A DNA stretch of 34,194 nt, taken from the IMG/VR virus record IMGVR_UViG_2778261184_000007, positions 1-34,194 of that record; one strand, given 5' to 3'. This document shows, piece by piece, positions 1-34,194 of the stretch; positions within the stretch are counted from its first letter, which is position 1; each line of letters starts with the position of its first letter. Source of the DNA: a virus (lineage: Duplodnaviria; Heunggongvirae; Uroviricota; Caudoviricetes). The notes under the pieces are model-generated. The model was not told the DNA's origin and ran no database searches. It saw only the letters and a list, made by a program, of their open reading frames with translations. Both the position numbers and the translations under genes were made by a program.

Positions 1-50
1 TCTTCAGATATGTTATGAACGCACAGAAAGAGCATTAAGTTACATTGATG

Positions 51-1427
51 TTACCCAACAGAGGTTGACTCAAACATAGAAAAAATTAACCCTTTACCTT
101 CGCCAAACTCAGTCTCAATTTCATCAGAAACGGCAGATAAAATGCTACGCAGATCGACATCTCCGCCGCCGAACATATCGCCTAACGCTTGTTGTTGGTG
201 AATAAGTTCATCGTTAATTTTTTGCGCCAGTTTCTTGAAAGCGGCCCCCATTCGCTTAGCGCTTCGGTTGTTGGCAACAATAAACAGAGCAAGCGCTTCT
301 GCTTCCGGAGTGCTATCTCCAAACAATCCACGCTGTGCGATCACCTCTTCTACTGCCTGACCGTTATCTTTTGCTTCACGAACAAGGTTAATTGCTTCCT
401 GGAGTGCTGCTATCGCCTGTGTATCCAGGCCATTAACCTGCTCTATACCGTCCACTAAGCCTGTTACTGCGTCATGGTGAGCGTCGCCAGACAGCGACTG
501 CATTTGCGCAAAATCGCTGGCTGCCGTATTTAATGCGGTCAGGATATTACGCATTTCCGGATCTGGCTCTTCCGACACTAGCCGAACAAGCCTTTCATCC
601 TTGTACGCTTTGGCAAAAATTGCATTCTGGATGCGATCGATAAGCTGTTTCGTGGGACGCCCATCGGCAGTAAGCAAGCCTGCCGTCGCTGTATCGCCAA
701 TTTCGCGCAAAAACGCACGAATAAACGCATCATTGGACCGCGCCAGCAGATTTCCATCATCTGAAGGATTAAATAGCGCCATGACGCTCTCAGTGAGAAA
801 TTGCGCATCCGCATACGCTTTTTCACTTGCTGCCATCTCTTGCAGATCGCTAATGTTTGAATCGCGGGCAAATTGAGCGCGGTCTACATCTGTGAGTCTT
901 TCTCGCACTAGTACGGGCATAGACATTTGCGAAATTTCGTCAGGATTCAGACCAAACTCTTTCGCATGGTCGATCAGGTACTGGCGATACTCATCCGCCT
1001 GTCCTTGCTCATAGGCACGCCAGATACCCATACTCCTTCCGTTGCCGGATTCAACAACGTTGTCCGGACCAACTATCGGCGCTCCGTGGCTGCTCATACC
1101 GGAATCCGTTAATTGTGCCGGGCGTAAATTGGAGGCAATACGGTTAACCTGGAGTTTGCTGGATAGCCGGGTACGATCTCGTGGTTGGAGTTCTTCCGGG
1201 AAGGCCGGGTTAATCATACCGTCAAGGTTGTTCGAAATGATCAGACTGCTGGCATCAACGACCTTAAAAGCCGTCTTTACCTCTGCACCTTTGCTGGTGA
1301 CTACGTAGCTACTTCGCCCCAGGCGTGTTTCTTTCCTCTCTAATGAAGAAACCAGAGCAATGACGCTGTTAATATCTGCGGCCTCGGAAAGCGCAGAAGT
1401 AACTGATTTGTTCAAAATACACTCCAA
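51..1427 (-). CDS. 458-aa protein, distal gene of the dar-type (capsid-associated antirestriction) gene string; function not assignable
   Basis: Complete ORF with stop at 51-53; same strand and immediately downstream of the darA-like/ddrA-like genes; no recognisable catalytic motif. Preceded by a hairpin at 1485-1507. Confidence 0.5.
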   Translation of the reverse strand: MECILNKSVTSALSEAADINSVIALVSSLERKETRLGRSSYVVTSKGAEVKTAFKVVDASSLIISNNLDGMINPAFPEELQPRDRTRLSSKLQVNRIASNLRPAQLTDSGMSSHGAPIVGPDNVVESGNGRSMGIWRAYEQGQADEYRQYLIDHAKEFGLNPDEISQMSMPVLVRERLTDVDRAQFARDSNISDLQEMAASEKAYADAQFLTESVMALFNPSDDGNLLARSNDAFIRAFLREIGDTATAGLLTADGRPTKQLIDRIQNAIFAKAYKDERLVRLVSEEPDPEMRNILTALNTAASDFAQMQSLSGDAHHDAVTGLVDGIEQVNGLDTQAIAALQEAINLVREAKDNGQAVEEVIAQRGLFGDSTPEAEALALFIVANNRSAKRMGAAFKKLAQKINDELIHQQQALGDMFGGGDVDLRSILSAVSDEIETEFGEGKGLIFSMFESTSVG

Positions 1428-1484
1428 CTATAGAGAAAGCTGTGAGTGTAAAAAGAGTGTGATTTATGTGAGAACAGAGAAGTG

Positions 1485-1507
1485 AAAGGGGCATTTCGCC
1501 CCCTTTT
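1485..1507 (-). terminator. GC-rich hairpin (GGGGC-loop-GCCCC) between the ddrA-like stop and the next gene; candidate attenuator or bidirectional terminator
   Basis: Inverted repeat AAAGGGGC/GCCCCCTTT with 5-nt loop; T-run on the + strand side, U/C-rich on the - strand side. Confidence 0.35.
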
Positions 1508-1509
1508 GA

Positions 1510-1878
1510 TTACCCGGCATAACCGTTGGCTTTCACCCAGCTTATGGTCTGTTCTTTAGCCTGCTCCAACGTAAGGAACTCGCCAACATAGTTTGAGATC
1601 CCACGCAGCGCATCAATAAATTCCATTTGTGTGGACTTTGTGAACACACCGCCCAGGAAGTCAGTCACTATCTTAGGGACTTCATCTACAACAGGATCAG
1701 TCTGTTGTTGCGGTTCCGCTGCCGGTTGCGCGGCAGTCCCCAGGCCCAATTTCAGCATCACATCAACAATCTGCTTACCAATGGTGACGCGTTGCAATAC
1801 TGGCGCAGTTTTCTGCGCCTGCATTAGATCTGATAGCTCTTTACCTAATTTCAGGCGGTCTAAAACAGAGATGGTCAT
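1510..1878 (-). CDS. 122-aa small protein following darA-like gene (DdrA-position)
   Basis: ATG start overlaps the upstream gene stop by 1 nt (TAATG), implying translational coupling within the operon. Confidence 0.5.
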   Translation of the reverse strand: MTISVLDRLKLGKELSDLMQAQKTAPVLQRVTIGKQIVDVMLKLGLGTAAQPAAEPQQQTDPVVDEVPKIVTDFLGGVFTKSTQMEFIDALRGISNYVGEFLTLEQAKEQTISWVKANGYAG

Positions 1879-3803
1879 TAAGCACCTCCCTGCTGAATTT
1901 CAGCCAGAATGTTGATCAGGTAGTCAACTGCTGCACCCACAGTGGCTTCGTTCTCGTCGTATCGACCTGCACTGATTAGAGCATTTGCTGCTTCCTGTAC
2001 ATGATCAAGTTCAGTACTGATGACCGTCAGATCGCGGGATGTAAACTGCTCCGGAACGGATTTCAGGTACTCCAGCGCTTTATCTGCCTCCTGATCAGCT
2101 TCACTTGCTGATTCACCAGCTTCTTCTGGCTCCGGCTCCTGTTCTGTTGCTGGTTGTGGTTGTGATTCCGGCTCAACCACATGCTCTGTTTTTACTTCGA
2201 TTGAATGATTTTGAAGGGCGTTATACACGTCCATAATGAAAAGGTTCTCCCCATCACCAAGTGGATACGCCACGTTTGGAAACGCTTTGCGGAAAAGAAT
2301 TTTCACTTGCGCCTTGAATGTTTTCAGGTCACTGCCAAACAGGTCTACATAGCCATCAATATGTTTCGACATGCTGGACACAACCAATTGGCCTGCAAAA
2401 TCTTTCAGCTCATCTTCATCAGGAAGATAGAGCAACTCGTACTGGCTGACTTCTTCATCTGTCAGTTTACGGTCATACGTAATGATACCGTGACGAGCAT
2501 ATTCGTAATACTGATCAGCCTGGTCAGGACGATCAATCACGGCTTTATTTCCATCCGGCACAGCACCAACACCAGCCGGGCGAGATTGAAGTGCATAGTG
2601 GTATTTACCTACATCCTGGCTCTCTTGTTGTGATACTGGGTTCGTCTCGGGGTCTGTCTGTGGTGGTTCGGAGTCTTCCTGCTGGCCTGGTAACACATCA
2701 ACTTTATATTTATCTGCGTTATGCTCTCGGTAGGCTTTAAGTAATTTGGTTGCAGCATCTGCCAAACTGCCTCCTTTGACAGCACTGGCATCAATACTGA
2801 ATTTACCTTCAGGTGCTACTATCGTAACGAAATTGTCACTGCCGGACGTGACATAATTAACTTCAGCGCCATTATCCAGCACTGTTTTTCCGTCAATGGC
2901 AAGATTATGTTTTACATGTCGCAGCTGGTCACTAAACGCTCGCTCTTTCGTTTTTTCACCTTTAGCAGACAACAATTTATCGCGTTTTGCTTGTAATTCC
3001 TCGTTGATGGCTTTCTGGGCATCAAGTTTTTTTTGCATCTCCGTAAGAGCAGCACGCTTTTCAGTCAGCCCACGTTGCGCAACGTCCACCTGATCAATCA
3101 TTATTGACCGTTCTTCTGCCAGTTTATCTGCTTCATTGAGATAACTCTCAATATCTGCCTTCATTTTGTCCTGGCGCTCTTTTGCTTTCTTAAATTTTTC
3201 GCTGTTACGCTCAATCAAATTAGATAGCGCCTGGCATACCTGGCTTAAAGAAACATCTCTCCCACCAATCGGGGCGACAACGTGAGTTACGTTACGCTTA
3301 TTAAGTAAAAACTGAAATGCAACAAGCTCGTCGTTACTCTTTATTTTTGCCCCGTCAGCTGTTGGAGAGTGGAAAATTATGCTTGTACTCTGCCCGTCAG
3401 TAAGCGGTATCTGCGCGGTCAAAACAGGGATATTAGCTATCCGACGTACACGACCGATAATCGCACCACCAATACAATTACGTCCATTTTCATCGGTCCC
3501 AGCTTCATCAGTCCCTGCCATAATATTCGTACCATTCAGGCCACGATTCAGCGCACGGACGAAAGCTCGCATTGTTTGAGCTAACCGAATTCTGGTTGTA
3601 GTTATGGACTCAAACATAGCTTCGTCAGACACAACCAGAATTTCATTGCCCATATAGGCAAGCTCAATATCTTCTAAGGTCGCCGCCTCAAAAATCAGGT
3701 CATCTTCGTTTAATTCTTCTGAAGACCAGCGACTTGGCATATAGCCGGGGATCGTATCAGCAAAAGTAGACTGAATATTAATTCGTAAAGGATTGTTAAT
3801 CAT
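1878..3803 (-). CDS. darA: DarA-like capsid-internal antirestriction protein (about 641 aa from the ATG with best SD spacing)
   Basis: Large coiled-coil-rich protein in the position expected for darA in P1-family order (lydA-lydB-hdf-darA leftward from cin). Start chosen at the ATG 6 nt after GGAGG; the ORF track extends to 3842 on an alternative start. Assignment by synteny and size, not by alignment. Confidence 0.55.
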   Translation of the reverse strand: MINNPLRINIQSTFADTIPGYMPSRWSSEELNEDDLIFEAATLEDIELAYMGNEILVVSDEAMFESITTTRIRLAQTMRAFVRALNRGLNGTNIMAGTDEAGTDENGRNCIGGAIIGRVRRIANIPVLTAQIPLTDGQSTSIIFHSPTADGAKIKSNDELVAFQFLLNKRNVTHVVAPIGGRDVSLSQVCQALSNLIERNSEKFKKAKERQDKMKADIESYLNEADKLAEERSIMIDQVDVAQRGLTEKRAALTEMQKKLDAQKAINEELQAKRDKLLSAKGEKTKERAFSDQLRHVKHNLAIDGKTVLDNGAEVNYVTSGSDNFVTIVAPEGKFSIDASAVKGGSLADAATKLLKAYREHNADKYKVDVLPGQQEDSEPPQTDPETNPVSQQESQDVGKYHYALQSRPAGVGAVPDGNKAVIDRPDQADQYYEYARHGIITYDRKLTDEEVSQYELLYLPDEDELKDFAGQLVVSSMSKHIDGYVDLFGSDLKTFKAQVKILFRKAFPNVAYPLGDGENLFIMDVYNALQNHSIEVKTEHVVEPESQPQPATEQEPEPEEAGESASEADQEADKALEYLKSVPEQFTSRDLTVISTELDHVQEAANALISAGRYDENEATVGAAVDYLINILAEIQQGGA

Positions 3804-4416
3804 GCTCATCCTCCAGGCGCGCGATTTCTTCTTTAAGAGCACGTGTCTTAGCTACTTCCTGAGACAAGGCAGCTTTAACGTTACCCGTATCTTGCATTAC
3901 TTTGTCTGACTTGCTCTGGAGTTTAGACAGTTTGTCGTTAGCATTAGCGATATCTTCACGGAGTGCATCACGTGATTCTTTCGCTTCAGCTAATTTCTGA
4001 GCGTTAGATTTAACTCCCTGCCGCTTCTTATTTCCGTCATCAATATTTTTTGCTGCACGAGCAAGTTTTCGAGCTAATGACTTCTGGAAAGAAGTTGCTC
4101 CGCGATTAAATAAAGCCGCAAGAGATTGCCCCAAAGCCGACATTGTTTTTACTGGCTTGAACGGTACTGTTTTACCATTCAGTTTGATCCCAGATATATC
4201 ACCGGTATCGTTAACCTGAACTTCCATTGTCTGTTCATCAATACCAATAAGGGTAAACGTGCGCGTCATGATCCCATCTTTCTTCCTGCCATTACTGGCA
4301 GGGATCACCCTCGCTATCTTGTAACCACCTTTGCTGATTTCTTTGACGAGTTTTGCCAGCCCCTTTTCGTTTAACTCATCATAATTAAGAAGAACATAAT
4401 TATTCTTATTTGACAT
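3796..4416 (-). CDS. Hdf-position protein (about 206 aa) with C-terminal coiled coil, in dar-type operon
   Basis: ATG at 4416-4414 preceded by AAGGAG; the ORF track begins earlier on a GTG. Lies between the lydB-like and darA-like genes. Confidence 0.5.
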   Translation of the reverse strand: MSNKNNYVLLNYDELNEKGLAKLVKEISKGGYKIARVIPASNGRKKDGIMTRTFTLIGIDEQTMEVQVNDTGDISGIKLNGKTVPFKPVKTMSALGQSLAALFNRGATSFQKSLARKLARAAKNIDDGNKKRQGVKSNAQKLAEAKESRDALREDIANANDKLSKLQSKSDKVMQDTGNVKAALSQEVAKTRALKEEIARLEDEHD

Positions 4417-4852
4417 CCCAGTCTCCTTCACGCTTTCCGATCGTAAACTGGCGCTCTATGCAGTCATTGATAGGGAAAATGCGATAAAGCGGATTCAGTC
4501 GGCAGTTACCGTTAGTCAATGTGACTTTCAGATCCCACTTCGTTGGCTCAAGATATTTCGTATCGATGAGCAAATACTCTTCTCTCTCACCGCGTTTTGA
4601 GGCGTCAACTGGTCGCGTTTTCCCTGAAATAACCACAGATGGATTTTTCAGGTCTTGCAACCAATATTCGATTTGAGCATTGCTGACCCAGCTTCGCTTA
4701 ACACGTAGCGAAACAGGAAATGCTATAGCGGATTCTTTCACTACAGCGTCACCAATACTCAAAATCTCAACACTCTTGCGACGAAAAATGAAACGGTCAA
4801 TGATGGCAACAAATGCCATGATAAAAATGAAATAATTTCCAAAGTTACCCAT
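4406..4852 (-). CDS. lydB: LydB-like antiholin (148 aa)
   Basis: Follows and overlaps a 3-TM holin-like gene. Size and position match the P1 lydA-lydB pair next to cin as recalled. Confidence 0.5.
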   Translation of the reverse strand: MGNFGNYFIFIMAFVAIIDRFIFRRKSVEILSIGDAVVKESAIAFPVSLRVKRSWVSNAQIEYWLQDLKNPSVVISGKTRPVDASKRGEREEYLLIDTKYLEPTKWDLKVTLTNGNCRLNPLYRIFPINDCIERQFTIGKREGDWDVK

Positions 4853-5178
4853 TATTTCTCTCCACCTTTTCCCCCATTCGCTATTACGCTTAAGAGATTC
4901 AAGACGTTACTAGCTCTGGACTTCAAGCCCTGTAAAATTTCACTACCGTTGTTACTGGCAATCAGAACAACGCAGAAAATGATACCTTCAGGCCATTCTT
5001 GGCTAACCGCCACCCCATACCCCGCAAGCCCGGCTGTTACCGCAGTAAACAATTCACTCGCAAGATTGAGCAGGGACGCAGAAATGCGCCCATCTCTAAC
5101 TCCGAGAAGGAATACGCCGGTTCCACTTAGTAGGGATGTTATGACTACTACAGCCAGATTTTCATAATCTGCAAACAT
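4852..5178 (-). CDS. lydA: LydA-like holin (108 aa, three predicted transmembrane segments)
   Basis: Hydrophobic stretches LAVVVITSLLSGTGVFLLGV, LFTAVTAGLAGYGVAV and IIFCVVLIASN; charged C-terminus. First gene of the leftward operon. Confidence 0.55.
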   Translation of the reverse strand: MFADYENLAVVVITSLLSGTGVFLLGVRDGRISASLLNLASELFTAVTAGLAGYGVAVSQEWPEGIIFCVVLIASNNGSEILQGLKSRASNVLNLLSVIANGGKGGEK

Positions 5179-5281
5179 ACCCCTCCAGAAATAACATCTA
5201 ATGCGCCACTAACTTAGTCAGTTTGTTATTTCCTTACAGGACATCTTCTAGAATCGTATCCTTAGCATACAAGGGAGACAT

Positions 5282-5700
5282 ATGCTTATTGGATACATTC
5301 GCATATCAACAAATGACCAAAACACCGCTTTGCAACGCCCCCTTGAAAGCGCAGGATGTGAGCCAATTTTTGAGGGCAAAGCGAGTGGCAAAAAGGCTGA
5401 ACGCCAAGGGTTAAAAAAGGTTCTGCGTATGTTTTCCAGTGATGAAGCCTTGGTCGTATAGCAGTTAGAGCGGCTTGAGGGCAATTTAGTTGTGCTGCTG
5501 TAATCGCTGCGTGCCAGATGAATAAACCTTCTGAATCCCACTAATTCTATCGACATCTGTACACCAATGCAGCGCTCACGATGCAATTAAGATCAACATT
5601 ACAGGGATGGTTTTCATTAGTGGTCGGTCCGACACAAGATGCATCGAATTGATGCGCCGCGCGATAAGTGTATCTATCCCCTCGAGATAAACTACATCGA
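5282..5700 (+). pseudogene. Decayed serine DNA invertase (Hin/Gin/Cin/Pin family) remnant
   Basis: ATG at 5282 opens MLIGYIRISTNDQNTALQ...ALVV, then an in-frame TAG where the family has Trp (LVVW-KLDRLGRS here reads LVV*QLERLEGN). Further downstream TNSIDICTPMQR (cf. TDSIDTSTPMGR in the intact invertase) appears in a shifted frame. Below the 60-aa ORF-track cutoff. Confidence 0.7.
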
Positions 5701-5713
5701 CGCGGCATTTGTA

Positions 5714-6286
5714 TTACAACTCAGTTTGAGTTTGGCGCTTCTCTACAGGGTGATAACGATAAATCGTCGATACACCGATATCGTAAATAATTGCCAACTG
5801 TTTCCTGCTGTAGCCATTTTCGATCAACCTCGCTATTTGCTCATGTTGTTCTTTTGTCAACTTCGGGCGACGTCCGCCAATGCGTCCCTGTTCGCGTGCA
5901 GCTGCCAGTCCAGCCAGGGTTCTCTCAACAATTAATTCACGTTCCATTTCTGCTAAAGCCCCCATGACGTGAAAAAAGAAACGCCCCATGGGTGTTGAGG
6001 TGTCAATGCTGTCTGTCAGACTACGAAAATTAACACCTTTTTCCCGCAGCTCCTCAATAAGTGTGATCAGGTGTTTCATACTTCTGCCAAGCCTATCCAG
6101 CTTCCAGACAACCAGCGTATCTCCTTCTGATAACGTTCTGAGCAGCTTTTTCAAGCCTGGTCTGGCTGACTTTGTTCCGCTTATTTTATCTTCAAAAATC
6201 AGTTCACATCCTGCGCAGTTCAGTGCATTTCTTTGTAAATCTGTGTTTTGGTCATTTGTTGACACACGAATGTAGCCAATTTGCAT
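5714..6286 (-). CDS. cin: Cin/Min-type serine DNA invertase (190 aa from ATG)
   Basis: MQIGYIRVSTNDQNTDLQRNAL... with catalytic-serine motif, conserved LVVWKLDRLGRS and FFFHVMGALAEMERELI blocks, and C-terminal HTH; SD AAAGAGG upstream of ATG at 6286. The ORF track adds three codons from a TTG. Confidence 0.9.
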   Translation of the reverse strand: MQIGYIRVSTNDQNTDLQRNALNCAGCELIFEDKISGTKSARPGLKKLLRTLSEGDTLVVWKLDRLGRSMKHLITLIEELREKGVNFRSLTDSIDTSTPMGRFFFHVMGALAEMERELIVERTLAGLAAAREQGRIGGRRPKLTKEQHEQIARLIENGYSRKQLAIIYDIGVSTIYRYHPVEKRQTQTEL

Positions 6287-6340
6287 GAAAAACAACCTCT
6301 TTGTTTAGTTAAAAATACATCGTTGGTATAGGTAGGGATT

Positions 6341-6366
6341 AAGACTAAAACGTTGGTTTGGGGGAA
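6341..6366. other. Invertase crossover site 1 (cix/mix-like 26-bp imperfect palindrome), nearest the invertase gene
   Basis: Bottom strand reads TTCCCCCAAACC-AA-CGTTTTAGTCTT; the AAACC..GGTTT core resembles hix/gix/cix half-sites. Confidence 0.7.
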
Positions 6367-6864
6367 GGCTCTGCGCTGCCCGTTGGTGTGCCCGTTCCGT
6401 GGCCCTCAGCCACACCGCCAACGGGATGGCTGAAATGTAACGGAGCAGCATTTTCTGCTGAAGAATACCCAGAACTGGCAAAGGCTTATCCCACCAATAA
6501 ATTACCGGATTTACGCGGTGAGTTTATTCGCGGCTGGGATGACGGACGTGGTGTGGATGCGGGGAGAACAATATTATCCGCTCAAGGTGATGCCATACGT
6601 AATATCTATGGTGAGTTCAGAACTGTAAACACTGAAAATTATTCAATATGGGAATCAGTAGGCTCGTTTAAGGGGGCAGTGGTGCCTTTGAGTCCCTCAA
6701 CGAACAATAGTTATTTCTCCTTAATCAGAAGTATGGTGACAGAAAGAACAGACGGCACTGTTTACCCAAAAGTGATTGGCCTTGATGCTTCAAGAATTGT
6801 TCCAACTGCAAACGAAAACCGCCCACGCAACATTGCGTTTAATTACATCGTAAGAGCCGCATGA
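6358..6864 (+). CDS. Promoterless tail-fibre C-terminal tip cassette 1 (silent in this orientation)
   Basis: Frame opens at the TTG inside the crossover site (no ATG); conserved block GEGSALPVGVPVPWP...GWDDGRGVD, unique centre, conserved end RPRNIAFNYIVRAA. Confidence 0.75.
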   Translation: MGEGSALPVGVPVPWPSATPPTGWLKCNGAAFSAEEYPELAKAYPTNKLPDLRGEFIRGWDDGRGVDAGRTILSAQGDAIRNIYGEFRTVNTENYSIWESVGSFKGAVVPLSPSTNNSYFSLIRSMVTERTDGTVYPKVIGLDASRIVPTANENRPRNIAFNYIVRAA

Positions 6865-6883
6865 AAACGTTGGTTTGGGGGAA
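6858..6883. other. Invertase crossover site 2
   Basis: Same half-site TTCCCCCAAACC-AA-CGTTT on bottom strand, straddling the cassette 1 stop and the cassette 2 TTG. Confidence 0.7.
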
Positions 6884-7342
6884 GGCTCTGCACTGCCCGT
6901 TGGTGTGCCCGTTCCGTGGCCCTTAGAAATACCGCCAACGGGCTGGCTGAAATGTAACGGCGCAGCATTTTCTTCTGAAATGTACCCCAGGCTGGCAAAG
7001 GCTTATCCGACCAATAAATTACCGGATTTACGCGGTGAATTTATCCGTGGCTGGGATGACGGACGGGGCGTTGATAATGGACGCAACCTACTGTCTGCGC
7101 AGTCTGACGCTATTCAGAATATAGTTGGCACTTTTGGGCGTACTCAGCTTTTTAAAGATACGCTGAATTCAGGGCCATTTAGTCAAACTGACTCTATATT
7201 ATCAGTAGGCTTACAACCAACTGAGATCATTGAAGGATATGGTGCTTCTGTATGGACATTCGACGCCTCTCGCTCAGTTCGCACAGCGTCTGAAACACGC
7301 CCCCATAACATTGCGTTTAATTACATCGTAAGGGCGGCATAA
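6875..7342 (+). CDS. Promoterless tail-fibre C-terminal tip cassette 2
   Basis: Same conserved N- and C-terminal blocks with a distinct centre (…NGRNLLSAQSDAIQNIVGTFGRTQLFKDTLNSGPFSQTDSILSVGLQPTEIIEGYGASVWTFDASRSV…). Confidence 0.75.
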   Translation: MGEGSALPVGVPVPWPLEIPPTGWLKCNGAAFSSEMYPRLAKAYPTNKLPDLRGEFIRGWDDGRGVDNGRNLLSAQSDAIQNIVGTFGRTQLFKDTLNSGPFSQTDSILSVGLQPTEIIEGYGASVWTFDASRSVRTASETRPHNIAFNYIVRAA

Positions 7343-7361
7343 AAACGTTGGTTTGGGGGAA
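7336..7361. other. Invertase crossover site 3
   Basis: TTCCCCCAAACC-AA-CGTTTTTATGCC on bottom strand. Confidence 0.7.
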
Positions 7362-7814
7362 GGCTCTGCGCTGCCCGTTGGTGTGCCCGTTCCATGGCCC
7401 TCAGCCACACCGCCAACGGGATGGCTGAAATGTAACGGCGCAGCATTTTCTTCTGAAAAGTACCCAAATCTGGCAAAGGCTTACCCTACTAATAAATTGC
7501 CGGATTTACGCGGTGAATTTATTCGTGGCTGGGATGACGGACGTGGTGTGGATGCCGGGCGACAATTATTATCTTCACAGGGGGATGCAATAAGAAATAT
7601 TGAGGGGTTCGCAGATGGCGGGATTGGCATGTCTTTTGATGCAATCAGAGGGGCTTTTTATGATGCAGGAACACGATCTGCGAGAATGCCGAATAACACA
7701 ACTGATATAGGCAAAACCGATGACCTTGGATTCGACGCCTCTCGTGTCGTGCCAACAGCTAATGAAAACCGTCCTCGTAATATTGCCTTTAATTATATTG
7801 TGAGGGCGGCATAA
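7353..7814 (+). CDS. Promoterless tail-fibre C-terminal tip cassette 3
   Basis: Conserved ends, unique centre. Confidence 0.75.
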   Translation: MGEGSALPVGVPVPWPSATPPTGWLKCNGAAFSSEKYPNLAKAYPTNKLPDLRGEFIRGWDDGRGVDAGRQLLSSQGDAIRNIEGFADGGIGMSFDAIRGAFYDAGTRSARMPNNTTDIGKTDDLGFDASRVVPTANENRPRNIAFNYIVRAA

Positions 7815-7833
7815 AAACGTTGGTTTGGGAGAA
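7808..7833. other. Invertase crossover site 4
   Basis: Same motif with one substitution in the conserved half (GGGAGAAGG instead of GGGGGAAGG). Confidence 0.65.
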
Positions 7834-8301
7834 GGCTCGGCGCTGCCCGTTGGTGTGCCTGTTCCATGGCCCTCAGCCACGCCGCCAACGGGGTGGCTGA
7901 AATGTAACGGTGCAGCATTTTCTTCTGAAATGTACCCCAATCTGGCAAAGGCCTACCCCACCAATAAATTACCGGATTTACGCGGTGAATTTATCCGTGG
8001 CTGGGATGACGGACGAGGCGTTGATGCTGGACGTGCTTTATTGAGCATTCAGACTGGGATGCTGGAAAAACATCGCCATATTGTTGTTGCCAACGATGGG
8101 TATGATTCAAAAGAGGAATGGGAACTGGCGACAATCTTCAGAAGAGCATACACGCAAGGCCGGGGGCTTGATGCTGCTGATGTCGGAGGGACTCTGATTC
8201 CATCACCAACGCTTCATTCACGAGGAAGTATTGGTAACACAGGTGGTAGTGAAACCCGCCCCCGCAATATTGCATTTAACTATATCGTGAGGGCGGCTTA
8301 G
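7825..8301 (+). CDS. Promoterless tail-fibre C-terminal tip cassette 4
   Basis: Conserved ends, unique centre; converges on the chaperone gene with a 6-bp gap. Confidence 0.75.
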   Translation: MGEGSALPVGVPVPWPSATPPTGWLKCNGAAFSSEMYPNLAKAYPTNKLPDLRGEFIRGWDDGRGVDAGRALLSIQTGMLEKHRHIVVANDGYDSKEEWELATIFRRAYTQGRGLDAADVGGTLIPSPTLHSRGSIGNTGGSETRPRNIAFNYIVRAA

Positions 8302-8307
8302 TTATAT

Positions 8308-8919
8308 TCAACTGGCTGATGCCAGTGGTATTTCCGGCAAGTTGATATCTGGTGCCATGTTTATATCCATTGCGTTCAGCGCGTCTATATAATCCAGCAC
8401 GGCATTAAGCCGGGTGGTTTCTGCCTGCGTCAACTTCCGCCCGGCCCGCAACTTCAACTGAATCAGACTTATGGAATCCATTGCCGCATCAGCCAGTGAC
8501 TGGCGCTTGGTTTCTGCCGCTTCTACTGCGGCACGATGTTGTGCCTCAGTATCTGTCACCCATTTTTCACCATCCCATTTATCGTATGGTGTTAACGGGG
8601 CGATAGTGGTTGTATTTTTCGGGTAGTCACCCAGCGCCGTGATTTCTTCGGTGTTTCCCGTGTCAGTGCTATAGACGGTTTCACCACGATGGTCTGGCGC
8701 ATACTCCCATGAATTTAAATCCTCCGAACGGCGAATAGCATAGCCAGATTTATGTGCGCCTGGGGCATCTAAACAGGAATTAGCCGGAATACCAACACCC
8801 ACAGCAAGATATTCAGTTGACTCTGAAATATATTCCCGTGTCTCACCATCATAGTTATAAACGATGATGTTTCCTGCCTGTACGGCAATAAGATCATTAT
8901 TTAATATCGCGTTATTCAT
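8308..8919 (-). CDS. Tail-fibre assembly chaperone (Tfa/U-like, 203 aa)
   Basis: N-terminal region typical of Mu/P1 U and lambda Tfa-type proteins (…YDGETREYISESTEYLAVGVGIPANS…); ATG overlaps the stop of the preceding cassette by 1 nt. Confidence 0.65.
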   Translation of the reverse strand: MNNAILNNDLIAVQAGNIIVYNYDGETREYISESTEYLAVGVGIPANSCLDAPGAHKSGYAIRRSEDLNSWEYAPDHRGETVYSTDTGNTEEITALGDYPKNTTTIAPLTPYDKWDGEKWVTDTEAQHRAAVEAAETKRQSLADAAMDSISLIQLKLRAGRKLTQAETTRLNAVLDYIDALNAMDINMAPDINLPEIPLASAS

Positions 8920-9377
8920 TATGCGGCTCTCACAATATAATTGAAGGCAATATTGCGTGGACGGGTTTCATTCCCCCCTGAGGATTCCGTTCTGTATTGA
9001 CTGGAAAATTTACCATTAATCGCCCCTCCCTGGACGGCGTTATCTGTCGACAACAGACTATCCCCCCCTCTGTCATTTGGCACCAATACCGTGTTATCCC
9101 ACGCGTCCCATGACCGAATATTATGATAATGACTTCCAGTTAACCACCCCTGTATGCTTAAGATGCCCCTTCCCGCATCCACCCCGCGCCCATCATCCCA
9201 ACCGCGAATAAATTCTCCCCGTAAATCCGGTAATTTATTAGTGGGGTAAACCTTTGCCAGATTTGGGTACTTTTCAGAAGAAAATGCTGCTCCGTTACAT
9301 TTTAGCCAGCCCGTTGGTGGTGTTTCTAAGGGCCACGGAACGGGCACGCCAACGGGCAATGCTGAGCCTTCCCCCAA
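8919..9377 (-). CDS. Promoterless tail-fibre C-terminal tip cassette 5 (minus orientation, between the expressed tip and the chaperone)
   Basis: Begins at the TTG within crossover site 5; conserved N block, unique centre (…WLTGSHYHNIRSWDAWDNTVLVPNDRGGDS…), conserved RPRNIAFNYIVRAA end. Confidence 0.75.
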   Translation of the reverse strand: MGEGSALPVGVPVPWPLETPPTGWLKCNGAAFSSEKYPNLAKVYPTNKLPDLRGEFIRGWDDGRGVDAGRGILSIQGWLTGSHYHNIRSWDAWDNTVLVPNDRGGDSLLSTDNAVQGGAINGKFSSQYRTESSGGNETRPRNIAFNYIVRAA

Positions 9378-9394
9378 ACCAACGTTTCTATGCC
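9369..9394. other. Invertase crossover site 5 (inverted relative to sites 1-4)
   Basis: Top strand TTCCCCCAAACC-AA-CGTTTCTATGCC. Confidence 0.7.
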
Positions 9395-11694
9395 GCTCTT
9401 ACGATGTAATTAAATGCAATATTACGCGGACGAGCTGATACATAAGCCCACCAGTCATATTTTTGGGCACCTTTACTGGATGCATCAAATATCCACTTTT
9501 TGCCATTTATGGCCCCCCATTGATTAGAGGTTAAAGTGTCACCAAATCCGTATTGTGGTGAGCTGAGTGAACTGATATCCCCAGTATCATTATCATCAAA
9601 ACCGGAGACGATAGTGCCTTCCTGAAATGAAAGTATCTCTCGTCCTGCATCAATACCTCGTCCGTCATCCCAGCCACGGATAAATTCGCCCCGTAAATCC
9701 GGTAATTTATTGGTCGGATAAGCCTTTGCCAGTCTGGGGTACATTTCAGAAGAAAATGCTGCTCCGTTACATTTCAGCCATCCCGTTGGCGGTGTGGCTG
9801 AGGGCCATGGAACGGGCACACCAACGGGCAGCGCAGAGCCTTCCCCCAAACCAAGGTAATCAAGAACGCCCTGAGTGCTGGTTTTACCAAGAATGGCACG
9901 CCCAACACTTGTCAACGCGGTTAACGCGGCACGATCTTCCCCTGTAAAATATGGGAGTTTATCTGCTGATGTAGCAAGCTCTGCCAGCGCCGTCAGGGTG
10001 GCATCCTTCGGTTGCTTACCCGCAAGCGCGTTAGTCATGGTGGTCGCAAAATTCGGGTCGTTGCCCAGCGCCGCCGCTAACTCGTTCAGCGTATTCAGTG
10101 CGTCAGGCGACGAGTCTACAAGTGCGGCAATCGCGGCCATAACGAAAGCCGTGCTTGCGATCTGGGTATTATTAGTCCCCTGTGGCGCTGTTGGTGTTGT
10201 TGGCGTTCCGGTCAGTGCCGGGCTGTTTAATGGTGCTTTCTTGTTCGTTTCATCCATTACCGCCTTAACAGCTTTTGGTGTCGCTGCCAGCGTTTCAGAC
10301 GTGCTGTTCGTGGCGCTACTAAGCTGAACTATCCCTTTTTGTGCCGTCGTAGCGTCCTGTGCTGTGTATTTGCCATTAGCAAGATCATACGCTGCCTTAA
10401 CTGCCTTAGGCGTTGCTGCAAGAGTTTCAGACGAGCTGTTGATGGCACTACTAAGTTGTACAATGCCGCTCTGAGTGAGGCTGGCTGCTGGTACGTCGGT
10501 AATCTGGCTCCAAGGGTGGTTATGGCTGGCGTTGGCACACTCTGCAAAGCGAGCACTTAACCAGGAACTCAACCAACCGTCTCCCCACTGACTGCCATAC
10601 ACATCACCACCGGTGCTATAACGTGCATCCCCTATCAGAAGCTCTTTTAATGAGGTAATACTTCTTTCCGTGAAAAGGAACACACGCTGGCCGTTGGCGA
10701 ACACGGACAATGCGCCGTCTCCTTCATGTTTAATTCCGGTATCGTCATCGCCCAGCGTCAGAGAGTTCCCCCCCAGTCTGTTGTTGGTATTGATGCCGAA
10801 TGCAGAGGTCTGCGGCAGATTAAGTTTACCTGTCATAGTGTCGCCATCTTTGGCAACTTTTTCTCCAATCAGGCGAGTCACTGTCGCGGAAAAGTTCGGA
10901 TCATTACCAAGCGCGGCGGCCAGTTCGTTCAGAGTGTTAAGTGCGTCAGGCGATGAGTCTACAAGTTCAGCAATCGCAGCCATAACGAAAGCTGTGCTTG
11001 CGATCTGAGTGTTATTCGTTCCCTTAGTCGCCGTTGGTGCTGTTGGCGTCCCTGTCAGATTCGGGCTGTTGATCGGGGCTTTTGTATCAACCAAATCATG
11101 GAGAGTTTTGACAGCCAGAGGTGTAGCCGCTTTTCTTTCTTCTGTACTGCTTATTTCATTAGAGAATTCGACACCAACAGCACGGTTAACCCGGTATTTA
11201 AGCACAATCATTTCTTTAGTCACAGCCGTTGCGCCGCTAGGCACGATAACTCGACATAATTCAATTTGATTCTGCCCAATAGTATTGTCCGTACGCGCGT
11301 AAATTCTTGCAGCACTGACAGAAGATGCGCTATCTACCTGTGTCGTTTTTACACCATGTTCAAAATTGGCTTCCAGCACAATAATGTTGGTAGCCCCTGC
11401 CTTTACCGAGACAGTCACATCTTCTATTTGCTGAACGGATATCTGAACATTATTTACATCTACTGAAGCAGCCCCTTTACCTTCTGAGTTTTCAGAAGTT
11501 ATACGGACACTCAACCCTGTGCCGGGAACCGGTTCAAATCCACAGTAAAAGCCAGGCAAAACAATATTTTTAAGTTTTCTGTTAAGAGCCGAACTACTAT
11601 AGAGTTCGAAATATTGAACATCAGCAAGCAACGGCTGTGAGACACCAGAGGATAGTGTCATTATGTTGTTCGTTTTATCAGCACCCATAATCAA
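9388..11694 (-). CDS. Tail fibre protein (S-like, 768 aa): constant N-terminal part fused to the currently expressed variable tip
   Basis: Repeated fibre motifs (GIVQLSS..NS.SETLAATPKAVKA three times; NTLNELAAALGNDPNF twice); C-terminal 150 aa carry the same conserved blocks as the cassettes; ATGA overlap with the upstream R-like gene. Confidence 0.85.
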   Translation of the reverse strand: MIMGADKTNNIMTLSSGVSQPLLADVQYFELYSSSALNRKLKNIVLPGFYCGFEPVPGTGLSVRITSENSEGKGAASVDVNNVQISVQQIEDVTVSVKAGATNIIVLEANFEHGVKTTQVDSASSVSAARIYARTDNTIGQNQIELCRVIVPSGATAVTKEMIVLKYRVNRAVGVEFSNEISSTEERKAATPLAVKTLHDLVDTKAPINSPNLTGTPTAPTATKGTNNTQIASTAFVMAAIAELVDSSPDALNTLNELAAALGNDPNFSATVTRLIGEKVAKDGDTMTGKLNLPQTSAFGINTNNRLGGNSLTLGDDDTGIKHEGDGALSVFANGQRVFLFTERSITSLKELLIGDARYSTGGDVYGSQWGDGWLSSWLSARFAECANASHNHPWSQITDVPAASLTQSGIVQLSSAINSSSETLAATPKAVKAAYDLANGKYTAQDATTAQKGIVQLSSATNSTSETLAATPKAVKAVMDETNKKAPLNSPALTGTPTTPTAPQGTNNTQIASTAFVMAAIAALVDSSPDALNTLNELAAALGNDPNFATTMTNALAGKQPKDATLTALAELATSADKLPYFTGEDRAALTALTSVGRAILGKTSTQGVLDYLGLGEGSALPVGVPVPWPSATPPTGWLKCNGAAFSSEMYPRLAKAYPTNKLPDLRGEFIRGWDDGRGIDAGREILSFQEGTIVSGFDDNDTGDISSLSSPQYGFGDTLTSNQWGAINGKKWIFDASSKGAQKYDWWAYVSARPRNIAFNYIVRAA
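9841..9866. other. Invertase crossover site 6, inside the expressed tail-fibre gene at the constant/variable junction
   Basis: Top strand TTCCCCCAAACC-AA-GGTAATCAAGAA: conserved half-site intact, other half diverged because it is constrained by coding sequence (…DYLGLGEGS…). Confidence 0.65.
10050..10225. repeat. Intragenic direct repeat copy A within the tail-fibre gene (about 175 bp)
   Basis: Roughly 85% identical to 10890-11065 by eye; encodes the duplicated …NTQIASTAFVMAAIA.LVDSSPDALNTLNELAAALGNDPNF… block. Confidence 0.7.
10890..11065. repeat. Intragenic direct repeat copy B within the tail-fibre gene
   Basis: Partner of the 10050-10225 copy. Confidence 0.7.
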
Positions 11695-12137
11695 CCCTCA
11701 ACTTGCTCGATTGTCATGAGAATACTGTAACGTTTACCTTTATAGAGGGTGTCTTGCTGGGTGCAAAGCACAGCAAAAGCCTGTTCCTCAGCATCCACAA
11801 GCACAAGCGTGTTAAAGTCGTAAGGCGTGTTATCCGGCATTCTTTCTTGAGGGAAGGCTGCATTGATAGTGATAATCCCATCCACACTGGACAATATCAG
11901 ATCGGACACAGCAAACTGTTGAGCGTTACTCAATTTAAAATCGAGTGGAATGTCCGCTATATTCCAGCCTCCTGCACCATTAGCAGTTACCAGACTAGAT
12001 TTGCACCAATACGCCTTAGAGATAACAAAACGCGCACCTTTGCCGATCGCCGACTCAGCGCGGCGTGAATAATAGTAGGAAAGCAATTGCGCCTTATACA
12101 GGCGGTTACCATCTCTTGCCTTTAAATTTTCAGCCAT
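11691..12137 (-). CDS. Tail-fibre-associated structural protein (R-position, 148 aa)
   Basis: Immediately upstream of and translationally coupled to the tail-fibre gene; assignment by synteny only. Confidence 0.45.
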   Translation of the reverse strand: MAENLKARDGNRLYKAQLLSYYYSRRAESAIGKGARFVISKAYWCKSSLVTANGAGGWNIADIPLDFKLSNAQQFAVSDLILSSVDGIITINAAFPQERMPDNTPYDFNTLVLVDAEEQAFAVLCTQQDTLYKGKRYSILMTIEQVEG

Positions 12138-12202
12138 ACGAACATAGCCCCTTCATAAGCAATGAACCAATGGAGAGTATGCTCAGTTTGTGATTTCCGT
12201 TG

Positions 12203-12228
12203 TTCTTCCCCCGCATTTGGGGGAAGAA
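12203..12228. other. Perfect 10-bp-stem hairpin between the gp16-like and R-like genes
   Basis: TTCTTCCCCC-GCATTT-GGGGGAAGAA; no convincing U-tract on the minus transcript, so more likely an RNA processing/stability element than a strong terminator. Confidence 0.35.
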
Positions 12229-12231
12229 TTA

Positions 12232-13077
12232 TTAAACAGGTTGAAGGTGGTAATCCAAAGGCCACGCATCGAGTGGGGTTACATCAAGATGTAATTGCTT
12301 TTCTGCCGTTCTGTTCGGTATGGCGTTAAGAGAAATATTGTTTACCTGGCAGGAGGTATCACTACGGGATAGCATATCAGCCATACTCTCAGTAACATAA
12401 ACACCTTCAATTACCGAAACATCCGTAGACAGGCAATTTAGTATTTCTGCCACTTCAGGGAATACAGCACTAAGCCGAAACGAGACGCCATCAAAAACAA
12501 TATGCAATGGCAACAAAGGGGCTATTACTGTTTCGAAGTCAGATAACAATTTCTGCACAGCGGCTTCTTTATCCTGCTCTCCATATGAGCGATATAGCTT
12601 GTTCTGATCAACAACGACCAGCCCCCTTGATGTCAGGAAGAACTCACCGAATTGAGCCTGTGCCGTAGGTATTTCTATTTCGGTCGCAAAATATGAACCA
12701 TAGGGGTGTTTTTCTATATTTACAGGTGCATACAGCGGTTCCCAACTAACAGGAATACAACCGAATTCACGCCAGAATGTCTGCTCAATAGGCAAGATAG
12801 TACCTTTAAAGTGCACTTCATCTAAACGCTGCGCCAGAAGCATTGGCCTACGGGCATTATCTTTTTCAGTGATAACGAAAAAACGCCCGTATTCAGCAAT
12901 GCGGGCATCCATATCCTCACTGTCCATAGTGAAGAAGGATTTTCTGTTACTTATTCTTGTTAATATTGGTTCTACTGCCTCATTCCAGACATCCTGTAAA
13001 GCGTCTATAAAGGCACTCCAGAGATGTGAATCCTGCTTTACTTTAGTTAATCGTTCCTTAAGCCAATTATCTTTCAT
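12232..13077 (-). CDS. Baseplate protein (gp16-position, 281 aa)
   Basis: Position within the tail/baseplate gene string; no diagnostic motif recognised. Confidence 0.4.
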   Translation of the reverse strand: MKDNWLKERLTKVKQDSHLWSAFIDALQDVWNEAVEPILTRISNRKSFFTMDSEDMDARIAEYGRFFVITEKDNARRPMLLAQRLDEVHFKGTILPIEQTFWREFGCIPVSWEPLYAPVNIEKHPYGSYFATEIEIPTAQAQFGEFFLTSRGLVVVDQNKLYRSYGEQDKEAAVQKLLSDFETVIAPLLPLHIVFDGVSFRLSAVFPEVAEILNCLSTDVSVIEGVYVTESMADMLSRSDTSCQVNNISLNAIPNRTAEKQLHLDVTPLDAWPLDYHLQPV

Positions 13078-13087
13078 GCTAACCTCA

Positions 13088-14518
13088 TTACGGGTAAGAA
13101 ATGCTGAACGTGGAAGATTTCACGTCAAGATAAATGAAGTCATTAAAGTAAACTGCATCTTTCATATTTTGTATTGTTATGTCATAAGAGAGAAACATAT
13201 CCAGCGATTCTATTACTCGCCAAATATCTTTAACTTTTACCTGTGCATAACATTGCTGAGAATCATCATCACTCTGTAGTAATAAACTAAATGATGACGA
13301 ATCACGACCAAAATTATCTTCCAATGCTGCTTTAATAGCATTTTGAGCGTCGTCTATCAGAACATTTTTACGTGCAATACCTGTAAAATTTATAGTAAAT
13401 GGCTGTTCATTTGTATCTACATACTCGAACCGCTTGTTCAACTCATTTGGAACATTCTCTAGAGCTTTCAGTATTTCTGATTTTAGCTGAGCCTGGCTTA
13501 CACCCGGCTTATGTCCGCAAAAGAAAATTTTGTTGATGTTTCGAACGTCAAACCCAGTTATTTTCTCTTGTAACGCTTCGCCCCAAACGTTCAACCATGA
13601 AGTTCCATGAACAACATTCTGAATGAATTGGCGATAATCACCGCCCCATACCACTTGTTCATCGTATGCAACATAATACTGAGCACGATTTCGAGTTTCT
13701 TCTGTAGTTTCCATACCACTACCACCGGTAATGATCGAATCAGTTTTAAACTCAAGTGACTCCACATATTGAGCGATATTTCCAGCCGGTTCTAACTTTT
13801 GTCCTTCAGCCAAAGTATAGTCGCCAAGGCTAGCCATAACATCGATTCGAACCTGACAGCCTGCTGGAGGCATCATACCCATAGAACCATCACCAAACTT
13901 GACTCCAAGTTGTTCTGTAGGTTTATATGCCAATGAATAGTGCTTACTCTTGTCTCTGGACATTCTAAATAATGGGTTATATGTCCATTTTTCTTCTACG
14001 CCATCTGTAATAACATAAACATCCAGGCTAGAGACTTCTTTTGTTAACTCTCTGGAAAGCAACAATGTCAGAAATAAAGTTTCCTTCTCAATATCAAATG
14101 TAACGCTAACAGCTTCATGCTGTTTAGTTTCTACGCCAGAAACAGTTCCTCCAGCAGGAATTACAACACTGTTAATAATTGCCAAAGGTGTTTGGTCATT
14201 GGCAAGCAATTCAGCCCCGGCTGGTAATGTAATATCCCGATCAGTTTTATTGGTTATAGACGTTGTTCCGTATGAAGCACTAACAAATCGCCCTACGTAG
14301 CTACGGTCTTCAGCAACCGCTAAAATACTTGAGCGGCGCGTAGCCGTTGAAATAAGTCCCTCAGTGAGGCCGCGGCTTGCAAATGTACGGGCAATATAAA
14401 TAAGCTGTGATCCGAATATAGCGTGCATCTGCACAAACTGACTATTTACAAATCGTGACCACCATGTGTTTTCATTTAACTTAGCGTTAAATTTGTCCAG
14501 TAATTCTGTAATCGTCAC
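13088..14518 (-). CDS. Baseplate protein (BplA-position, 476 aa)
   Basis: Synteny; overlaps the upstream gene by 4 nt. Confidence 0.4.
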   Translation of the reverse strand: MTITELLDKFNAKLNENTWWSRFVNSQFVQMHAIFGSQLIYIARTFASRGLTEGLISTATRRSSILAVAEDRSYVGRFVSASYGTTSITNKTDRDITLPAGAELLANDQTPLAIINSVVIPAGGTVSGVETKQHEAVSVTFDIEKETLFLTLLLSRELTKEVSSLDVYVITDGVEEKWTYNPLFRMSRDKSKHYSLAYKPTEQLGVKFGDGSMGMMPPAGCQVRIDVMASLGDYTLAEGQKLEPAGNIAQYVESLEFKTDSIITGGSGMETTEETRNRAQYYVAYDEQVVWGGDYRQFIQNVVHGTSWLNVWGEALQEKITGFDVRNINKIFFCGHKPGVSQAQLKSEILKALENVPNELNKRFEYVDTNEQPFTINFTGIARKNVLIDDAQNAIKAALEDNFGRDSSSFSLLLQSDDDSQQCYAQVKVKDIWRVIESLDMFLSYDITIQNMKDAVYFNDFIYLDVKSSTFSISYP

Positions 14519-14889
14519 GCGCCCACCCCACTTGATTTCTGCATAACAATATCCATGCTCCCACCTTTCGCATAAAAACTAATTAATAAAGAATCTTCAG
14601 AAATTGATGTGCAACGAATCCCCTGCACATCCAAACCTGGCAAGTCTTGTCGTAGTTTTTTCATCATTCTCCCTTCAATAGCCACTTCAACTATGTGCGA
14701 AGTTTCAGAGCCGAATGGTTCATGCTTAAATTCTTCCATTGGATTCCCCCAAGAGGGTAAACCATAAACACTCCCTTCAGGGGTTCGTAACCACTCGTCA
14801 AGTCGGGCCATCCATGCTGCGGTACTTCCTTCTGCAATAATGACACCGCTCTCATTCGTTTGAAGTCTTGCGTCTATTTCATAAAGCAT
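14515..14889 (-). CDS. Small morphogenesis protein (PmgA-position, 124 aa)
   Basis: Synteny only. Confidence 0.35.
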   Translation of the reverse strand: MLYEIDARLQTNESGVIIAEGSTAAWMARLDEWLRTPEGSVYGLPSWGNPMEEFKHEPFGSETSHIVEVAIEGRMMKKLRQDLPGLDVQGIRCTSISEDSLLISFYAKGGSMDIVMQKSSGVGA

Positions 14890-14894
14890 CTGTA

Positions 14895-17800
14895 TTAATC
14901 CTCAAGCAGAGCATCCAGCGACGGGTCATTAATAGTTGTGCTAGCACGTGGTCGCGGTTGCGGCTGCGATGTTTTGACAACCTTATCCGGATCGCCTTTT
15001 GTATTGTTCTTGTTCACATTCAGAAGATCGTTCAGGATAGAGCAGATGTTATCCAGCGCCTTCAACATAGCAGGATCGTTATTTATAGTGTCAGTAGTTA
15101 ATGGTTGTCTTATTCCGCTTCGTGCGAGATCTGTTACAGTAGGAAGCTGTGGTGGCAAAGCAAGAAAAGGTTCTTGCACGGCAGACGCAGAGCCAAATAT
15201 GGCATTATTGGCTTCGTTTGATATACCTCTAATGCTATCTGCGGTTTGTTGAATACCATTATTCAGCCAACTACCGGCGCTCTTGGTAAGCGGGCTAATA
15301 GCCCTGGCAATTGTTGAGTTCTGCCCAGTAGCCTGATAAACCAAATCATTAACAATGCCTGTGCCATCTACCCCACCAATAAGTTGTGAAACGTTATCGC
15401 CAATTGCAGGTAACACAGCAGAGCTAATACGTTTCAGACCTGTTAATGACGAGTCAAACAAAGAGCCAAGCACCCCCTTATCTTCACCATCAATTACCTT
15501 GTATCCATTGTCATAAACTGGAATCCCCCTTGAGTTTACAGAGATTTTTTCACTCTCACTTGCCGAAGAAACACCGGAGAGAAGATCCACTGAAGGCATA
15601 TCGCGTTCAGCTTTTGGTCTTTTTTGTAAAGCGTCTCTTATATCAGTTACCTGGCTTGCTTTTTGAAATCCAAAAGATTTACCGGTTAAGCTGGATATCT
15701 TTTCAGTAAGAGCCTGATCCATTCCTTTCGCTTTTTCGGAAAGCGAAGATATAGAACCAAACGAAGTCGCCGACGCAAAATCCTTAATCAGGCCAAGGTT
15801 TGTACCAGCAAGGCTGGTAGCCGCACCTCCAAATAAATTACCTACCCCGCTGTCATTTATAGCGATTAATCTCTCAAGCAGACTTGATGGCGAGCCAGTA
15901 TTAACATCAACAATCTCTGGATTAATCGGTTGCGATTGATTGCCTGTTTTTTGTGGCTTTTTGACTGCCTGGGCATGTTGTGCAACCTCAATTGGCTGTT
16001 GTGTTGCTGTCGGAACGGCATTCAAAACTGGTTGAGCTGGAGATTTTCCATTAGCATATTTTACCTTGCGACCAACACTATATTGCGAATCGCGGGCAAT
16101 TAGCTGACCACCATTTTCTTTCTGAATTTTATTAATCCGCGCCAATGTTTCGTCAGAGAATTGTCCCTCCCATCGACCAGTGTTAGTGTTAAATGCTCCA
16201 AGTGCATTCTTAATGAACTCATTATTAACTGCCGGATTTCCGCCTTCTTTCGTCGCAATTGCACGAACTAATTGCGTCATAACCTCTGGGTTGCTGACAT
16301 CTATTTTTTCATTAGGCGATACACCAAGATATTTACTGACGTTATCAATATATTGGTTAGTATTGTTCTCATTTGGCGGTGCCCATTTTGAAATGATGCT
16401 GGATACCGTCTGTAACTTCTGATATCCCGCTGCAGCACTGGTGCCGTTGTAATAGCTGGAAACCTGGTTTGCCAGTGCCCTGATCCCTTCTTCAGGTGTG
16501 TTAAATCGCGCAAAACGTTGTTCACCCTTTGCATTTGGCGATTCCAGCGTCGCCCCTTCCTGGTTGGCAAAAACAAGATTACCGAGATTATTATTTCGGT
16601 AATTGCGGTTTTTAGCGTTGCTGCCGCCAATATTCAGATCCGCTGCAATGGTGTTGTTGGCAGGTGCACTAAATTCAGTTGGAGAAGTATACCCGTGCTC
16701 ACCAACTCCATCCTCGCCATTACGCCCACCTTGTAATTGTTCACCTAGAGAATGAATCGCATCGACAGTTTTTTTGGTGCCGTCTTCAACAGCTTTTTTT
16801 ACTTGTTTCGTGTTTTCGTCAGTGGATAAAAATGTATCCTTAAGGCTACCAAAAACAGATTTGGTGATATCTACCGCGCCGTTAACACCACGAGCAATAT
16901 CTCCGGTATCAAAATTCTGAAGTTTTTCACCTGCTCTTTCAAATCCTAGCGCAGAAATTCCTTTCCCTATCAAGTTCGTTGCGCCCGACACCAAGCCACC
17001 CATATCGAGCACATTAGCTGTTGCGTAAGCCGTTTTTTGCTGTTCGGATACAGCATCATCGTCACTTAAACCAAAGGCTGCCTTTTGCGCCTCTGTATCT
17101 GTGTAACCATCTATGGCGTCATATCCAGCCATTGCCAGCGAACCGATGATAGGGACCGCTCTTGCCGCTGTGGATGCTGCTGATTTAACACCTATTTTTG
17201 CTGCACTTTTGAGGGCTACAGATTCAGTTTTTTTCTTTGCAATGACTTCGCCGGTTTTAATGGTGGCATCTTCAGCCACAACACCAGCTGACTTCACGGC
17301 CTTAGCAGTATTTTTTGTTTCCTTTGCAATCCCCTTTGATGTATCGCTGATAGTGCTTACATCTTTGGGTTTGCTGATCTTATTTTTAACTACTTTTGCT
17401 GCTCCGACACCAGTGCCAGCCGCAGCGCTACCGGCAGCAACTTTTTCGCCAGCGGAGAGTGCTTTTTTCCCAAGATTGCGGCCTTTCCTTTTCGATTTGT
17501 TCCGTTTATTTTTTCCCGTCTGATCACCAATATTGATTTTATTTCTTCTGCTTGCTCGATTTTTCCAGAGATCACTTAAGCCGAACTTATTTCCAGAAGA
17601 CACTGATTTCCGAAGCTTAACTATCTCGTCAGAAACATTTTCCAGACCATCAATTATTTTGTTGTCATTGGTCTGAAGGATTTTGGTTTGCTCTTCTACT
17701 GCTTGTGCGGATTTTGTCTCAACAGCGTTATTGAATGCTTTTGCAGATGTTGCTTTTTGAGAATTCACCGCCGCCGGATAAGTAATTACTGGTGATATCG

Positions 17801-18677
17801 CTTTCGAGGTTGATGTTTCTTTTTTCCCCTTTTCTACCAATTCTTTAAGAGATTCTGCTTTACCTGTGATCTCTTTAGTTATGTCGTACATGCCACGAGC
17901 CGCCATCCATAACGGCCCACCAGCACCGACACCAGCTGCATTTGTTAAAGACTCTTCACTGGAAGACTGATTGCCATCTACCCCCATAATGGAACCTAGC
18001 TTTCTGAGAAAGCCAGCTTGTAATTTTGCGTCGGCTTTACGTGCGTTCTGCAATTCTTTTTTTCTGGCTACATCCTCATTGCTTTTTTGGGATACAAAAC
18101 GTCCATTACTATCCCGCAGCGGGCCTTTTAGACTTTGGGGGGATTGTGGTTCAAGAGGGGCTGAATTAGCAGCTACCGGTATAAAACCGTCCGATTTTCG
18201 GATGGTCTGACGTGATTGCACGGAGCGAACACTTTCTTGTGTGTTCGTTGCAACGATAGAGCGGTCCACGGTTTGGTTTATCGGTGCCCTTTCCTTTTTA
18301 GCAGGGAGACGTTTTTTATATGGGTTAGTTTGGACATCTCTAACGCTATCAGATGTACTTTGCTCGTAGTCTTTACGCCTGCGTGATAGTCTGTTGCTAA
18401 CTCTGCCTTGCCTTTCGTCCTGTTGCGTTATGGTGCTTGCCCCAGAAAGAATGGCGTCTTTTACCTCAGCAAGAGCTTTAAGTTCGTTTGTGCTCGCCCC
18501 CTGTATAGCGTCAATTATTGCGATACGGTCTTTATTCTCTTTCAAAATAACCTCTCTTTTGCCAGCGCGATCAACGTTTCCCGGCTTGAGCTTTGTATTT
18601 TTCTTCCAGGGCTTTTGACATATGGAGTGCTCGCCATTGCGGTAATTGTTCAACGTCGCTAACGGGCTGATATCCAT
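14895..18677 (-). CDS. sit: Sit-like tape-measure / structural injection protein (1260 aa) with an internal muralytic-like domain
   Basis: Very long protein in the tail cluster; Lys/Ala/Ser-rich low-complexity segment (about aa 340-520); domain …NLVFANQEGATLESPNAKGEQRFARFNTPEEGIRALANQV…KWAPPNENNTNQYIDNVSKYLGV… (about nt 16250-16650) resembles transglycosylase-type folds. Confidence 0.6.
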   Translation of the reverse strand: MDISPLATLNNYRNGEHSICQKPWKKNTKLKPGNVDRAGKREVILKENKDRIAIIDAIQGASTNELKALAEVKDAILSGASTITQQDERQGRVSNRLSRRRKDYEQSTSDSVRDVQTNPYKKRLPAKKERAPINQTVDRSIVATNTQESVRSVQSRQTIRKSDGFIPVAANSAPLEPQSPQSLKGPLRDSNGRFVSQKSNEDVARKKELQNARKADAKLQAGFLRKLGSIMGVDGNQSSSEESLTNAAGVGAGGPLWMAARGMYDITKEITGKAESLKELVEKGKKETSTSKAISPVITYPAAVNSQKATSAKAFNNAVETKSAQAVEEQTKILQTNDNKIIDGLENVSDEIVKLRKSVSSGNKFGLSDLWKNRASRRNKINIGDQTGKNKRNKSKRKGRNLGKKALSAGEKVAAGSAAAGTGVGAAKVVKNKISKPKDVSTISDTSKGIAKETKNTAKAVKSAGVVAEDATIKTGEVIAKKKTESVALKSAAKIGVKSAASTAARAVPIIGSLAMAGYDAIDGYTDTEAQKAAFGLSDDDAVSEQQKTAYATANVLDMGGLVSGATNLIGKGISALGFERAGEKLQNFDTGDIARGVNGAVDITKSVFGSLKDTFLSTDENTKQVKKAVEDGTKKTVDAIHSLGEQLQGGRNGEDGVGEHGYTSPTEFSAPANNTIAADLNIGGSNAKNRNYRNNNLGNLVFANQEGATLESPNAKGEQRFARFNTPEEGIRALANQVSSYYNGTSAAAGYQKLQTVSSIISKWAPPNENNTNQYIDNVSKYLGVSPNEKIDVSNPEVMTQLVRAIATKEGGNPAVNNEFIKNALGAFNTNTGRWEGQFSDETLARINKIQKENGGQLIARDSQYSVGRKVKYANGKSPAQPVLNAVPTATQQPIEVAQHAQAVKKPQKTGNQSQPINPEIVDVNTGSPSSLLERLIAINDSGVGNLFGGAATSLAGTNLGLIKDFASATSFGSISSLSEKAKGMDQALTEKISSLTGKSFGFQKASQVTDIRDALQKRPKAERDMPSVDLLSGVSSASESEKISVNSRGIPVYDNGYKVIDGEDKGVLGSLFDSSLTGLKRISSAVLPAIGDNVSQLIGGVDGTGIVNDLVYQATGQNSTIARAISPLTKSAGSWLNNGIQQTADSIRGISNEANNAIFGSASAVQEPFLALPPQLPTVTDLARSGIRQPLTTDTINNDPAMLKALDNICSILNDLLNVNKNNTKGDPDKVVKTSQPQPRPRASTTINDPSLDALLED

Positions 18678-18691
18678 ATAGAGTCAGGTTG

Positions 18692-19513
18692 TTAATAATG
18701 GTTAGCCATCCATTCAGATCTAATTGATGGGATAAACTCTCTATTGAGAAAGGGGACGTACAGTGTGGTTGTCACATCTGCACCCTCCTTAGCGTTTTTG
18801 CAATGTTGCGGAGGCAGGATCAGTCGGCTTGTGCCTCTCTCAATAGACATTTTCAGGCCGTGGCGTAGGTCTTTTTGCATAAGCTGTATGCGAGCCACAA
18901 GCGGTGTAAACTCGGTTTCAAGCGCCATGCTTTCAATGATGTCGAAGCGTCGGTTAGCTGCTTGAGTGAAGTCTTCCGGATCGTCGTCCAGTGCTGTGCA
19001 TAAAGCGAGTTCTGCAATGCGCATACGGGCCACGCCTGCACTGTATTCGGGGCTTTTCATATCAGGAAGTGACGCTCGCATTCGTTCAAGGAGTTCCGCG
19101 CCTTTCCCGGTTAATGGTTTAAGTATCCAGTCAGTTGGTACTCCATTTACTGGTACGTTGGTTTTCACGTAAGGAGGTACAGTGAGTATTTCTACTGTTT
19201 GGGCCAGGTCGCTCAGGTTAATATCTGCATGATGCGTATTACCGCAGTGACTGCACTCATAGGAGTAGGTCATTACTGCATCGGGGCGCGAATTAACAAA
19301 TATCCACCAAAGAGCAGTTCTGCGATCCTGAACTGTCCAGTTAGCACTGTCGTTAATTTCACCATCCTGCATAGAGTTAAGGTACTCTGTAGTAGTTGCC
19401 TCATCTTCTGCCGGGTTCAGGTCAGAATATTTCAGCGCATCCTTCACGGTAGGGGCGTGGAACTGAATTTCTGTCTCAGGACGGGAAGGCAATGGGAATT
19501 TTGGAATGTTCAA
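18692..19513 (-). CDS. Morphogenesis protein (PmgB-position, 273 aa)
   Basis: Synteny only. Confidence 0.35.
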   Translation of the reverse strand: MNIPKFPLPSRPETEIQFHAPTVKDALKYSDLNPAEDEATTTEYLNSMQDGEINDSANWTVQDRRTALWWIFVNSRPDAVMTYSYECSHCGNTHHADINLSDLAQTVEILTVPPYVKTNVPVNGVPTDWILKPLTGKGAELLERMRASLPDMKSPEYSAGVARMRIAELALCTALDDDPEDFTQAANRRFDIIESMALETEFTPLVARIQLMQKDLRHGLKMSIERGTSRLILPPQHCKNAKEGADVTTTLYVPFLNREFIPSIRSEWMANHY

Positions 19514-19655
19514 TTATTCCTCCGAAAAGCAGGTATCTGTTCATTTTCCAGAGGATAGGGAGTGTGTGATTTGCGATGGGGATTGAATGAAGATCTTTGC
19601 TAGTCGAGAAGCGATTATTGAGGGTGATTTTTACACCTTAAGTGACGCTACTCAC

Positions 19656-19664
19656 ATATCCACA
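19656..19664. promoter_or_regulatory. DnaA-box-like 9-mer (ATATCCACA) followed by an AT-rich stretch with short CCTTTTT repeats (19671-19715), candidate DNA-unwinding element
   Basis: 8/9 match to TTATCCACA; sits upstream of the direct iteron array and rep gene. Confidence 0.4.
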
Positions 19665-19760
19665 GAGTATTTTTATAAACCTTTTTCCATTTTTAATCCT
19701 TTTTAGATCCTTTTTAGGCGTCGCTGGAGCCAGTAGTGGCGCGGGCTGTAGAGGAGGCTG

Positions 19761-19877
19761 GTGTAAGATTTGCCCTCAATTAAATACGATCGGTGTAAGA
19801 TTTGCCCTCAAAAGGTGTAAGATTTGCCCTCAAAAGGTGTAGTAATTGCCCTCAAAGTGATGTAAAAATTGCCCTCA
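19761..19877 (+). repeat. Five direct iterons (GTGTAAGATTTGCCCTCAA and variants), 22-bp phased after the first pair
   Basis: Copies at 19761, 19793, 19815, 19837, 19859; an inverted copy at 19621-19640. Confidence 0.85.
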
Positions 19878-19901
19878 CCATTTGAAGGATCACACAGGGT
19901 T

Positions 19902-20657
19902 ATGAACAGAGCGGAATTAACAGCAAAAGCAGTCAGCCTGATTGAGTCAGCGACACCTATTAGTCGTAGTTTGGCACAAGCCAATGAGATCACGGAGGCT
20001 GCTTATCACCTGACTCGCGACCAAAAGCGACTGTTGTTTATTGTGGTGGGAAGACTTCGCTATGCTTCTAAGGATGGCGTTCTTGGTTCAGGTGCCTGTG
20101 AGTTGACGGTCAACGAATATGCAGAGATGTATAATTTGCCCTCTGCTGAAGCCAGCAAGGATATTCGTAAGGCCATTTCAGGGCTTAGCGAGAAGAAAGT
20201 TACGATATATAACCCTGATGAATCGACCGAATCAGAAGACAGTTATGAGTCTTATCCTTGGATGATTAAGGATGCCTATTCACCACGGCGCGGGACTTAC
20301 ATTATTCATCTTAATCCATATCTCATGCCGTTTTTTACTCTGCTTGATAAGAGATTCACAAGGCTGAATTTTACCGAAGTATCTCGCCTTACAAATCCTT
20401 ATTCTATGCGGCTTTATGAGTCCTTATGCCAGTACAGGAAGGATGATGGAAGCGGCTTTGCCATACTTGGCGTCGAATGGATGCGGGAGCGTTATGGGTT
20501 ACCAAAAAGCTATCAGCGGTATGCCGAATTTAAGAGAAGTTTTTTAACGAAGGCTGTAGCAGAGATTGAAAAAAATACAAAAATGAAAATAGTCTTCTCA
20601 GAGGTGACGGAAGGCGGCAAAGTTACCAGGATAAAATTTACCTATCAGCAGTCTTAA
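19902..20657 (+). CDS. Iteron-binding replication initiator, Rep_3 (pSC101 RepA-like) family, about 251 aa from ATG 19902
   Basis: Motifs matching pSC101 RepA as recalled: …ELTVNEYAEMYNL…VTIYNP… and …NPYSMRLYESL…; flanked by iterons. The ORF track starts 33 nt earlier inside the iteron array. Confidence 0.8.
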   Translation: MNRAELTAKAVSLIESATPISRSLAQANEITEAAYHLTRDQKRLLFIVVGRLRYASKDGVLGSGACELTVNEYAEMYNLPSAEASKDIRKAISGLSEKKVTIYNPDESTESEDSYESYPWMIKDAYSPRRGTYIIHLNPYLMPFFTLLDKRFTRLNFTEVSRLTNPYSMRLYESLCQYRKDDGSGFAILGVEWMRERYGLPKSYQRYAEFKRSFLTKAVAEIEKNTKMKIVFSEVTEGGKVTRIKFTYQQS

Positions 20658-20948
20658 GGGCAATTTTTACACCCCTCTCAAGGTGTAGAATTTGCCCTTA
20701 ACGATCGGCAATTGAGGGCAATTTTTACATCTTAATTGCATGTATCTTGTTATTAGCAAGTTGTGTTTTTATATAACGTATTGATATGTAAGGACTATGT
20801 AAAAATCGCCCTCAACCAATATCGTGCGTATCGTGCATTCTTATTGCGCTTTTTTATTATCATTCACTGTGTTAACTGATTGATATTATTGAAATGTGTA
20901 AAGAATGCCTTCATTACAGATGAATTGATGATGTAAAAAATGCCCTCA
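20655..20948. repeat. Downstream iteron cluster (mixed orientation), candidate copy-control locus
   Basis: Copies at 20655-20675 (inverted), 20681-20701, 20712-20731 (inverted), 20797-20816, 20929-20948; AT-rich stretch 20740-20790. Confidence 0.75.
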
Positions 20949-21038
20949 AAATTGCGCTACCTTCCCTACCCGCTATCGTTGAGGGCGTGGGTGCTGACGG
21001 GAAATGAGCAACCCTCCAGCACACATAATTAAAGCTAT

Positions 21039-21746
21039 TCAGAATTTGATCACTCCACTCACAGCCCCCTTTAACGCACTTGTAGCCATGCCAGCGGCAC
21101 CGTTGACCAAAGCAGAAACACCTGAGCCTGCGGATGTGTATTTCTGGAAAGTGATTGGGTATGACAAGAACTCTGACACCTGATCACGTGAGCGTGTGAT
21201 TTCCCCAAGTTGCGTAGGAAATACGCGCATTTCTTCTTCCAGTTCTTTTCCGCCGTCCTGAGTCACCCGGTAGACACGGATTTTCATCAGATATTCAGGA
21301 GGAAGGTTTATTGTTCCATCAGGATTTGTTACACGAGAACGACGCTCTTTGAACCAGTCCATGATCTTGCCATCTTCGGTATCCCTCACGGTCATAGTGA
21401 CCGGTCCGGCGCTAACATAGGTTGGCTTGCTGAATTCTACGCTGCCGATCACCTTGCTTTCTGTCTCAATGTTTCCACTGCTGTAGGTGATATCCTTCAC
21501 GAACATATCGAAGCCGTTCAGGCCATCCACTTCAACGGTCCACTGCCACCCCTGGGCGTAACGGATACGCATAGCGGCAGCAACAATATTTTTCCCGTAG
21601 GCAATATCGCTACTGTAATTCCCGCTTACCCCGCCGCCTGATATGGCTTTATCAAGAATGTCGCTAATGAGGTTGCTGGTGAATGATTTCGTGTTAAATG
21701 ACAATGCGGTGGTCAACGTTCTACCAACGCTGCTGAAAATACTCAC
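21039..21746 (-). CDS. Tail structural protein (possible tube, Tub-position, 235 aa)
   Basis: Position after the PmgB-like gene; no diagnostic motif. Confidence 0.35.
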   Translation of the reverse strand: MSIFSSVGRTLTTALSFNTKSFTSNLISDILDKAISGGGVSGNYSSDIAYGKNIVAAAMRIRYAQGWQWTVEVDGLNGFDMFVKDITYSSGNIETESKVIGSVEFSKPTYVSAGPVTMTVRDTEDGKIMDWFKERRSRVTNPDGTINLPPEYLMKIRVYRVTQDGGKELEEEMRVFPTQLGEITRSRDQVSEFLSYPITFQKYTSAGSGVSALVNGAAGMATSALKGAVSGVIKF

Positions 21747-21761
21747 TCTGCGCCTCCAGCG

Positions 21762-22313
21762 TTAAAAAATGGTAGCCCCCGGAATAATGGCCCGGTTTGA
21801 GGACATTTTTTCCTCAATCTCCTGCACGCGGGCATATAGCGTGGCTTCATCGGGCAGATCTGAGTAGTCAAATTTCCCGTCGATGGACGCTCTACGCTGC
21901 CGGGCGACATTTCTTACATTGATAAGCGCCTCCAGATATTCCTCCAGCATTCCAATGATTGCAGGAGGCACTTGCCATTCATCCAGCTCTCTGTCGCGTA
22001 GATTAACCAGATACAGCATTCGAAAAGGCCAGCGTTCTGAACCTGTTAGCTCTAATTCAATAAATCCGGATAATTCATCCGAATAGACCAACAAGCCGTT
22101 GTTGTCGGTAACATGAACCAGAGAGAGATAATCTTCTGGCAACGGGATTGCAGTACCACCAGCTTTTTCAAGTTTTAACGTTTTCACTACCCCTGCCCTG
22201 TCCTGATACGTGGTCAGAGCTTTGATCAGGAATGCTTTCAACGTTTCTTCTTCACGCACAAGCAGCGGATTAAATCGCTCTTTAACGCTTTCTAATAATT
22301 CAATTGGTGTCAT
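21762..22313 (-). CDS. Phage morphogenesis protein (183 aa)
   Basis: ORF in the structural string. Confidence 0.35.
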   Translation of the reverse strand: MTPIELLESVKERFNPLLVREEETLKAFLIKALTTYQDRAGVVKTLKLEKAGGTAIPLPEDYLSLVHVTDNNGLLVYSDELSGFIELELTGSERWPFRMLYLVNLRDRELDEWQVPPAIIGMLEEYLEALINVRNVARQRRASIDGKFDYSDLPDEATLYARVQEIEEKMSSNRAIIPGATIF

Positions 22314-22367
22314 TGTTGCCTACAACTCAATAACAAGGATGTTCCCGCCACAAGGGCGGGATAGGGA

Positions 22368-22859
22368 TTATTCCGCCCAGTTGTAAACAATGCGCAGGGA
22401 AGGTTTAACGACCGCCGTTACGTCTTCGGATGAGAAGTCCACGGCGTCGGAATACACTTTGCAATGAGAATATGTGCGGATCAGACCTTTATGGTTACCG
22501 CTATTCGATTCAGCCGCCGCCTGTAAGGTAATTTCCAGATATTCTTTTCCGTATACCATCTGTTTTACAGCGGCGAGAACTGCGCCTTCGATAGTTTCCG
22601 CGCATGTGACCTGAAATTCACCAGAGTTGCGTAATGGTCCGTGCTGGTTGAATTTCATGCCACCGGGGGCGTAATCCTCCACATCTTCACGTGTCATTTC
22701 TGGTAACTGAGCTGTACGAACTAGTACAGACAGATGTTCGTAACCCTTAATGGTCATCCAATATTCAGAACCAATAAGTTTTTCGCCTGCAGCCAGGTTT
22801 TTATTAAACCGGGATTTTAGAAAGGCCATATCGGCTTTTGTATTTGCAAAACCGGACAT
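22368..22859 (-). CDS. Phage tail/baseplate protein (163 aa)
   Basis: ORF in the structural string; short GC hairpin (22344-22360) in the gap to the next gene. Confidence 0.35.
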   Translation of the reverse strand: MSGFANTKADMAFLKSRFNKNLAAGEKLIGSEYWMTIKGYEHLSVLVRTAQLPEMTREDVEDYAPGGMKFNQHGPLRNSGEFQVTCAETIEGAVLAAVKQMVYGKEYLEITLQAAAESNSGNHKGLIRTYSHCKVYSDAVDFSSEDVTAVVKPSLRIVYNWAE

Positions 22860-22867
22860 AAATACTC

Positions 22868-23458
22868 CTACACAAAAACAGATGAGATATTGCTACGGTT
22901 GATCGATGTGTTACCGCTGCATTGCAGGGTTACCGTGTTATGAGTGAAATAGCCTTCCGGTGTGCGCGGGGCGTCCAGTTGGTAACTCACGCTTTTGATA
23001 ACAACGTCGGTAAGGGCTATGTTCCTACCTATGTTTAACGTTACTGTCTCCGGGCGACGACCGAATGGCGCTACATTGTTCAGTTCCGGCGATTCCATCT
23101 TCAGCAATGCTGTAATGGCTGCGTTCACTTCAAGTTGCGCGTTCGTTGTCGCCATGAAATCAATTATCAGATTAAATTCAGGCGGTTGCTGACCTTCCCA
23201 AACAAGCATTGAGTTGAAGAGGGTTTTTGTTGTTACGCCGGTTGCGGTCTGAAGCGTATCTGCAAGAGAGCCAGCCGCAGCGCTAATACCGCCAAGCAAA
23301 CCTCCTACTGACTGGTTTTCAAATGGTGATTGCCACATTGATGACAGTTCTGCGGTAGATCCTTCACCGATATAACCGACGACCATATCCTCTGAAGAGA
23401 GGATATAAACCTTCATTAACGGACTTATTCCGTCAGGCATTATCGCGCCGCAAATCAA
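22868..23458 (-). CDS. Phage tail/baseplate protein (196 aa, TTG start inferred)
   Basis: GGGAG SD 9 nt upstream of TTG; the first in-frame ATGs lack an SD. Confidence 0.35.
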   Translation of the reverse strand: MICGAIMPDGISPLMKVYILSSEDMVVGYIGEGSTAELSSMWQSPFENQSVGGLLGGISAAAGSLADTLQTATGVTTKTLFNSMLVWEGQQPPEFNLIIDFMATTNAQLEVNAAITALLKMESPELNNVAPFGRRPETVTLNIGRNIALTDVVIKSVSYQLDAPRTPEGYFTHNTVTLQCSGNTSINRSNISSVFV

Positions 23459-23507
23459 ACGCTATTTCTCCCAGGTAGAGGCCACCTTTGCAGGCGGCCT
23501 ATGTCAC

Positions 23508-24248
23508 TTACAAACCGCGTTTTTTGCGAATGCGCATTGATTTTTTGCGGTTGATATTCGCTACGGATGTATGTGCTTTGCGGCGTGCTTTTTTCAGCGC
23601 CTGTTTTTGCAATGACGTCATGCGGCGAGGACGCGGGCGTTTACGGATGATGGTAACCTTGCCATCACGAACCACTTTTTTACGTACCGCTTCCAGCATT
23701 GCGCTATCACCACCAGCAACGGTGTAAATGGCAATAGCTGTTTCCATCATGTCGGTGTCGCTTTCGGAAAGAGCGTCATAAACACGTTCGGCAGCTGAGT
23801 CATCTTCATCGTCGATCATTTCGGTTACATCGTCCTGATCAGCGCCAAGCGCAACAGCTGCATCAGCAAGAGCTGCGAGAGCATCGTTATAAGCATCGAT
23901 TTGCTCATCGGTGAAATCGGTGTCTTCATCGATATCAGCCAGGCCAGCCATAGTGATTGCTAATGCATCAAATGAGTCAGCCTCCGGATCACCATCTTCA
24001 ACCCAACCAGCAAGCATGGAAGCTGCCAGGCTGCGCATATCACCTTGTGCACGGGATTCAACCGCTTCCATCATCGCGGTTTCAATGTCGCCTTTGGGCT
24101 TTGGTTGAGTGTCCTTTCCTTTCTGTCCTGCGCTTTCCAGCATGGCGTTATCATTATTGTCCTGCGTGGATTTACCACCGCTTTCAAAGCAGCCAGAACC
24201 GAAAATCGCACGCATAAAAGGATCAGCAGTATAATTTTTCATATTCAA
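23508..24248 (-). CDS. 246-aa protein with acidic body and strongly basic C-terminal tail
   Basis: D/E-rich centre (…DEDTDFTDEQIDAYND…DDEDDSAAE…) followed by RKRPRPRRMTSLQKQALKKARRKAH…RKKSMRIRKKRGL. Confidence 0.4.
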   Translation of the reverse strand: MNMKNYTADPFMRAIFGSGCFESGGKSTQDNNDNAMLESAGQKGKDTQPKPKGDIETAMMEAVESRAQGDMRSLAASMLAGWVEDGDPEADSFDALAITMAGLADIDEDTDFTDEQIDAYNDALAALADAAVALGADQDDVTEMIDDEDDSAAERVYDALSESDTDMMETAIAIYTVAGGDSAMLEAVRKKVVRDGKVTIIRKRPRPRRMTSLQKQALKKARRKAHTSVANINRKKSMRIRKKRGL

Positions 24249-24257
24249 ACCTCTCTC

Positions 24258-24280
24258 CCCCGCATCATTTAGCGGGGGGT
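24258..24280. other. GC hairpin (CCCCCGC-loop-GCGGGGG) immediately downstream of the sheath-like gene stop
   Basis: On the minus transcript it sits between the stop codon and the SD of the next gene; candidate attenuator. Confidence 0.35.
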
Positions 24281-24286
24281 TATAAA

Positions 24287-25945
24287 TCAGCGCATCAGAA
24301 TTGGCTTACCGACGATTCGGCGAGCTGTACCGGTCGGACAAACAGACCAGGACACTTCCCACAGATCGATGTCCTTTTGGACAACCTGAACAACATATGG
24401 ATCTTCGCCCTGGGACTTGTCACGTGGAGTAACCAGCGCACCGGCTGCAACGTAACGGTCAAGCAATTCAGTCATTGCTTTCATTAGCGTTTCTTTGGTA
24501 ATGCCATCCGGTTCGTGCTTAATCGCCTGAGCTACTTCATAGAAATCTCTGGCGATGGCGTTCATCAAGGAAGACACATGCTGGAATCGCAGATAGTTGT
24601 TTTTGCTGTAAGTTGTTAAAGAGTCGTCAATGTAAACGGACCCGTCAGCAGCAACTGAAACTGGATTAATGCGCGCAAGAACGAACGCTTCACGATCAAC
24701 TGCACCGATATTTGGAATTCGGGCAATGTTCTGTCGATCAATAATCGCGCGTGATATACCTGCAGGTGCGTAATGCCAACCACCAACATCCGGTACCAGC
24801 GCCACTCCTTTTGCTTTCGCTACGAATGCGTCGCAGCTAATGCCATAGACGACATTCATTCCAGTGAAAGTATCTCGGCAGGAGAGCGGGAAGTAGTAAC
24901 GGCTTGGTTGATGTGAGCCGCCAAAACTATGGCTTTTCGCTTCTGAAATAGCGTTTTCAGGTGTCTGGTTGCCCTTCAGGTCATAGAACATGTCTACGCG
25001 AACATCTTCAGCCAGCTTTTTGATTGCGGCTAAGGCGGATGCGTCATAACAACCCAGTGACAGCAATGCGGTGTAATTAACCTCTGAAGCTTCGAGAACC
25101 TTTAATGCTTCCAGATAGTCTTCAGTGTCAATTTCGGACAGATCTCCATCAGTACCACCTTCAAAAGCTACATCCTCAAAAATGAGTTGAGCAGCGGATG
25201 CTTCTGCATTATCTGCCAGTACGGCACCAATGCGAGTGGACTGGCTTTCAAGCAGTGTCGGAATCCATGCTGGTTGGCCCATGTCGTTAGTGCCTTCTGG
25301 ATTGAAAGACACCTGGTGGCTTTCCAGCACCTCAATGGACCCATCGGTTTGTTTTTCTTTCAGCGTCAGCGTAAAGAGTTCGCTTTCTTCATCATCGCGA
25401 GTTAGTGATAACGTGCGATTTTGAGATGCATCACCATCTTTGATGAAGAATAATGCCTTCTCTTCACCTTTAATCCTGGGCGTCTCTTTGGGTGTGAAGG
25501 ACACTGATTGAGTCGTTGCAGTTGAAGCAACACCAACGCTTAATGTGTCACCTGGATTTACTGTGGTTTCAGTAGGTTCAACGGAAAGTTCTTTGCTCGC
25601 CTTTGCCGCTTTTGCTTTGCCCACAACGGAAACAGAAATACCCGGCACCTTCATGTCTTTAGCGCAAACTCGAACGACATATCCAGAGCCGCCTTTTACT
25701 GCACGCTCCACGTGGCGATATGGTTCAAATGCCGCACCCTGGCGAGGGTGAATCGGTGAACCTAATACGCTTTGATAAGTCGTATCGTCAACTTTCAGTA
25801 CCTTACCCGGTGCGCCACGACGCGATATTACAAGCCCAGCAAAGACGGATGCGCCACCGCTGGTATTGGTGAGGGTAGCGTCAGCATTTACTGACATTAC
25901 AGCAACGCCAGCTGCCTGCCCTACCGAAAAACTAATCTTATTCAT
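24287..25945 (-). CDS. Contractile tail sheath-like protein (552 aa)
   Basis: Size and C-terminal region (…GWHYAPAGISRAI…ARINPV…) consistent with myovirus sheath proteins; flanked by hairpins as is common for highly expressed structural genes. Confidence 0.5.
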   Translation of the reverse strand: MNKISFSVGQAAGVAVMSVNADATLTNTSGGASVFAGLVISRRGAPGKVLKVDDTTYQSVLGSPIHPRQGAAFEPYRHVERAVKGGSGYVVRVCAKDMKVPGISVSVVGKAKAAKASKELSVEPTETTVNPGDTLSVGVASTATTQSVSFTPKETPRIKGEEKALFFIKDGDASQNRTLSLTRDDEESELFTLTLKEKQTDGSIEVLESHQVSFNPEGTNDMGQPAWIPTLLESQSTRIGAVLADNAEASAAQLIFEDVAFEGGTDGDLSEIDTEDYLEALKVLEASEVNYTALLSLGCYDASALAAIKKLAEDVRVDMFYDLKGNQTPENAISEAKSHSFGGSHQPSRYYFPLSCRDTFTGMNVVYGISCDAFVAKAKGVALVPDVGGWHYAPAGISRAIIDRQNIARIPNIGAVDREAFVLARINPVSVAADGSVYIDDSLTTYSKNNYLRFQHVSSLMNAIARDFYEVAQAIKHEPDGITKETLMKAMTELLDRYVAAGALVTPRDKSQGEDPYVVQVVQKDIDLWEVSWSVCPTGTARRIVGKPILMR

Positions 25946-26012
25946 GCTGGTTCTTATCCTCTAAAGCGAGAGAACGAGGCAAGGCTACCCACGGTTAATG
26001 GGCAGCCTCTGA

Positions 26013-26291
26013 TCAGGATTCGCTTACCGTGAAGTTGTCGCCTACGGTTACTTCTTTCGTAGTTGGTTCAACACTGACGGCGCTTACGCTTTTAGGTGCC
26101 TCCCTAACAGTGACTGTGCACTGTGCTGTTTTATTGCCGTCATTTGTTTTGATTGTCAGCACTGCCTGCCCGGCCTTAAGAGCGGTACATGTAGTGCCAT
26201 CAACCTGGACAATTTCAGGGTGATCTGACTCAACAGTGAAAGATTTGTCTGTTGCGTCAGATGGCGTGATAGTTACTTGAATGTTTGCCAT
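26013..26291 (-). CDS. Small Ig-like (Big_2-type) domain protein (92 aa)
   Basis: Beta-rich motif …VTITPSDAT…KAGQAVLTIKTNDGNKTAQCTVTV… typical of bacterial Ig-like domains found in phage decoration/tail proteins. Confidence 0.5.
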   Translation of the reverse strand: MANIQVTITPSDATDKSFTVESDHPEIVQVDGTTCTALKAGQAVLTIKTNDGNKTAQCTVTVREAPKSVSAVSVEPTTKEVTVGDNFTVSES

Positions 26292-26304
26292 TCTTTTCTC
26301 CTGA

Positions 26305-26334
26305 ACGCCCCTTATTCAGGGGCGTGTTTTTGCC
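26305..26334 (+). terminator. Intrinsic-terminator-like hairpin with T-run on the + strand (ACGCCCCT-TATTC-AGGGGCGT-GTTTTTG)
   Basis: Sits 4 nt upstream of the SD of the minus-strand Big_2 gene; would stop antisense (+) transcription entering the structural operon. Confidence 0.4.
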
Positions 26335-26438
26335 TTACTTCTGCTTTGTTTTTTTCTGTGCCTTTGAAGTGTTCGCGGCGATAGTTTCACCTTCATCTAC
26401 GTCAAGTGACGTTGGTGATACCGACACGTTCGCCACCA

Positions 26439-28136
26439 TCACTTTTTTTCGTTAACCTTGCCTGTCAGCATGTCGATAGCACCTTCTTTGGCGCGAGTCA
26501 GACGCAGGCGGGTGAAGTAGTTTTCACCGTTGCGAGGATGTACTTCGTTGATGGCACTGCCCCAGAGGGTGGTACGGTTAACGAGAGACGGATTGGTTTC
26601 GTGCACGTAAGGGATTGCTGGGACTGCATCACCAGCAATCAGACCGGCTTTACCGATGCCTTCGCCACGCCCATAGAAGAAGATGTCATCCAGCCCGAAG
26701 TCATATCCCTGTGCCTGGAATTGCTCACAGACAGGTTGCGGCACTTCGTAAATACGAATCGTGCCAAACAGGGTGCCGATGTACTGTACATACGGCGACT
26801 GAACGTAACCTGGTGCGATCTGGAAGTGCTGTGGAGGCAGAGAGCGCAGGAAGTTCGCGGCGTCACCACCAGCAAAGCCGCCACGAATACCCGTTGTCAG
26901 GGTACGATTTGCCATTTCTTGAGACAGAGCGTTTACTACGTGACGCAGGAGGCCGACCCAGGACTCATAGTTTTGAGCTTCCGGCAGAGCCACATCAAAT
27001 TCACGACCATAAACGGTATGGAATACCAGGGTGCGCAGACGCATGATGTCGGTTTCATGGGAGATCCAGTTACGCATCGCGGAGAACTGAAGTGCCGCTA
27101 ATTCAAGGCCGTGCTCACGGCTTAAATCGGATGCGGACATTACCGTGTGTTCGGAAGCAATTACGTACTGGGACGGACGAACTTCGTACTTACGCATAGC
27201 CTGGTTGATCACAGGAATCAGGCTTGGATTGCGCTCGATGTTAATTTCGACCTGAACAGCAATTTCAGTACCTTCTGGCGGAGCCTGGGTAAATGTAATG
27301 TCAATGACACCAGTGTCATAGGCAACTTTGGCAGTCGCTGAGAAAGCATTACCTTTGCTGTCTTTAGCATTGAAATAAAGGTTGCCATCGCCGTCGTCAA
27401 CTTTGGACGGTTTGCGGTTGATCAGCAGTTTGTTATAACCAGCGCGAAGCGGGCAGGATTGTCCCTCAAAATTTTGGATGTCGAACTGGAAGGTTTTGGT
27501 GCTGCCATCCCCTTTAGTGGAAAGGGTATACAGGCGCTTCATTTGAGAATAAACACCAGCTGACTGCATATTCAGTTCGTCACCTTGTTTGAAGGTGCCG
27601 AATTTTGTGCCTGCTACGTTGACCAGTTCATAAATATTTGACTCGTCACGATCACAAGGAACAAAAGTACAGGCATCACTGGTAGCAGCGCCCAGAGAGG
27701 CAGGCAGTATTAGTGCAGCATATTGAGCAACTTTCATTACGCCGTCAGAGCTACGCATTGATTGCGCGACAGACTCAAACATTGCCTTACCCGTGCCTTC
27801 ATGGGTATCACTGGCACATTCAGTCATCAGGCGTTCAAGAGCCATGTGTGCGTTCGCCAGGATGTCACTTGCCGGGTAATGACCATGTTGACGTTTATAC
27901 TCATGCAGAGACATAGCCCACCCACCAGTGATCTGACGAGCGACCTCTGGATTTACGCCTTCAAACATAGGCACTTTCTGGATTGCTTTATCCAGGTTTT
28001 CCATCATTACTGCCTGGTCAGCAATCATGTTGCCTGCTGCATCGGTGGTCGGATCGACGGTCATAGCCATGACGCTTGCCGCCCGATTCATAATCTCGCG
28101 CTCGCGATCACGAGCTGGCTGAATGTTTTTATTCAC
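26439..28136 (-). CDS. Large virion structural protein (565 aa), candidate major head protein (gene 23-position)
   Basis: First gene after a divergent AT-rich promoter region; size fits a capsid precursor with an N-terminal delta region; no alignment done. Confidence 0.45.
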   Translation of the reverse strand: MNKNIQPARDREREIMNRAASVMAMTVDPTTDAAGNMIADQAVMMENLDKAIQKVPMFEGVNPEVARQITGGWAMSLHEYKRQHGHYPASDILANAHMALERLMTECASDTHEGTGKAMFESVAQSMRSSDGVMKVAQYAALILPASLGAATSDACTFVPCDRDESNIYELVNVAGTKFGTFKQGDELNMQSAGVYSQMKRLYTLSTKGDGSTKTFQFDIQNFEGQSCPLRAGYNKLLINRKPSKVDDGDGNLYFNAKDSKGNAFSATAKVAYDTGVIDITFTQAPPEGTEIAVQVEINIERNPSLIPVINQAMRKYEVRPSQYVIASEHTVMSASDLSREHGLELAALQFSAMRNWISHETDIMRLRTLVFHTVYGREFDVALPEAQNYESWVGLLRHVVNALSQEMANRTLTTGIRGGFAGGDAANFLRSLPPQHFQIAPGYVQSPYVQYIGTLFGTIRIYEVPQPVCEQFQAQGYDFGLDDIFFYGRGEGIGKAGLIAGDAVPAIPYVHETNPSLVNRTTLWGSAINEVHPRNGENYFTRLRLTRAKEGAIDMLTGKVNEKK

Positions 28137-28294
28137 GGTTAAGCCCTAAATTCGGGCGCGGCGTGAAGGTTCTTTTGACGGGCTAACAATACCTACTTTG
28201 TGATTTAGTCAATAGGTTTAGTAAAATAAAATATATTAACACTCATGTTGTTATGTGATTTAATTTTAGTTTTCTAACACAAAACATTAGAGTT

Positions 28295-28687
28295 ATGGCG
28301 TATCGAATCTTTGTTTCGTATAAAAATGGCGCTAAGAGCCACTCTCTGAACACAACAAGTCGCTTTCTTGTTGAGGCGCAGTTGGCATCAATTCTTGCCG
28401 AAAGTGAGATACTCTCGCTCGCTGAACGGATCGTTATCCAGTTTTCTGGTAGAGATATACTCAATGTCCCCGCCCTCACCCCGGCATCCGAAGTTATGGA
28501 ATCAATTAAATGGCCCGTATGCGGATGTCCTGCCAGGGTTGAAGAGCCGGTAACTGCAACGCTCTACATGCCGAAAGCTGTAAGAGATTGGCTTGCTATG
28601 GTTGGCAATGGGAAAGTCAGTGCTGGACTTCGCAAGTTAATTGAAATGGCAGATATTCCTGAGTTAAAAAATGCATGGCGACAATGA
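28295..28687 (+). CDS. Hypothetical 130-aa protein, first gene of a rightward two-gene accessory operon
   Basis: Preceded by a very AT-rich region (28200-28290); no recognisable family. Confidence 0.5.
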   Translation: MAYRIFVSYKNGAKSHSLNTTSRFLVEAQLASILAESEILSLAERIVIQFSGRDILNVPALTPASEVMESIKWPVCGCPARVEEPVTATLYMPKAVRDWLAMVGNGKVSAGLRKLIEMADIPELKNAWRQ

Positions 28688-28703
28688 GTAAACAAGGGAC
28701 AAA

Positions 28704-29162
28704 ATGAGTCACGTTAACCCATCAAAAACACAATATCGCTTAATGCTGGCGATCGCGTCAGCTATACCAACCAGCCTGAATCCCCCGACAGGCTATCCCG
28801 CTGTTGTTGATGATTGTTTTCAGTATTACGGAGAAGACATCCTGAGCCAGTCCAAAGCGCTCAAGCAGTTATGTAAGGCAGGTATTCTTCACTGTATCGG
28901 AGATCCGGACGATTTTGTTGTTATGCTGGCGGATCGTGACTCTTTTCTACTGTCCTGGAAAGCCGGTGCGCGCGAAGCACGTTTGGGGAATGGTATTGGT
29001 TACATAGACTATAGTGATTGTCCGCTGGCATTTGCTGGTGGATATATGCATTGGCATGAGCGAAATAGAGGCCGTCAGCGTCAGTATCGCTTGAGTGACT
29101 TTAACGTCTGTCACGGTTTCGAAGAAGCTGACAGCCAGGACATCTGGCTTCAGGAGCCTTGA
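28704..29162 (+). CDS. Hypothetical 152-aa protein, second gene of the accessory operon
   Basis: SD AAGGGA upstream of ATG; 16-nt spacing from the upstream gene; Cys/His-containing (…DCFQYY…LHCIGDPDD…YSDCPLAFAGGYMHWHERNRG…CHGF…). Confidence 0.5.
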   Translation: MSHVNPSKTQYRLMLAIASAIPTSLNPPTGYPAVVDDCFQYYGEDILSQSKALKQLCKAGILHCIGDPDDFVVMLADRDSFLLSWKAGAREARLGNGIGYIDYSDCPLAFAGGYMHWHERNRGRQRQYRLSDFNVCHGFEEADSQDIWLQEP

Positions 29163-29482
29163 TCCCCCTTCCCTTCCCAAATCTCCCTGTTTCTTTGGTT
29201 ATTCAGTGCGTTTCGTTGGTTGCATTCGTCGATCGTGCTGAATAACTGTTCAGCGTATGTCGGATACTTGTTTAACAGCACTGGCGTGTCCTCTGGCACT
29301 AAACAAGGGGAGTAATCAATCAGATTTGCCTGCGGCTTGCTGGTGGCTTCTACGGTAATTTTCACTGGCACGCTGGTTGATGGCTTTTGCCCGTTCCCGC
29401 TGCATCCTGATAACGTCATCAGGCACACGCACATCGTTAATCCCAGCACGGCGCAACGCATTTTCAAGGCGAGTGATTTCAT
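29150..29482 (-). CDS. Outer-membrane spanin (o-spanin, Rz1-like lipoprotein, 110 aa)
   Basis: Signal peptide with lipobox LSGC (MKSLALKMRCAVLGLTMCVCLMTLSGC); starts inside the i-spanin gene in another frame and extends beyond it (overlapped architecture); SD GAGAGGAA. Confidence 0.7.
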   Translation of the reverse strand: MKSLALKMRCAVLGLTMCVCLMTLSGCSGNGQKPSTSVPVKITVEATSKPQANLIDYSPCLVPEDTPVLLNKYPTYAEQLFSTIDECNQRNALNNQRNREIWEGKGDQGS

Positions 29483-29789
29483 TCTGGCTTTCCTCTCGTT
29501 GTTTGATTAGGTTGGCATTCAGTTCTGCTGTTTTGCGCTGGTACTCCTTTTCCAGTGCTTTAATTCTTTCGTTTTCGGTCAGCATGGCTGAGCGAGCGTT
29601 CTCACTTAACTGTAATGCGGTAGAAAGCGTGTTGTTCGTGCTTTCCAGTTGTGATTTTGAGTCTTCAAGCGATCGGACATACCTGATGTGTTCGATAACT
29701 GCCGTCGTTGTTCGGTAAATTCCAGAAATGGCTAAAAGCGCAATTACAATCAAAATTATCTTTTTCAAAACCATCCTCTCCAGGTTCAT
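29316..29789 (-). CDS. Inner-membrane spanin (i-spanin, Rz-like, 157 aa)
   Basis: N-terminal TM helix (KKIILIVIALLAISGIY) followed by a long coiled-coil periplasmic domain. Confidence 0.7.
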   Translation of the reverse strand: MNLERMVLKKIILIVIALLAISGIYRTTTAVIEHIRYVRSLEDSKSQLESTNNTLSTALQLSENARSAMLTENERIKALEKEYQRKTAELNANLIKQREESQNEITRLENALRRAGINDVRVPDDVIRMQRERAKAINQRASENYRRSHQQAAGKSD

Positions 29790-29844
29790 TTTTGGTGTTA
29801 AACATGTACCAATTTACATCCTTTTGTGTGCCTAAGTGGTGTTT

Positions 29845-30654
29845 CTATGGTTCCTTTTTGGTGTTCTTTTGGAGCGCATCGATAACGCCTTGTGGCATGA
29901 TTAAACTGATTGCCGGACTCATTACTGCATCATCCAGTAGAGAACCAGTTAACGTGATGGCGACAGCGTTCTCTAAACCTTTGGTTGCCTGAGTGGTTGA
30001 CGTTTTAATGCGACCTGTAAGGGCTACGACACCCTCACTTGCTGAGTTAATTTCGGAGAGTAAAACTTCGGCGGCTGTCACTGCTTCCCGTAAAGCATCA
30101 ATTTCATCCTGAGTAATGACTGGAGCCTGAGCGCCCCCAGCACCACCCTGTCCACCATTGCTTTCACCACCACCAGCACTTCCGGCAGCTTCAATTTTTG
30201 CGTTAATGGCGTTCATGGCGGTTTTCAGAGCATCAAGTTTTAGCGCCGTCAATGCGTCCGTTAGAGATTGCGGAATGGAAACATTCCCCATTCCCTCAAC
30301 AAGGGCGAAAGCAGGTATGGGGGTCAGCTCGTTACCTTTTGCGTAGCATTCCCAGCCAATCTTCATCTGTAACAGCTCTGATGGCTTGGTGTATGGGGAA
30401 AGAGAATCAGCCAGTGATGAAGACGCTTTGCTGGCCTCATTGAGCTGTTCAGAAAAGCCAAGCAATTGAGTAGTCCAGGCCGAAACAGAATCAGGATAGG
30501 TTTTATCGGCGTGAACTATTCCCTGTATGGCGCTGGCGAGCGATGAGGCTTTTACAGAAGCTGCCCGGCTTATGGTTATAGATTCTGGTGTAGAGATACC
30601 GGCATCTGACAGAATTTTGAAGGCTTTAACTTCACCTATTGAATCAAGCATTAT
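29845..30654 (-). CDS. 269-aa Ser/Ala/Gly-rich protein translationally coupled to the PAAR-like gene
   Basis: ATGA overlap with the upstream gene stop; internal Gly-rich linker GSAGGGESNGGQGGAGGAQAP. The ORF track extends upstream on an alternative start. Confidence 0.5.
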   Translation of the reverse strand: MMLDSIGEVKAFKILSDAGISTPESITISRAASVKASSLASAIQGIVHADKTYPDSVSAWTTQLLGFSEQLNEASKASSSLADSLSPYTKPSELLQMKIGWECYAKGNELTPIPAFALVEGMGNVSIPQSLTDALTALKLDALKTAMNAINAKIEAAGSAGGGESNGGQGGAGGAQAPVITQDEIDALREAVTAAEVLLSEINSASEGVVALTGRIKTSTTQATKGLENAVAITLTGSLLDDAVMSPAISLIMPQGVIDALQKNTKKEP

Positions 30655-30935
30655 GCAACCTGAAAAATATCCTCGCCGTTGGCGATAACAGAACCACAAG
30701 AAAGCGGATCGCCTACACAGACAACTCCCTTTCCACCTATCGAAAACCATACTCGCGTCGATACAGCTGCCCCTGGATGTGCACTGTTACCGTCAGTGTG
30801 ACTGGGAAACATGGCACCATCTACAACAACTGGCTTACCGTTAACGGTGAACCAGGGAACGGTTTCAGCTACCAGTCGCGGCGGAAATCCTCCGTGACCA
30901 GAACAAAGGGTGTCGCTGGTGGCTATTGCGCTCAT
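30651..30935 (-). CDS. PAAR-like spike-tip domain protein (94 aa)
   Basis: Three-repeat pattern reminiscent of PAAR proteins: …CSGHGGFPP…FTVNGKPVVVDGAMFPSH…GVVCVGDPLSCGSVIANGEDIF…. Confidence 0.55.
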   Translation of the reverse strand: MSAIATSDTLCSGHGGFPPRLVAETVPWFTVNGKPVVVDGAMFPSHTDGNSAHPGAAVSTRVWFSIGGKGVVCVGDPLSCGSVIANGEDIFQVA

Positions 30936-30979
30936 TCTTCATCTCCTGGTTATCCTCCTATTGTCATCACTTTGTTATT

Positions 30980-31176
30980 TCGTCATTCAAACTGAGAGTT
31001 AAATTTCGGAATATTTTTGTATTCTCAATTCATTCTCAAATAAATCTCACTGTCAGACCATCATTCATTTGGTGATTAAGATATTCTCAAAATGAACTCA
31101 ATAATCACTCTTTTTTATCTCTTTTGGTGTGGATTTTTGGTTGCTTCTCTTTTAAAATTGCATTTTGATTCTCAAA
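30980..31176. repeat. Centromere-like repeat region upstream of parM (parC-type)
   Basis: Repeated ATTCTCAA(A) units at 31021, 31032, 31083, 31168 and TCATTCA variants in an AT-rich divergent promoter region. Confidence 0.5.
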
Positions 31177-31201
31177 TGTGTCTCAGAAGTGGAGCAAGAA
31201 G

Positions 31202-32158
31202 ATGCGCATTTTTATCGATGATGGTTCAACCAATATCAAAATGCTGTGGGAGCACGACGGGGAAACTCGCACTCACATCAGCCCTAACAGCTTTAAGCGC
31301 GGATGGTCAGCAACATTTGGTGCGGGCAAGCCGTTTAACTATGTCATTGACGACGAAAAGTATTCGTATGATTTGATCTCGCCAGATGTTCTGCCGACGA
31401 ATAACGTGGAATGGCAATACAGCCCGCTTAACGTCCTGGCTGTTCACCATGCCCTGCTGACAAGTGGCATTGAGCCGCAGGAAGTAGAAATTGTGGTCAC
31501 GCTGCCTCTGGCGGAGTTTTACGACGACGACGCGCAATACAATCTCGATAACATCGAGCGCAAGAAAGCCAGCCTTATGCGCCCCGTCACGCTGAATAAA
31601 GGCAATGTGTTCACGATTAAGAAAGTTACGGTACGCCCGGAGTCTATTCCGGCAGGAATTGGCCTGTGCGACAATCTGAACCCTGCCCATTCTGTTCTTA
31701 TCGTCGATTTGGGTGGAACTACCCTTGATGTTTCAATGGTCGCCGGGCAAATGACGGCAGTTTCCCGTGTTTTTGGCGATTCGAATCTTGGCGTCTCTCT
31801 GGTTACCAGGGAAGTAAGGCAAGCACTTGCCAGAGCCAATACCGAAACGTCAAATTACAATGTCGATCAGCTCATTATTAACCGCCACGATGAAGATTAT
31901 CTGAACGACAATATCAATGACCCATCAGCGGTTGGTGATGTGAAAAAGGCCATTGCCGCAAGCATTGACCGTCTGCGTACCCGCGTTCTTGATGTGATTG
32001 GCGACTTTAAAGGATATACGCATGTCATGGTGATCGGTGGTGGCGCACCGCTGGTGGCAGATGCAATTCGCGAGCAAGTTAATATTCGTGATGACCGTTT
32101 CTTCGTGGCGGATGACCCGCAACTTGCTCTTGTTCATGGCCTGAAAGCAATCGGTTAA
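31202..32158 (+). CDS. parM: Actin-like plasmid segregation ATPase ParM/StbA (318 aa from ATG)
   Basis: N-terminus MRIFIDDGSTNIKMLW…HISPNSFK…, …NVEWQYSPLNVLAVHHALLTSG… and DLGGTTLD match the R1/R100 ParM/StbA pattern; SD GGAG 7 nt upstream. Confidence 0.85.
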   Translation: MRIFIDDGSTNIKMLWEHDGETRTHISPNSFKRGWSATFGAGKPFNYVIDDEKYSYDLISPDVLPTNNVEWQYSPLNVLAVHHALLTSGIEPQEVEIVVTLPLAEFYDDDAQYNLDNIERKKASLMRPVTLNKGNVFTIKKVTVRPESIPAGIGLCDNLNPAHSVLIVDLGGTTLDVSMVAGQMTAVSRVFGDSNLGVSLVTREVRQALARANTETSNYNVDQLIINRHDEDYLNDNINDPSAVGDVKKAIAASIDRLRTRVLDVIGDFKGYTHVMVIGGGAPLVADAIREQVNIRDDRFFVADDPQLALVHGLKAIG

Positions 32159-32165
32159 CGAGGTA

Positions 32166-32510
32166 ATGTCCATGTCTCAGGAACGTAAGAAAGTGATGAT
32201 TTATCTTCGCCCAGAGGCTTATGCCAATGAAAAGGCGGCGAGCGAGAAGATAAAAAAACATAGCGATATGGCAAGAACCGCATTGTTGGCAGGGCTTGCG
32301 CTGGGAGAAGTCGATAGCAGGCTTCCAGGATTACTGGCTTCCCTGCTGACCGAAGACAATAACCCGGAGCTGATCCGAAAAATGCTGGCATCCTTCCTGG
32401 AACTACCAGCTGCGGTTGAGGAGCGCCCTGCCTCCATTGAGCCAGTGAAGGAGCAAGTTGTTGCCAAAAGCGCGTCGGCGCGCAATCTGGCTGACTCTCT
32501 ACCTGATTGA
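32166..32510 (+). CDS. parR: ParR/StbB-like centromere-binding adaptor (114 aa)
   Basis: Directly downstream of parM; …RTALLAGLALGE… resembles the ParR helix. Confidence 0.6.
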   Translation: MSMSQERKKVMIYLRPEAYANEKAASEKIKKHSDMARTALLAGLALGEVDSRLPGLLASLLTEDNNPELIRKMLASFLELPAAVEERPASIEPVKEQVVAKSASARNLADSLPD

Positions 32511-32528
32511 CAGAAGATGTGCTGGTTT

Positions 32529-32554
32529 AAGGCTGCAAATTGCAGCCTTTTTTA
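32529..32554 (+). terminator. Rho-independent terminator after parR
   Basis: GGCTGC-AAATT-GCAGCC followed by TTTTTTA. Confidence 0.7.
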
Positions 32555-32583
32555 TGCATTAATGGTGTCTAATTGGTGTTAAT

Positions 32584-32764
32584 CTGGAACCAGTTAGGTG
32601 CTGTTATGGTGTAATTTTGTATCTGGTTCCAATTTGGGGCTGATTTCGTGTTAAATAGGATGCAATATAAGGTGTATTTGGTCTGATTGATGTTATACTT
32701 TGCCAAACATTCATGACTCCATTATAGAGCCTGTCCCGCATCAAAAAGGCTCTTATCTGGAACC
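32584..32764. repeat. Operator/centromere-like repeats upstream of the ParA-type gene
   Basis: CTGGAACC at 32584 and 32757 and the inverted CTGGTTCC at 32623, interspersed with GGTGT repeats. Confidence 0.45.
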
Positions 32765-32797
32765 GTTTTGATACCAAAATCACACCGAGGAACGGAT

Positions 32798-33439
32798 ATG
32801 ATTATATTGGTAGCCAGCCAAAAAGGTGGCTGTGGCAAATCAACCACCAGCGTAAATATTTGTGCGGAGCTTGCCCGCGCAAATAAGGACGTAGTTCTAC
32901 TTGATGCAGATAAGCAAGGAACATCTGCCCGTTGGGCATCGGACCGTAATGCGGCAGAGGTTTCTCCAGTAATTCATTGCGTCCAGAAGTTTGGGAATAT
33001 TCGTGAAACACTTCTTGATCTGGACAAGCGTTATGAATTTGTGGTTGTTGATACCGCTGGTCGTGATAGCAAAGAAATGCGCACCGGTATTACTGCGGCG
33101 GATGTTTTGCTTGTTCCATTCAGGCCATCTCAGCCAGATTTAGACACTCTGGCGCATTTTGTTGAAGTCTTTGAAGAGGCTTTGGATCTGATGCCTAATC
33201 CTAGCATTAAGGCGTGCGCAGTCTTAACAATGGCCCCATCCAATCCGGTTGTGAATGAAGCCAATGAGGCCAAAGAGTACCTGGCTGAATATCCGCAACT
33301 GAAGTTGCTGAAAACCATCATTCGCGATCGCAAGGTTTACCGCGATTGTATGGCTGAAGGGAAGGGCGTTGTTGAGATGGACAACGGGAAAGCTAAAGGT
33401 GAAATCCAGATGTTGGTTAAGGAGTTATTAAGTGATTAA
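32798..33439 (+). CDS. Small Walker-type partition ATPase (ParA/ParF-like, 213 aa from ATG)
   Basis: Deviant Walker A KGGCGKST near the N-terminus; size typical of type Ib ParA; SD GAGG 7 nt upstream. The ORF track adds 10 codons upstream. Confidence 0.85.
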   Translation: MIILVASQKGGCGKSTTSVNICAELARANKDVVLLDADKQGTSARWASDRNAAEVSPVIHCVQKFGNIRETLLDLDKRYEFVVVDTAGRDSKEMRTGITAADVLLVPFRPSQPDLDTLAHFVEVFEEALDLMPNPSIKACAVLTMAPSNPVVNEANEAKEYLAEYPQLKLLKTIIRDRKVYRDCMAEGKGVVEMDNGKAKGEIQMLVKELLSD

Positions 33440-33719
33440 GCCTCGTAAATCGGTAAAAGCCCCCGAAGTAAAAGACCTCGATCTTGAACGCCGAATTGAG
33501 GCTTTTGCCAGCAAAGCTGATTTGGTGCCGGGTGAGCAACCAGAAGACAACAAAGTGCTCGATAAGGACGCCCCACGTGATTTTAAATCCATTCGTGTTG
33601 GCTTCAATGAATACGAGTACCAGGTACTTGATGCGTTAAGCAAAAAGCATAATCGCAGCAAATTGAATATGATCCGCCATGCTATCCTCATGTTAGCGGA
33701 GTCTGAGGAAGCAAAATAA
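33432..33719 (+). CDS. Small ribbon-helix-helix-type partner protein (ParG-like, 95 aa, GTG start)
   Basis: Overlaps the parA stop; C-terminal …VGFNEYEYQVLDALSKKHNRSKLNMIRHAILMLAE… looks like an RHH DNA-binding domain; SD AAGGAG. Confidence 0.5.
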   Translation: MIKPRKSVKAPEVKDLDLERRIEAFASKADLVPGEQPEDNKVLDKDAPRDFKSIRVGFNEYEYQVLDALSKKHNRSKLNMIRHAILMLAESEEAK

Positions 33720-33760
33720 AGTCTTTCAGGTTGGTTTTAGAACTTAAAAAGTTTTGAACC

Positions 33761-33833
33761 AAAGGTGCACCAATACACCACTAATTTGGTGCACTTTTAC
33801 ATCCTTTTTTGGTACCAATTGTGCACCATTTGT
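33761..33833. repeat. Cluster of GGTGCACC-type palindromes downstream of the partition genes
   Basis: AAAGGTGCACCAA, TTTGGTGCACTTTT, TTGGTACCAATTGTGCACCATTTG; function unknown. Confidence 0.4.
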
Positions 33834-33988
33834 CATTAATTTACTTATGCGCAAAAGTGGGCTTCATGAAAAAGCTCATTATTGAAATAACGATAGAAAG
33901 CAATTTCTAATCAACTAGTGGTTGTCAGCCTATTCGGCTTATAAGATCATACGCTGTTATACGTTGTTTACGCTTTGAGGAATCCACA

Positions 33989-34194
33989 ATGAGTGAGGCA
34001 GAAGCCCGCCCGACTAACTTCATTCGTCAGATCATCGATGAAGATCTGGCCAGTGGTAAGCACACCACAGTACATACCCGTTTCCCGCCGGAACCAAATG
34101 GCTATCTGCATATTGGTCATGCGAAATCTATCTGCCTGAACTTCGGGATCGCCCAGGACTATAAAGGCCAGTGCAACCTGCGTTTCGACGACAC
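33989..34194 (+). CDS. glnS: Glutaminyl-tRNA synthetase, 5' partial (first 68 codons; runs off the window)
   Basis: Translation [68 protein letters not shown] matches the enterobacterial GlnRS N-terminus including the class I HIGH motif; SD GAGG upstream. Confidence 0.9.

Follow-up and report, generated by a model that had tools for sequence, protein, structure and literature searches.

The minus strand of positions 51–5178 of the DNA analysed here very probably carries the P1-type lyd-dar (darA) late operon of a D6-like phage-plasmid related to P1. The window, by which we mean the whole 34,194-nt stretch of viral DNA that was analysed (IMG/VR record IMGVR_UViG_2778261184_000007), had originally been predicted to contain a P1 dar-type operon led by a holin and an antiholin, and this is borne out: each of the six proteins encoded in the region aligns with the P1 protein that holds the equal operon position. 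The operon is an ordinary one and is not new; all six genes have already been annotated as P1 homologues by the authors of phage D6. Its significance lies in little beyond correct annotation, namely that a widespread D6-like phage-plasmid carries the complete lysis and antirestriction operon of the P1 type.

Gene content and a candidate late promoter

Six co-directional ORFs, all on the minus strand, fill positions 51–5178 in the order lydA, lydB, hdf, darA, ddrA and ddrB. They were expected to overlap in part, and the first five do so successively by 1 nt (lydA/lydB, where the lydB ATG and the lydA stop codon share that nucleotide), 11 nt (lydB/hdf), 8 nt (hdf/darA) and 1 nt (darA/ddrA), while ddrA and ddrB are separated by a 94-nt gap that contains a hairpin. 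A Shine-Dalgarno sequence lies ahead of each ORF. Identity to the P1 counterparts by BLAST is 33–64% for the six proteins (33–43% for five of them), matches above the curated Pfam cut-offs were found for LydB, DarA_N, DarA_C and ddrB-ParB, and PHROG matches cover all five named components. The dN/dS values, 0.05–0.2 over all six genes, indicate purifying selection and, together with the strong homologues, argue that the ORFs are real genes and not chance occurrences. An invertase gene and tail-fibre cassettes adjoin the operon, beginning at approximately position 5280. A search of positions 1–6400 for RNA families found no known family at E≤1. The genes darB, ulx, lpa and pro are located outside the window, and homologues of all four are encoded by D6; from such close relatives we infer that they are present on the source element. 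A D6-type DarB with at least 80% identity is found in approximately 115 plasmids, including NZ_CP122910.1 and NZ_CP074704.1, both of which carry the operon.

The first gene, lydA (5178..4852), encodes a 108-aa holin homologue that shows 43% identity to P1 LydA (E=2e-23, BLAST) and matches PHROG 1527 (holin) with E=8e-39; its score against the Pfam family Phage_holin_3_3 was 18 bits, under the cut-off of 28.4. The three transmembrane segments originally predicted for this protein are plausible, as hydrophobic segments are found at residues 7–28, 43–59 and 65–82, the third being marginal. The second gene, lydB (4852..4406), encodes a 148-aa protein with a hydrophobic anchor at its N-terminus that shows 34% identity to P1 LydB and matches the Pfam family LydB (PF16084; E=1.5e-24, 86.9 bits) and PHROG 1898 (E=1e-68), pointing to a LydA antagonist, or antiholin. 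The two predicted products fit a LydA/LydB pair, in which a small multi-TM holin homologue is followed by a LydB-family antagonist. By analogy with P1, LydA would make the membrane lesion that releases the endolysin and LydB would delay it.

Again by analogy with P1, transcription of the operon would take place in the late phase of lytic growth and would probably start at a promoter that lies just ahead of lydA and is activated by Lpa. A comparison with LPdar, LPlyz and LPs, which are annotated late promoters of P1, gave one LPdar-like candidate, AAGTTAGTG-GCGCA-TTAGAT, at 5215..5196 on the minus strand, the -10 element of which ends 18 nt ahead of the lydA ATG. P1 LPdar (AAGTTACTT-TGCA-TACCAT) has the same placement relative to lydA; the candidate agrees with it at seven of the nine positions of the -22 box and has a spacer 1 nt longer, and it is identical in D6. 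The P1-type -22/-10 box has this one match in the window, where approximately one is expected by chance, and we retain the site tentatively as a position-based candidate, for its placement alone. The region that precedes the R tail-fibre operon of the window showed no P1-type box; this and the chance-level frequency of the motif suggest that the late-promoter signal of D6 may differ from that of P1. A lineage-specific box common to the upstream regions of lydA and R, ACAAACTGA, was considered and rejected, since it shows no enrichment (42 matches versus 37 ± 6 expected).

The hairpin behind ddrA

The gene ddrA (1878..1510) encodes a 122-aa protein with 33% identity to P1 DdrA (E=3e-22) and a match to PHROG 1855, DdrA-like anti-restriction (E=5e-50); a Pfam search with this protein returned no family. 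Right behind its stop codon, at 1485..1507 on the minus strand, the predicted hairpin is indeed found, with an 8-bp stem, a 5-nt loop and a centroid energy of -12.9 kcal/mol. A pattern scan flagged a terminator-like site at the hairpin on the plus strand only, and a clean U-tract is missing behind it on the transcribed strand. The core of the hairpin, GGGGC/GCCCC, is kept in all seven relatives compared, despite differing or unrelated downstream DNA, which supports the original prediction that it sets the last gene apart, in the sense of a conserved structural and mosaic boundary. The DNA just past ddrA appears to be a mosaic hot spot, and the variants that follow ddrA in D6-like plasmids are a short DdrB, a long DdrB with an hxr-like gene, a TnpB insertion, and no ddrB. 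The hairpin is probably a leaky intrinsic terminator or an RNA-stabilising stem, and it probably lowers read-through into ddrB, a gene whose TTG start is itself weak. The possibility that the spacer holds a separate sigma-70 promoter that drives ddrB was rejected: the elements TTTACA and TATAGT are just 14 nt apart and show no conservation in relatives, and the resulting transcript would be without a ribosome-binding site.

That homology among relatives breaks just past the hairpin, that a TnpB-type element adjoins it in p1_000200, and that TnpB genes lie near it in an E. marmotae plasmid could also mean that the hairpin is a feature of the DNA and not an expression signal; it would then be a hot spot for recombination or insertion, or a remnant of the end of a mobile element. 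Because the stem is invariant there is no covariation evidence, and covariation thus lends RNA pairing no support. We consider this explanation unlikely, however, as the hairpin lies directly 3' of the stop codon that closes a translationally coupled gene block, and in the E. marmotae plasmid the operon ends at the hairpin and a T-run then follows, which is the classic position of a terminator. The DNA-level and terminator roles of the hairpin are in any case compatible.

A tentative further proposal is that the hairpin is a functional joint between a fixed core, lydAB-hdf-darA-ddrA, and an exchangeable slot for distal cargo. If so, D6-like phage-plasmids could vary the accessory protein that is loaded into the head, and a short DdrB lacking the peptidase would mean that packaging can proceed without self-processing.

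DarA, Hdf and the short DdrB

The gene hdf (4416..3796) encodes a 206-aa protein with a DarA_N-type domain (E=8e-18, 64.8 bits) and a charged C-terminal helix. It matches PHROG 1620, Hdf-like antirestriction (E=1e-76), and by BLAST it is 40% identical to P1 Hdf; a global alignment gives an identity of 38% for the N-domain and of 23% for the helix region. The next gene, darA (3803..1878), encodes a 641-aa protein, predicted to be capsid-internal, that had been proposed to resemble DarA. The resemblance proved strong: the alignment to P1 DarA is collinear and full-length, with 38.5% identity across 620 aa (E=1e-140), the match to the solved P1 DarA chain (PDB 9ukm_I) has E=8.6e-123, and both DarA_N (PF18788; E=1e-39, 135.6 bits) and DarA_C (PF18789; E=1e-18, 68 bits) score above the Pfam cut-off of 27 bits that applies to each. 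The protein is accordingly assigned by its sequence to the P1 DarA family, and darA is paired with its upstream paralogue hdf (DarA_N plus a C-terminal helix), as in the DarA family of P1. The later proteins of the operon had further been described as large coiled-coil proteins, which holds only in part: Hdf and DarA each have a helical charged segment, DdrA is not a known coiled-coil protein, and DdrB is ParB-like.

Conservation is uneven along DarA, with 58% identity to P1 in the capsid (hexon)-binding domain, the best-conserved part, 22% in the helix, 33% in the penton-binding domain and 41% in the C-terminal region, while the N-terminal 69 residues or so are poorly conserved (23%). The helical capsid-contact segments of Hdf and DarA are weakly conserved relative to P1 (22–23%), an observation that counts against a P1-like reading.

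The mechanism that we propose follows that of P1 (PMC12810830, PMC12707154; virion proteome table, PMC9024508; domain analysis, PMC5512222). DarA would be packaged in the head, with its N-terminus processed by the protease Pro, and would be ejected together with the DNA; DarB and Ulx would come from elsewhere on the element. The Dar proteins would contact the packaged DNA and accompany it out of the head when a cell is infected, and would shield it in cis against restriction by type I systems. By this analogy we infer antirestriction activity in the D6-like lineage. As a pair, DarA and Hdf additionally serve P1 as a factor in scaffolding and head size: deletion of darA or hdf drops the proportion of normal-size heads from approximately 80% to approximately 15%, and the pair remains bound at penton-hexon junctions (PMC12810830). 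It could be argued on these grounds, and from the high conservation of the hexon-binding domain of DarA, that Hdf and DarA here are mainly a capsid scaffold or head-size determinant with little or no antirestriction activity, the label "dar" being inherited from P1; our search of the literature found no restriction assays on D6-like phages. This is quite improbable, as DdrA, DdrB, DarB and Ulx, the complete set of cargo proteins without a known structural role, are all retained in the lineage, and the cargo genes are all under purifying selection. Since both roles coexist in P1, the choice between scaffold and antirestriction is a matter of emphasis, and the two are not exclusive.

The distal protein, which the original prediction gave as 458 aa and left unnamed, is a short form of DdrB. 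The longest ORF (458 aa) begins at 1427, and the gene as we define it (1415..51) starts with TTG and encodes 454 aa. The Pfam domain ddrB-ParB (PF18763) is matched at residues 46–177 of the longest ORF with E=1.9e-42 and 144.7 bits (cut-off 27.6), the protein shows 64% identity to residues 2–446 of the 995 of P1 DdrB, and it matches positions 10–445 of the 995 of the PHROG 2299 profile. It consists of a DdrB-type ParB/Srx-like domain with approximately 280 further amino acids and ends at residue 454, without the predicted zincin-like peptidase half. To the C-terminal half of P1 DdrB (residues ~447–995) no match was found in D6, and no solved structure related to DdrB was found. By its domain content, therefore, the 454-aa protein is a "solo" DdrB that comprises the N-terminal module only. 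Iyer et al. assigned the C-terminal half of P1 DdrB to a zincin-like peptidase and predicted that it is the ParB fragment at the N-terminus that P1 packages (PMC5512222). As it has no C-terminal peptidase half, the short DdrB would presumably be packaged without self-processing. It is very improbable that the gene is a truncated, non-functional remnant severed from the operon by a terminator, since, although it corresponds to no more than the N-terminal ~450 residues of the long forms (995 aa in P1, 1013 aa in pB2C_96), sits behind the hairpin with a TTG start codon and is absent altogether after ddrA in one relative, its dN/dS of 0.05–0.06 versus three relatives (one at a dS of 1.4) indicates strong purifying selection, the ORF is intact with a Shine-Dalgarno sequence in every copy examined, the short DdrB of independent plasmids stops at one common boundary (453, 454 or 461 aa), and the N-terminal fragment is the very part that is predicted to be packaged in P1. 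In this lineage the short DdrB is the form commonly found, and it offers a natural test of whether the peptidase half is needed for packaging or for loading of DarB.

Comparison with phages P1 and D6

The darA operon of P1 (NC_005856, 24542–31230), LPdar-lydA-lydB-hdf-darA-ddrA-ddrB, has the same gene order and orientation as the operon in the window and likewise adjoins an invertase and an invertible tail-fibre segment. In both, the genes are translationally coupled, DarA_N is common to Hdf and DarA, and DarA_C is present. The two differ in the length of DdrB (995 aa in P1 versus 454 aa in the window) and in the ddrA-ddrB gap, which is 12 nt without a hairpin in P1 and 94 nt with a hairpin in the window. 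In addition, the P1 operon is flanked by lydC upstream and by hxr downstream, neither of which was seen in the window.

Plasmid relatives of the operon are numerous. It was found on 120 plasmid records, with a coverage of 80% or more in 115 of them and an identity of 95–99% in most. The D6-like plasmid prophages, which have been described previously (PMC6799933), have E. coli, Salmonella and Shigella as hosts, an example being the ~89-kb Salmonella plasmid NZ_CP011430.1.

Escherichia phage D6 (MF356679 / NC_050154) shows 96.5% nucleotide identity over positions 1–5576 of the window, and its record annotates orf25–orf30 as similar to P1 ddrB, ddrA, darA, hdf, lydB and lydA. D6 shares the six genes, their order and overlaps, the 94-nt spacer with its hairpin and the short DdrB, and its proteins are 93–100% identical to those of the window. 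Identity is 100% for LydA (orf30), 93% for DdrA, which has a 2-aa indel, and 95% for DarA, where there is a 4-aa indel and the substitutions cluster in an acidic Pro/Glu-rich linker. One base of the hairpin stem is changed in D6, giving a U-G pair versus the C-G pair of the window. Past position 5576, in the invertase and tail-fibre region, D6 differs from the window.

Gene content and homology of the operon

The interval 51-5178 is filled by six minus-strand open reading frames in the ORF listing of the window. With gene starts adjusted by ribosome-binding sites and by the annotation of Escherichia phage D6 (MF356679 / NC_050154), the closest phage, these are lydA (5178..4852, 108 aa), lydB (4852..4406, 148 aa), hdf (4416..3796, 206 aa), darA (3803..1878, 641 aa), ddrA (1878..1510, 122 aa) and ddrB (1415..51, 454 aa, TTG start). 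The original prediction of six co-directional, partly overlapping genes was right in count, sizes, strand and overlaps; the 458 aa it gave for the last gene holds for the longest ORF, which becomes 454 aa from the refined start. Because lydA, lydB, hdf, darA and ddrA overlap successively by 1, 11, 8 and 1 nt, translational coupling of these first five genes is indicated by the layout, and a 94-nt spacer separates ddrA from ddrB.

When each protein was compared by BLASTP with the phage P1 (NC_005856) protein at the matching operon position, all six matched their counterpart, at 33-64% identity: LydA 43% (E=2e-23), LydB 34% (E=4e-29), Hdf 40% (E=5e-31), DarA 38.5% over 620 aa (E=1e-140), DdrA 33% (E=3e-22) and DdrB 64% (E=0). 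Pfam matches over curated cut-offs were obtained for LydB, DarA_N (in both Hdf and DarA), DarA_C and ddrB-ParB, while the LydA holin family match fell under its cut-off (18 vs 28.4 bits). The PHROGs labels were holin, lysis determining protein, Hdf-like antirestriction, DarA family and DdrA-like antirestriction, and the solved P1 DarA chain 9ukm_I matched the window DarA at E=8.6e-123. Given these BLASTP, Pfam, PHROGs and 9ukm_I matches, the 641-aa protein is DarA-related, and the original reading as a P1 dar-type operon is supported, the feature being real. A three-way DarA alignment is collinear from end to end. Identity to P1 is highest in the hexon-binding N-domain (58%), followed by the C-terminal region (41%) and the penton-binding domain (33%); it is 22% in the helical domain and 23% across the N-terminal ~69 residues, those removed in P1.

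Short DdrB and the hairpin that precedes it

The distal protein, which had been left unassigned, is by homology a short-form DdrB. Its alignment is confined to residues 2-446 of the 995 in P1 DdrB, and it covers positions 10-445 of the 995-position PHROG profile; no solved structures related to it by sequence were found. The C-terminal half of P1 DdrB is a zincin-like peptidase according to Iyer et al., thought to be self-processing (PMC5512222), and a search for this half in D6 gave zero matches. Short and long DdrB coexist among D6-like plasmids. The short forms (453, 454 and 461 aa) end within a few codons of a common boundary and share 96-98% identity with residues 1-450 of the 1013-aa long form in pB2C_96. 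Short ddrB has a dN/dS of 0.05-0.06 and is therefore a maintained gene, not a decaying remnant.

A hairpin at 1485-1507 (AAAAGGGGGCGAAATGCCCCTTT on the transcribed strand; stem 8 bp, loop 5 nt, centroid energy -12.9 kcal/mol) begins 2 nt past the ddrA stop codon. Its GGGGC/GCCCC core is kept in all seven relatives aligned, among them plasmid p1_000200, despite a TnpB element between ddrA and ddrB, and an E. marmotae plasmid in which no ddrB follows ddrA and a T-run follows the stem. Since the core persists in all of these, the hairpin is, on sequence evidence, a conserved boundary. It is probably either an intrinsic terminator of the leaky kind or a 3' stem that stabilises the RNA, and would lower ddrB expression relative to the core genes. 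The U-tract is interrupted on the transcribed strand, and covariation is absent because the stem is invariant. No Rfam family matched the hairpin region (window 1-6400, E<=1), and a search for a credible separate ddrB promoter found none. P1 lacks an equivalent hairpin, as its ddrA-ddrB gap is only 12 nt.

In E. coli p1_000200 (NZ_CP022228.3), the gene inserted between ddrA and ddrB encodes a TnpB-family RNA-guided endonuclease (2209-3417 of the retrieved stretch), and homology to the window ends ~8 nt past the hairpin. In the E. marmotae plasmid (NZ_CP056699.1; 107-3495 of its stretch), the slot after the hairpin holds unrelated cargo, as ddrB is replaced, on the opposite strand, by genes for a DUF3944 protein, an HTH regulator, a HicA toxin with its partner and TnpB. 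In E. coli pMUB-MIN14-1 (NZ_CP069647.1), the expected hdf and darA site (3930-6497 of its stretch) is occupied in the annotation by an 855-aa 'head protein', adjoining an ORF of just 107 aa at the lydB position; the 855-aa protein may represent a fusion of hdf with darA, or else result from a frameshift or an annotation artefact.

Candidate late promoter and a probable invertible region upstream

The sequence AAGTTAGTG-GCGCA-TTAGAT (5215..5196, minus strand), whose -10 element ends 18 nt 5' of the lydA ATG, resembles P1 LPdar, LPlyz and LPs; D6 has it unchanged. Its motif does not exceed chance frequency, and we regard it as a candidate Lpa-type late promoter only. No P1-type box was seen upstream of the R homologue in this window. 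A GC-rich hairpin, TTCTTCCCCCAAATGCGGGGGAAGAA, separates the homologues of gene 16 and R at 12195-12225 (minus strand). In P1 a similar hairpin occupies the corresponding position, immediately before LPs, and no P1-type -22 box was seen after the one in the window.

Homology to D6 stops near 5576. At 5282..5461 the plus strand encodes a remnant of a cin-like invertase, its N-terminal 59 aa; a complete invertase of the Hin/Cin family comes next (5714..6295, minus strand), in a region 95% identical to 'Hin1/Hin2' of phage vB_EcoM-673R5. Four tandem cassettes of ~470-520 bp (6263-8301) carry ORFs of 168, 155, 153 and 158 aa, the first two of which, the two translations examined, begin MGEGSALPVGVPVPWP. 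The cassettes are inverted copies of the minus-strand tail-fibre gene segments 9150-9432 and 9621-9857, and the region (within 5248-9900) has the appearance of an invertible host-range switch with multiple cassettes, whereas P1 and D6 have a two-state C-segment.

Expected mechanism and relation to D6 and P1

In P1, 55 DarA-Hdf pairs sit at penton-hexon junctions on the inner capsid surface, touch the DNA and are missing from emptied heads; without DarA or Hdf, heads shift to the small form and all other Dar proteins are excluded, DdrA, DdrB, DarB and Ulx being loaded in that order after DarA-Hdf (PMC12810830). All six Dar proteins are present in the P1 virion proteome (PMC9024508), and Dar targets type I systems and BREX, protecting packaged DNA only, in cis (PMC12707154). 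Homologues of darB, ulx, lpa and pro are encoded by D6 outside the window region, and D6-type DarB occurs on plasmids that also bear the operon; together with the P1 data, this leads us to expect a P1-like Dar mechanism in the operon's lineage. Short DdrB would, unlike that of P1, be loaded into the head without peptidase-dependent processing.

The wider window is matched by 389 plasmid records and the operon was found in 120, with at least 80% of it covered in 115 of these. The carriers, from E. coli, Salmonella and Shigella, are nearly all non-mobilizable and ~90 kb, and are D6-like plasmid prophages already described (e.g. PMC6799933). D6 is 96.5% identical to window 1-5576. DdrA is the furthest of the six proteins from D6 (93% identity), and the differences in DarA cluster in an acidic Pro/Glu-rich linker with a 4-aa indel (residues ~535-575, window 2080-2200), outside which it is near-identical to D6 DarA. 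The gene order is identical in P1 (LPdar-lydA-lydB-hdf-darA-ddrA-ddrB), where the operon adjoins cin and the invertible C-segment, and the six genes in both D6 records are labelled similar to P1 ddrB, ddrA, darA, hdf, lydB and lydA. The operon was thus known beforehand and has its annotation in a near-identical phage; the modestly new points are just two, that a conserved hairpin marks a mosaic boundary and that DdrB occurs in both a short and a long form.

Follow-up and report, generated by a model that had tools for sequence, protein, structure and literature searches.

The DNA analysed here (the window, 34,194 nt in full) is part of a phage-plasmid of the D6/P1 type. Its positions 1-5576 are 96.5% identical to phage D6, reaching 99-100% over the last 3 kb before the feature of interest, and the backbone genes on this side follow one another in the order ddrB, ddrA, darA, hdf, lydB, lydA. 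Beyond lydA lies the remnant of a serine invertase gene, called psi-cin below. It is followed by an intact invertase gene, min, by a series of tail-fibre C-terminal segments, a tail-fibre assembly gene and the tail-fibre gene S. Homology to the D6 backbone resumes inside S, at about position 10998 (blastn against D6). psi-cin and min are convergent, and the gap between them is filled by two further pieces: a decayed fragment of a tail-fibre segment and a sequence resembling the right end of a Mu-like phage. The features are listed in Table 1.

Table 1. Features of the psi-cin/min locus (positions in the window).
Feature	Position	Strand	Basis
lydA, holin gene, last backbone gene ahead of the remnant	4852-5178	-	ORF list; D6 and plasmid annotations
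Former cin leader, with ribosome-binding site AAGGGAG at 5271-5277	5179-5281	+	sequence; alignments
psi-cin, covering codons 1 to ~102 of a serine invertase gene of the cin type, non-functional	5282-5577	+	tblastn; Pfam; alignment to D6 and P1 cin; substitution pattern
59-codon ORF opening MLIGYIRISTNDQ and ending at TAG 5459-5461	5282-5461	+	ORF list
Counterpart of the 72-bp recombinational enhancer of P1 cin (cin nt 19-90)	5300-5368	+	P1 annotation; sequence comparison
Decayed remnant (3′ end) of a C-terminal tail-fibre segment	5568-5649	-	inverted repeat I9; tblastn
Putative right-hand terminus (attR type) of a transposable phage resembling Mu, terminal 5′-TG at 5650-5651 (+)	5650-5713	-	homology; alignment with Mu
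min, working DNA invertase gene, 190 aa from ATG 6286 (Resolvase and HTH_7)	5714-6286	-	Pfam
Multiple-inversion region with six mix sites and six alternative tail-fibre C-terminal segments	6347-9860		sequence pattern
Tail-fibre assembly gene	8308-8919	-	within inversion region
Tail-fibre gene S, constant part now fused to one variable segment	9388-11694	-	ORF list

The invertase remnant next to lydA

In both P1 and D6 an intact cin gene encoding 186 aa (D6_31 in D6) directly follows lydA, and neither phage carries min. psi-cin has the same position and strand: it is oriented opposite to lydA and reads towards the tail-fibre inversion region, as cin does in the two phages. Because position and strand are those of the intact cin of P1 and D6, we regard psi-cin as the resident gene of this locus. 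A preliminary description of the DNA had suggested looking for an intact paralogue at this position in related genomes, and it is found in the cin genes of these two phages.

Sequence comparisons agree with this placement. By tblastn, 5282-5577 matches D6 Cin at 68 of 102 aa (E 6e-34) and the product of the neighbouring min gene at 55 of 102 aa (E 2e-29). Over codons 1-102 the identity to D6 cin is 67% for amino acids and 85% for nucleotides, and the nearest relatives of psi-cin are the cin genes of D6 and P1. The conceptual translation matches the Pfam Resolvase profile PF00239 with an E value of 1.6e-13, covering profile positions 2-111 of 145, and the catalytic serine motif YIRISTNDQ is retained. 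The preliminary description had recognised a 59-codon plus-strand reading frame with a serine-recombinase N-terminus. That frame is present, and the similarity extends over codons 1-102 rather than being limited to a few residues.

The remnant is heavily damaged. Three stops lie in its frame (TAG 5459, TAA 5501 and TGA 5519), and relative to D6 cin there are two in-frame deletions, one of 3 bp after 5339 and one of 9 bp at about 5484. As had been stated at the outset, the TAG falls on a family tryptophan, the Trp of VVWKLDRLGR in both D6 Cin and the neighbouring invertase. Family blocks downstream of the TAG, such as TNSIDICTPMQR, were also correctly noticed, but the shifted frames assigned to them are not needed: these blocks share the frame of the psi-cin ATG, and a single frame across 5282-5577 explains them all. 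Homology to invertases reaches codon ~102, at about 5577, and thus stops 137 bp short of the min stop codon (5714-5716). The distance of about 15 bp first given between the remnant and the intact gene has to be revised, as 5578-5700 is not invertase-derived.

Residues from about 103 onwards are missing from psi-cin, so that it lacks the last part of its catalytic domain and all of the helix-turn-helix DNA-binding domain (HTH_7), and a sequence search of the 34,194 nt found no 3′ half of cin anywhere. Neither cixL nor any crossover-like site is present in 5282-5713; in P1 and D6, cixL overlaps the 3′ end of cin. An orphan crossover site near the remnant, for which a search had been suggested, is thus not there, all six mix sites lying within 6347-9860. 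With its distal part missing, three premature stops and cixL gone, psi-cin cannot act as a recombinase, and we identify 5282-5577 on these comparisons as a non-functional pseudogene of the resident cin. Its evolution is neutral, in contrast to that of P1 and D6 cin. Relative to D6 cin it shows 46 substitutions, distributed 15/14/17 over codon positions 1/2/3, whereas the intact cin genes of P1 and D6 differ over the same stretch by 1/0/19.

On the lydA side, an identity of 99-100% to D6 extends to about 5255, where it breaks off within the leader, and a single weak promoter-like site is predicted at 5141-5168. In the enhancer counterpart within the gene, nt 22 has changed from G to A (G22A) and 3 bp have been lost where the two halves meet; in most sister plasmids the deletion is of 2 bp. 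We predict this element to be inactive. A simple scan with the Fis-site consensus did not resolve both sites in it and was left out of account. Overall, psi-cin shares with the cin genes of P1 and D6 (Din family, internal Fis-dependent enhancer, cixL at the 3′ end) the position, the strand and the lydA neighbour. Unlike them, psi-cin is cut after codon ~102, carries stops and deletions, lacks the HTH domain and cixL and has an altered enhancer.

The interval between psi-cin and min

The first of the two pieces in the gap derives from a tail-fibre segment. Its translation FDASCVGPTTNENHPCNVDLNCIVSAA aligns with FDASRVVPTANENRPRNIAFNYIVRAA of the segment at 7353-7814 (17 of 27 aa, E 1e-8, tblastn). 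The fragment belongs to the Min-type segment family and not to the Sv type of P1 and D6. It overlaps the end of psi-cin by a microhomology of about 10 bp, and the junction is common to the window and plasmid pNCYU-26-73-5. An invertase-mediated origin of this junction, at the quasi-crossover site ACACCAATGG in cin, was considered and set aside: the hybrid site would need an extra 8-bp deletion, and microhomology is the simpler explanation. The microhomology itself is compatible with an invertase-mediated event without demonstrating one.

The second piece directly adjoins the min stop codon. It contains two repeats like R1 and R2 of phage Mu, TGATGCGCCGCGCGATAA at the terminus and GAGATAAAC further in. 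This piece (TGATGCGCCGCGCGATAAGTG...GAGATAAAC...) can be aligned to the Mu right end (NC_000929.1, TGAAGCGGCGCACGAAAAACG...CGATAAATG...), and both the terminal TG and the second repeat then stand at equal offset in the two. A GC-clamped "hairpin" that had been considered 3′ of min consists in fact of these terminal repeats.

Exactly from 5650 onwards, the sequence is homologous to prophage ends of the Mu-like kind and to the ends of viral contigs. Among 50 IMG/VR loci with this end, 46 distinct flanks were found, the boundary being sharp with unrelated DNA beyond it, and four contigs begin exactly at the terminal TG. Of 5426 complete E. coli genomes, 722 contain a related unit of invertase plus end, with an identity of ≥99% in about 600 records, and most of these copies are chromosomal and lie beside different host genes. 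In E. coli MS20677 the related unit is part of a prophage inserted between ascB and hycI, which encodes an rve transposase, an AAA ATPase, Mu Gam, Mor and a Mu-type portal (Portal_Mu). This prophage is flanked by a 5-6 bp target duplication, CGTTG(C), and its other end reads ...CATTTATCTCAAGTCTAATCA. The prophage predicted in PV468777.1 is mis-delimited and includes host genes, and it is uninformative on the context of the end.

Taken together, the features of the Mu-like prophage, the varied flanks and the target duplication, all of which come from related ends (73-88% identical) and not from the window's own copy, lead us to identify 5650-5713 as the terminus of a transposable Mu-like phage. 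At the DNA level min is 88% identical to the modules at the ends of Mu-like prophages. By this reading, the last genes of the phage are those of the tail fibre, the invertible region and the invertase, the Mu order without com/mom. No intact tail-fibre segment was found 3′ of min-like invertase genes of other species in 80 genome loci.

The comparison with Mu itself shows both likeness and difference. With the right end of Mu (attR, R1-R2) the window shares the terminal TG/CA, an R1-like repeat and a CGATAAATG-like repeat at the offset of R2, and the order of tail fibre, invertible region, invertase and end parallels the S-U genes, G segment, gin and end of Mu. Unlike in Mu, the end is an orphan in a P1/D6-type plasmid, with no left end, transposase or target duplication, and no com/mom separate it from the invertase gene. 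Compared with the ends of active-looking prophages, that of the window also has a 14-nt deletion by the min stop.

The intact invertase gene and its inversion region

The product of the intact gene matches the invertase of pJIE250-3 at 188 of 190 aa and that of pMCR_SCKP-LL83 at 189 of 190. The pJIE250-3 invertase is 98.5% identical to p15B Min (PMC6906374), and the inversion region of pMCR_SCKP-LL83 is 99% identical to the p15B min region (PMC5786510). Identity to D6 Cin, on the other hand, is only 75%. The gene at 5714-6286, initially taken for cin, is accordingly assigned by these alignments as an orthologue of p15B-type Min and not as cin. Between min and its P1-type copy dN is 0.002 and dS 0.108, values that mark it as a gene under strong purifying selection.

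The mix sites lie at 6347, 6864, 7342 and 7814 on the plus strand and at 9367-9388 and 9839-9860 on the minus strand. Their form AAAACGTTGGTTTGGGGGAAGG has six matches in the window and none in shuffled sequences. Each site heads a tail-fibre C-terminal segment of roughly 155 aa, an organisation that matches the six-site Min system. Min would invert the DNA at these six sites, presumably with Fis and an enhancer inside the 5′ end of min, and inversion would fuse one of the six C-terminal segments to S.

psi-cin in related plasmids and the age of the locus

About 15-18 complete plasmids of E. coli and Salmonella, roughly 90 kb in size, match the region of the remnant at 98.9-99.8%. Seventeen independent complete E. 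coli plasmids cover 5150-5760 over the full length at the same level of identity. In one carrier, pPEC399_3 (99.8% identical across 5150-5760), the RefSeq annotation (PGAP) of psi-cin is "recombinase family protein; incomplete; missing C-terminus". The order of psi-cin, gap and min is also found in P1-like plasmids and phages, such as pMCR_SCKP-LL83, pJIE250-3 and vB_EcoM-813R1, where psi-cin codons 1-59 are followed by about 130 bp and then by the 3′ end of min.

The alleles fall into distinct lineages. That of the window belongs to the D6 lineage and is 76-80% identical to the P1/p15B type. P1-type copies keep codons 1-59 and the window copy 43 codons more (1-102), the P1 type having an internal deletion of about 147 bp that covers cin codons 60-102 and the junction with the tail-fibre fragment. 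A third lineage is represented by pNCYU-26-73-5, and the L220 type keeps only 35 nt of psi-cin. In PLSDB, about 120 plasmids carry the P1-type interval from psi-cin to min and 14 the type of the window. Each lineage bears lesions of its own: the TAG at the Trp codon in the window, a stop at codon 9 in the P1 type and, in pNCYU-26-73-5, where the Trp codon is kept, separate frameshifts. Retention in at least three diverged lineages is long for useless phage DNA; as a counterpoint to the view of psi-cin as a neutral scar, it gives some room for a residual role.

Divergence was then compared along the locus. The backbone up to about 5255 has a dS of 0.01 relative to D6, and psi-cin a K of 0.17 relative to D6 cin. 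Against P1-type copies, K is 0.24-0.27 for psi-cin and the adjoining fragment, and dS is 0.11 for min. The three adjacent pieces, backbone, psi-cin and min, thus differ in age. It follows from these unequal divergences that psi-cin was already old when the block recombined into a D6-like backbone.

Alternative explanations for the remnant

The persistence of the remnant in three lineages that are 20-30% diverged could mean that it is kept for a role in cis, either as a spare Fis-dependent enhancer for Min or as a promoter that reads antisense into min and tunes inversion. It still has an intact ribosome-binding site and ATG, with a weak promoter-like site ahead of them, and two blocks are better conserved than the rest, at 5344-5373 (right half of the enhancer homologue) and at 5638-5667. 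We nevertheless consider such a role unlikely. In a permutation test the conservation peaks fall short of significance (p = 0.086), and the remnant has diverged no more slowly than neighbouring genes have at synonymous sites. The enhancer homologue carries G22A and the 3-bp deletion (2 bp in most sister plasmids), codons 60-102 have been lost from the P1 type, and the L220 type is reduced to its 35 nt. No convincing terminator, promoter or RNA family was recognised: the stretch separating the convergent genes folds with a z-score of -0.41 and has only weak terminator-like hairpins, and Rfam gave no matches. Moreover, the psi-cin enhancer of p15B is reportedly inactive in experiments and was reactivated by two substitutions. 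One of the better-conserved blocks coincides with the Mu-like terminal repeat. Overall, our comparisons yielded no evidence for a residual function.

The tail-to-tail arrangement of two invertase genes of different lineages could also be read in reverse, with min as the resident invertase and psi-cin as what is left of a second, incoming system. This is very improbable. It is the remnant, and not min, that has the position, the strand and the upstream neighbour of cin in P1 and D6, and the cin genes of these phages are its closest relatives. On the 3′ side of min, by contrast, lies the foreign Mu-like terminus, in keeping with the 88% DNA identity of min to modules at the ends of Mu-like prophages.

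Synthesis of the 59-residue N-terminal peptide as a small regulator, for example one poisoning Min dimers, has even less in its favour. A good ribosome-binding site and ATG and the retained catalytic-serine motif would fit with it, but the reading frame does not persist among relatives. Of the 17 near-identical E. coli plasmids, 16 are one base longer across the region of the 59-codon ORF. In pKOr024_2, the one plasmid in which this base was located, it is a sixth C in the run 5340-5344 and creates a stop at codon 23. The stop at codon 9 in the P1 type, the frameshifts in pNCYU-26-73-5 and the neutral substitution pattern point the same way. On these alignments the 59-codon ORF is not conserved, and its absence from relatives largely refutes a function of the peptide.

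Errors of sequencing or assembly that mask a second, intact invertase gene can practically be dismissed: apart from the general possibility and a C run (5340-5344) that varies between assemblies nothing speaks for them, whereas the same stops and deletions recur in both sister plasmids aligned, 17 complete plasmids match 5150-5760, the gene breaks off at codon ~102, where unrelated DNA follows, and the 46 substitutions are spread evenly over the codon positions.

Discussion

A remnant of this kind is already known. The counterpart in p15B, a truncated 5′ cin-like region adjoining min, was reportedly named psi-cin by Sandmeier et al. in 1991, and an annotation pipeline flags the copy of a sister plasmid as a pseudogene. 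In p15B, from E. coli 15T-, the truncated 5′ part of cin stands tail to tail with an intact min, and psi-cin, placed between lydA and min, is accompanied by a six-site inversion region. The window has the same layout, a truncated 5′ region of cin convergent with an intact min that serves six sites; the likeness to p15B is drawn through the P1 notes and through plasmids that are reportedly about 99% identical to the p15B region and have this layout. According to the notes in the P1 RefSeq record, nt 7147-7408 of p15B (X62121) are 89% identical to the P1 cin promoter and the first ~170 nt of the gene, and the match to the min enhancer in p15B is a separate one, at nt 6463-6533. The window copy differs from that of p15B, here compared indirectly, in being a D6-lineage allele with codons 1-102 instead of 1-59 and in having different lesions. 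A literature search returned nothing relevant on psi-cin or on a Mu-like end beside min, the papers Sandmeier 1991/1992 and Lobocka 2004 being outside its reach. As an ordinary neutral pseudogene, psi-cin is in itself of little weight, and what the present analysis adds is the Mu-like terminus and the tail-fibre fragment.

A further parallel is found in prophage Phi4 of E. coli EC958, in which the sole invertase is truncated and inversion has been proposed to occur in trans (PMC4134206). In both cases a serine-invertase remnant without its HTH domain lies beside an invertible tail-fibre region served by another enzyme. Unlike in Phi4, an intact invertase gene lies 137 bp away in the window, and the junctions indicate how the remnant came to be truncated.

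We propose, with a probability of roughly 85%, that psi-cin is the scar left when a Mu-like right-end module carrying min replaced the resident tail-fibre module. A Mu-like phage whose right end consisted of S, a multi-segment invertible region, min and the terminus would have transposed into a tail-fibre C-terminal segment beside cin, with this right end facing cin. The terminus at 5650 would still adjoin 82 bp of the target (5568-5649). Homologous recombination between the two S genes would then have discarded the remaining Mu-like genome together with the old C segment, and a deletion would have brought the target segment's stop codon up against cin codon ~102. Redundant and truncated, cin would have decayed neutrally from then on. 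Homologous recombination would subsequently have carried the composite of psi-cin, segment fragment, Mu end and min between backbones of the P1-like and the D6-like kind. The order of transposition, S-S recombination and deletion is one that we infer from the junctions. The left end of the Mu-like phage is absent, which makes a target duplication uncheckable in this window.

Of the two origins offered in the preliminary description, a second inversion system or an exchange of modules at the invertase locus, the exchange stands. The word "second" does not fit the remnant, which is the resident cin, and the roles are reversed. The tail-fibre fragment is of the Min-type family and not of the P1/D6 Sv type, and for this reason the resident may have had a Min-like module already; more than one round of replacement is possible.

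Two other loci carry comparable junctions. Four D6-like viral contigs are identical to the lineage of the window up to 5316 (nt 35 of psi-cin), and past this point they have a different Mu-like end (74% identical) and a Min that is 84% identical. In a P2-like prophage (with FI, FII, T, U and D), a Mu-like end abuts a 3′ fragment of the prophage's own invertase gene, which begins STPMGRF and has the same orientation as min. This geometry is the one that the capture model predicts when the resident invertase gene lies downstream of its invertible region. These two independent scars support capture as a general process. With three independent junction types now seen for captures of Mu-like ends, we lean, with less confidence than for psi-cin itself, towards a recurrent process in which phage-plasmids of the P1/D6 type and P2-like prophages renew their switching modules by capturing the right ends of Mu-like phages; Min of p15B would itself be such a captured end.

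Read in this manner, the junctions between resident cin, tail-fibre fragment, Mu-like terminus and min become a record of the history of the locus, and the longer D6-lineage copy in the window preserves junctions that are partly deleted in the p15B-type copy. For annotation they carry a warning, as what is labelled "cin" in many plasmids of the P1-like and D6-like kinds is min and has a Mu-like origin. Capture of a Mu-like end is a testable mechanism by which modules for host-range switching could cross between unrelated families of temperate phages, and it would help to explain the long-known homology between the G region of Mu and the C inversion region of P1.

A Mu-like phage end between psi-cin and min

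Immediately behind min, the intact invertase gene, stands an orphan Mu-like phage right end, and its presence implies that the entire min/multiple-inversion module is a captured end of such a transposable phage. On its other side, this end adjoins the remnant of a tail-fibre C-terminal segment, itself bordering psi-cin, the decayed 5′ remnant of the resident cin invertase gene, and the remnant was probably the target of transposition.

Features of the psi-cin/min locus and the tail-fibre gene S
Feature	Position in window (strand)	Remarks
Tail-fibre C-terminal segment, decayed last ~27 codons	5568-5649 (-)	between psi-cin and the Mu-like end
Orphan right end of Mu-like transposable phage	5650-5713	directly after min stop codon; terminal TG, R1/R2-like repeats
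Multiple-inversion region	6347-9860	mix crossover sites: 6; alternative tail-fibre C-terminal segments: 6
Internal direct repeats, 80% identical	10033-10239 and 10876-11082	constant part of S

Junctions of a similar kind were found in other loci. Four IMG/VR D6-like contigs (L220:11780-12725, L225, L229 and L209) are identical to the window as far as 5316 (psi-cin nt 35), at which point their sequence passes immediately into a distinct Mu-like end, whose Min is 84% identical. This junction records one of two events: another capture at this locus, independent of the window's, or an adjacent deletion mediated by transposase. In a P2-like prophage (L181:8470-8800, also L101:2070-2425), the Mu-like end carrying min abuts a 3′ fragment of the prophage's own invertase. 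That fragment begins with STPMGRF, the same codon region in which psi-cin ends in the window, and the breakpoints coincide.

A Mu-like prophage is present in E. coli MS20677 (L235:6880-17990). Its early genes (ner-like, transposase, B-like, gam and mor) and late genes diverge from a central region, and mor adjoins one terminus; in phage Mu, by contrast, early and late genes share one direction.

A 1268 nt Moraxella osloensis contig (L010) contains an enterobacterial-type Min-like invertase, the start of a mix segment and a Mu-like end. The flank of that end is the one found in two E. coli-type viral contigs, and the presence of this sequence in the Moraxella assembly is probably due to contamination.

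Sequence variation in the invertase and anti-restriction genes

The C run at 5340-5344 of psi-cin comprises 5 C in the window and in plasmid pPEC399_3, and 6 C in pKOr024_2. The longer run is probably also present in 15 other sister plasmids, each one base longer over this region. This variation is homopolymer slippage inside a pseudogene. In phage vB_EcoM-813R1 (L004:5311-5882), loss of one base in an A run divides the min-like gene into 'Hin1' and 'Hin2'; this phage would be without an intact invertase, unless the split is a sequencing error.

Within the darA/ddrA region, otherwise 99-100% identical to D6, patches at 1651-2250 are only 77-90% identical, reflecting local mosaicism of the anti-restriction genes.

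The multiple-inversion region

The region is of the p15B type, shufflon-like, and lies within a D6-type backbone. The + strand holds four silent segments and the - strand another; the remaining one (9388-9860) is now joined to S. In pPEC399_3 (L007:2650-3100), the first segment beyond the first mix site differs (gp53-like), despite 99.8% identity over psi-cin and min. Segment content is therefore variable among near-identical plasmids.

Follow-up and report, generated by a model that had tools for sequence, protein, structure and literature searches.

Tail-fibre switches built from several invertible DNA segments are reportedly known from the Min system of p15B in E. coli 15T-, which Sandmeier, Iida and Arber are said to have first described around 1990, in work extending to 1992. 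The two-state systems P1 Cin, D6 Cin and Mu Gin use serine invertases of the Din family at 26-bp sites of 12-2-12 geometry to switch the C-terminus of a tail fibre, and P1 cin has an annotated enhancer within its own 5' part; each system consists of two sites flanking one segment with two states, and the tips, of about 500 aa in P1 and D6 and about 330 aa in Mu, each have their own tfa gene (U/U'). A three-repeat, four-variant shufflon has been demonstrated by reads and PCR in EPEC E2348/69 (Goldberg 2014, PMC4272514). Several invertible segments likewise provide alternative C-termini for one adhesin gene in the R64/IncI1 shufflon, there through the tyrosine enzyme Rci, asymmetric 19-bp sfx sites and pilV at the tip of a conjugative pilus.

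The locus described here lies in a viral sequence of 34,194 nucleotides (IMGVR_UViG_2778261184_000007), the whole of which is referred to as the window. It very probably belongs to the Min type (p15B class) of multiple DNA-inversion systems and determines which hosts a D6-like plasmid prophage can infect, and the switch can couple the tail-fibre gene to any of six receptor-binding tips. Like p15B Min, it has six sites over approximately 3.5 kb, a constant 5' fibre part joined to one of six 3' ends and a Min-type invertase beside the array, with a truncated second invertase adjoining. The order lydA, truncated invertase, invertase, array, fibre gene (S), R and 16 corresponds to the p15B landmarks given in the notes of the P1 GenBank record. 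A preliminary description had placed the locus in the p15B Min class, which is upheld by the invertase, the gene layout and the number of isomers detailed below. It had also set the locus apart from two-state C or G segments, in agreement with the six sites, six short tips and single tfa found; the two cix sites and two Sv-U sets of the P1 C segment are seen in D6 and P1 but not here. An R64-type shufflon was rejected, since the recombinase of the window is a serine enzyme with Resolvase and HTH_7 domains and the target is a phage fibre; none of the R64 components listed above is present.

Judged by its homology, the carrier is a D6-like phage-plasmid of E. coli and not a P1 or p15B backbone, the latter being P1-like/IncY. 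Identity to D6 is 98.3% over 96% of positions 10000-34194 and 96.5% over positions 1-5576, in colinear arrangement through structural, lysis and plasmid-maintenance genes, and 77 plasmids span at least 80% of the D6-homologous stretch of the window. The D6 homology stops at 5576, some 306 nt into D6 cin, and restarts at 10998, which points to a module swap: a 5.4-kb Min module evidently took the place of the two-state C segment of D6, of whose cin gene a truncated copy remains. This pseudogene (5282-5576, plus strand) comprises the 5' approximately 300 nt of a D6-type cin, with a Pfam Resolvase match on the 59-aa ORF and a 3-nt deletion in the enhancer region. It is analogous to psi-win, the invertase remnant reported to lie beside min in p15B, but derives from D6 cin. 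At the left junction of the Min module lies FDASCVGPTTNENHPCNVDLNCIVSAA (5567-5649, minus strand; inverted repeat I9), a decayed remnant of the 3' end of a tip cassette, recognised from its ORF translation and from its match to the final part of cassette C; four further D6-like Min plasmids have this relic as well.

The invertase gene itself (5714-6286, minus strand) encodes 190 aa from an ATG at 6286 that is preceded by a GAGG Shine-Dalgarno (SD) motif. The protein is full length, contains both the Resolvase (E 2e-51) and HTH_7 domains as well as Ser9, and can be aligned with the Gin structures 4m6f and 3uj3 along 185 residues (E 4e-92 to 4m6f). Its identity is 99.5% to the enzyme of pMCR_SCKP-LL83 and 100% to that of CP123702, compared to 73% to Cin, Gin and D6 Cin. 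The enzyme had previously been called an intact Cin-type invertase; it is indeed intact, but by these identities it is Min-type and not Cin-type in the narrow sense. Identity with the Min system of p15B (X62121) was assigned by way of pMCR_SCKP-LL83 as a proxy plasmid, the P1 GenBank record notes and the 240 isomers and psi-win reported for p15B. For the relevant region of pMCR_SCKP-LL83, 99% identity to p15B min has been published (PMC5786510). A presumed recombinational enhancer, the Fis-binding region (6197-6268, minus strand), occupies the 5' end of the invertase gene at a position that corresponds by homology to gene nt 19-90 of P1 cin, where the enhancer is annotated. Nucleotides 25-95 of the gene are 83.1% identical to P1, a figure that the P1 record gives equally for p15B min, and the first 150 nt, enhancer region included, are 100% identical to the pMCR_SCKP-LL83 gene. 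Inversion would be expected to depend on Fis and this enhancer.

Six crossover sites of 26 bp were located directly in the window, four on the minus strand and two on the plus strand, exactly at the positions and in the orientations previously described. All have 12-2-12 geometry, conserved half-sites and the core AA as in cix, and they align with cix and gix, whereas a failure to align had been named beforehand as an argument against the system. The head-half 12-mer, allowing up to two mismatches, occurs eight times, compared to 2.5 +/- 1.7 times in shuffled sequences, and eight or more occurrences were reached in 0 of 100 shuffles. Site 1 (6341-6366, minus strand; TTCCCCCAAACC-AA-CGTTTTAGTCTT) is the outer boundary on the invertase side and has a non-coding tail half; its sequence also terminates the arrays of relatives of the D6-like and P1-like kinds, as well as that of the P2-like locus L012, and chromosomal prophages other than L012 have the terminal variant CGTTTTCGTCTT/CGTTTTCGTTTT. 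The tail half of site 2 (6858-6883, minus strand), CGTTTTCATGCG, carries the stop codon of cassette A, and that of site 3 (7336-7361, minus strand) is CGTTTTTATGCC, which recurs in site 4 (7808-7833, minus strand; TTCTCCCAAACC-AA-CGTTTTTATGCC) together with the variant head half TTCTCCCAAACC. Site 5 (9369-9394, plus strand) has the tail half CGTTTCTATGCC, which carries the stop codon of the expressed fibre gene, and site 6 (9841-9866, plus strand), with the tail half GGTAATCAAGAA, lies within the fibre gene at the junction of its constant and variable parts (...LDYL/GLGEG...).

Each site heads an in-frame block beginning GLGEGSALPVG, and the earlier outline of blocks of roughly 150 aa with shared ends and a variable centre holds: the six blocks measure 153-169 aa, and their mean identity is 94% in the first 68 aa and 91% in the last 16 aa, but 29% in the centres. 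All are stop-free for 153-169 codons in frame from the core, with a chance probability of about 6e-4 each. On the plus strand, silent cassette A (6355-6864; type T3, 169 aa) has a Collar domain and is in frame from its site, with a centre 98% identical to T3 in three related loci (L002, L005 and L007); it is followed by silent cassettes B (6872-7342; T13, 156 aa), C (7350-7814; T5, 154 aa), the centre of which is 100% identical to T5 in L005-L007, and D (7822-8301; T4, 159 aa), which converges on tfa without an intervening site. Silent cassette E (8919-9380; T1, 153 aa), directly upstream of tfa, and expressed tip F (9388-9852; T14, 154 aa), the present fibre C-terminus, are on the minus strand. 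Cassette B ends in RPHNIAFNYIVRAA and the others in RPRNIAFNYIVRAA. The set differs from that of the p15B-like array of pMCR_SCKP-LL83, which consists of T12, T7, T9, T6, T10, T4, T2, T1 and T5.

In the proposed mechanism, the serine invertase, presumably together with host Fis bound to the enhancer that its own gene carries in the 5' end, would cut two inverted 26-bp sites in staggered fashion at their 2-bp AA/TT cores, upon which the intervening DNA would flip. Since every cassette starts at the same core and in the same frame, an inversion involving site 6 would give the 612-aa constant part a different tip, again in frame. The array comprises four single-cassette segments (A, B, C and F) and one two-headed segment (E-tfa facing D) holding the sole tfa, which gives 4! 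x 5 x 2 = 240 arrangements and six alternative fibres of 765-781 aa. A breadth-first simulation of all inversions between inverted sites, starting from the arrangement in the window, reached exactly 240 states. For p15B, 240 isomers are likewise said to have been counted, by Sandmeier and colleagues in 1991, and its fibres reportedly measure 739-762 aa.

Activity is seen in relatives. Strains 8178, DEF10 and DEF2 carry, at one shared chromosomal position, a P2-like prophage whose invertase is 95% identical to that of the window. Its three inter-core segments are 100.000% identical among the strains and are arranged as s1+s2+s3+, s1+s3-s2- and s2+s3-s1-, which directly establishes precise core-to-core permutation in relatives. 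As the exact protein of cassette B (95-99% identical variants of which occur in 34 records) and the fused fibre protein in its present form are each found on this contig alone, we infer inversion in this isolate rather than observe it. A Min-like array that no longer inverts here, owing to an inactive enhancer or an unexpressed invertase, and whose silent tips are dead cargo, is nevertheless improbable. Such a relic would fit the assembly of the region as a single contig, an outcome that strong mixing in the population could have precluded, as well as the decay of the adjoining invertase copy, and the psi-win enhancer of p15B has reportedly been found inactive. The invertase, however, is full length, its exact protein is found in 698 contigs, with 100% identical copies on many other plasmids, and the start of its gene, enhancer region included, is identical to the p15B-min-like gene. 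Moreover, the six cores are identical and their half-sites conserved, all five silent cassettes keep open frames, and close relatives demonstrably permute.

The same prophage series bears on the agent of the rearrangements. Between DEF10 and DEF2, the exchange points at the fibre-side and invertase-side junctions fall within -1 to +40 of the core, and the interval, as read by eye, is narrower still at the inner sites. RecA-dependent exchange within the conserved 5' blocks of about 200-300 bp (84-92% identical), shuffling the cassettes in place of the invertase, could draw on the inverted repeats of 217-283 nt between cassettes, and the cassette number among relatives, which varies from 3 to 9, does call for events beyond inversion. 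Homologous recombination across 200 bp of imperfect homology would, however, yield chimeric 5' blocks, whereas the segments of the three strains are fully identical when cut at the cores and the polymorphisms at +40, +58 and +70 always move with their cassette; we therefore regard it as very improbable and favour site-specific inversion by the invertase. A further relative is the E2348/69 P2-like locus, where three such sites were found, fitting the three-repeat, four-variant shufflon published for that strain, in which variants were shown by experiment to coexist (PMC4272514). Our locus L022 is probably this shufflon, as suggested by its site count and approximate inversion sizes. The E2348/69 locus shares with the window the head half-site and core, a fibre-side site matching site 6 at 26/26 positions, an invertase and a Tfa of 95% and 96% identity, respectively, and a combination of one two-headed tfa segment with single-cassette segments. 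In contrast to the array of the window, it has three sites, one single-cassette segment, four variants and three C-termini, and resides in a chromosomal P2-like prophage.

The spare blocks had been described as lacking an ATG or SD of their own, and this was borne out, the sole 'start' of the silent blocks being a TTG inside the crossover site. No SD motif was found before any of them, with anti-SD duplex energies of +0.4 to -4.8 kcal/mol, compared to -6.1 to -7.1 kcal/mol at the true starts of the fibre, R and invertase genes. Although gene callers annotate the blocks as CDSs ('phage tail protein', 152-168 aa) in every related record, it is hardly credible that the five are separate genes for small tail proteins translated from TTG, given that this codon lies in the crossover site without an SD, that four of the blocks run opposite to the late operon and a promoter search gave no above-chance signal for them, that in the expressed copy the shared 5' sequence extends the reading frame of the fibre gene, and that the same cassette is found fused or free among relatives.

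Tip F matches the T4 gp37 tip (2xgf) in its collar region (cassette residues 6-70) and in the C-terminal ...NIAFNYIVR.A motif, and it matches the short tail fibre 9cuy along its full length, with the GDAIRNI and FDAS...RP.NIA motifs among the aligned parts. Each tip is a miniature T4 gp37-type fibre end, its collar made up of the conserved first 68 aa and the C-terminal RPRNIAFNYIVRAA; the variable centre of 60-85 aa would be the putative receptor-binding part, and the tips probably differ in receptor specificity. The cassettes are far shorter than the gp37 needle, and T4 works without inversion. The suggestion that the tips might be novel was not sustained: all six types recur in other E. coli genomes, with T14 present in 466 of 5426 complete genomes and matches to the type of cassette B in 98. 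The array is a typical representative of a common family, one carried by a large share of E. coli genomes; this type of array has been known since about 1990, and its tips are not new sequences.

In its present form, the tail-fibre gene (9388-11688, minus strand) encodes 766 aa from its ATG, preceded by a GAGG SD, and the protein consists of the constant part and tip F, with three Phage_fiber_2 repeats and a Collar domain. The first gene of the fibre operon is an R homologue (11691-12137, minus strand; PF26881, Phage_P1_tail_fiber_R), which has the same position in P1 and D6. A ACAAACTGA motif upstream of R (12183-12191, minus strand) is a candidate late-promoter box, and a second copy lies before lydA (5218-5226). 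The two copies are placed as the P1 late promoters LPs and LPdar are, and by this analogy may have the same role.

The only tfa gene of the array (8308-8919, minus strand; 203 aa, Caudo_TAP, E 2e-31) lies within the invertible region; neither this gene nor the truncated second invertase at 5282-5576 appeared in the preliminary description. Its ATG overlaps the stop codon of cassette E (TAATG), its own SD is weak, and tip type T1 is found directly upstream of tfa in 13 of 13 arrays. Tfa is 23-27% identical to U/U'. Relative to the fibre gene, tfa does not keep a constant orientation across 17 related arrays, and in the simulation the two are co-oriented in only 120 of the 240 isomers, none of them with tip D fused. 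A promoter reading tfa from the other side was sought and not found, and together these two results leave the expression logic incomplete; the way in which tfa is used is something we infer. A tentative and on the whole doubtful reading is that tfa is not a general chaperone, in that either five of the six tips fold without co-expressed Tfa or half of the isomers are fibre-defective, and that it is also part of a portable host-range module. The first option would imply two classes of tip within one array, and the second that half of the isomers give fibre-defective virions, so that the switch would double as an on/off gate. As for the portable module, an identical Tfa protein occurs on D6-like, P2-like and Mu-like elements, and it would circulate with a pool of at least 14 tip types among D6-, P1-, P2- and Mu-like phages.

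Crossover sites of 26 bp were found at six places, with the coordinates and orientations that the preliminary description had assigned to them. Site 1 (6341-6366, -) reads TTCCCCCAAACC-AA-CGTTTTAGTCTT as head half, core and tail half, and site 4 (7808-7833, -) reads TTCTCCCAAACC-AA-CGTTTTTATGCC; the tail half is CGTTTTCATGCG in site 2 (6858-6883, -), CGTTTTTATGCC in site 3 (7336-7361, -), CGTTTCTATGCC in site 5 (9369-9394, +) and GGTAATCAAGAA in site 6 (9841-9866, +). The 12-mer half-site, with at most two mismatches, was matched 8 times, compared to 2.5 ± 1.7 times in shuffled sequences. Alignment with known crossover sites, which had been proposed as a test, succeeded both for cixL/cixR (TTCTCTTAAACC-AA-GGTTTAGGATTG / GGTATTGGATAA) and for gix (TTCCTGTAAACC-GA-GGTTTTGGATAA): the 12-2-12 geometry is common to all three kinds of site, and the core is shared with cix. 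Every related array is closed by two special sites, of which the one on the invertase side has a non-coding tail half and the other is embedded in the fibre gene's constant part, while the tail half of each inner site holds the stop codon of the preceding cassette. A half-site-like match at 12214-12225 was rejected as a seventh site, as it is one arm of a perfect hairpin (CTTCCCCC-AAATG-CGGGGGAAG, 12205-12230) between genes 16 and R, more suggestive of a stem-loop terminator or an RNA element than of a crossover site. In one related array (4446-9480 of an 822-kb contig, GCA_900604155.1), both terminal sites read CTTCCCCAAACC, with one C fewer in the run, and frameshifts interrupt its first and last cassettes; the array is either decaying or affected by homopolymer sequencing error.

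From each of the six cores runs an open frame (GLGEGSALPVG...) of 153-169 codons. Mean identity among the six blocks is 94% over the first 68 aa and 91% over the last 16 aa, with 29% in the centres, and the Pfam tail-collar domain is present in all of them. The five spare blocks had been described as lacking an ATG and Shine-Dalgarno motif of their own, which was borne out: their sole 'start' is a TTG within the site, without the GAGG or AAGG motifs that precede the fibre, R and invertase genes. The sixth block forms the C-terminus of the 766-aa fibre gene (9388-11688, -). Public records list the cassettes as separate 'phage tail protein' genes and the invertase as a generic 'recombinase family protein'; this annotation is corrected here, since the cassettes are one variable fibre gene with six alternative ends. 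The T4 gp37 tip (2xgf) matched the collar region of the cassettes and their C-terminal NIAFNYIVR motif, and the short tail fibre 9cuy aligned over the full cassette. The gp37 chain, as reportedly described by Bartual and colleagues in 2010, runs to the tip and back, both ends building the collar; by analogy, such an out-and-back fold would set conserved ends round a variable, receptor-binding centre.

The product of the invertase gene (5714-6286) is a 190-aa protein that has the catalytic serine along with Resolvase and HTH_7 domains, and its alignment to the Gin crystal structures extends from end to end. Its identity is 100% to the invertase of Salmonella plasmid CP123702, 99.5% to the 'pin' of plasmid pMCR_SCKP-LL83, 95% to those of two chromosomal P2-like prophages and 73% to P1 Cin, Mu Gin and D6 Cin. 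The comparison with the Min system of plasmid p15B was made by proxy, from citing papers and the notes of the P1 GenBank record. PMC5786510 gives the invertible region of pMCR_SCKP-LL83 as 99% identical to p15B min. The P1 record states an ungapped identity of 83% between the P1 cin enhancer region and p15B nt 6463-6533, and the homologous 71 nt of the window are 83.1% identical to that P1 region. Other p15B cross-references in the same record place 16-R-S ... min ... cin-like remnant ... lydA in this sequence within 8.3 kb, and both order and span are those of the window. Because the proxy match, the enhancer identity and the gene order and span all agree with p15B, the invertase is assigned to the Min type; its earlier designation as 'Cin-type' holds at the family level only, given 73% identity to P1 Cin.

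Cassettes A, B, C and F are single segments, each flanked by one site before and one after, and the fifth segment is two-headed, with E followed by the tail-fibre assembly gene tfa, facing D, and no site between tfa and D. When every inversion between inverted sites was simulated from the arrangement in the window, exactly 240 arrangements (4! x 5 x 2) could be reached, none lying more than six steps away; of A, B, C and F, each supplies the fibre end in 48 of these states, and D and E each in 24. The isomer number of p15B, as determined by Sandmeier and colleagues in 1991, is reportedly also 240. With one single-cassette segment the same formula yields 4, in agreement with the EPEC E2348/69 locus, for which three repeats, four variants and three C-termini have been described from reads and PCR (PMC4272514). 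A locus in the E2348/69 genome, probably the published one, carries three such sites, the fibre-side one identical at 26 of 26 positions, as well as an invertase and a Tfa of 95% and 96% identity, respectively; inversions in its sequenced form would span about 2.0 and 1.56 kb, only a rough fit to the published 'around 2.2 and 1.8 kb' (PMC4272514). With six sites, 240 reachable arrangements and a Min-type invertase, the multiple-inversion reading of the region is upheld.

A set of 17 related arrays differ in how tfa is oriented with respect to the fibre gene, and one P2-like prophage, located beside yehR in the mouse E. coli strains 8178, DEF10 and DEF2, was found in three arrangements. When this prophage is cut at the cores, its segments (470, 437 and 1610 bp) agree at 100.000% identity between the three strains, in the order s1+s2+s3+, s1+s3-s2- and s2+s3-s1-, respectively, the first two being one inversion between inverted sites apart. 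At the measured junctions, the exchange point falls between -1 and +40 relative to the core, and the cassette-specific polymorphisms at +40, +58 and +70 always travel with their cassette, as conservative site-specific recombination predicts. Homologous exchange across the 200-300 bp of 84-92% similar sequence would not be expected to confine exchange to the core or to keep these polymorphisms linked to their cassettes. Three assemblies of 8178 were dismissed as within-strain isomers, as all have the same arrangement and are informative only against DEF10 and DEF2. Judged from these relatives, the array in the window is likewise predicted to be an inverting switch.

The window comprises the whole of contig NLVY01000052.1 (assembly GCA_002511845.1), which is 98.3% identical to the plasmid prophage D6 over 96% of 10000-34194 and 96.5% identical over 1-5576. 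D6's own switch, in contrast, has two states and is a C segment like that of P1, with cin, a pair of cix sites, S/U and S'/U'. Homology to D6 breaks at 5576, about 306 nt into D6 cin, and restarts at 10998 within the fibre gene; the intervening 5.4 kb is therefore a replacement module, which holds the six-site array together with another invertase and the distal portion of the constant fibre. The truncated invertase at 5282-5576 (+), corresponding to the first ~300 nt of a D6-type cin, has a 59-codon ORF with a Resolvase match at 5282-5461, lacks 3 nt of the enhancer region, is cut short by a premature stop, and was left behind when the Min module replaced the D6 C segment. It presumably parallels psi-win, the truncated second invertase beside min in p15B. 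Exactly at the junction between module and stump lies a decayed cassette 3' end (...FDASCVGPTTNENHPCNVDLNCIVSAA; 5567-5649, -), which recurs in four related loci (L002, L007, L013 and L015) and is absent from the P1-like pMCR_SCKP-LL83; as the relic is common to other D6-like carriers of the module, the swap is old in the D6-like lineage. Next to the relic, cin reads CATCTGTACACC-AA, which by eye agrees with a gix half-site at 8 of 12 positions, but the relic/cin junction is displaced by 8 nt from the register expected of a clean site-specific event.

In P1, D6 and Mu each tip has its own assembly gene, whereas the window array has a single tfa (8308-8919, -). This gene directly follows tip type T1 in all 13 arrays; its ATG overlaps the T1 stop codon and its own Shine-Dalgarno motif is weak. 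Of the 240 simulated isomers, 120 have tfa co-directional with the fibre operon, none of them with D as the fused tip, and D-type fusions with tfa opposed are present in complete assemblies. No promoter reading tfa from the invertase side was found, with 9 sigma-70-like matches compared to 10.6 in shuffled sequences, and upstream of genes the box ACAAACTGA occurs before R and lydA only. Three readings are possible: that most tips do without co-expressed Tfa, that the protein is provided in trans, or that defective forms make up half of the isomers. A search for a solved Tfa structure found none. An identical 203-aa Tfa is encoded on D6-like plasmids, P2-like prophages and one Mu-like prophage (loci L005-L014), always within a multi-site array, which indicates recent module exchange between these unrelated myovirus lineages. 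The Min module is a portable unit, which displaced the two-state switch of D6 and has parts identical to those of P2-like and Mu-like prophages. The region is a Min-class multiple-inversion host-range switch on a D6-like phage-plasmid, acquired via a module swap.

Across 14 arrays 14 tip types (T1-T14) were distinguished, with 3 to 9 per array; the window holds T3, T13, T5, T4 and T1 together with T14, the one fused at present. The suggestion that these tips might be new did not hold for any of them: 466 of 5426 complete E. coli genomes have T14, chiefly in chromosomal prophages, T13 has matches in 98 genomes (95-99% identity in 34 records), and the centres of the other four are 88-100% identical in the sampled loci. 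Parts of the region were matched in 2246 of the 5426 genomes. In the plasmid, phage and complete E. coli genome collections no record covered at least 80% of 5200-10000 in one place, and an exact look-up of cassette B for isomers of the same plasmid returned this contig only, as did searches for the tip combination and the fused 766-aa fibre protein. Plasmid pPEC399_3 (NZ_JBXSEY010000004.1), a 100% match to the expressed tip, was rejected as an isomer, having a different array with two tfa genes. As far as site 1 this D6-like plasmid matches the window with 99.7% identity, and its expressed tip is likewise T14, borne by a shorter fibre; elsewhere its array differs and includes a tip with a gp53-like domain, so that, given the two tfa genes, a single array combines Min-type with other tip modules.

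Switches of the Min class have been known for about 35 years and are very common in E. coli, and the present one is another member. Phage-plasmids of the D6-like and P1-like kinds are vehicles for the spread of resistance genes in E. coli and Salmonella, and a host-range switch with 240 states is relevant to the reach of any one such element. Knowledge of the inversion mechanism is unchanged by the present finding, the chief effect of which is the corrected annotation.

Motif classes were assigned from the tip centres, in the window (8060-8075 and 9130-9145) and in related loci. An HxH motif (HYH, HAH, HRH), as in metal-binding fibre tips, is present in T1, T2, T4, T7 and T8, and QGDAIRNI.G...FDASR, as in the solved fibre 9cuy, in T3, T5, T9 and T13; T14 has neither. 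The constant part of the fibre contains direct repeats of 80% identity (10033-10239 and 10876-11082; 10262-10335 and 10394-10467), which coincide with three Phage_fiber_2 repeats. Extra repeat copies and a 960-aa fibre are found on the related plasmid pMTY1586_untypable1, and fibre length therefore varies with repeat number. Exact copies of the 9-mer box lie at 12183-12191 (-) upstream of R and at 5218-5226 (-) upstream of lydA, with a third, intragenic copy at 14433 (+). The first two sit where P1 has the late promoters LPs and LPdar (P1 -22 box AAGTTACTT), and by this positional likeness the 9-mer may be the D6-type late-promoter box.

Follow-up and report, generated by a model that had tools for sequence, protein, structure and literature searches.

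The window analysed here, by which we mean the whole stretch of 34,194 nucleotides (34 kb), is part of a P1-like phage-plasmid, as seen from open reading frame (ORF) calls, Pfam matches, and DNA searches; the latter returned matches in hundreds of 90-100 kb non-mobilizable plasmids of E. coli, Salmonella, and Klebsiella. Gene order is of the P1 type (lydAB, invertase, invertible region, S, R). The ORF list and Pfam also show genes for baseplate proteins and a transglycosylase upstream. The genes and tip cassettes of the region are the following:

4406-5178, LydA/LydB holin genes
5282-5461, plus strand, truncated second invertase gene of 59 aa, a pseudogene relic (65% identity to the N terminus of the invertase, E 2e-23)
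5714-6295, minus strand, Min-like serine DNA invertase of 193 aa (Resolvase PF00239, 2.2e-51, and C-terminal HTH_7 PF02796, 3.5e-15)
6358-6864, plus strand, silent tip cassette 1 (simple segment A)
6875-7342, plus strand, silent tip cassette 2 (simple segment B)
7353-7814, plus strand, silent tip cassette 3 (simple segment C)
7825-8301, plus strand, silent tip cassette 4 (one end of segment D), convergent with tfa
8308-8919, minus strand, tfa, tail-fibre assembly chaperone gene of 203 aa (Caudo_TAP, E 2.4e-31)
8919-9377, minus strand, silent tip cassette 5 of 152 aa (the tfa-linked end of segment D), with a collar Pfam match (1.1e-14) and an HxH motif
9388-11694, minus strand, tail-fibre gene of 768 aa with Phage_fiber_2 repeats and a C-terminal Phage Tail Collar domain
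9388-9852, minus strand, currently expressed tip (segment E), fused in frame to the constant part Sc
9855-11694, minus strand, constant part Sc of the tail-fibre gene (Pfam PF03406, E 6e-46), with an internal 207-nt duplication
11691-12137, minus strand, small ORF (148 aa) that precedes the fibre gene and occupies the place of R in P1, with no Pfam match

Searched with tblastn over the whole 34 kb, the window contains exactly six collar-type tips, all built to one plan in which the first ~69 residues are invariant and are followed by a variable insert of 70-85 aa and then by a conserved C terminus. The first-pass annotation had described this C terminus as common to all tips, which holds for five of the six, where the terminal 14-mer RPRNIAFNYIVRAA is exact, and fails for cassette 2, which ends in RPHNIAFNYIVRAA (RPHN...). 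The HxH motif is kept only in cassettes 4 and 5. In the PDB, the expressed tip (9388-9852) matches 9cuy (E 7e-18) and T4 gp37 (2XGF, E 1.5e-14). Alignment of the tips with the short tail fibre 9cuy runs end to end, and alignment with 2XGF falls into two pieces, the collar N-part and the last residues. The gp37 collar (D10) comprises residues 811-881 and 1010-1026, with the needle inserted between them (PMC6957217). Because the tips match 2XGF in two pieces and the D10 limits are divided in this way, RPRNIAFNYIVRAA is most simply read as the returning strand that would close a gp37/Stf-type collar domain. The docking role that the first-pass annotation suggested for the conserved C terminus may exist by analogy: T4 gp37 needs a specific chaperone, and gp38 has been proposed to draw the C-terminal ends of gp37 to one another (PMC3004832). 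Besides encoding the end of the tip, the last codons of the 14-mer make up the upstream half of the following crossover site, and the Shine-Dalgarno sequence (GAGAG/GAGGG) for tfa lies within them. An AlphaFold2 model of a tip, with an alignment consisting of the six window tips alone, reached a pLDDT of 38 and was discarded.

The cassettes are bounded by six 26-bp crossover sites of the form N12-TT-GGTTTGGG(G/A)GAA, that is, with a common half and a central TT. Cores of the AAACGTTGGTTT type were observed 7 times against 1.5 expected, and the form of the sites agrees with published invertase crossover sites of collar-type prophage fibres (table in PMC4134206). Four sites, before cassettes 1-4, are on the plus strand and two are on the minus strand:

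6341-6366, plus strand, crossover site s1, the outer site, which adjoins the invertase gene
6858-6883, plus strand, crossover site s2, before cassette 2
7336-7361, plus strand, crossover site s3, before cassette 3
7808-7833, plus strand, crossover site s4, before cassette 4
9369-9394, minus strand, crossover site s5, before cassette 5, GGCATAGAAACG TT GGTTTGGGGGAA
9841-9866, minus strand, crossover site s6, at the constant-variable junction of Sc and tip, TTCTTGATTACC TT GGTTTGGGGGAA

Directly after the central TT, the same LGEGSALPVG... frame opens all six cassettes, which makes in-frame fusion of each to Sc possible. Homologues of the invertase that are 96-100% identical adjoin multi-cassette regions, and the 52-bp flank between the invertase and s1 (6296-6347) is kept in 21 related loci.

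The p15B/Min-type multiple DNA-inversion system of P1-like phage-plasmids, named for plasmid p15B of E. coli 15T-, was described in 1990-92 and is widespread, with at least 207 plasmid records in our DNA search. The truncated invertase gene at 5282-5461, beside the active one, corresponds to the relic described for p15B as psi-win. Because of this truncated gene, and because segment D is 88% identical over 100% coverage to plasmid pMCR_SCKP-LL83, whose invertible region was reported to be 99% identical to p15B min (PMC5786510), the locus is a member of this known system. The window shares with p15B Min and with the min-like C-segment of the P1/P7-like phage-plasmid pMCR_SCKP-LL83 a Din-family invertase that adjoins the invertible region and six crossover sites; with p15B Min a constant 5' fibre gene joined to one of six 3' cassettes in 240 isomers (PMC2481393); and with pMCR_SCKP-LL83 a single tfaE-like gene that overlaps a cassette stop. 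It differs from both in its cassette set and nucleotide sequence (~88% in D).

The arrangement of the sites determines where tfa can lie relative to the fibre gene. Segments A, B, C, and E each carry one upstream half and one tip half of a crossover site. Segment D (7821-9381), in which cassette 4 is convergent with tfa and cassette 5, carries two tip halves and is thus "double-headed." A breadth-first search over inversions between oppositely oriented sites reached exactly 240 isomers, the number reported for p15B Min (PMC2481393), and every arrangement has the same pattern: Sc, k forward simple cassettes, D in either direction, 4-k reversed simple cassettes, and the invertase flank. Because the forward sites are all on the Sc side of D and the reverse sites all on the other, every inversion includes D, and therefore each event moves tfa to the other strand. 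In 120 of the 240 isomers fibre, tip, and chaperone are collinear, with tfa on the fibre strand; in the other 120 tfa is antisense. Only when cassette 5 is expressed does tfa lie directly behind the expressed tip (24/240); in 96/240 it is one to four silent cassettes further downstream. For each simple tip, tfa is collinear in half of the states (24 of 48). For cassette 4 it is collinear in none of the 24 states, since with cassette 4 expressed tfa is always antisense.

The isomer in the window has k = 1 with D forward, so that cassette 5 and then tfa come after the expressed tip. The first-pass annotation had correctly placed tfa behind silent cassette 5 with a 1-nt overlap: the tfa start and the cassette 5 stop share base 8919 (TAATG on the minus strand), and the Shine-Dalgarno sequence GAGAG for tfa sits within the final codons of cassette 5. 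Its description of the chaperone gene as wired behind a silent cassette is true of this isomer, which is one transient state of 240 and not a design feature. The expectation that some inversions would move tfa to the strand opposite the fibre gene is confirmed by the 120 antisense isomers, and all eight single inversions from the window state have this effect.

As the same annotation had proposed, the window holds a single Tfa/U-like gene: tblastn across the 34 kb gave one copy and no second Tfa (next best match E 0.068). The Caudo_TAP domain spans residues 78-198 of the protein and scores 109 bits against a Pfam cut-off of 22.1. A further tfa just outside the window had been named as an observation that would speak against a single chaperone. 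In the closest complete plasmids, CP123702.1 (Tfa 100% identical) and NZ_CP147095.1 (99.5%), there is one Tfa-homologous place per whole replicon, which makes a second tfa just beyond the window unlikely. The protein is homologous over its full length to λ Tfa (36% identity across residues 14-199, E 1e-35). A search of the PDB with the Tfa sequence gave no meaningful match.

A junction of this kind, with the chaperone gene directly downstream of tip-coding sequence, is present in 68 of the 83 Tfa homologues surveyed, and in other phages the family was found directly behind at least 17 unrelated tip-head clusters. Its partners include homologues of cassette 1 (10 times), cassette 2 (once), cassette 4 (twice), and cassette 5 (21 times). 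Between partners whose heads are <30% identical, the N-domain of Tfa remains 71-100% identical (mean 82%), with no co-variation. The alternative tfa' of two-tip systems has only residues 120-202 in common with it, at ~31%, and its partner is a non-collar tip. Since the family stands behind at least 17 unrelated heads, its N-domain does not co-vary with them, and tfa' pairs with a non-collar tip, Tfa probably assists collar-class tips in general and not individual heads. The earlier suggestion that one chaperone could serve all tips is plausible on the same grounds. By elimination, the collar module would be the only surface common to all Tfa partners. We also considered whether only tips of the HxH type need Tfa, an idea that we rejected because Tfa is also found behind DAIRNI-type heads in other phages. 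A published modular model of Tfa assigns fibre binding to the N-domain and trimerisation to the conserved C-domain (PMC9608196); the identities among N-domains and the part shared with tfa' are consistent with that model.

Related loci offer a view of the switch in other states. A tfa-anchored scan of viral contigs, together with nine complete plasmids, gave 27 multi-cassette loci (the window included), each with 3-11 cassettes and always with a single tfa. In 17 of these loci the gene shares the strand of Sc or the invertase, and in 10 it has the opposite orientation, a distribution that is not different from 1:1 (binomial p = 0.25). Closely related plasmids and contigs carry different isomers, with both orientations of tfa and with one to five tips between Sc and tfa, and comparison of these relatives indicates that inversions do occur in Min-type loci. 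All 21 occurrences of a cass5-type tip show linkage to tfa, and among Min-type loci 20 of 21 have tfa joined to one and the same tip type. A cass4-type tip is convergent with tfa in 15 loci. All cassette types are intact ORFs under purifying selection (dN/dS 0.07-0.39), including the cass4-type tips, with dN/dS 0.07 among 17 distinct unlinked sequences (mean dS 0.39). Other P1-like plasmids, such as pKFS-B20_2, have two convergent tfa genes and an extra cassette; therefore, both single-tfa and two-tfa solutions exist in the P1-like family.

As a source of the tfa transcript, one candidate promoter lies upstream of the fibre operon:

12176-12196, minus strand, late-promoter-like box AAATCACAAACTGAGCATACT, a putative promoter upstream of the R-S fibre operon

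Copies of the AAATCACAAACTGAGCATACT motif without a mismatch are also present upstream of lydA (5211-5231) and at 30960-30980. The general form of the box is AAATMACAAASTGA-N-nAnnnT, and positions 28186 and 19552 have weaker copies. Every copy is on the minus strand, and six sites were found against 1.4 expected. No copy with up to three mismatches was found on either strand of 6296-9860, sigma-70-like and terminator-like matches in the invertible region were at chance level only, and no terminator-like site was found on the minus strand from 9388 to 8919. In D-forward states, tfa mRNA would likely be produced by read-through from the R-S promoter. For D-reversed states, promoter and box scans of the invertible region returned no source of tfa mRNA. 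A promoter of its own for tfa, one of the options raised in the first-pass annotation, was thus not borne out by prediction, as neither a late-promoter box nor a conserved sigma-70 promoter was found in the invertible region. The invertase-side flank contains TGGTATAGG, an extended -10-like element that faces the cassettes; this conserved flank may simply be the invertase promoter.

Two individual matches within the cassettes were set aside. A sigma-70-like site in cassette 5 (9328 to 9299, TAGAAA-18-TAAAAT), considered as a promoter that travels with tfa, is shared by only 2 of the 21 homologues of cass5 type, and its variants also turn up here and there in unlinked cassettes. The sequence CAAACTGACTCTATAT in cassette 2 (from 7183), considered as a late promoter, has neither the upstream half of the box nor the -10 spacing, and the site most similar to it (18684) directly adjoins the start codon of sit and is not a promoter.

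On balance, and with moderate confidence, we favour a reading in which one λ-Tfa-type chaperone serves the six collar tips of a p15B/Min switch and tfa is read through from the late fibre promoter. In outline, the Din-family serine invertase would recombine the six 26-bp sites so that any of the six tips can be fused to the constant fibre gene, and the remaining cassettes would be shuffled among the 240 isomers, with segment D included each time and tfa flipping with it. Transcription of tfa would come from the putative late promoter at 12176-12196 upstream of R-S, and its translation would start from the Shine-Dalgarno sequence that it has at the end of cassette 5. The protein would then act on all six tips through their common module, consisting of the 69-aa collar N-part and the 14-aa C-terminal strand, with its N-domain matched to the collar class of tips and not to the individual receptor-binding head. 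Several observations count against this explanation: tfa is antisense in 120 of the 240 isomers with no late-promoter box in the region; sigma-70-like matches there are at chance level, and the one in cassette 5 is not conserved; cass4-type tips are under strong purifying selection although tfa is never expressed with them in cis, so that Tfa may be dispensable at times or be supplied by a route that our scans did not reveal; and the 20/21 linkage of tfa to one tip type in Min-type loci would also be expected of a cognate pair.

Such a cognate pair, in which Tfa would serve cassette 5 only, as U serves Sv in P1, and the other five tips would fold without Tfa or use chaperones of the host or of other phages, is in our judgment unlikely. 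It would account for the coupling of tfa to cass5-type tips by a stop/start overlap and by linkage in 20 of 21 Min-type loci, for simple cassettes that lack a chaperone of their own, and for purifying selection on a cass4-type tip that is never co-expressed with tfa in cis. However, prophages of P2-like and other kinds have Tfa proteins ~78% identical to that of the window directly behind at least 16 further head types, among them homologues of cassettes 1, 2, and 4; the N-domain of Tfa and the head do not co-vary; and the linkage to cass5-type tips follows from segment D being inherited as one piece.

The remaining alternatives accept a universal chaperone and differ in how it would be supplied. 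If a promoter travelled with tfa or sat in the fixed invertase-side flank, expression would be independent of orientation and all 240 isomers would be productive. Purifying selection on cass4-type tips and the intact ORFs of all cassettes (dN/dS 0.07-0.39) are in keeping with this, as are the conservation of the 52-bp flank across lineages, with TGGTATAGG pointing into the cassettes, and the fact that in D-reversed isomers every cassette between the flank and tfa has the polarity of tfa. We nonetheless regard this as doubtful: the late-promoter box is absent from both region and flank, the sigma-70 scan is at chance level, the TATAGG element lacks the conserved final T in a flank that may be the invertase promoter, and the sigma-70-like site of cassette 5 is not conserved. 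Were the chaperone instead strictly dependent on co-expression in cis, which corresponds to the other option of the first-pass annotation (only a subset of arrangements productive), only the 120 collinear isomers would be functional, maybe more weakly so with distance, and the other half would be a tolerated cost. The topology of the inversions, the failure to detect an independent promoter, and the approximately equal orientations in prophage DNA, which would be expected if selection acts only at the virion stage, all fit this account. But the fibre with cassette 4 would then never be functional, although cass4-type tips are conserved in 15 loci with dN/dS 0.07, and the cost would fall on 50% of lysogens; we consider it quite improbable. 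A strict need for Tfa co-expressed in cis is unlikely to explain everything, because cass4-type tips never have tfa in cis yet have dN/dS 0.07. Either some tips would fold without Tfa, or Tfa would be supplied independently of orientation. A more speculative proposal, which we advance with little confidence, is that a class-level Tfa recognises the invariant collar module and that a mechanism of supply or bypass is needed in half of the isomers, and always for cassette 4. Such a mechanism could be a promoter in the invertase flank, as a counterpart to the late fibre promoter, or chaperone-independent folding of collar tips.

Resistance genes are often carried by P1-like phage-plasmids, which are also used as vehicles for DNA delivery, and the switch sets their host range. 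The Min-type switch itself is already known, and how one flipping chaperone would serve shuffled tips is a modest but testable question. If one λ-Tfa-type chaperone suffices for any collar tip, chimeric fibres would be simpler to build, as only the ~80-aa head would need to be swapped and a single chaperone could be kept. If half of the isomers are without chaperone, this would explain heterogeneous infectivity of lysates. Supply or bypass of a flipping Tfa, if true, would amount to a new rule for chaperone dependence in host-range switches that work by shuffling.

Several features of the locus recur in other well-known systems. The Cin/C-segment of P1 and the Gin/G-segment of Mu use the same invertase family and likewise swap the C terminus of the fibre. 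As the first-pass annotation had stated, P1 and Mu carry a chaperone for each tip (U/U'), with two sites, two tips, and each chaperone always collinear with its tip (PMC13172314), whereas in the window six sites serve six collar-class tips, and the one chaperone gene is flipped by every inversion. The λ stf-tfa pair, which supplies the full-length homologue of Tfa, has the same 1-nt overlap of tfa with the fibre stop (orf-314/orf-194). Both the collar N-part and the C-terminal NIAFNYIVR(L/A)A of the window tips are also found in λ Stf (as NIAFNYIVRLA) and in T4 gp37. The heads of the window tips are much shorter than that of T4 gp37 (~70-85 aa inserted vs. 128); unlike the window, λ and T4 have no inversion system. 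The shufflon of R64 is similar in that overlapping multiple inversions choose one C-terminal adhesin segment (PMC2481393), and it differs in its tyrosine recombinase Rci, in acting on the pilus tip adhesin PilV, and in the absence of a chaperone gene.

Tip sequences in the invertible region divide by cassette. All four simple tips are of the DAIRNI/other type, which is the type that the short tail fibre 9cuy resembles, and HxH motifs are confined to the two tips of segment D, where they recall those known from the iron-binding needle of T4 gp37:
8050-8075, HxH motif of cassette 4 (EKHRHIV)
9110-9135, HxH motif of cassette 5 (GSHYHNI)

Otherwise unrelated cassette types share short patches in a mosaic fashion (PLET versus PSAT, CTA versus CTG), seen at codons 14-30 of the window cassettes (e.g., 9290-9340) and at the homologous positions in the related loci L001-L081. 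Such a distribution over unrelated types hints that the conserved stretches encoding the collar have undergone gene conversion with one another.

Two of the related loci have unusual layouts. In one IMG/VR contig (L007, 6079-9095), two D segments, each bearing the chaperone gene tfa, lie head to head with their collar N-termini overlapping; the half-site rules make such a layout impossible, and the locus is most likely an assembly chimera joining two inversion isomers. The P1-like plasmid pKFS-B20_2 (L082, 2660-5719) carries two convergent, overlapping tfa genes together with one extra cassette that lacks a chaperone, and is intermediate between P1, with two tips and two chaperones, and the Min type, in which many tips share one chaperone.

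Remnants of inversion genes are also found beside the active invertase, outside the invertible region in the case of the collar-tip relic:
5282-5461 (+), truncated invertase N-terminus (59 aa, 65% identity to the active invertase)
5567-5649 (-), decayed 3' end of a collar tip

The two invertase genes are divergently oriented, and the relic, which lies between them (FDASCVGPTTNENHPCNVDLNCIVSAA compared with FDASRVVPTANENRPRNIAFNYIVRAA), looks like a fossil seventh cassette left from an older inversion module.

On the other side of the active gene, the stretch from the invertase start to the outer crossover site is conserved in three lineages and contains TGGTATAGG, pointing toward the cassettes; it could be either the promoter of the invertase or an inward one:
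6296-6347, 52-bp flank

Elsewhere in the window, upstream of operon starts, lies a common box, AAATMACAAASTGA, with a -10-like hexamer after it; these sites are probably the element's P1-type late promoters:
5211-5231 (-), box and hexamer
12176-12196 (-), box and hexamer
30960-30980 (-), box and hexamer
28186-28206 (-), box and hexamer
19552-19572 (-), box and hexamer

The constant fibre part contains an internal direct duplication, with which its Phage_fiber_2 repeats coincide:
10033-10239 and 10876-11082, 207-nt copies (80% identity)

Follow-up and report, generated by a model that had tools for sequence, protein, structure and literature searches.

Known replicons and the D6 group

The mini-F replicon, as modelled, comprises two DnaA boxes, an AT-rich 13-mer, four iterons, an operator and five negatively acting incC iterons (PMC13028717). 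For phage P1, the oriR-repA-incA replicon adjoins parA-parB upstream of gene 23, while the gap between tub and pmgB measures just 14 bp. As for the P1-related D6 group, the annotation of Escherichia phage D6 calls orf42 a putative plasmid initiator, "repB associated with iterons" was published for the D6-like plasmid pYU39_89 (PMC6799933), and replication genes were described as separate from partition genes in the D6 subgroup P1-g2 (PMC7969092). D6-like phage-plasmids are common in E. coli, Shigella and Salmonella, and according to a surveillance preprint the group falls outside PlasmidFinder coverage (bioRxiv 10.1101/2025.09.12.675607). Both the replicon and its position among tail genes are already annotated and published. 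What we add is modest: the origin is homologous to F ori2, a late promoter for pmgB can be proposed at the edge of the module, two IHF-like sites and an iteron-like site within rep are conserved, and two other P1-related lineages have the same Rep family in the slot where P1 has its replicon.

The DNA analysed here (the window) is a 34,194-nt stretch of a phage genome. Its 1.5-kb module at 19514-21038 is the plasmid-maintenance replicon of a D6-type (P1-related) phage-plasmid, real and almost certainly working. With high confidence we read it as the replicon by which a phage-plasmid of the D6 type (P1 subgroup 2) is maintained as a plasmid prophage, and as a diverged homologue of mini-F ori2-repE-incC. 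The module, its flanks and the partition genes comprise the following features, where core stands for the 17-bp iteron core TGTAAAAATTGCCCTCA:

18692-19513, minus strand: pmgB-like gene, left flank (98.9% identity to the D6 PmgB-like protein, ~40% to P1 PmgB; D6 annotation)
19552-19572, minus strand: candidate D6-type late promoter for the pmgB-sit operon, AAATCACACACTCCCTATCCT (motif match; putative function)
19619-19635, minus strand: inverted iteron left of the DnaA boxes (2 mismatches to core)
19648-19664, plus strand: tandem DnaA-box-like 9-mers, CTACTCACA (6/9) and, at 19656-19664, ATATCCACA (8/9 consensus positions)
19665-19718, plus strand: putative AT-rich unwinding region, 28% GC, with three CCTTTTT repeats and the 13-mer-like GATCCTTTTTAGG
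19760-19877, plus strand: five direct 19-bp iterons of the GGTGTAAGATTTGCCCTCA type (core starts 19762, 19794, 19816, 19838 and 19861)
19902-20657, plus strand: rep, a Rep_3 initiator of 251 aa with WH1 and WH2 (Pfam, PDB matches, identity to D6 orf42)
20128-20144, plus strand: iteron-like site within rep, TGTATAATTTGCCCTCT (3 mismatches to core)
20655-20948, mixed strands: iteron cluster downstream of rep, comparable to F incC and P1 incA, with six core matches at 20655 (-), 20684 (+), 20713 (-), 20798 (+), 20897 (+, 3 mismatches) and 20932 (+)
20774-20786, minus strand: IHF-consensus site TATCAATACGTTA (exact match to WATCAANNNNTTR; core of the site kept across lineages)
20873-20885, minus strand: IHF-consensus site TATCAATCAGTTA (exact match to the consensus; conserved)
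21039-21746, minus strand: tub-like tail tube gene, right flank (D6 annotation; ~51% identity to P1 Tub)
31178-33439, plus strand: partition genes for ParM/StbA, an StbB-like protein and a small ParA-type ATPase (Pfam and D6 annotation)

The search for Rfam families in the window returned none.

Genomic position and distribution

As the preliminary description of this DNA had stated, the module is flanked by the pmgB-like and tube-like genes and lies on the opposite strand to both. The partition genes, with Pfam matches to StbA_N (1.8e-69), Plasmid_stab_B (3.5e-11) and AAA_31/ParA-type, are ~10 kb away from it. The same description had placed the P1 replicon next to the partition genes and not in the tail cluster, correctly so according to the P1 layout; given that layout and the narrow tub-pmgB gap of P1, its suggestion of a modular replacement or relocation fits.

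Compared with phage D6, the module shows 99.2% DNA identity at the same pmgB-tub position and is the same element. The closest whole-module match is E. coli plasmid pF16EC0589-1 (99.9%), and D6 differs by point changes only. The module also occurs, at ~99% identity, in over 100 D6-like circular plasmids of ~90 kb, and replicon typing returned rep_cluster_1704 (MOB-suite) as the sole replicon in each plasmid record checked. The module belongs to this D6-type replicon by its Rep, 100% identical to orf42, and by its pmgB and tub flanks. A scan of IMG/VR returned D6-group copies only, with no new contexts. The 36-kb record NZ_CP027382.1, considered as a natural mini-replicon, was rejected as linear and incomplete. 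In two further P1-related lineages, a Rep of the same family is found at the canonical site of the P1 replicon.

A gene on the opposite strand within a tail operon, carrying an F-like replicon where none would be expected, could also be explained by a cointegrate or an assembly artefact, in which part of an F-like plasmid had lately become attached to phage DNA in this one record. We reject this explanation because the junctions recur in independent assemblies: Rep is found between pmgB and tub in D6, in the five annotated PLSDB plasmids fetched and in 17/17 D6-group contigs from IMG/VR and GTDB, and some of the lineages are only 85% identical. Besides, at 50% identity to F RepE, Rep is too diverged to have come from F recently.

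The initiator Rep

Assignment of Rep to the Rep_3 initiators (PF01051, PF21205), made in the preliminary description, stands: Rep3_N scores 102.7 bits (2.9e-29, gathering cut-off 22.4) and Rep3_C 58.3 bits (9e-16, gathering cut-off 21.1), both above their thresholds, and cognate direct iterons adjoin the gene. The best match among solved structures is RepE (PDB 1REP and 2Z9O, E ~1e-73), and the closest characterised relative is likewise mini-F RepE, with 50% identity over 228 aa (E 2e-86). NCBIfam NF010305, the RepE equivalog, is the best-scoring family at 280.6 bits, under its cut-off of 342; by sequence, Rep is placed as a sister subfamily of F RepE and not as RepE proper. The label "pSC101 RepA-like" is consequently right for the family (Rep_3) and misses the close relative, F RepE (50% against 27%). 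An alignment of Rep to P1 and pSC101 RepA had also been proposed: similarity to the pSC101 protein covers the N-terminal 154 aa only (27% identity, E 8e-13), and the BLASTP match to P1 RepA is not significant (E 0.057), which does not place the two as orthologues. P1 RepA itself gives only a marginal Rep_3 match.

Between diverged lineages, rep accumulates 44-74 nucleotide differences, ~90% of them at the third codon position, and just 1-4 amino-acid changes, hence Rep is under strong purifying selection. Its conservation (98.4%) exceeds that of the neighbouring structural genes tub (84%) and sit (64%). These values argue against a passenger or vestigial replicon, dispensable to an element whose plasmid state would be maintained by some other, unrecognised origin. 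Such a reading could draw on the partition genes being 10 kb off and on D6 also having the lytic replicon repL, but the iterons and the origin core are conserved across lineages as well, the annotation of the complete D6 genome lists no plasmid-type initiator besides the module Rep, only the lytic repL, and a truncated 74.7-kb variant retains the module (PMC6799933). We consider a passenger replicon extremely improbable and keep to a functional maintenance replicon.

The iteron-like site within rep, an element missing from the preliminary description, recurs with unchanged bases at the corresponding place in the Rep homologues L014, L016, L017 and L045 (57-72% identity), where even the Pro codon CCC is kept; it has been lost from L012 and from F. 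Upstream of rep, a consensus scan found no sigma-70 promoter, and the candidate extended -10 TGTAAAAAT inside iteron 5 is a reading by eye rather than the output of a tool.

Origin region and iterons

The DnaA-box-like sequence reported earlier is present at 19656-19664, in degenerate form: sites matching 8/9 consensus positions occur four times in the window against 8.6 expected, such that ATATCCACA alone is not above chance. The pair carries weight because it aligns with the tandem DnaA boxes TTATCCACTTATCCAC of F ori2, and better pairs are seen in relatives (TTATTCACTTATCCAC in L012, TTATCAACTTATCCAC in L017). The AT-rich stretch with short CCTTTTT repeats, also pointed out before, holds three copies (at 19680, 19698 and 19709). 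It aligns with the AT-rich region of F ori2, with TATTTTTATAA and TTTTTAGATC as common elements, and is nearly invariant across lineages. By alignment, the module presents the mini-F ori2 layout of two DnaA boxes, an AT-rich region with a 13-mer and direct 19-bp iterons.

The iteron core has 13 matches at ≤3 mismatches, all within 19619-20948, against a chance expectation of 0.15 in the whole 34-kb window (0/100 shuffles reach 13). Upstream of rep, five direct iterons had been described as phased at 22 bp. All five exist, and the phasing applies to the last four (spacing 32/22/22/23 bp), since the first interval is 32 bp. These iterons are nearly invariant across lineages, with a variable spacer between iterons 1 and 2. 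Their 3′ half ATTGCCCTCA is identical to the 3′ half of the F iteron TGTGACAAATTGCCCTCAG; the 5′ half, TGTAAnAn versus TGTGACAA in F, differs, meaning that the module does not share the iteron sequence expected for IncFIA specificity. Only one F iteron matches the D6 core, at 4 mismatches. The inverted iteron at 19619-19635 likewise does not figure in the preliminary description; it is unchanged in six lineages while the flanks on both sides vary.

Downstream of rep, where at least five more iterons in both orientations had been noted, we find six. They stand out as conserved islands in a region with a mean column identity of only 72%, and the first two form a head-to-head palindrome overlapping the rep stop codon. 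Where F has its negative-control and incompatibility locus, the module carries these six conserved iterons, which may act likewise. Two of the three IHF-consensus matches in the whole window are inside the 380-bp downstream spacer, and IHF may bind at both (20774-20786 and 20873-20885).

Phylogenetic footprinting over six lineages, which differ by 10-15% in DNA, shows iterons, DnaA boxes, AT-rich core and IHF-like sites conserved and spacers diverging. The architecture of an iteron theta replicon is therefore confirmed in all the elements previously listed, its parts being kept as islands across lineages. The sequence anatomy, homology, conservation and purifying selection reported here are all direct observations.

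AT content is equally high in the downstream spacer (27-30% GC) and upstream, and by itself does not single out one iteron cluster as the neighbour of the origin. The two clusters might have exchanged roles, with the origin downstream of rep (20740-20930) and the upstream iterons serving mainly as rep operator or control locus; the two conserved exact IHF consensus sites adjoining the downstream iterons would suit this arrangement, as would the upstream iterons abutting the rep start, the expected place for an operator. However, the minimal origin of mini-F, with its DnaA boxes and 13-mer region, can be matched base by base to the upstream region, and no DnaA-box matches occur downstream. The downstream AT-rich spacers are also poorly kept outside iterons and IHF-like sites, whereas the upstream AT-rich core is almost invariant. 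Swapped roles are thus very unlikely in our judgement, and we retain the origin upstream of rep.

With the origin upstream, a working scheme can be drawn in which every binding and replication step is borrowed by homology from mini-F. Rep monomers would bind the five 22-bp-phased origin iterons and, with host DnaA at the adjacent box pair and probably HU or IHF, open the AT-rich region 19665-19718, after which the host replisome would be loaded for theta replication. The six downstream iterons, beside the two IHF-like sites, may limit copy number through Rep titration and through pairing with the origin iterons (handcuffing or looping). With no F-type operator present, and with 24 bp between the end of the fifth iteron and the start codon, Rep on the origin iterons probably represses its own gene, as in P1. 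A literature search for autonomous replication by the module found no paper.

Possible late transcription across the module

In P1 the tail genes on either side form one late operon, here interrupted by the module, and the candidate promoter at 19552-19572 would bring pmgB and sit back into expression. The window has 0 matches to the P1 late-promoter consensus AAGTKACTT-N4-TANNAT, which was replaced by a D6-specific motif, AAATCACAAACT-N3-TAnnnT, derived from sequences upstream of late genes. This motif matches five times in the window against 0.52 expected, always on the minus strand and upstream of ddrB, lydA, R, pmgB and gene 23, a support that is partly circular as the motif was built in part from the same sequences. 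In whole D6 it has 13 matches (3.4 expected), 11 of which are upstream of, and co-oriented with, late-type genes. The copy at 19552-19572 is invariant in diverged lineages.

We can speculate further that the cassette moved from the P1 slot into the late tail operon, that head-on late transcription shuts off plasmid-mode replication and that the site within rep adds control. If so, late transcription from tub during lytic growth would read the control iterons, rep and the origin in antisense, the candidate late promoter would keep pmgB and sit expressed, and the iteron-like site would amount to an extra, undescribed control layer. Such transcription would reach rep unhindered, as a search of the minus strand from tub to rep gave no terminator-like site. 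Taken as a whole, this scenario is unlikely, though less so than swapped cluster roles.

Implications

A relative of F ori2 with its own iteron specificity would explain how D6-like elements can coexist with P1 (IncY, p0111) elements and, as it seems, with plasmids of the IncFIA type. Among neighbouring accessions examined for an IncFIA plasmid beside a D6-like one, the first were IncI2 or had no replicon type; a later one was positive, namely strain WCHEC96200, in which a D6-like plasmid is co-resident with an IncFIA/FIB/FIC plasmid. As the F plasmid there is multi-replicon, this case is only suggestive of an incompatibility specificity unlike IncFIA. The defined 1.5-kb fragment is usable for typing or vector construction. 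The current view of iteron replication is unchanged by the module.

Comparison with pSC101, mini-F and P1

With pSC101 the module shares Pfam Rep_3 and the class of iteron replicons dependent on DnaA and IHF. The pSC101 replicon has three iterons and inverted-repeat operators, and is not known to carry a downstream control array.

Likeness to mini-F extends to the order of parts (DnaA-box pair, AT-rich region with a 13-mer-like GATC element, iterons, rep, downstream cluster), to the direct 19-bp iterons with 22-bp phasing and to the two-winged-helix fold family. The two differ in the number of origin iterons (five in the module, four in F), in the iteron 5′ half (TGTAAnAn against TGTGACAA) and in the downstream iterons, six in mixed orientation against five in one direction; the inverted iteron left of the DnaA boxes is extra in the module. 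The repE operator of F, made of inverted half-iterons TGTGACAA that cover part of the rep promoter between iterons and gene, falls in an alignment gap, and no comparable inverted repeat is found in 19860-19901, so regulatory details cannot simply be transferred from F.

The P1 oriR-repA-incA replicon (IncY) has the same role in a related phage-plasmid and resembles the module in its DnaA box, its AT-rich region, its five direct iterons upstream of rep and its downstream array; like the module, it is without a separate operator. The P1 AT-rich region has five GATC sites and that of the module one. While the P1 replicon lies beside parAB upstream of gene 23, the module sits amid tail genes with partition ~10 kb off, and the pair illustrates cleanly how related phage-plasmids can house their replicon cassettes in different slots.

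An F-ori2-type replicon in a D6-type phage-plasmid

The gap between pmgB and tub is filled by a module of ~1.5 kb (19514-21038) that is an F-ori2-type replicon, neither pSC101-type nor P1-type. The preliminary description of an embedded iteron replicon is confirmed in every item (flanks, Rep_3 ORF, iterons, DnaA-box-like sequence and CCTTTTT repeats); its interpretation as an iteron replicon is supported and made more specific, with F ori2 taking the place of the pSC101 type. The features are as follows:

18692-19513 (-): pmgB, left flank of the module
19552-19572 (-): candidate late promoter AAATCACACACTCCCTATCCT, upstream of pmgB at the module edge
19619 (inverted): inverted iteron, core match
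19656-19664: DnaA-box-like ATATCCACA, 8/9 match
19762, 19794, 19816, 19838 and 19861 (direct): five iterons, spacing 32, 22, 22 and 23
19902-20657 (+): rep ORF, 251 aa, Pfam Rep3_N (2.9e-29) and Rep3_C (9e-16)
20128-20144 (+): iteron-like 17-mer TGTATAATTTGCCCTCT inside rep, core match
20655 (-), 20684 (+), 20713 (-), 20798 (+), 20897 (+) and 20932 (+): six downstream iterons, core matches
20774-20786 (-) and 20873-20885 (-): IHF consensus site WATCAANNNNTTR, exact matches
21039-21746 (-): tub, right flank of the module

The 17-bp iteron core TGTAAAAATTGCCCTCA has 13 matches (≤3 mismatches), where 0.15 would be expected over the whole window, and every one of them lies inside 19619-20948. The 8/9 DnaA box alone is not more frequent than chance, and CCTTTTT occurs three times within a stretch of 28% GC. 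Downstream iterons 1 and 2 form a 20+20-bp head-to-head palindrome (20654-20701) that overlaps the rep stop codon and folds, as single-stranded DNA, at -15.5 kcal/mol (z = -4.2); since no T-run follows, it does not qualify as a canonical terminator, and the half-sites of the F repE operator are oriented the other way round.

Across 19400-21200 the window shares 99.2% identity with Escherichia phage D6 (NC_050154/MF356679), a P1-related phage-plasmid, and matches 123 PLSDB plasmid records at up to 99.9% identity, nearly all of them non-mobilizable, ~90 kb and from E. coli, Shigella and Salmonella. Each record checked carries rep_cluster_1704 as its sole MOB-suite replicon type. The window therefore belongs to a D6-type phage-plasmid (P1 subgroup P1-g2). 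The module is not new in itself, having been annotated and published before as the replicon of D6-like phage-plasmids; what the present analysis contributes is descriptive detail.

An identical Rep is encoded on an 11-kb contig filed under an 'uncultured Roseburia sp.' MAG (CALWLV010000256.1), whose pmgB, tub, pmgC, sit, sheath and capsid proteins (those compared) are 89-100% identical; most likely this is a misbinned E. coli phage-plasmid contig. Separately, four tandem ORFs of 153-168 aa occupy 6358-8301 (+) in the invertible tail-fibre region, where the corresponding D6 annotation has S' and U'; the tail-fibre cassette set looks different from that of D6. Between D6 and pYU39_89, a D6-like plasmid, divergence is reported to be greatest in this region (PMC6799933).

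Affinity of Rep and of the origin

The closest solved structures to Rep are mini-F RepE entries (1REP, 2Z9O and others, E ~1e-73), with far weaker matches to R6K pi protein (2e-6) and pPS10 RepA (6e-4). Rep is 50% identical to F RepE over 228 aa (E 2e-86). Similarity to pSC101 RepA, to which Rep had been likened, is detectable but distant (27% over 154 aa, E 8e-13), and that to P1 RepA, itself just a marginal Rep_3 match, is not significant (E 0.057). The NCBIfam RepE equivalog is the top family at 280.6 bits, under its cut-off of 342. In PLSDB, 108 records encode Rep at ≥95% identity and one at 60-80%; the remainder of the best-scoring 5000 records fall below 60%, the top ones being IncFIA repE genes at ~51%. 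Rep is thus a separate protein in a sister relation to RepE, and any likeness to pSC101 RepA is not a close one.

Alignment of 19600-19910 with F 4140-4455 pairs CTACTCAC-ATATCCAC with the tandem F DnaA boxes TTATCCAC-TTATCCAC, and both origins have the motif TATTTTTATAA, the TTTTTAGATC 13-mer region and a matching iteron 3′ half (TGTGACAAATTGCCCTCAG in F, GGTGTAAGATTTGCCCTCA in the module), whereas the iteron 5′ half differs. The module origin is homologous to F ori2, which comprises two DnaA boxes, an AT-rich 13-mer, four iterons and the repE operator, with negative action exerted by the five iterons of incC (PMC13028717). In the alignment the module has a gap opposite the F operator, which is built from inverted TGTGACAA half-sites, and a consensus scan returned no promoter upstream of rep. 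With no such operator and 24 bp between the end of the fifth iteron and the rep ATG, rep would more likely be autoregulated by way of the origin iterons, an arrangement that is annotated for P1 PrepA. In the complete genome of E. coli WCHEC96200 a D6-like plasmid (NZ_CP022228.3) coexists with an IncFIA/FIB/FIC plasmid (NZ_CP022227.3). Like the differing iteron 5′ half, this suggests an incompatibility specificity separate from IncFIA and hints that the two F-related replicons are compatible, although it falls short of proof because the co-resident F plasmid has several replicons.

Conservation of the module

The module lies between pmgB and tub in all four diverged lineages compared (E. coli pMUB-MIN14-1, E. 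coli pPSS-10_3, E. marmotae and E. fergusonii; module DNA 85-91% identical). The inverted iteron, DnaA boxes, AT-rich core, five iterons and leader are near-invariant, while adjacent spacers vary. Downstream, where background identity is 72%, the conserved islands coincide exactly with the six iterons and a pair of short motifs, the IHF sites; the whole 34-kb window has three exact IHF consensus matches, two of them here. Rep differs by 44-74 nucleotides, ~90% at third positions, with only 1-4 amino acids changed.

Rep is likewise between pmgB and tub in 17 of 17 further D6-group contigs (IMG/VR, GTDB), and its identity stays at 98.4% or above in contigs where tub has dropped to 84%, sheath to 80% and sit to 64% (L038 and L039 versus window 14895-25945). 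This reflects either a much stronger constraint on the replicon than on virion genes or its recent spread among lineages by recombination. The iteron-like TGTATAATTTGCCCTCT encodes MYNLPS; its nucleotides, synonymous positions and Pro codon CCC included, are kept in four relatives (L014, L016, L017 and L045) at 57-72% Rep identity, and the site is lost in contig L012 and F repE.

A candidate late promoter at the module edge

P1 tub and pmgB are co-oriented, 14 bp apart, inside a late operon that lacks an operator and is transcribed from LPsit, a late promoter located upstream of pmgC; no late promoter lies between them. No match to the P1 late-promoter consensus occurs in the window. Five matches to the motif AAATCACAAACT-N3-TAnnnT are present, where 0.52 are expected; all are on the minus strand (1445-1465, 5211-5231, 12176-12196, 19552-19572 and 28186-28206), and ddrB, lydA, R, pmgB and gene 23 follow 30-60 bp downstream of them. 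In the whole of D6, which encodes an Lpa homologue, there are 13 matches (≤3 mismatches) against 3.4 expected. Eleven of the 13 precede late-type genes in the same orientation (darB, orf16, prt, ddrB, lydA, R, pmgB, 23, upfC, 7 and mat), and three positions coincide with the annotated P1 late promoters LPdar, LPs and LP23. We read the motif as a candidate D6 late promoter, whose pmgB copy would compensate for the operon split by the module; its support is partly circular, as some of the sequences it matches also served to define it.

Position among P1-related elements

In P1, oriR-repA-incA adjoins parA-parB-parS between upfA and gene 23. The equivalent slot of the window (31178-33439) contains ParM/StbA, a StbB-like protein and a small ParA-type ATPase but no Rep, and apart from this Rep no plasmid initiator is annotated anywhere in the D6 genome, which otherwise has just repL. 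In Cronobacter phage JK004, as in P1, tub and pmgB are adjacent.

A large protein database search returned Rep intermediates at 78, 71, 63, 60 and 57% identity. All relatives examined have the same layout, with a DnaA-box pair, an AT-rich region, 5-6 iterons at 22 bp, rep and downstream inverted iterons. L016 (metagenomic, Rep 63%) bears more than 14 iterons, all inverted, over ~1.1 kb downstream of rep (6739-7867), a control array well beyond the size of those in F and D6; the stretches examined of L016, L017 and a Pantoea megaplasmid contain no phage genes. In L012, a P1-related contig of 87 kb on which DarB-like and ddrB-like genes are also present, Rep (78%, 6001-6756) adjoins higBA. L014, a P1-g1-like element with capsid protein 77% and sheath 74% identical to those of P1, has its Rep (71%, 6001-6759) in P1's own replicon slot (upfC, upfB ... 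Rep ... 23, 22, 21), and so does the 93-kb Erwinia aeris contig L045 (Rep 60%, 6403-7152, upstream of gene 23; order ParA-like, PAAR/upfC-like, Rep, 23, 22 ... pmgC, tub). The replicon family is therefore found in at least three positions among P1-related elements, two of which have it in the canonical P1 slot, and of the two events first proposed for the module, replacement or relocation, relocation fits the D6 lineage as well as replacement does.

Follow-up and report, generated by a model that had tools for sequence, protein, structure and literature searches.

The stretch of DNA analysed here, referred to as the window, comprises 34,194 nucleotides and is 98.5% identical to Escherichia phage D6; the host element is a D6-type P1-like phage-plasmid. 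Between a gene for a P1 gp23-like major capsid protein and an overlapping pair of Rz-like spanin genes, two open reading frames are found on the plus strand, both starting with ATG and encoding polypeptides of 130 and 152 amino acids (Table 1). Their counterparts in D6 are orf52 and orf53, both annotated as hypothetical, and these names are used here. The neighbours on both sides are encoded on the opposite strand. The two linked genes are thus exactly as described in an earlier note made from the sequence alone, except that the start it gave, position 28140, belongs to the intergenic region and not to a gene. The genes share a strand, are separated by a 16-nt spacer with a Shine-Dalgarno sequence for orf53 and have no terminator in between, which is the layout of a single operon. 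The last 13 bp of orf53, stop codon included, lie within the 3' end of the o-spanin gene. D6 carries two complete partition systems, each supplied with a small DNA-binding partner of its own, and ParM/StbB and ParA-like loci lie 2-4 kb from orf52; toxin-antitoxin genes (phd-doc and relE-higA) are present elsewhere in D6.

Table 1. Features of the orf52-orf53 locus (positions in the window)
Feature	Position	Strand	Description
Major capsid gene, P1 gp23-like	26439-28136	-	left neighbour
Divergent control region	28137-28294		separates the leftward capsid gene from the rightward orf52; conserved blocks in an alignment of seven D6-like loci
Motif TTGACTAAATCACAAAGT	28195-28212	-	upstream of the capsid gene; candidate late-promoter element of the capsid gene, not of orf52 (putative function)
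Operator-like motif TTAATTTTAGTTTTCTAACACAAAACAT	28260-28287	+	core TTTTCTAACA at 28270-28279
orf52 (D6_52, phrog_7830)	28295-28687	+	130 aa; 'anchor' gene, conserved and transcribed away from the capsid gene
Ribbon-helix-helix-like motif of ORF52 (VTATLYMPKAVRDWLAMVGNGKVSAGLRKLIEMA)	28550-28651	+	residues 86-119; strand, helix, G-x-G-K-x-S turn, helix
Intercistronic spacer	28688-28703	+	Shine-Dalgarno AAGGGA for orf53 at 28694-28699, read directly from the sequence
orf53 (D6_53, phrog_8101)	28704-29162	+	152 aa; passenger gene
Conserved C-terminal core of ORF53	28932-29120	+	residues 77-139; DRDxFL...G...G....Y.DY...AF..G..H...(~20)...CHGF
Rz-like spanin genes	29150-29482 and 29316-29789	-	overlapping pair, right neighbour

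The GC content of orf52 (46.8%) and orf53 (48.8%) is close to the mean of the window (46.4%). The AT-rich pocket in which the earlier note had placed the genes does exist, but it is formed by the promoter DNA, with 33% GC at 28137-28294 and 22% in the 99 bp of 28196-28294, and the genes themselves are of average composition. This native composition, together with the conserved position of orf52 in at least five P1-like lineages (see below), speaks against a horizontally acquired two-gene insert. Comparison with diverged D6-like loci (dS 0.4 to >2) gave dN/dS values of 0.04-0.14 for orf52 and 0.02-0.03 for orf53, similar to those of the capsid and parM genes. Both are real genes under strong purifying selection, with orf52 diverging faster (43-81% identity) than orf53 (79-98%).

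Sequence and profile searches gave no match for ORF52 or ORF53 in Pfam, NCBIfam, PADLOC or PDB sequences, and the profiles of PADLOC-DB gave 0 matches to either protein at E<=1. The sole matches in the profile searches are to families of the PHROG collection that have no assigned function: ORF52 matches phrog_7830 over its full length (E=7e-79) and ORF53 likewise matches phrog_8101 (E=1e-97), as do 21/21 tested members of the orf53 family. Since these PHROGs have no assigned function, membership is uninformative about the roles of orf52 and orf53, and the earlier statement that neither protein can be placed by a motif holds.

The AlphaFold model of ORF52 (mean pLDDT 74) shows an N-terminal α/β domain (residues 1-70) connected through a linker to a helical C-terminal region. 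In the N-terminal domain residues Y9, G12, S15-H16 and T20 are invariant, and its fold has a weak, non-significant resemblance to the small antitoxins Dmd and VapW. The C-terminal region contains a pattern of the ribbon-helix-helix (RHH) type composed of TLYMP, KAVRDWLAMV, GNGKVS and AGLRKLIEM, in which helices are predicted at residues 94-103 and 108-118 (pLDDT ~84 in the monomer). The homologue alignment shows that P93, L100, G104 and G106 of this motif are invariant and S109 nearly so. Alignment of the motif by hhalign to RHH sequences of Arc, CopG and NikR gave the expected register, but with only P=0.0016 and a probability of 16%; none of the RHH families in Pfam matched ORF52, nor did any PDB profile. 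Residues 86-119 are thus similar to RHH regulators (Arc, Mnt, CopG, the N-terminal domain of NikR and the Aca-type proteins) in having a strand, a helix, a G-x-S turn and a helix in the right register, and like RHH and Aca-type regulators ORF52 heads its own operon. Unlike them, it lacks a significant profile match, its helix A would be about 4 residues shorter than the canonical one, and it possesses an additional conserved N-terminal α/β domain of 70 residues that has no counterpart in these regulators. On the basis of the model and the motif, ORF52 possibly binds DNA via its C-terminal region; the DNA-binding helix suggested earlier for this part of the protein is compatible with the RHH-like pattern. 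The motif is followed by a short tail, IPELKNAW, which is absent as a conserved feature in distant orf52 homologues.

The orf53 family is very small and tied to P1-like phage-plasmids, with a further member in Vibrio phage douglas 12A4. An exhaustive profile search among 1.84 billion cluster representatives returned 23 matches, all of them without annotation; one, P0040, is a repeat artefact. The alignment of 21 members (26-87% identity) delimits a C-terminal core in which F81, G88, G95, Y100, F110, G113, H116, C136, H137 and G138 are invariant; no structural or profile match to this core was found. Scattered Cys and His residues had been proposed to bind a metal or form an active site. Of these, only H116, C136 and H137 are invariant throughout the family; the cysteines of DCFQYY, LHCIG and DCP are not conserved. 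The AlphaFold model of ORF53 (10 input sequences) has a pLDDT of 45 and is unusable; because structure prediction failed, the biochemical role of the protein is a guess from the gene neighbourhood.

In P1-like plasmids of the D6, Pantoea, Citrobacter, Enterobacter and Xenorhabdus types, a member of the orf52 family always stands first in the direction divergent from the capsid gene, and orf52 was found in every D6-like locus examined. What lies downstream of it varies with the lineage: orf53, nothing, NinX and toxin-antitoxin genes, a nine-gene operon, or an icd-ant cassette. In at least one E. coli plasmid, pPEC399_3, orf52 is kept and the icd-ant cassette takes the place of orf53, and orf52 also occurs without orf53 in the Citrobacter and Xenorhabdus plasmids. 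In the other lineages examined, homologues of orf53 lie past cre in the early region, close to dut or ref and unaccompanied by orf52 (L007, L009, L011, L013, L015 and Vibrio phage douglas). These homologues are surrounded by genes of early DNA metabolism (dut, ref, rdgC and methylases), and no shared partner family was found upstream of them, the genes at this position in six other elements being unrelated. Pantoea plasmid pFC61912-B_D has homologues of both genes, 60 kb apart and in different operons. Conservation of the pair as a unit, which the earlier note had put forward as a check, was seen only in D6-like elements, where the two genes are adjacent. P1 and P7, unlike D6, have no homologue of orf52 or orf53 and harbor upfA and the rep-par region at this map position. 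Two candidate relatives were rejected: P7 UpfA, which has the same length of 130 amino acids and a nearby map position, is unrelated to orf52, and D6 orf116, which fills the slot occupied by orf53 homologues in other lineages, is unrelated to orf53. From the synteny, orf52 and orf53 are not an ancestral pair; the arrangement points to a conserved anchor gene followed by interchangeable passengers.

The control region shared with the capsid gene contains the putative capsid promoter element TTGACTAAATCACAAAGT. In D6 this motif occurs just one further time, with one mismatch, at 30969-30986 (minus strand), heading the upfC-upfB-spanin operon, and the capsid-side site is conserved in D6-like loci. 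One copy of a direct repeat, TGTGATTTA, lies in the capsid promoter element and another upstream of orf52; the repeat is partly conserved in other D6-like loci. A scan for sigma-70 promoters and terminators gave background levels, and comparison of the operator-bearing promoters led to no consistent placement of the -35 and -10 hexamers of orf52. The operator consensus of the P1 repressor C1 occurs neither in the window nor in D6, and a de novo motif search was therefore carried out. The most repeated 13-mer family in D6 is the one with core TTTTCTAACA, which in its extended form has the consensus AAATTAGTTTTCTAACA(C/T)A. The exact core is present 10 times in the 91 kb of D6, as compared to ~0.17 expected, and 9/10 copies lie in unannotated DNA. 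A position weight matrix detects ~15 sites in D6 versus 0-4 in shuffled sequences, with the site upstream of orf52 reaching the top score in D6 (33.9 bits). The core at this site is invariant in every D6-like locus, the most diverged included. Only 15 nt remain between the site and the orf52 ATG, so that it would have to overlap the orf52 promoter or lie just after it.

Further copies of the motif in D6 map to positions 116 and 199 (c1/cre), 4632 (lpa), 21267 (icd-ant), 22459 (repL), 64116 and 64136 (hrdC-dmt), 72202 (mat/simB) and 76637 (ref), and the motif also precedes pdcB and the operon downstream of cre. This distribution mirrors the positions of the C1 operators of P1 and P7. C1 of P1 acts on 22 dispersed 17-bp asymmetric operators and regulates lpa, repL, ref, dmt, ban, ssb and kilA (PMC8546580, PMC4713147), and in the P7 record an operator, Op(dam), is annotated before upf64.0-hrdC-dam. 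By this positional analogy we infer that C1 binds the D6 motif, and the site upstream of orf52 is probably an operator of a D6-type C1 repressor. The D6 operators may have been described already by the authors of the D6 genome paper. Similar to the C1-controlled operons of P1 and P7 (ref, upf64.0-hrdC-dam, ban and lpa), the locus has a predicted short asymmetric operator just upstream of its first gene; in both groups ~15-22 dispersed copies precede the same genes (c1, lpa, ref and the dam operon), and the operon is set among late structural operons. The operators themselves differ, being AATTAGTTTTCTAACAC(A) in D6 and ATTGCTCTAATAAATTT in P1, with the TCTAA core alone in common. Pantoea plasmid pFC61912-B_D carries a different motif of the TCTAA type, with 9/11 copies located in intergenic DNA, which makes up 13.7% of the plasmid. 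The copies are found at the same genes as in D6, among them the homologue of orf52 and the operon following cre in which the homologue of orf53 is located. Sequences of the TCTAA type are also present upstream of the orf52 homologues of Citrobacter and Xenorhabdus.

The explanation that we favour, with somewhat better than even confidence, is that orf52-orf53 is a C1-repressed early operon of a D6-type phage-plasmid, composed of an anchor and a passenger. In the plasmid prophage the C1 repressor would probably keep the two genes silent, acting at an AT-rich promoter that overlaps the D6-type operator with core TTTTCTAACA, and the operon would be switched on after infection or induction. The operator-like site in the promoter region argues for such a repressed early lytic operon rather than for exclusion, addiction or another function that the lysogen would express. 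In this operon orf52 would head a slot whose downstream content differs by lineage, with orf53 as one passenger that is placed behind orf52 in D6-like elements and in the early region downstream of cre elsewhere. ORF52 is possibly a dimeric DNA-binding protein in which an RHH-like C-terminus is joined to a small α/β domain, and its likely roles would be control of its own operon or of the adjacent capsid control region. ORF53 would be an independent early accessory protein whose core bears the invariant His...Cys-His motif; its gene neighbours hint at a part in DNA metabolism or in takeover of the host. The organisation of the locus as a whole is that of an ordinary, tidy phage genome.

The layout of the locus also fits a type II toxin-antitoxin, abortive-infection or addiction module, with ORF52 as an autoregulating DNA-binding antitoxin and ORF53 as the toxin, although we regard this as very improbable. 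As in the toxin-antitoxin systems of P1-like plasmids (phd-doc and relE-higA), two small proteins are encoded by a tightly spaced two-gene operon on a low-copy plasmid prophage; the upstream protein has a possible RHH motif with a short tail and an N-terminal domain with the above-mentioned non-significant likeness to antitoxins, and its gene evolves faster. A variant with orf52 but without orf53, as in pPEC399_3, is the kind of remnant that such systems leave behind. However, the pairing is specific to D6-like elements, which argues against an obligate toxin-antitoxin pair: outside this lineage the genes do not travel together, as illustrated by the Pantoea plasmid and by pPEC399_3, homologues of orf53 stand behind unrelated genes in six other elements, and those of orf52 occur alone or ahead of unrelated genes. 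Neither protein matches a toxin, antitoxin or defence family in the databases searched, the tail is not kept in distant homologues, and D6 already possesses phd-doc and relE-higA. The probable lytic-cycle operator would also imply that the operon is shut off in the lysogen, the reverse of what an addiction module requires.

An anti-defence or host-takeover locus, in which the slot behind orf52 gathers early counter-defence genes including orf53 and ORF52 combines an inhibitor-like domain with an Aca-like autorepressor domain, appears unlikely to us. The variable content behind a conserved leader gene, the apparent early, repressor-dependent control, the nature of the passengers (small genes annotated without function, typical of phage early regions) and the presence of orf53 homologues among dut, ref, rdgC and methylases are all compatible with it. 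On the other hand, the proteins have no homology to known anti-defence proteins, and whatever structural likeness they show does not rise above noise. The passengers include toxin-antitoxin genes and an icd-ant immunity cassette, which are not counter-defence genes, and orf53 is as conserved as the capsid gene, unlike the usual fast turnover of anti-defence genes. A similarly low probability is assigned to ORF52 regulating either the expression of late (capsid) genes or the maintenance of the plasmid, acting through the shared divergent region or the nearby partition loci, with orf53 as irrelevant cargo. The constant divergence of orf52 from the capsid gene across a common conserved control region, the repeat TGTGATTTA on both sides of it, the frequent use of RHH proteins in centromere binding and copy control, and the ParM/StbB and ParA-like loci close by would agree with such a role. 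Yet orf52 is missing from P1 and P7, which share the capsid gene and the late promoter, so that it is dispensable for late transcription in the family; both partition systems of D6 already have DNA-binding partners, and conservation of the repeat among the other D6-like loci is only partial.

Taking the C1-repressed early operon as the preferred reading, two hypothetical proteins would become members of a probable C1-regulon operon with a conserved anchor gene and a swappable passenger. The candidate operator consensus for D6-type repressors may aid annotation and bear on heteroimmunity with P1. Should the slot behind orf52 turn out to contain genes for counter-defence or host takeover, new ones could conveniently be sought there. 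A more far-reaching conjecture, which we consider rather doubtful, is that an orf52 gene divergent from the capsid gene marks an unrecognised repressor-controlled variable locus of interchangeable early effectors. ORF53, given its invariant His...Cys-His core and a conservation close to that of the capsid gene, would then represent a new family of enzymes or inhibitors that target DNA metabolism or immunity of the host as lytic growth begins, and ORF52 a new two-domain regulator (a sensor or inhibitor domain plus RHH) that gates the locus. D6-type phage-plasmids are common in E. coli: the locus is present in 101 of 5,426 complete genomes and is plasmid-borne every time, with less than 80% of the locus covered in 11 of the 101.

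The 1.1-kb region under study shares 98.5% identity with Escherichia phage D6, a P1-like plasmid prophage, and the two genes correspond to D6 orf52 and orf53, which the D6 record labels 'hypothetical protein'. They indeed encode proteins of 130 and 152 amino acids on the strand opposite to the neighboring genes, as the earlier note had described, and are separated by a 16-nt spacer with an AAGGGA Shine-Dalgarno sequence. Comparison with diverged D6-like loci (dS 0.4 to >2) gave dN/dS values of 0.04-0.14 for orf52 and 0.02-0.03 for orf53, a constraint comparable to that on the capsid and ParM genes; both are real genes. The proposed AT-rich pocket is no more than the divergent control region (22% GC at 28196-28294); the genes themselves match the GC content of the window (46.8% and 48.8%, window mean 46.4%). 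A foreign origin is therefore without compositional sign, and a horizontally acquired insert is not what the native composition of both genes indicates. Among 5,426 complete E. coli genomes, 101 have the locus, which is plasmid-borne in every case.

Positions of the gene pair and of other features of the window
Feature	Position	Strand	Remark
Rep_3-family initiator gene (D6 orf42)	19869-20657	+	
Iteron-like direct repeats	~19760-19825		upstream of initiator gene
Sheath and baseplate genes		-	left of pair
P1 gp23-like major capsid gene	26439-28136	-	left of pair
TTGACnAAATnACAAAGT, capsid copy	28195-28212	-	5′ of capsid gene
AT-rich control region	28196-28294		
Operator-like motif	28260-28287		core 28270-28279
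orf52	28295-28687	+	
orf53	28704-29162	+	
o-spanin gene, 110 aa	29150-29482	-	PHROG 'Rz-like spanin'; right of pair, overlaps i-spanin gene
i-spanin gene, 157 aa	29316-29789	-	PHROG 'Rz-like spanin'; right of pair
upfB		-	right of pair, past spanins
PAAR-like upfC, 94 aa	30651-30935	-	right of pair, past spanins
TTGACnAAATnACAAAGT, upfC copy	30969-30986	-	5′ of upfC
ParM/StbA	31178-32158	+	first partition system, further right
StbB	32166-32510	+	first partition system
ParA-like ATPase	32768-33439	+	second partition system, further right
Partner of ParA-like ATPase, 95 aa	33432-33719	+	second partition system

All D6-like loci retrieved, from E. coli, Salmonella, Raoultella, Enterobacter and metagenomes, have the two genes side by side, with identities down to 43-81% for orf52 and kept at 79-98% for orf53. 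Beyond this lineage they part company. Other P1-like elements have their orf53 homologs (30-60% identity) in the early region, 3′ of cre and close to dut or ref, every homolog being preceded by a different, unrelated gene, and Vibrio phage douglas 12A4 carries one within its early DNA-metabolism region. Homologs of orf52 (26-45% identity) are present on plasmids of Pantoea, Citrobacter, Enterobacter and Xenorhabdus, where they invariably come first among the genes that diverge from the capsid gene. They are followed by nothing in Pantoea, by NinX and RelE/ParE, NadS and HicB genes in Xenorhabdus, and by at least nine consecutive small genes of unknown function in Citrobacter, while in E. coli pPEC399_3 an inverted icd-ant cassette replaces orf53. 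Pantoea pFC61912-B_D harbors both genes, the orf52 homolog beside the capsid gene and the orf53 homolog 60 kb away in the order cre, 110-aa gene, orf53 homolog, HTH gene, dut; the D6 slot after cre is occupied by orf116, unrelated to orf53. Conservation as a unit is thus limited to D6-like elements, and the pairing is not ancestral. Because the genes separate outside this lineage and the content behind orf52 varies, orf52 is a conserved anchor gene heading a slot of variable content, in which D6-like elements carry orf53 as one passenger.

The cassette of pPEC399_3 (L034, 3599-4812) consists of icd-like and ORF6N antirepressor genes, an immI-type module, and slightly changes the C-terminus of orf52 (134 aa). 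P1-like lineages share the synteny of the post-cre series, in which cre, a ~110-aa gene, a variable gene and dut follow each other (D6 locus L028, 31073-31890, compared with L030 and with L015, an element with an orf53 homolog and without orf52). The variable position holds the orf53 homolog in L015 and Pantoea, whereas D6 has there an unrelated gene for a 158-aa protein, orf116. The product of the 110-aa gene (D6 orf117) is 37% identical to that of L015.

Alignment of seven D6-like intergenic regions revealed that TTTTCTAACA, 15 nt 5′ of the orf52 ATG, is invariant despite diverged flanks. According to a k-mer census it belongs to the most repeated motif family in D6, with consensus AAATTAGTTTTCTAACA(C/T)A. 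Exact cores occur 10 times in 91 kb (ca. 0.17 expected), nine of them in unannotated DNA, and a PWM search found about 15 sites as compared to 0-4 in shuffled sequences, the top score being the orf52 site. The sites precede c1/cre, lpa, repL, the icd-ant region, mat/simB, ref, pdcB and the operon downstream of cre, and form an inverted pair before hrdC-dmt. P1 C1 has 22 dispersed asymmetric 17-bp operators (ATTGCTCTAATAAATTT) and a regulon that includes lpa, repL, ref, dmt, ban, ssb and kilA (PMC8546580, PMC4713147). The D6 sites thus fall at the gene set that C1 controls in P1; similarly, the P7 record annotates Op(dam) 5′ of upf64.0-hrdC-dam. The P1 operator consensus is absent from D6, but both motifs have a TCTAA core in common. 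The Pantoea plasmid has a different TCTAA-type motif, [AT]TCTAA[AG][GAT]A, with 9 of 11 copies in intergenic DNA (13.7% of the plasmid) and at the same genes as in D6, including the orf52 homolog and the post-cre operon with the orf53 homolog. The orf52 homologs of Citrobacter and Xenorhabdus are likewise preceded by sequences of this type, and in L007, another element with an orf53 homolog and without orf52, a D6-like core is located in the ref promoter, upstream of the operon with its orf53 homolog. The different motifs at corresponding positions suggest joint divergence of repressor and operator between P1-like lineages, with TCTAA as the common core. In view of motif position and conservation, orf52-orf53 most likely belong to the C1 regulon; repression would hold in the plasmid prophage and give way to early expression upon infection or induction. 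For promoter hexamers 5′ of orf52 no assignment was reached.

As to the motif types, D6 has its ca. 15 copies where P1 and P7 have C1 operators, the Pantoea variant being a third type at the same positions. The 94-kb Pantoea plasmid also contains 11 copies of a Chi-containing 11-mer, CTGCTGGTGGC, nine of which are on one strand; the most repeated words of L009, which has an orf53 homolog and no orf52, are likewise related and contain GCTGGTGG.

A second conserved motif, TTGACnAAATnACAAAGT, stands before the capsid operon and before the upfC-upfB-spanin operon, and has no further copy in D6 or the window. As a candidate element of D6-type late (Lpa-dependent) promoters it is assigned to these neighboring operons, not to orf52, and it is unlike the P7-annotated LP23 (-22 box AAGTGACTT and TAAAAT).

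The view that both genes are uncharacterized was borne out: neither protein has matches in Pfam, NCBIfam, PADLOC or PDB sequences, and the PHROGs of which they are full-length members (phrog_7830 for ORF52, phrog_8101 for ORF53) have no assigned function. Residues 86-119 of ORF52 resemble a ribbon-helix-helix motif (TLYMP, KAVRDWLAMV, GNGKVS, AGLRKLIEM) and align with Arc, CopG and NikR in the expected register, but with a probability of only 16% (hhalign, P=0.0016, template sequences entered by hand). None of the Pfam ribbon-helix-helix models matched ORF52, and DNA binding is plausible but unproven. The orf53 family is tiny: of 1.84 billion cluster representatives searched with a profile, 23 matched, including one repeat artefact. 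Alignment of 21 members (26-87% identity) gave invariant residues chiefly in the C-terminal half: F81, G88, G95, Y100, F110, G113, H116, C136, H137 and G138. Three of the Cys/His residues earlier suggested as possible metal ligands or active site, H116, C136 and H137, are therefore invariant, but most of those listed are not conserved. The AlphaFold model of ORF53, with only 10 close homologs as input, has a pLDDT of 45, too low for interpretation.

An acquired toxin-antitoxin-like insert, as the earlier note had envisaged, is unsupported. The genes are not inherited together outside the D6-like lineage, neither protein is like any toxin or antitoxin, and D6 already possesses phd-doc and relE-higA; for an addiction module a putative lytic-cycle operator would also be the wrong type of control, so that this reading is disfavored. 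A variable slot under early control is compatible with anti-defense or host takeover, although for a gene of that kind the conservation of orf53 is unusually high, and nothing specific supports this function. A role in capsid expression is hard to reconcile with P1 and P7, which have the same capsid module without orf52, and a role in partition with the two partition systems already present in D6. The best-supported reading is that orf52-orf53 would constitute a repressor-controlled early operon, in which a conserved anchor gene, possibly for a DNA-binding protein, is joined by an accessory gene that has been relocated.

The two adjoining partition systems (31178-33719, + strand) are of differing type. 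The rep gene and its iteron-like repeats (AGGGCAAATCTTAC, three copies at D6 45699-45760, with GGGCAATTTTTAC copies flanking the gene on both sides) are a plasmid replicon amid tail genes. With 27.2 bits, the UpfC homolog barely reaches the cut-off for the Pfam PAAR motif (27.0), and for this reason P1-like phages are predicted to encode a PAAR-like spike-tip protein beside upfB. Both spanin genes are 'hypothetical' in the D6 record. The 110-aa product, a match to Rz1/o-spanin PHROGs, carries a lipoprotein signal (lipobox LSGC), whereas D6 orf54 is only 73 aa; its start is probably mis-called, since the shorter version would be without lipobox. The 157-aa product matches Rz/i-spanin PHROGs, and in position the pair appear to correspond to mlp and ppfA of P1/P7 (Upf62.4 and Upf62.7).

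Follow-up and report, generated by a model that had tools for sequence, protein, structure and literature searches.

The closest described relatives of the two genes considered here are upfC and upfB of phage P1. In a 2026 cryo-EM paper, P1 UpfB is presented as a 'tripod' anchored on the spike tip, an assignment that rests on a medium-resolution map and a fitted AF3 trimer model, and the authors speculate that gp5, UpfC and UpfB form a membrane-piercing apparatus (PMC12810830). A later, independent AF3 model places UpfB on UpfC and terms the role of the tripod unclear (PMC13611949); the copy number of UpfB differs between the two papers, three trimers in one and three copies in the other. UpfC of P1 was predicted to be a gp5.4-like tip and proved dispensable (PMC9024508), has been built into two baseplate cryo-EM models (PMC12810830; bioRxiv 10.1101/2025.07.21.665459), and binds the blunt end of gp5 in one copy per particle (9vyi; PMC12810830). 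Both P1 genes are non-essential for plaques, as judged by knockout and CRISPRi (PMC9024508; PMC10695390). In T4, gp5.4 is dispensable for assembly and is needed on hosts with truncated LPS (PMC12407873).

Source of the window and its PAAR gene

The window, by which we mean the whole stretch of 34,194 nucleotides analysed, is a D6-like, P1-related E. coli phage-plasmid. It is collinear with Escherichia phage D6, a P1-related plasmid-prophage (NC_050154 / MF356679), save for positions 5577-10997, the tail-fibre inversion region, and the region 29000-32500 that surrounds the pair is 98.1% identical to D6. The cassette is 100% identical to that of the 91.6-kb E. coli plasmid NZ_CP069886.1 and is found on 121 records of a plasmid collection, nearly all of them non-mobilizable; among the matches listed, the plasmid records measure about 78-94 kb, with Escherichia, Salmonella and Shigella as hosts. 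The proteins of the pair differ from those of D6 by a few substitutions, D6 orf57 being 97.9% identical to the 94-aa UpfC and orf56 98.5% identical to the 268-aa UpfB, and the D6 record already labels these genes 'similar to P1 upfC' (PAAR) and 'similar to P1 upfB'. With the P1 orthologues described and the D6 genes annotated, the system is already known and the finding an ordinary one; its discovery value is small, given the 98% identity to genes already annotated in D6 and a virion structure that accommodates the P1 orthologues. Public annotation serves the cassette badly: on the 121 plasmid records, UpfB and both spanins are labelled 'hypothetical', and the PAAR gene is at times misnamed 'alanine racemase' or filed as 'moron'. 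Furthermore, the D6 clade provides a second, very divergent UpfB (27% identity), which is usable for testing the conservation of tip attachment. The features of the locus are collected in Table 1.

Table 1. Features of the upfC-upfB-spanin locus (positions in the window)
Feature	Position	Strand	Basis or remark
Putative late-promoter element AAATAACAAAGT	30969-30980	minus	Motif 33 nt upstream of upfC ATG
-10-like hexamer GACAAT	30960-30965	minus	Downstream of AAATAACAAAGT
Shine-Dalgarno AGGAG	30943-30947	minus	7 nt before upfC ATG, read from sequence
upfC orthologue, predicted 94-aa PAAR spike-tip protein, 9.5 kDa	30651-30935, stop included	minus	Homology, fold
upfB orthologue (by sequence), 268 aa, acidic (pI 4.65), predicted all-alpha	29845-30651, stop included	minus	Homology, AF2
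Gly/Ser/Ala-rich disordered linker in UpfB, residues ~157-175	30127-30183	minus	pLDDT, alignment
Rz-like i-spanin, 157 aa from first ATG, N-terminal membrane anchor	29316-29789	minus	phrog_214, 1e-15
Rz1-like o-spanin lipoprotein, lipobox LSGC	29150-29482	minus	phrog_456, 2.8e-5

The initial annotation took the 94-aa protein for a PAAR spike tip and looked to structure prediction for a conical PAAR fold with metal-binding His/Cys; it is borne out, as sequence, predicted fold and conservation of the putative metal ligands all agree. First of all, the protein matches Pfam PF05488 (PAAR_motif) with 27.2 bits, barely over the curated cut-off of 27 bits (27.0), and the same family is precomputed on most UpfC homologues. 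It matches PHROG 281 at 8e-29 and, in the PDB, chain 9vyi_A ('UpfC') at E 1.4e-35 and T4 gp5.4 at E 1.4e-5, and it is 56% identical to P1 UpfC. Second, the AF2 model, made with 34 homologues as input (pLDDT 95.6), is a compact all-beta cone of pseudo-threefold arrangement that is superimposable on solved PAAR structures: Foldseek gives a TM of 0.96 with an rmsd of 0.8 A to P1 UpfC in the baseplate map (9vyi), 0.93 to T4 gp5.4 bound to gp5 (4ku0_D), and 0.87 and 0.88 to the T6SS PAARs 4jiw_D and 4jiv_D. Third, H14, H46, H53 and C80 are invariant among the 34 homologues and align with the His/His/His/Cys of T4 gp5.4. The metal site at the PAAR apex reportedly consists of three His and one Cys, a finding that is said to go back to Shneider and colleagues in 2013, and we take these four residues of UpfC to be the putative ligands of such a site. 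Sequence and model together thus identify the 94-aa protein as an orthologue of P1 UpfC and a predicted monomeric PAAR spike tip, and by analogy with P1, the D6-type UpfC would sit on the blunt end of trimeric gp5 in one copy per particle.

Some of the public labels point elsewhere, to a T6SS-type PAAR moron that serves the host bacterium rather than the virion: PHROG 281 belongs to the category 'moron, auxiliary metabolic gene and host takeover', NCBI uses the name 'T6SS PAAR', and NF033420 (T6SS_PAAR_dom) is matched weakly. That match, however, fails the NCBIfam equivalog cut-off by a wide margin (34.2 bits against 124), and the structures nearest to the UpfC model are phage spike tips. The P1 orthologue sits on gp5 in the solved baseplate 9vyi, the motif upstream of upfC (see below) is common to virion operons, and the cassette is restricted to phage-plasmids of ~80-95 kb. 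The moron reading is refuted for practical purposes, and we assign it a negligible probability.

UpfB and its junction with upfC

Judged by sequence, the partner of UpfC is a divergent full-length orthologue of P1 UpfB. The two proteins are 27.7% identical over 263 of 268 aa and share the invariant positions Y52-P53, Q95, G99-W100, M146 and N150; the tblastn E-value is 3e-7 when all phages are searched and 1e-22 when the P1 locus is, and the protein matches phrog_1559 at 2e-110. The start M-L-D is invariant across homologues, which sets the length at 268 aa and not at the 269 aa first noted. A longer reading of 301 aa, from the ATG at 30750, was rejected: every homologue begins with the invariant MLD, and the extension overlaps upfC out of frame. 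The earlier description of a Ser/Ala-rich protein with a glycine-rich linker is accurate: Ala makes up 14.6% and Ser 11.2% of the residues, and the Gly-rich tract GSAGGGESNGGQGGAGGAQ lies at residues ~156-174.

The AF2 model of the UpfB monomer (pLDDT 82.5, pTM 0.73) is elongated and all-alpha, with ten predicted helices, of which seven lie within residues 5-158 and are followed by a 58-residue helix (181-238) and two short ones. Residues 160-173 of the intervening linker have a pLDDT below 50, and no other block of the family alignment is as poorly conserved or as rich in gaps as the linker; conserved blocks are found at residues 1-20, 51-60, 91-107, 141-150 and 221-260. The family is small: a profile run against 1.84 billion representative proteins recovered only 77 clusters; its full-length members (about two-thirds of the clusters) measure ~236-265 aa and have a single architecture, the others being shorter fragments, and among sequenced phages it is confined to P1, P7, D6 and their relatives.

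Searches of the Pfam and NCBIfam libraries placed UpfB in no family, and sequence searches of the PDB found no UpfB chain or other match, with P1 UpfB as the query as well. The protein has no transmembrane-grade hydrophobic segment (maximum KD-19 hydropathy 1.39) and no signal peptide. When the model was compared with the PDB by Foldseek, the matches were generic helical bundles (BAR domains, chemoreceptor sensor domains) with E >= 0.037 and TM <= 0.28, which we rejected as non-specific. Homology to the T4-like gp5.1 was rejected as well, at an hhalign probability of 2.5%. Against BFVD, Foldseek gave weak matches to DUF7217 proteins (E 1e-3, TM 0.41-0.55); at the sequence level, eight candidate ORFs of kuttervirus CBA120 contained no DUF7217 match, the UpfB-family HMM matched nothing in 50 kb of CBA120, and the literature searched does not mention DUF7217. 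The domain search suggested for the partner by the initial annotation yielded no enzymatic or toxin domain, Pfam or NCBIfam family, transmembrane segment or solved structural match.

The stop codon of upfC and the start codon of upfB form a TAATG at 30649-30653, in which one nucleotide (30651) is common to both genes. This 1-nt overlap, as TAATG or TGATG, is kept in 35 of 37 loci; in one locus the upfC TAG directly abuts the upfB ATG, and in P1 the genes are separated by an 8-nt spacer and upfB has its own Shine-Dalgarno. Inspection of the sequence upstream of the upfB ATG revealed no good Shine-Dalgarno at the usual distance. Given this and the 1-nt overlap, it is therefore a reasonable inference that upfB is translated by termination-reinitiation. 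The tight coupling proposed from the start thus stands, with TAATG in place of ATGA as the junction.

Both ORFs are real genes, conserved in P1 and in 36 related loci, which were drawn from viral and genome collections. Pairwise dN/dS is 0.15-0.25 for UpfB, 0.01-0.06 for UpfC, the major capsid protein and ParM (0.04-0.05 for the PAAR gene upfC), and 0.14-0.57 for the spanins. UpfB diverges more than UpfC in every related locus (for example, 59% versus 89%, or 38% versus 60%) and its evolutionary rate is 3-5 times that of UpfC, the capsid protein or ParM. Positive selection was considered and rejected, there being no gene-wide sign of diversification; the dN/dS of 0.15-0.25 therefore indicates a functional protein under relaxed purifying selection.

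These data bear on the proposal that UpfB is an effector, docked as cargo on the PAAR tip, from which it would be delivered to the host interior to serve, for instance, host takeover or anti-defence. Its rate of evolution, several times that of UpfC, the capsid protein and ParM, would be in keeping with such cargo, as would the non-essentiality of upfB in the laboratory (PMC10695390) and the general experience that PAAR proteins of the T6SS commonly carry or dock effectors (PMC12407873). The libraries searched, however, gave UpfB no catalytic or toxin domain and no signature of Pfam, NCBIfam or PADLOC type, Foldseek returned only generic helical bundles (E > 0.03), a dN/dS well below 1 gives no sign of an arms race, and the architecture is uniform and free of the modular C-terminal swapping known from effectors. 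We consider effector delivery to be very unlikely. Where the initial annotation envisaged a spike tip with an injected effector or adaptor, the tip and its partner are thus retained, the P1 orthologue having been placed there (PMC12810830), and the effector is dropped, as the libraries searched gave no such domain.

Operon context and the role of the pair

The pair heads a four-gene operon of upfC, upfB, an Rz-like and an Rz1-like gene, and this order is kept in P1 and in 36 of 36 related loci. The i-spanin gene, whose start in the D6 annotation lies 7 codons later, occupies the position of P1 ppfA (annotated Rz), and its 3' part is overlapped by the o-spanin gene, whose product has a weak match to Pfam O_Spanin_T7 and is 31% identical to P1 mlp/Rz1. 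From their sequences, the two downstream genes qualify as two-component spanins of the Rz/Rz1 type.

The window contains five copies of a 12-nt pattern, AAATMACAAAST, where 1.0 would be expected. Each copy is on the minus strand and lies 33-58 nt ahead of the first gene of an operon; the operons in question are those of lydA, R, pmgB/sit, gene 23 and upfC, which concern lysis or the virion, and a -10-like hexamer follows each copy. Most related loci have the core AAATCACA(A/G)AC ahead of upfC, at about -42 to -50, within flanks that are unrelated. A generic scan for sigma-70 promoters and terminators gave hits that were not above those in shuffled sequence. For P1, the number of Lpa-dependent late promoters is given as 11 (PMC10695390), and by analogy we infer that the element upstream of upfC is a late promoter.

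The initial annotation placed the baseplate genes 17 kb away and regarded the context of the pair as unexpected. The distance is correct for the gene16/bplA/pmgA/sit block (12232-18677, ~17 kb from the pair), but the tube, pmgG, gene 21 and sheath genes (21039-25945) are 4-9 kb from it. The end of the capsid gene lies ~1 kb from the last gene of the operon and ~1.7 kb from upfB, and in D6 the spike and hub genes 5 and 6 are ~7 kb away on the other side, beyond the end of the window. Nor is the context an unexpected one, as P1-type genomes scatter their virion genes over many late operons, the order upfC-upfB-spanins is the same in all of the loci compared, and the upstream motif is common to four other virion or lysis operons.

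We consider it likely that the pair belongs to an upfC-upfB-spanin late operon of a D6-like phage-plasmid and encodes a PAAR tip and a helical partner associated with that tip. Transcription from a late promoter directly ahead of upfC would yield the pair together with both downstream spanin genes, and upfB would be translated right after upfC through the stop/start coupling at TAATG. The single-copy PAAR cone of UpfC would cap the blunt end of the trimeric, beta-helical gene-5 spike and sharpen it for penetration of the outer membrane, with its apex steadied by a metal that three His and one Cys coordinate. UpfB, elongated and helical, would rest against the faces of the PAAR cone, forming the three-legged 'tripod' reported in P1. 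UpfC and UpfB would thus make up a single assembly at the distal tip, which departs from the tail along with the spike upon contraction. By analogy, the D6-type UpfB may act as P1 UpfB does despite 27% identity, and it would be part of the virion, on the PAAR tip as three legs or as trimers, as has been claimed for P1. The tripod may then stabilise the tip, shield it, or make the first contact with the envelope.

The conserved linkage to spanin genes, in P1 and in 36/36 related loci, together with a dN/dS similar to that of the spanins, could also speak for a UpfB that is not part of the virion: it may be a cytoplasmic chaperone or cap for the PAAR protein, comparable to the Eag/DUF1795 or DUF4123 proteins that serve PAAR/VgrG cargo in the T6SS, or an accessory of the envelope or lysis that works with the spanins. 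LC-MS/MS of P1 virions, in which Table 1 has 23 proteins attributed to the virion, does not mention UpfB (PMC9024508); the second cryo-EM study of the P1 baseplate does not mention it either (bioRxiv 10.1101/2025.07.21.665459), and no atomic model of UpfB has been deposited. The same mass spectrometry, however, also missed UpfC, gp5, gp26 and PmgA, all of which are in the cryo-EM model, and extra density at the tip of the P1 spike fits a UpfB trimer model (PMC12810830). Moreover, UpfB has neither the signal peptide nor the transmembrane segment that a periplasmic or lysis role would call for, and it matches no chaperone family in the libraries searched. We judge a chaperone or lysis accessory to be unlikely.

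If UpfB is instead a tip component, as we prefer, a broader proposition can be formulated, namely that UpfB-type tripods are a distinct, fast-evolving class of helical attachments, docked on PAAR proteins and adapting the tip to different envelopes or LPS, with structural relatives among DUF7217 proteins and an envelope function shared with the spanins. We regard this as improbable and advance it only as a speculation. If true, the DUF7217 proteins of Ackermannviridae and Andersonviridae would extend the UpfB-type tripod class beyond P1-like phages, adaptation through the tripod would parallel T4 gp5.4, which is essential on truncated-LPS hosts, and the invariant co-transcription with the spanins would reflect a shared envelope-directed function and not mere synteny.

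Comparison with known systems

The locus can be compared with three described systems. The T6SS PAARs (VCA0105, 4jiv; c1882, 4jiw) have the conical PAAR fold in common with UpfC (TM 0.87-0.88), and the concept of a partner borne on the cone is also found there, in the form of docked or fused effectors. Sequence identity is 18-24%, on the other hand, UpfC is below the NCBIfam equivalog cut-off, and the partner here, devoid of an effector or adaptor domain, belongs to a phage late operon.

T4 gp5.4 (4ku0, 5iv5) has the same fold as UpfC and the same His/His/His/Cys positions, and is likewise a single small protein, dispensable for plaques, that caps a trimeric beta-helix, although identity is about 25-29%. 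In T4, too, the PAAR gene has a small partner gene directly beside it, the two overlapping by 1 nt. The PAAR gene of T4-like phages, however, lies inside the baseplate cluster (5, 5.1, 5.4, 6) with that neighbour upstream, and gp5.1 has no detectable relation to UpfB.

P1 differs from the D6-type locus in several respects. Its UpfB is only 27.7% identical, its upfC and upfB are separated by the 8-nt spacer with a Shine-Dalgarno of its own instead of the 1-nt TAATG overlap, its spanin genes are separate whereas they overlap here, and its plasmid-maintenance neighbour is ParA/ParB/RepA, in contrast to the ParM/StbA-type system here. The gene order, on the other hand, is the same, with upfC and upfB followed by the Rz-like (ppfA) and Rz1-like (mlp) genes. 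The UpfB proteins align from end to end, with invariant residues in common and the Gly/Ser linker at the same place, and the UpfC proteins are 56% identical and have a near-identical predicted fold (TM 0.96).

Partners of the PAAR gene

The AF2 model of UpfB, the all-alpha protein encoded at 29845-30651 downstream of the PAAR spike-tip gene upfC (30651-30935), finds its top structural matches in BFVD among DUF7217 proteins (E 1e-3 to 0.66, TM 0.31-0.55), which come from Pectobacterium phage Wc4 (Andersonviridae), Escherichia phage FEC14 (Ackermannviridae, genus Kuttervirus), Serratia phage 3M and Salmonella phage 38. A sequence link between UpfB and DUF7217 was not found in CBA120 (UpfB-family HMM against 50 kb; 8 CBA120 ORFs). 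In the T4-like phages RB49 and Melville, gene 5.1, whose product has 169-188 aa, lies upstream of the PAAR gene 5.4, whereas upfB lies downstream of upfC. Like upfC and upfB, genes 5.1 and 5.4 overlap by 1 nt. A comparison with hhalign detects no homology between the gene 5.1 product and UpfB (probability 2.5 %). Coupling of the PAAR gene to a small partner may thus be a theme that recurs with non-homologous partners.

The PAAR tip protein carries two misleading labels: 'alanine racemase' is the name given to UpfC orthologues in several NCBI/UniRef and plasmid annotation entries, and 'moron, auxiliary metabolic gene and host takeover' is the category of the family in PHROGs.

Putative signals and a gene overlap flanking the upfC operon

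Five lysis/virion operons in the window are preceded by the same 12-nt motif, AAATMACAAAST, and after it a -10-like hexamer; the motif is a candidate for a late-promoter element in D6-type phages. It has no obvious match to the inverted repeat of 9 bp that is described for late promoters of P1 (PMC10695390). The 242-nt gap that separates upfC from the divergent parM/stbA gene also contains four repeats, probably the parC centromere at which ParR (StbB) of the ParM-type partition system binds. At the other end of the operon, the 3' ends of the o-spanin (Rz1-like) gene on the minus strand and of the convergent 152-aa gene on the plus strand overlap tail to tail by 13 nt (29150-29162).

Coordinates of the features discussed (whole stretch unless a locus is named)
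Feature	Position	Strand	Remark
AAATMACAAAST copies	5220-5231, 12185-12196, 19561-19572, 28195-28206, 30969-30980	-	
DNA invertase	5714-6295	-	
Four tail-fibre C-terminal cassettes	6358-8301	+	tandem, promoterless
Fifth tail-fibre C-terminal cassette	8919-9377	-	adjoins tail-fibre assembly gene
Expressed tail-fibre gene	9388-11694	-	
152-aa gene	28704-29162	+	phrog_8101, unknown function
Four repeats	31021-31185		contain ATTCTCA(A)
ParM-type partition system	31178-32510		
Genes 5.1 and 5.4, RB49	1935-2794		RB49 locus (L041)
Genes 5.1 and 5.4, Melville	1992-2794		Melville locus (L042)

The tail-fibre inversion region

The window is collinear with the P1-related phage D6 except in one stretch only, 5577-10997, which contains the DNA invertase and the five tail-fibre cassettes. 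Each cassette is tied to 9150-9432 and 9621-9857 by inverted repeats of 217-283 nt. The organisation of this stretch resembles a switch of host range by multiple inversion (Min/shufflon-like) more than the two-state C segment of D6.

Follow-up and report, generated by a model that had tools for sequence, protein, structure and literature searches.

Tandem type II and predicted type Ib partition loci in a D6-like phage-plasmid

Does a stretch of viral DNA that seems to encode two different plasmid partition systems side by side carry two working segregation modules, one module and a remnant, or a partition locus next to something else? Here we have analysed the whole of such a stretch, 34,194 nucleotides from IMG/VR record IMGVR_UViG_2778261184_000007 (the window). 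Aligned over 100% of its length, it is 96.2% identical to phage D6; its identity to an E. coli plasmid is 99.9%, and its source is evidently a D6-like, P1-related phage-plasmid, not P1 itself, the element named in an earlier reading made from the letters alone (the sequence-only reading). Every component of the tandem pair proposed in that reading could be located in the window: locus 1 (repeat array, parM, parR and terminator) stands directly upstream of locus 2 (a Walker-type ParA and a ribbon-helix-helix, RHH, partner), with both operons on the + strand, 287 bp between the parR stop and the parA start, and type II and type Ib loci thereby adjacent on one replicon. The reading we favour, with a probability of roughly 85%, is that the two loci are independent, complete and functional modules that together would make up the sole partition functions of the D6-like phage-plasmid. 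These par genes are already named in the D6 GenBank record, in which no other par genes besides the two loci, and no P1-type parA/parB anywhere, are annotated. The earlier claim that neither locus is the P1 ParA/ParB pair stands as well, given a ParA of 213 aa, an adaptor of 95 aa and no ParB-type match in a Pfam search of the window proteins. Rfam and tRNA scans of the window returned no matches.

Locus 1 can be set beside parMRC of plasmid R1, a comparison that the sequence-only reading had proposed and that turned out to be close. Its parM (31202..32158, + strand) encodes an actin-like segregation ATPase of 318 aa, recognised by Pfam models for both StbA_N (PF06406, 1.8e-69) and the ParM C-terminal domain (PF21523, 7e-55); the R1 ParM structures 4a62/1mwk match it over its full length (E about 1e-111, 54% identity), and its phosphate-1, phosphate-2 and adenosine motifs (FIDDGSTNIK, DLGGTTLD and VIGGGA) are intact and identical to those of R1. 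Starting 14 nt past the parM stop, parR (32172..32510, + strand; a second possible ATG lies at 32166) encodes a putative StbB-type centromere-binding adaptor of 112 aa that matches Pfam Plasmid_stab_B (PF10784, 3.5e-11). Its sole solved match is PDB 2jd3 (entered as 'StbB protein'; E 1.1e-6), which covers the N-terminal 76 residues (4-76); this ParR is evidently related to that pB171 ParR structure, and is closer to the StbB-type ParR of pB171 than to R1 ParR. The operon ends in an intrinsic terminator found by a terminator scan (32529..32556, + strand), in which a 9-bp stem, AAGGCTGCA/TGCAGCCTT (to 32549), is followed by a T run. This element is predicted to divide the two loci into two transcription units and, besides the -10 TGnTATACT of locus 2, is the only part of the parMR-parA intergenic region conserved in two diverged relatives, L004 and L006.

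Upstream of parM lies a candidate parC-like centromere/operator (31015..31190, + strand) in which some nine TTCTCA-type units keep an 11-bp phase (starts at 31022, 31033, 31044, 31084, 31095, 31117, 31145, 31169 and 31180), with a degenerate tenth position near 31106; the array as a whole spans 31022-31185. TCTCA occurs six times here (0.2 expected), and the lag-11 autocorrelation is 0.45 vs 0.30 (z=4.1), a value matched by 0/1000 shuffles. Furthermore, when the window was aligned with D6, L004 and L006, the spacers varied but the TTCTCA/CTCA cores and a TGTGGAT...TTTTAAAAT block proved invariant in all four. The array also harbors a candidate parM promoter (TGTGGAT at 31127-31133, putative -10 TAAAAT at 31153-31158), and the iterons, which are predicted ParR sites, overlap it as a type II parC requires. 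In R1, parC consists of ten 11-bp iterons flanking the promoter; locus 1 shares this placement of 11-bp-phased units upstream of parM around the candidate promoter, as well as the gene order parC, parM, parR, terminator. Unlike in R1, the TTCTCA core and a 3+4+1+2 grouping of the units are specific to the D6-like lineage.

The first gene of locus 2, parA (32798..33439, + strand), encodes a 213-aa partition ATPase of the Walker type with Pfam matches to AAA_31, MipZ and CbiA, without an N-terminal HTH domain, and with intact deviant Walker A (SQKGGCGKST, KGGCGKS at residues 9-15), A' (VVLLDADKQG) and B (FVVVDTAG) motifs. A comparison to type Ib parFG had been suggested as well, and among solved structures the nearest to this ParA is indeed ParF of TP228 (4dzz; E 3e-18, full length). 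The protein is also 45% identical to ParA of an IncI plasmid that carries pESBL-type octamer arrays (L002), and a 67%-identical ParA, together with a small partner, adjoins repB on an unrelated plasmid. Against the NCBIfam model NF041546 (ParA_partition) the ParA of locus 2 scores 158 bits along its full length, just short of the 180-bit cut-off. Between array and gene, a candidate promoter and leader (32691..32797, + strand) contains an extended -10 (TGTTATACT at 32691-32699) and an RBS, GAGGAA, at 32787-32792; TGnTATACT is kept in L004 and L006 despite diverged surroundings, and the extended -10 region probably serves as the parA promoter.

The GTG start of the next gene (33432..33719, + strand) overlaps the parA stop, and its 95-aa product is a ParB-like adaptor, predicted to bind the centromere. 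Almost every record calls this protein 'hypothetical protein', and its family, of about 100 clusters, has no Pfam or NCBIfam model. Comparing the adaptor directly with Pfam, NCBIfam and PDB sequences gave no match, a word-indexed homologue search returned close relatives only, and none of the characterised ParB, ParG or omega proteins matched it significantly in direct sequence comparison. The RHH character guessed for this partner in the sequence-only reading gains support from structure prediction and from the family. An AlphaFold model built on a shallow alignment of 11 sequences was poor (pLDDT 58), and we used a 54-sequence alignment instead, which gave a pLDDT of 86.9 overall and of 91-99 per 10-residue block over residues 41-90. 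In this model the protein begins with a basic N-terminus (MIKPRK) and a helix (15-29), which a linker joins to the ribbon-helix-helix at the C-terminus, made up of strand 52-58 and helices 60-73 and 77-94. In a Foldseek comparison the model comes closest to CopG (TM-target 0.84, rmsd 1.1), with TacA, Arc and ParG as further top matches; since the domain has only about 45 residues, the E-values are weak (at least 0.8). When the 54 family members were compared with Pfam models of the RHH clan, 22 matched NikA-like and 17 matched RHH_1; additionally, the family profile finds CopG as its best PDB match (E 0.16), spanning the strand and both helices. The model, the fold matches and the family matches thus agree on a predicted RHH fold. 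In family alignments the basic N-terminus is nearly invariant (M1, R5) and helix 15-29 is conserved, while the beta-strand KSIRV(G/S)FNEYEY is almost invariant across three lineages, consistent with the TGGTRY motif that those lineages have in common.

Units of this motif flank the operon on both sides. The upstream array (parS/parC1-like; 32560..32690, + strand) comprises about 11 units in 11-bp phase, variants of TGGTGY (the commonest unit) or GGWACC, with GG at 32564, 32575, 32586, 32597 and 32608 and then at 32625, 32636, 32647, 32658, 32671 and 32680. The repeat set picked out in the sequence-only reading is real (CTGGAACC at 32584 and 32757, CTGGTTCC at 32623) but incomplete, being three units of this longer 11-bp-phased TGGTRY/GGWACC array; these three sites account for four of the five CTGGWWCC matches in the whole 34-kb window, the palindrome at 32584 counting twice. 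Besides the unit at 32757, the parA leader contains GATACC at 32770 and CACACC at 32781. Lag-11 autocorrelation is elevated in the upstream array (z=3.4) and in the whole spacer (z=4.1), and the array of the window is degenerate, many units reading TGGAAC, TGGGGC or CGTGT instead of TGGTGY. An end of the locus at 33719, as first proposed, proved too short: an array of the same motif and phase (parC2-like; 33755..33835, + strand) continues beyond the adaptor gene, with units GGTGCACC at 33764, ACACCA at 33775, TGGTGC at 33787, TGGTACCA at 33810 and GCACCA at 33823 and a lag-11 autocorrelation of 0.47 vs 0.26 (z=4.4). In the regions flanking the parA operon in three lineages there are 31 copies of TGGTRY (2.7 expected) and 17 of GGWACC (0.3 expected); these flanks no longer align between lineages, yet the motif is enriched on both sides. 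L004 and L006, which have no glnS, have an array of the same motif immediately behind the adaptor gene, and a terminator comes next. Since lineages without glnS keep an equivalent array, the downstream array is part of the par locus, and a role as glnS operator was ruled out. A tentative third cluster (29790..29868; TGGTGT three times, GTACCA and GGTTCC) sits between orf55-like and upfB-like genes, with four of its five units (29793, 29837, 29848/9 and 29859) in 11-bp phase. The 13-mer TTTACATCCTTTT is found in this cluster and in the downstream array alike, and the motif of the cluster is retained in the diverged L006; by count the cluster is marginal, an equal density arising in 7% of shuffles.

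Is locus 2 a partition locus at all? It may be instead that a ParA-like ATPase and an RHH transcription factor here do other work, such as the regulation of copy number or of genes, control of the neighbouring glnS or the positioning of a different cargo. The adaptor is without a direct sequence match to a characterised ParB, RHH proteins are mostly repressors, and CopG is the best fold match; a gene near locus 2 is labelled 'cop' in pYU39_89, the ParA scores under the NCBIfam equivalog cut-off, and about 2.7 kb away a promoter-like gap contains the possible third cluster of the motif. Type Ib adaptors, however, normally act as repressors and centromere binders at once, so a regulatory role would be compatible with partition. 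Furthermore, the operon has the signature layout of type Ib loci, in which a small ParA is followed by an overlapping gene for a small RHH protein and repeat arrays lie on either side, and the ParA has relatives in a pESBL-type locus and beside repB, while the downstream array persists where there is no glnS. We therefore regard a purely non-partition role as very unlikely.

Comparison with known type Ib systems points in the direction of partition. ParF-ParG-parH of TP228 resembles locus 2 in its ATPase and in the RHH adaptor ParG (PDB 1p94, with a flexible N-terminal tail), which is among the adaptor's fold matches, although sequence identity is low. The parH site of TP228 consists of ACTC tetramer boxes in one array upstream, unlike the arrays on both operon sides of locus 2. 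The architecture of locus 2 is that of the experimentally tested pESBL locus and the one reported for pB171 and pSM19035 (PMC7602700). Specifically, the type Ib locus of IncI pESBL stabilises mini-F, and its ParB binds octamer arrays upstream and downstream by EMSA (PMC7602700). Like pESBL parABS, locus 2 has an adaptor of roughly 100 aa overlapping the parA stop and short-repeat arrays flanking the operon; the two adaptors have no detectable sequence similarity, and the pESBL repeat is a contiguous 8-bp GATAACAA, whereas that of locus 2 is a TGGTRY/GGWACC hexamer at 11-bp pitch. The type Ia ParA-ParB-parS system of P1 serves the same biological purpose in that related phage-plasmid, but with a large ParA bearing an N-terminal HTH and an HTH/CTPase ParB of about 330 aa, as opposed to the 213-aa ParA and 95-aa RHH adaptor of the D6-like element.

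Two partition loci need not both be at work, and the sequence-only reading had raised the possibility that one could be a remnant, in which case a decaying or non-functional locus would accompany a second that alone segregates the prophage. We looked for inactivating mutations in the nucleotide-binding motifs of the ATPases, named in that reading as evidence against it, and found the motifs intact in both ParM and ParA. Each of the four genes has an intact ORF in the window as well as in D6, L004 and L006, and among these dN/dS is 0.01-0.16 across the four genes at dS up to 0.9 (parM 0.025-0.043, parR 0.07-0.16, parA 0.01-0.05, adaptor 0.06-0.11). With motifs intact and dN/dS this low in all four genes, neither locus appears to be a remnant; the cis arrays are likewise maintained in diverged lineages, and both loci are present, and contiguous, in 113 of 123 related PLSDB plasmid records. 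Pointing the other way, a few relatives have frameshifts in complete plasmid records, single ones in parA (L009) or parM (L010) and in both genes in L011, and one system is often dominant in other dual-par plasmids, SCP1 and R27 (PMC13245405). The frameshifted relatives suggest either that each locus may be individually dispensable or that the assemblies contain errors; sequencing errors may be involved, the L011 and L005 records having several. Taken together, we consider decay of either locus highly improbable. The sequence-only reading had also suggested modular acquisition, and here the divergence data agree: dS between the window and L004 is 0.03 for parM and 0.92 for parA, and the pattern is reversed between L004 and L006, so that the two loci have reassorted independently. 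Both are maintained by selection and exchanged independently among D6-like lineages.

Independence of function is a separate matter, and plasmid pB171 offers a precedent for coupling. It reportedly carries a double par locus (Ebersbach and Gerdes 2001; Ringgaard et al. 2007), with par1 of type II and par2 of type Ib with an RHH ParB, so that, as in D6-like elements, an actin-type and a small-ParA/RHH-ParB system adjoin on one replicon. The pB171 loci are divergent around a shared parC1; the D6-like loci, unlike this layout, are in tandem in the same orientation, with a terminator between them and repeat families that do not mix. The type Ib operon of pB171 is flanked by repeat arrays, parC1 and parC2 (PMC4270457, PMC7602700), and in this the locus 2 operon, with arrays upstream and downstream, is alike. 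As a stand-in for pB171, EPEC plasmid H114 was rejected, having R1/F-type parMR only.

Could the D6-like loci be functionally coupled, by regulatory cross-talk as in pB171 or by RHH-adaptor arrays that bracket parMRC as a composite centromere? The contiguity of the loci in the 113 relatives is compatible with this, the possible third cluster of TGGTGY would flank parMRC on its other side, and a TGGTGT lies within the parM promoter region (31125-31130). That TGGTGT, found in the window and D6, was rejected as a cross-talk motif, its GGTG being conserved in neither L004 nor L006; the third cluster is barely above chance, a strong terminator separates the operons, TTCTCA units are absent from the locus 2 arrays, the loci recombine independently, and nothing here corresponds to the shared site between the divergent operons of pB171. 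Coupling is thus unlikely. More specifically, the adaptor might bind three arrays (29790-29868, 32560-32790 and 33755-33835) that bracket parMRC and form one extended, looped or paired centromere, or act in co-regulation; we hold this to be doubtful, but if true it would be a tandem-orientation analogue of the pB171 cross-talk, specific to D6-like phage-plasmids.

Under the favoured reading of two independent modules, each locus would work by the mechanism of its type. At locus 1, ParR dimers would coat the 11-bp-phased TTCTCA iterons of parC, and ParM-ATP filaments, their ends captured by ParR/parC, would push sister plasmids apart; the parMR operon would be self-repressing, since the parC iterons also hold the promoter. 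At locus 2, the 95-aa RHH adaptor may cooperatively bind the 11-bp-phased TGGTRY/GGWACC units in the arrays around the parA promoter and after the operon, and its basic N-terminal tail may stimulate the ATPase of nucleoid-bound ParA dimers, such that plasmids would track the ParA gradient and become evenly spaced over the nucleoid. DNA binding, autoregulation, ATPase stimulation and plasmid stabilisation are accordingly expected by analogy, as is the very tight inheritance that the sequence-only reading thought the pair could give, and the literature we searched contained no experiments on either locus of a D6-like element.

The pairing itself is real but ordinary, being frequent among enterobacterial plasmids and present in the existing annotation of phage D6. 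For example, both systems of Shigella pINV, ParAB plus StbAB, are functional (PMC6519299), and pairs of type I-RHH and type II systems have been reported on 971 PLSDB plasmids (PMC13245405). Like pINV, R27 and those 971 plasmids, D6-like elements have two partition types on one low-copy replicon; unlike them, the carrier is a phage-plasmid and the loci are directly contiguous. The conceptual gain is accordingly small, dual type II and type I-RHH systems being common (PMC13245405) and the mechanisms textbook, and we view the tandem pair as a new, uncharacterised example of a known dual-par combination whose function is expected by analogy. For locus 2 the analysis improves the annotation of the adaptor, and defined cis sites at both loci are now usable for experiments. 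D6-like phage-plasmids occur widely in E. coli, Shigella and Salmonella, invasive multidrug-resistant lineages among them, and their stable carriage rests on maintenance functions; a type II and type Ib pair in place of P1 ParAB predicts that they would show partition-based incompatibility with other plasmids.

The sequence-only reading had placed two different partition systems in tandem at 30980-33719, and we confirm the observation: the repeat array, parM, parR, terminator, small Walker ParA and partner open reading frame are all present, and sequence comparisons support their interpretation as tandem partition loci. The region 30900-34194 matches Escherichia phage D6 (MF356679, 56838-60130) over its full length at 96.2% identity and a 91.6-kb non-mobilizable E. 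coli plasmid at 99.9% identity, which argues that the window is part of a D6-like, P1-related phage-plasmid and not P1 itself; 136 plasmid records match this region. The local gene order in the D6 record is upfB, upfC (PAAR), orf58, orf59, orf60, orf61, glnS, dmt and hrdC, with orf58 labelled 'StbA type', orf59 'StbB type', orf60 'possible ParA partitioning function' and orf61 hypothetical. As had been stated, the large P1-type ParA/ParB pair is not involved: the ParA has 213 aa and its adaptor 95 aa, and no P1-type parA/parB is annotated in the D6 record. The plasmid replication initiator is annotated elsewhere in that record (orf42, window 19869-20657); just upstream of it, at 19686-19877, the window carries 22-bp iterons (3.9 copies, GGTGTAAGAATTGCCCTCAAAA) and an 11-bp repeat. 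This replicon lies ~11 kb from the par loci, whereas in P1 repA and parAB are adjacent. The glutaminyl-tRNA synthetase gene glnS, whose start occupies 33990-34194, directly follows the par loci, as in D6; in two diverged D6-like relatives, L004 and L006, it is absent and a terminator and then other genes stand in its place, so that glnS is a cargo gene inserted in some lineages only, immediately beyond the downstream par array.

The first locus closely resembles R1 parMRC. ParM (31202-32158; Pfam StbA_N, 1.8e-69; ParM C-terminal domain, 7e-55) is 54% identical to R1 ParM in an alignment with the solved structures that spans the whole protein (E about 1e-111), and all three of its nucleotide-binding motifs are identical to those of R1 ParM. 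ParR (32172-32510; Pfam PF10784, 3.5e-11) has as its only solved relative 2jd3, deposited as 'StbB protein' (E 1.1e-6), and a terminator with a 9-bp stem and then a T run lies 3' of parR at 32529-32549. The stretch upstream of parM contains 6 copies of TCTCA where 0.2 would be expected, and its units recur every 11 bp (autocorrelation at lag 11, 0.45 vs 0.30; z=4.1, 0 of 1000 shuffles as high). Alignment of this stretch among the window, D6, L004 and L006 (L004 80% and L006 72% identical to the window there) revealed invariant TTCTCA/CTCA cores, an invariant TGTGGAT...TTTTAAAAT block and variable spacers, the footprint that would be expected for iterons around a candidate promoter. Separately, P88-like temperate phages of ~35 kb (H215-H227, Xuanwuvirus) encode a homologue of the window's ParM, full-length and with 48% identity; we take these to be P2-like, integrating phages, for which a plasmid-segregation actin is odd.

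At the second locus, parA (32798-33439) encodes a Walker ATPase with KGGCGKS, A' and B motifs, and a check for inactivation found the nucleotide-binding motifs intact here as in ParM. Full-length matches of the protein are ParF of TP228 (E 3e-18) and NCBIfam ParA_partition (158 bits, slightly below the 180-bit cut-off); on an unrelated plasmid, a ParA of 67% identity lies beside repB together with a small partner. The adaptor, a 95-aa open reading frame with a GTG start that overlaps parA (33432-33719), has zero matches in Pfam. A full HMMER scan yielded a family of ~100 clusters (at 50% identity; P0016-P0113) of 75-100-aa proteins, without a Pfam or NCBIfam model and recorded nearly throughout as 'hypothetical protein', in which M1, R5, F25, A29, D30, N59, E62, L66, R75 and R82 are nearly invariant. 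AlphaFold gave a poor model from 11 close sequences; with a 54-sequence input, pLDDT was 86.9 overall and 91-99 in each block of ten residues between positions 41 and 90. The best solved Foldseek matches of this model are CopG (TM-target 0.84, rmsd 1.1 Å), TacA, Arc and ParG, followed by further RHH proteins in number, with weak E-values owing to the small size of the domain. CopG is also the best PDB match of the family profile (E 0.16, the alignment spanning the strand and both helices), and Pfam matches to NikA-like and RHH_1 occur in 22/54 and 17/54 family members, respectively. The proposed RHH-type partner is thus backed by the model, its structural matches and the family matches, and we accept the adaptor as a predicted RHH protein at the level of fold.

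Locus 2 had also been credited with its own repeat set, CTGGAACC/CTGGTTCC. These sites are real (32584, 32623 and 32757; CTGGWWCC has only 5 matches in the whole 34-kb window), but the extent given was too small, as they are part of a larger phased array and a second array lies downstream. The upstream array (32560-32690) comprises ~11 units at an 11-bp pitch, most commonly TGGTGY, with GG at 32564, 32575, 32586, 32597 and 32608 and then at 32625, 32636, 32647, 32658, 32671 and 32680; the whole spacer between the loci gives a lag-11 z of 4.1. A candidate extended -10 of parA, TGTTATACT, follows at 32691-32699, with further motif units in the leader. The downstream array (GGTGCACC, ACACCA, TGGTGC, TGGTACCA and GCACCA; z=4.4), at 33755-33835, falls outside the interval originally assigned to the two systems. 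In L004 and L006, the flanks of the parA operon are too diverged to align with the window and glnS is missing, yet both flanks hold the same motif in phased arrays; over six flanks from three lineages, TGGTRY has 31 occurrences where 2.7 would be expected, and GGWACC has 17 where 0.3 would be. Across the same three lineages there is almost no variation in KSIRV(G/S)FNEYEY, the strand with which the adaptor is predicted to read DNA, in keeping with the motif common to their arrays. A third cluster of the motif (TGGTGT x3, GTACCA and GGTTCC) is found at 29790-29868, in and next to the 55 bp that separate the orf55-like gene from the upfB-like gene, ~1.3 kb upstream of parC. Four of its five units (29793, 29837, 29848/9 and 29859) are in 11-bp phase, an exact 13-mer, TTTACATCCTTTT, is common to it and the downstream array, and its motif is kept in L006; by count alone the cluster is marginal, 7% of shuffles being equally dense.

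That one of the two loci might be a remnant had been raised, and some D6-like plasmid records do show altered par genes: parA is frameshifted in L009 (NZ_CP031917), parM in L010 (NZ_CP115379) and both in L011 (NZ_CP069647), and L005 (NZ_MK356557) has an internal parM deletion and many indels. Such records may reflect genuine gene loss or faulty assembly; in the former case, the frameshifts suggest that neither system is indispensable on its own, a hint of redundancy. Against D6, L004 and L006, with dS up to about 0.9, dN/dS is 0.025-0.043 for parM, 0.07-0.16 for parR, 0.01-0.05 for parA and 0.06-0.11 for the adaptor, and both loci are in one piece in 113 of 123 matching plasmid records. This purifying selection in all four genes and the joint retention argue that neither locus is a remnant. 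The suggestion of modular acquisition fares better: between the window and L004, dS is 0.03 for parM and 0.92 for parA, and between L004 and L006 the pattern is reversed (parA 0.19, parM 0.44), with a breakpoint just after the terminator. These opposite patterns point to independent reassortment of the two loci within the D6-like family.

The double par locus of pB171 is characterised by a type II and a type Ib locus next to each other. There, divergent operons surround a shared site, whereas here the operons are in tandem with a terminator between them. Two functional par systems have been documented on Shigella pINV (PMC6519299), and a 2026 survey finds type I-RHH and type II systems paired on 971 PLSDB plasmids, calling the combination previously reported (PMC13245405). 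D6 itself appears in a 2021 table with 'ParA-Ib-type ATPase; RHH domain-containing protein' (PMC8026635), and in a 2019 paper the partition system of a D6-like plasmid is given as cop, parA, stbB and parM (PMC6799933). The type Ib locus of pESBL (IncI) stabilises mini-F, its ParB binding octamer arrays on both sides in EMSA (PMC7602700); the dual-array layout predicted around the operon here matches that arrangement. L002, an IncI plasmid with the exact pESBL octamer architecture, has a ParA 45% identical to that of the window and an adaptor unrelated in sequence. In the literature searched, no experimental work on either par locus of D6-like elements was found. The pair is one more, uncharacterised example of a well-known dual-par arrangement, to which the present analysis adds fold-level support for the adaptor, a definition of both centromere-like arrays, and evidence that both loci are under purifying selection and have been exchanged independently.
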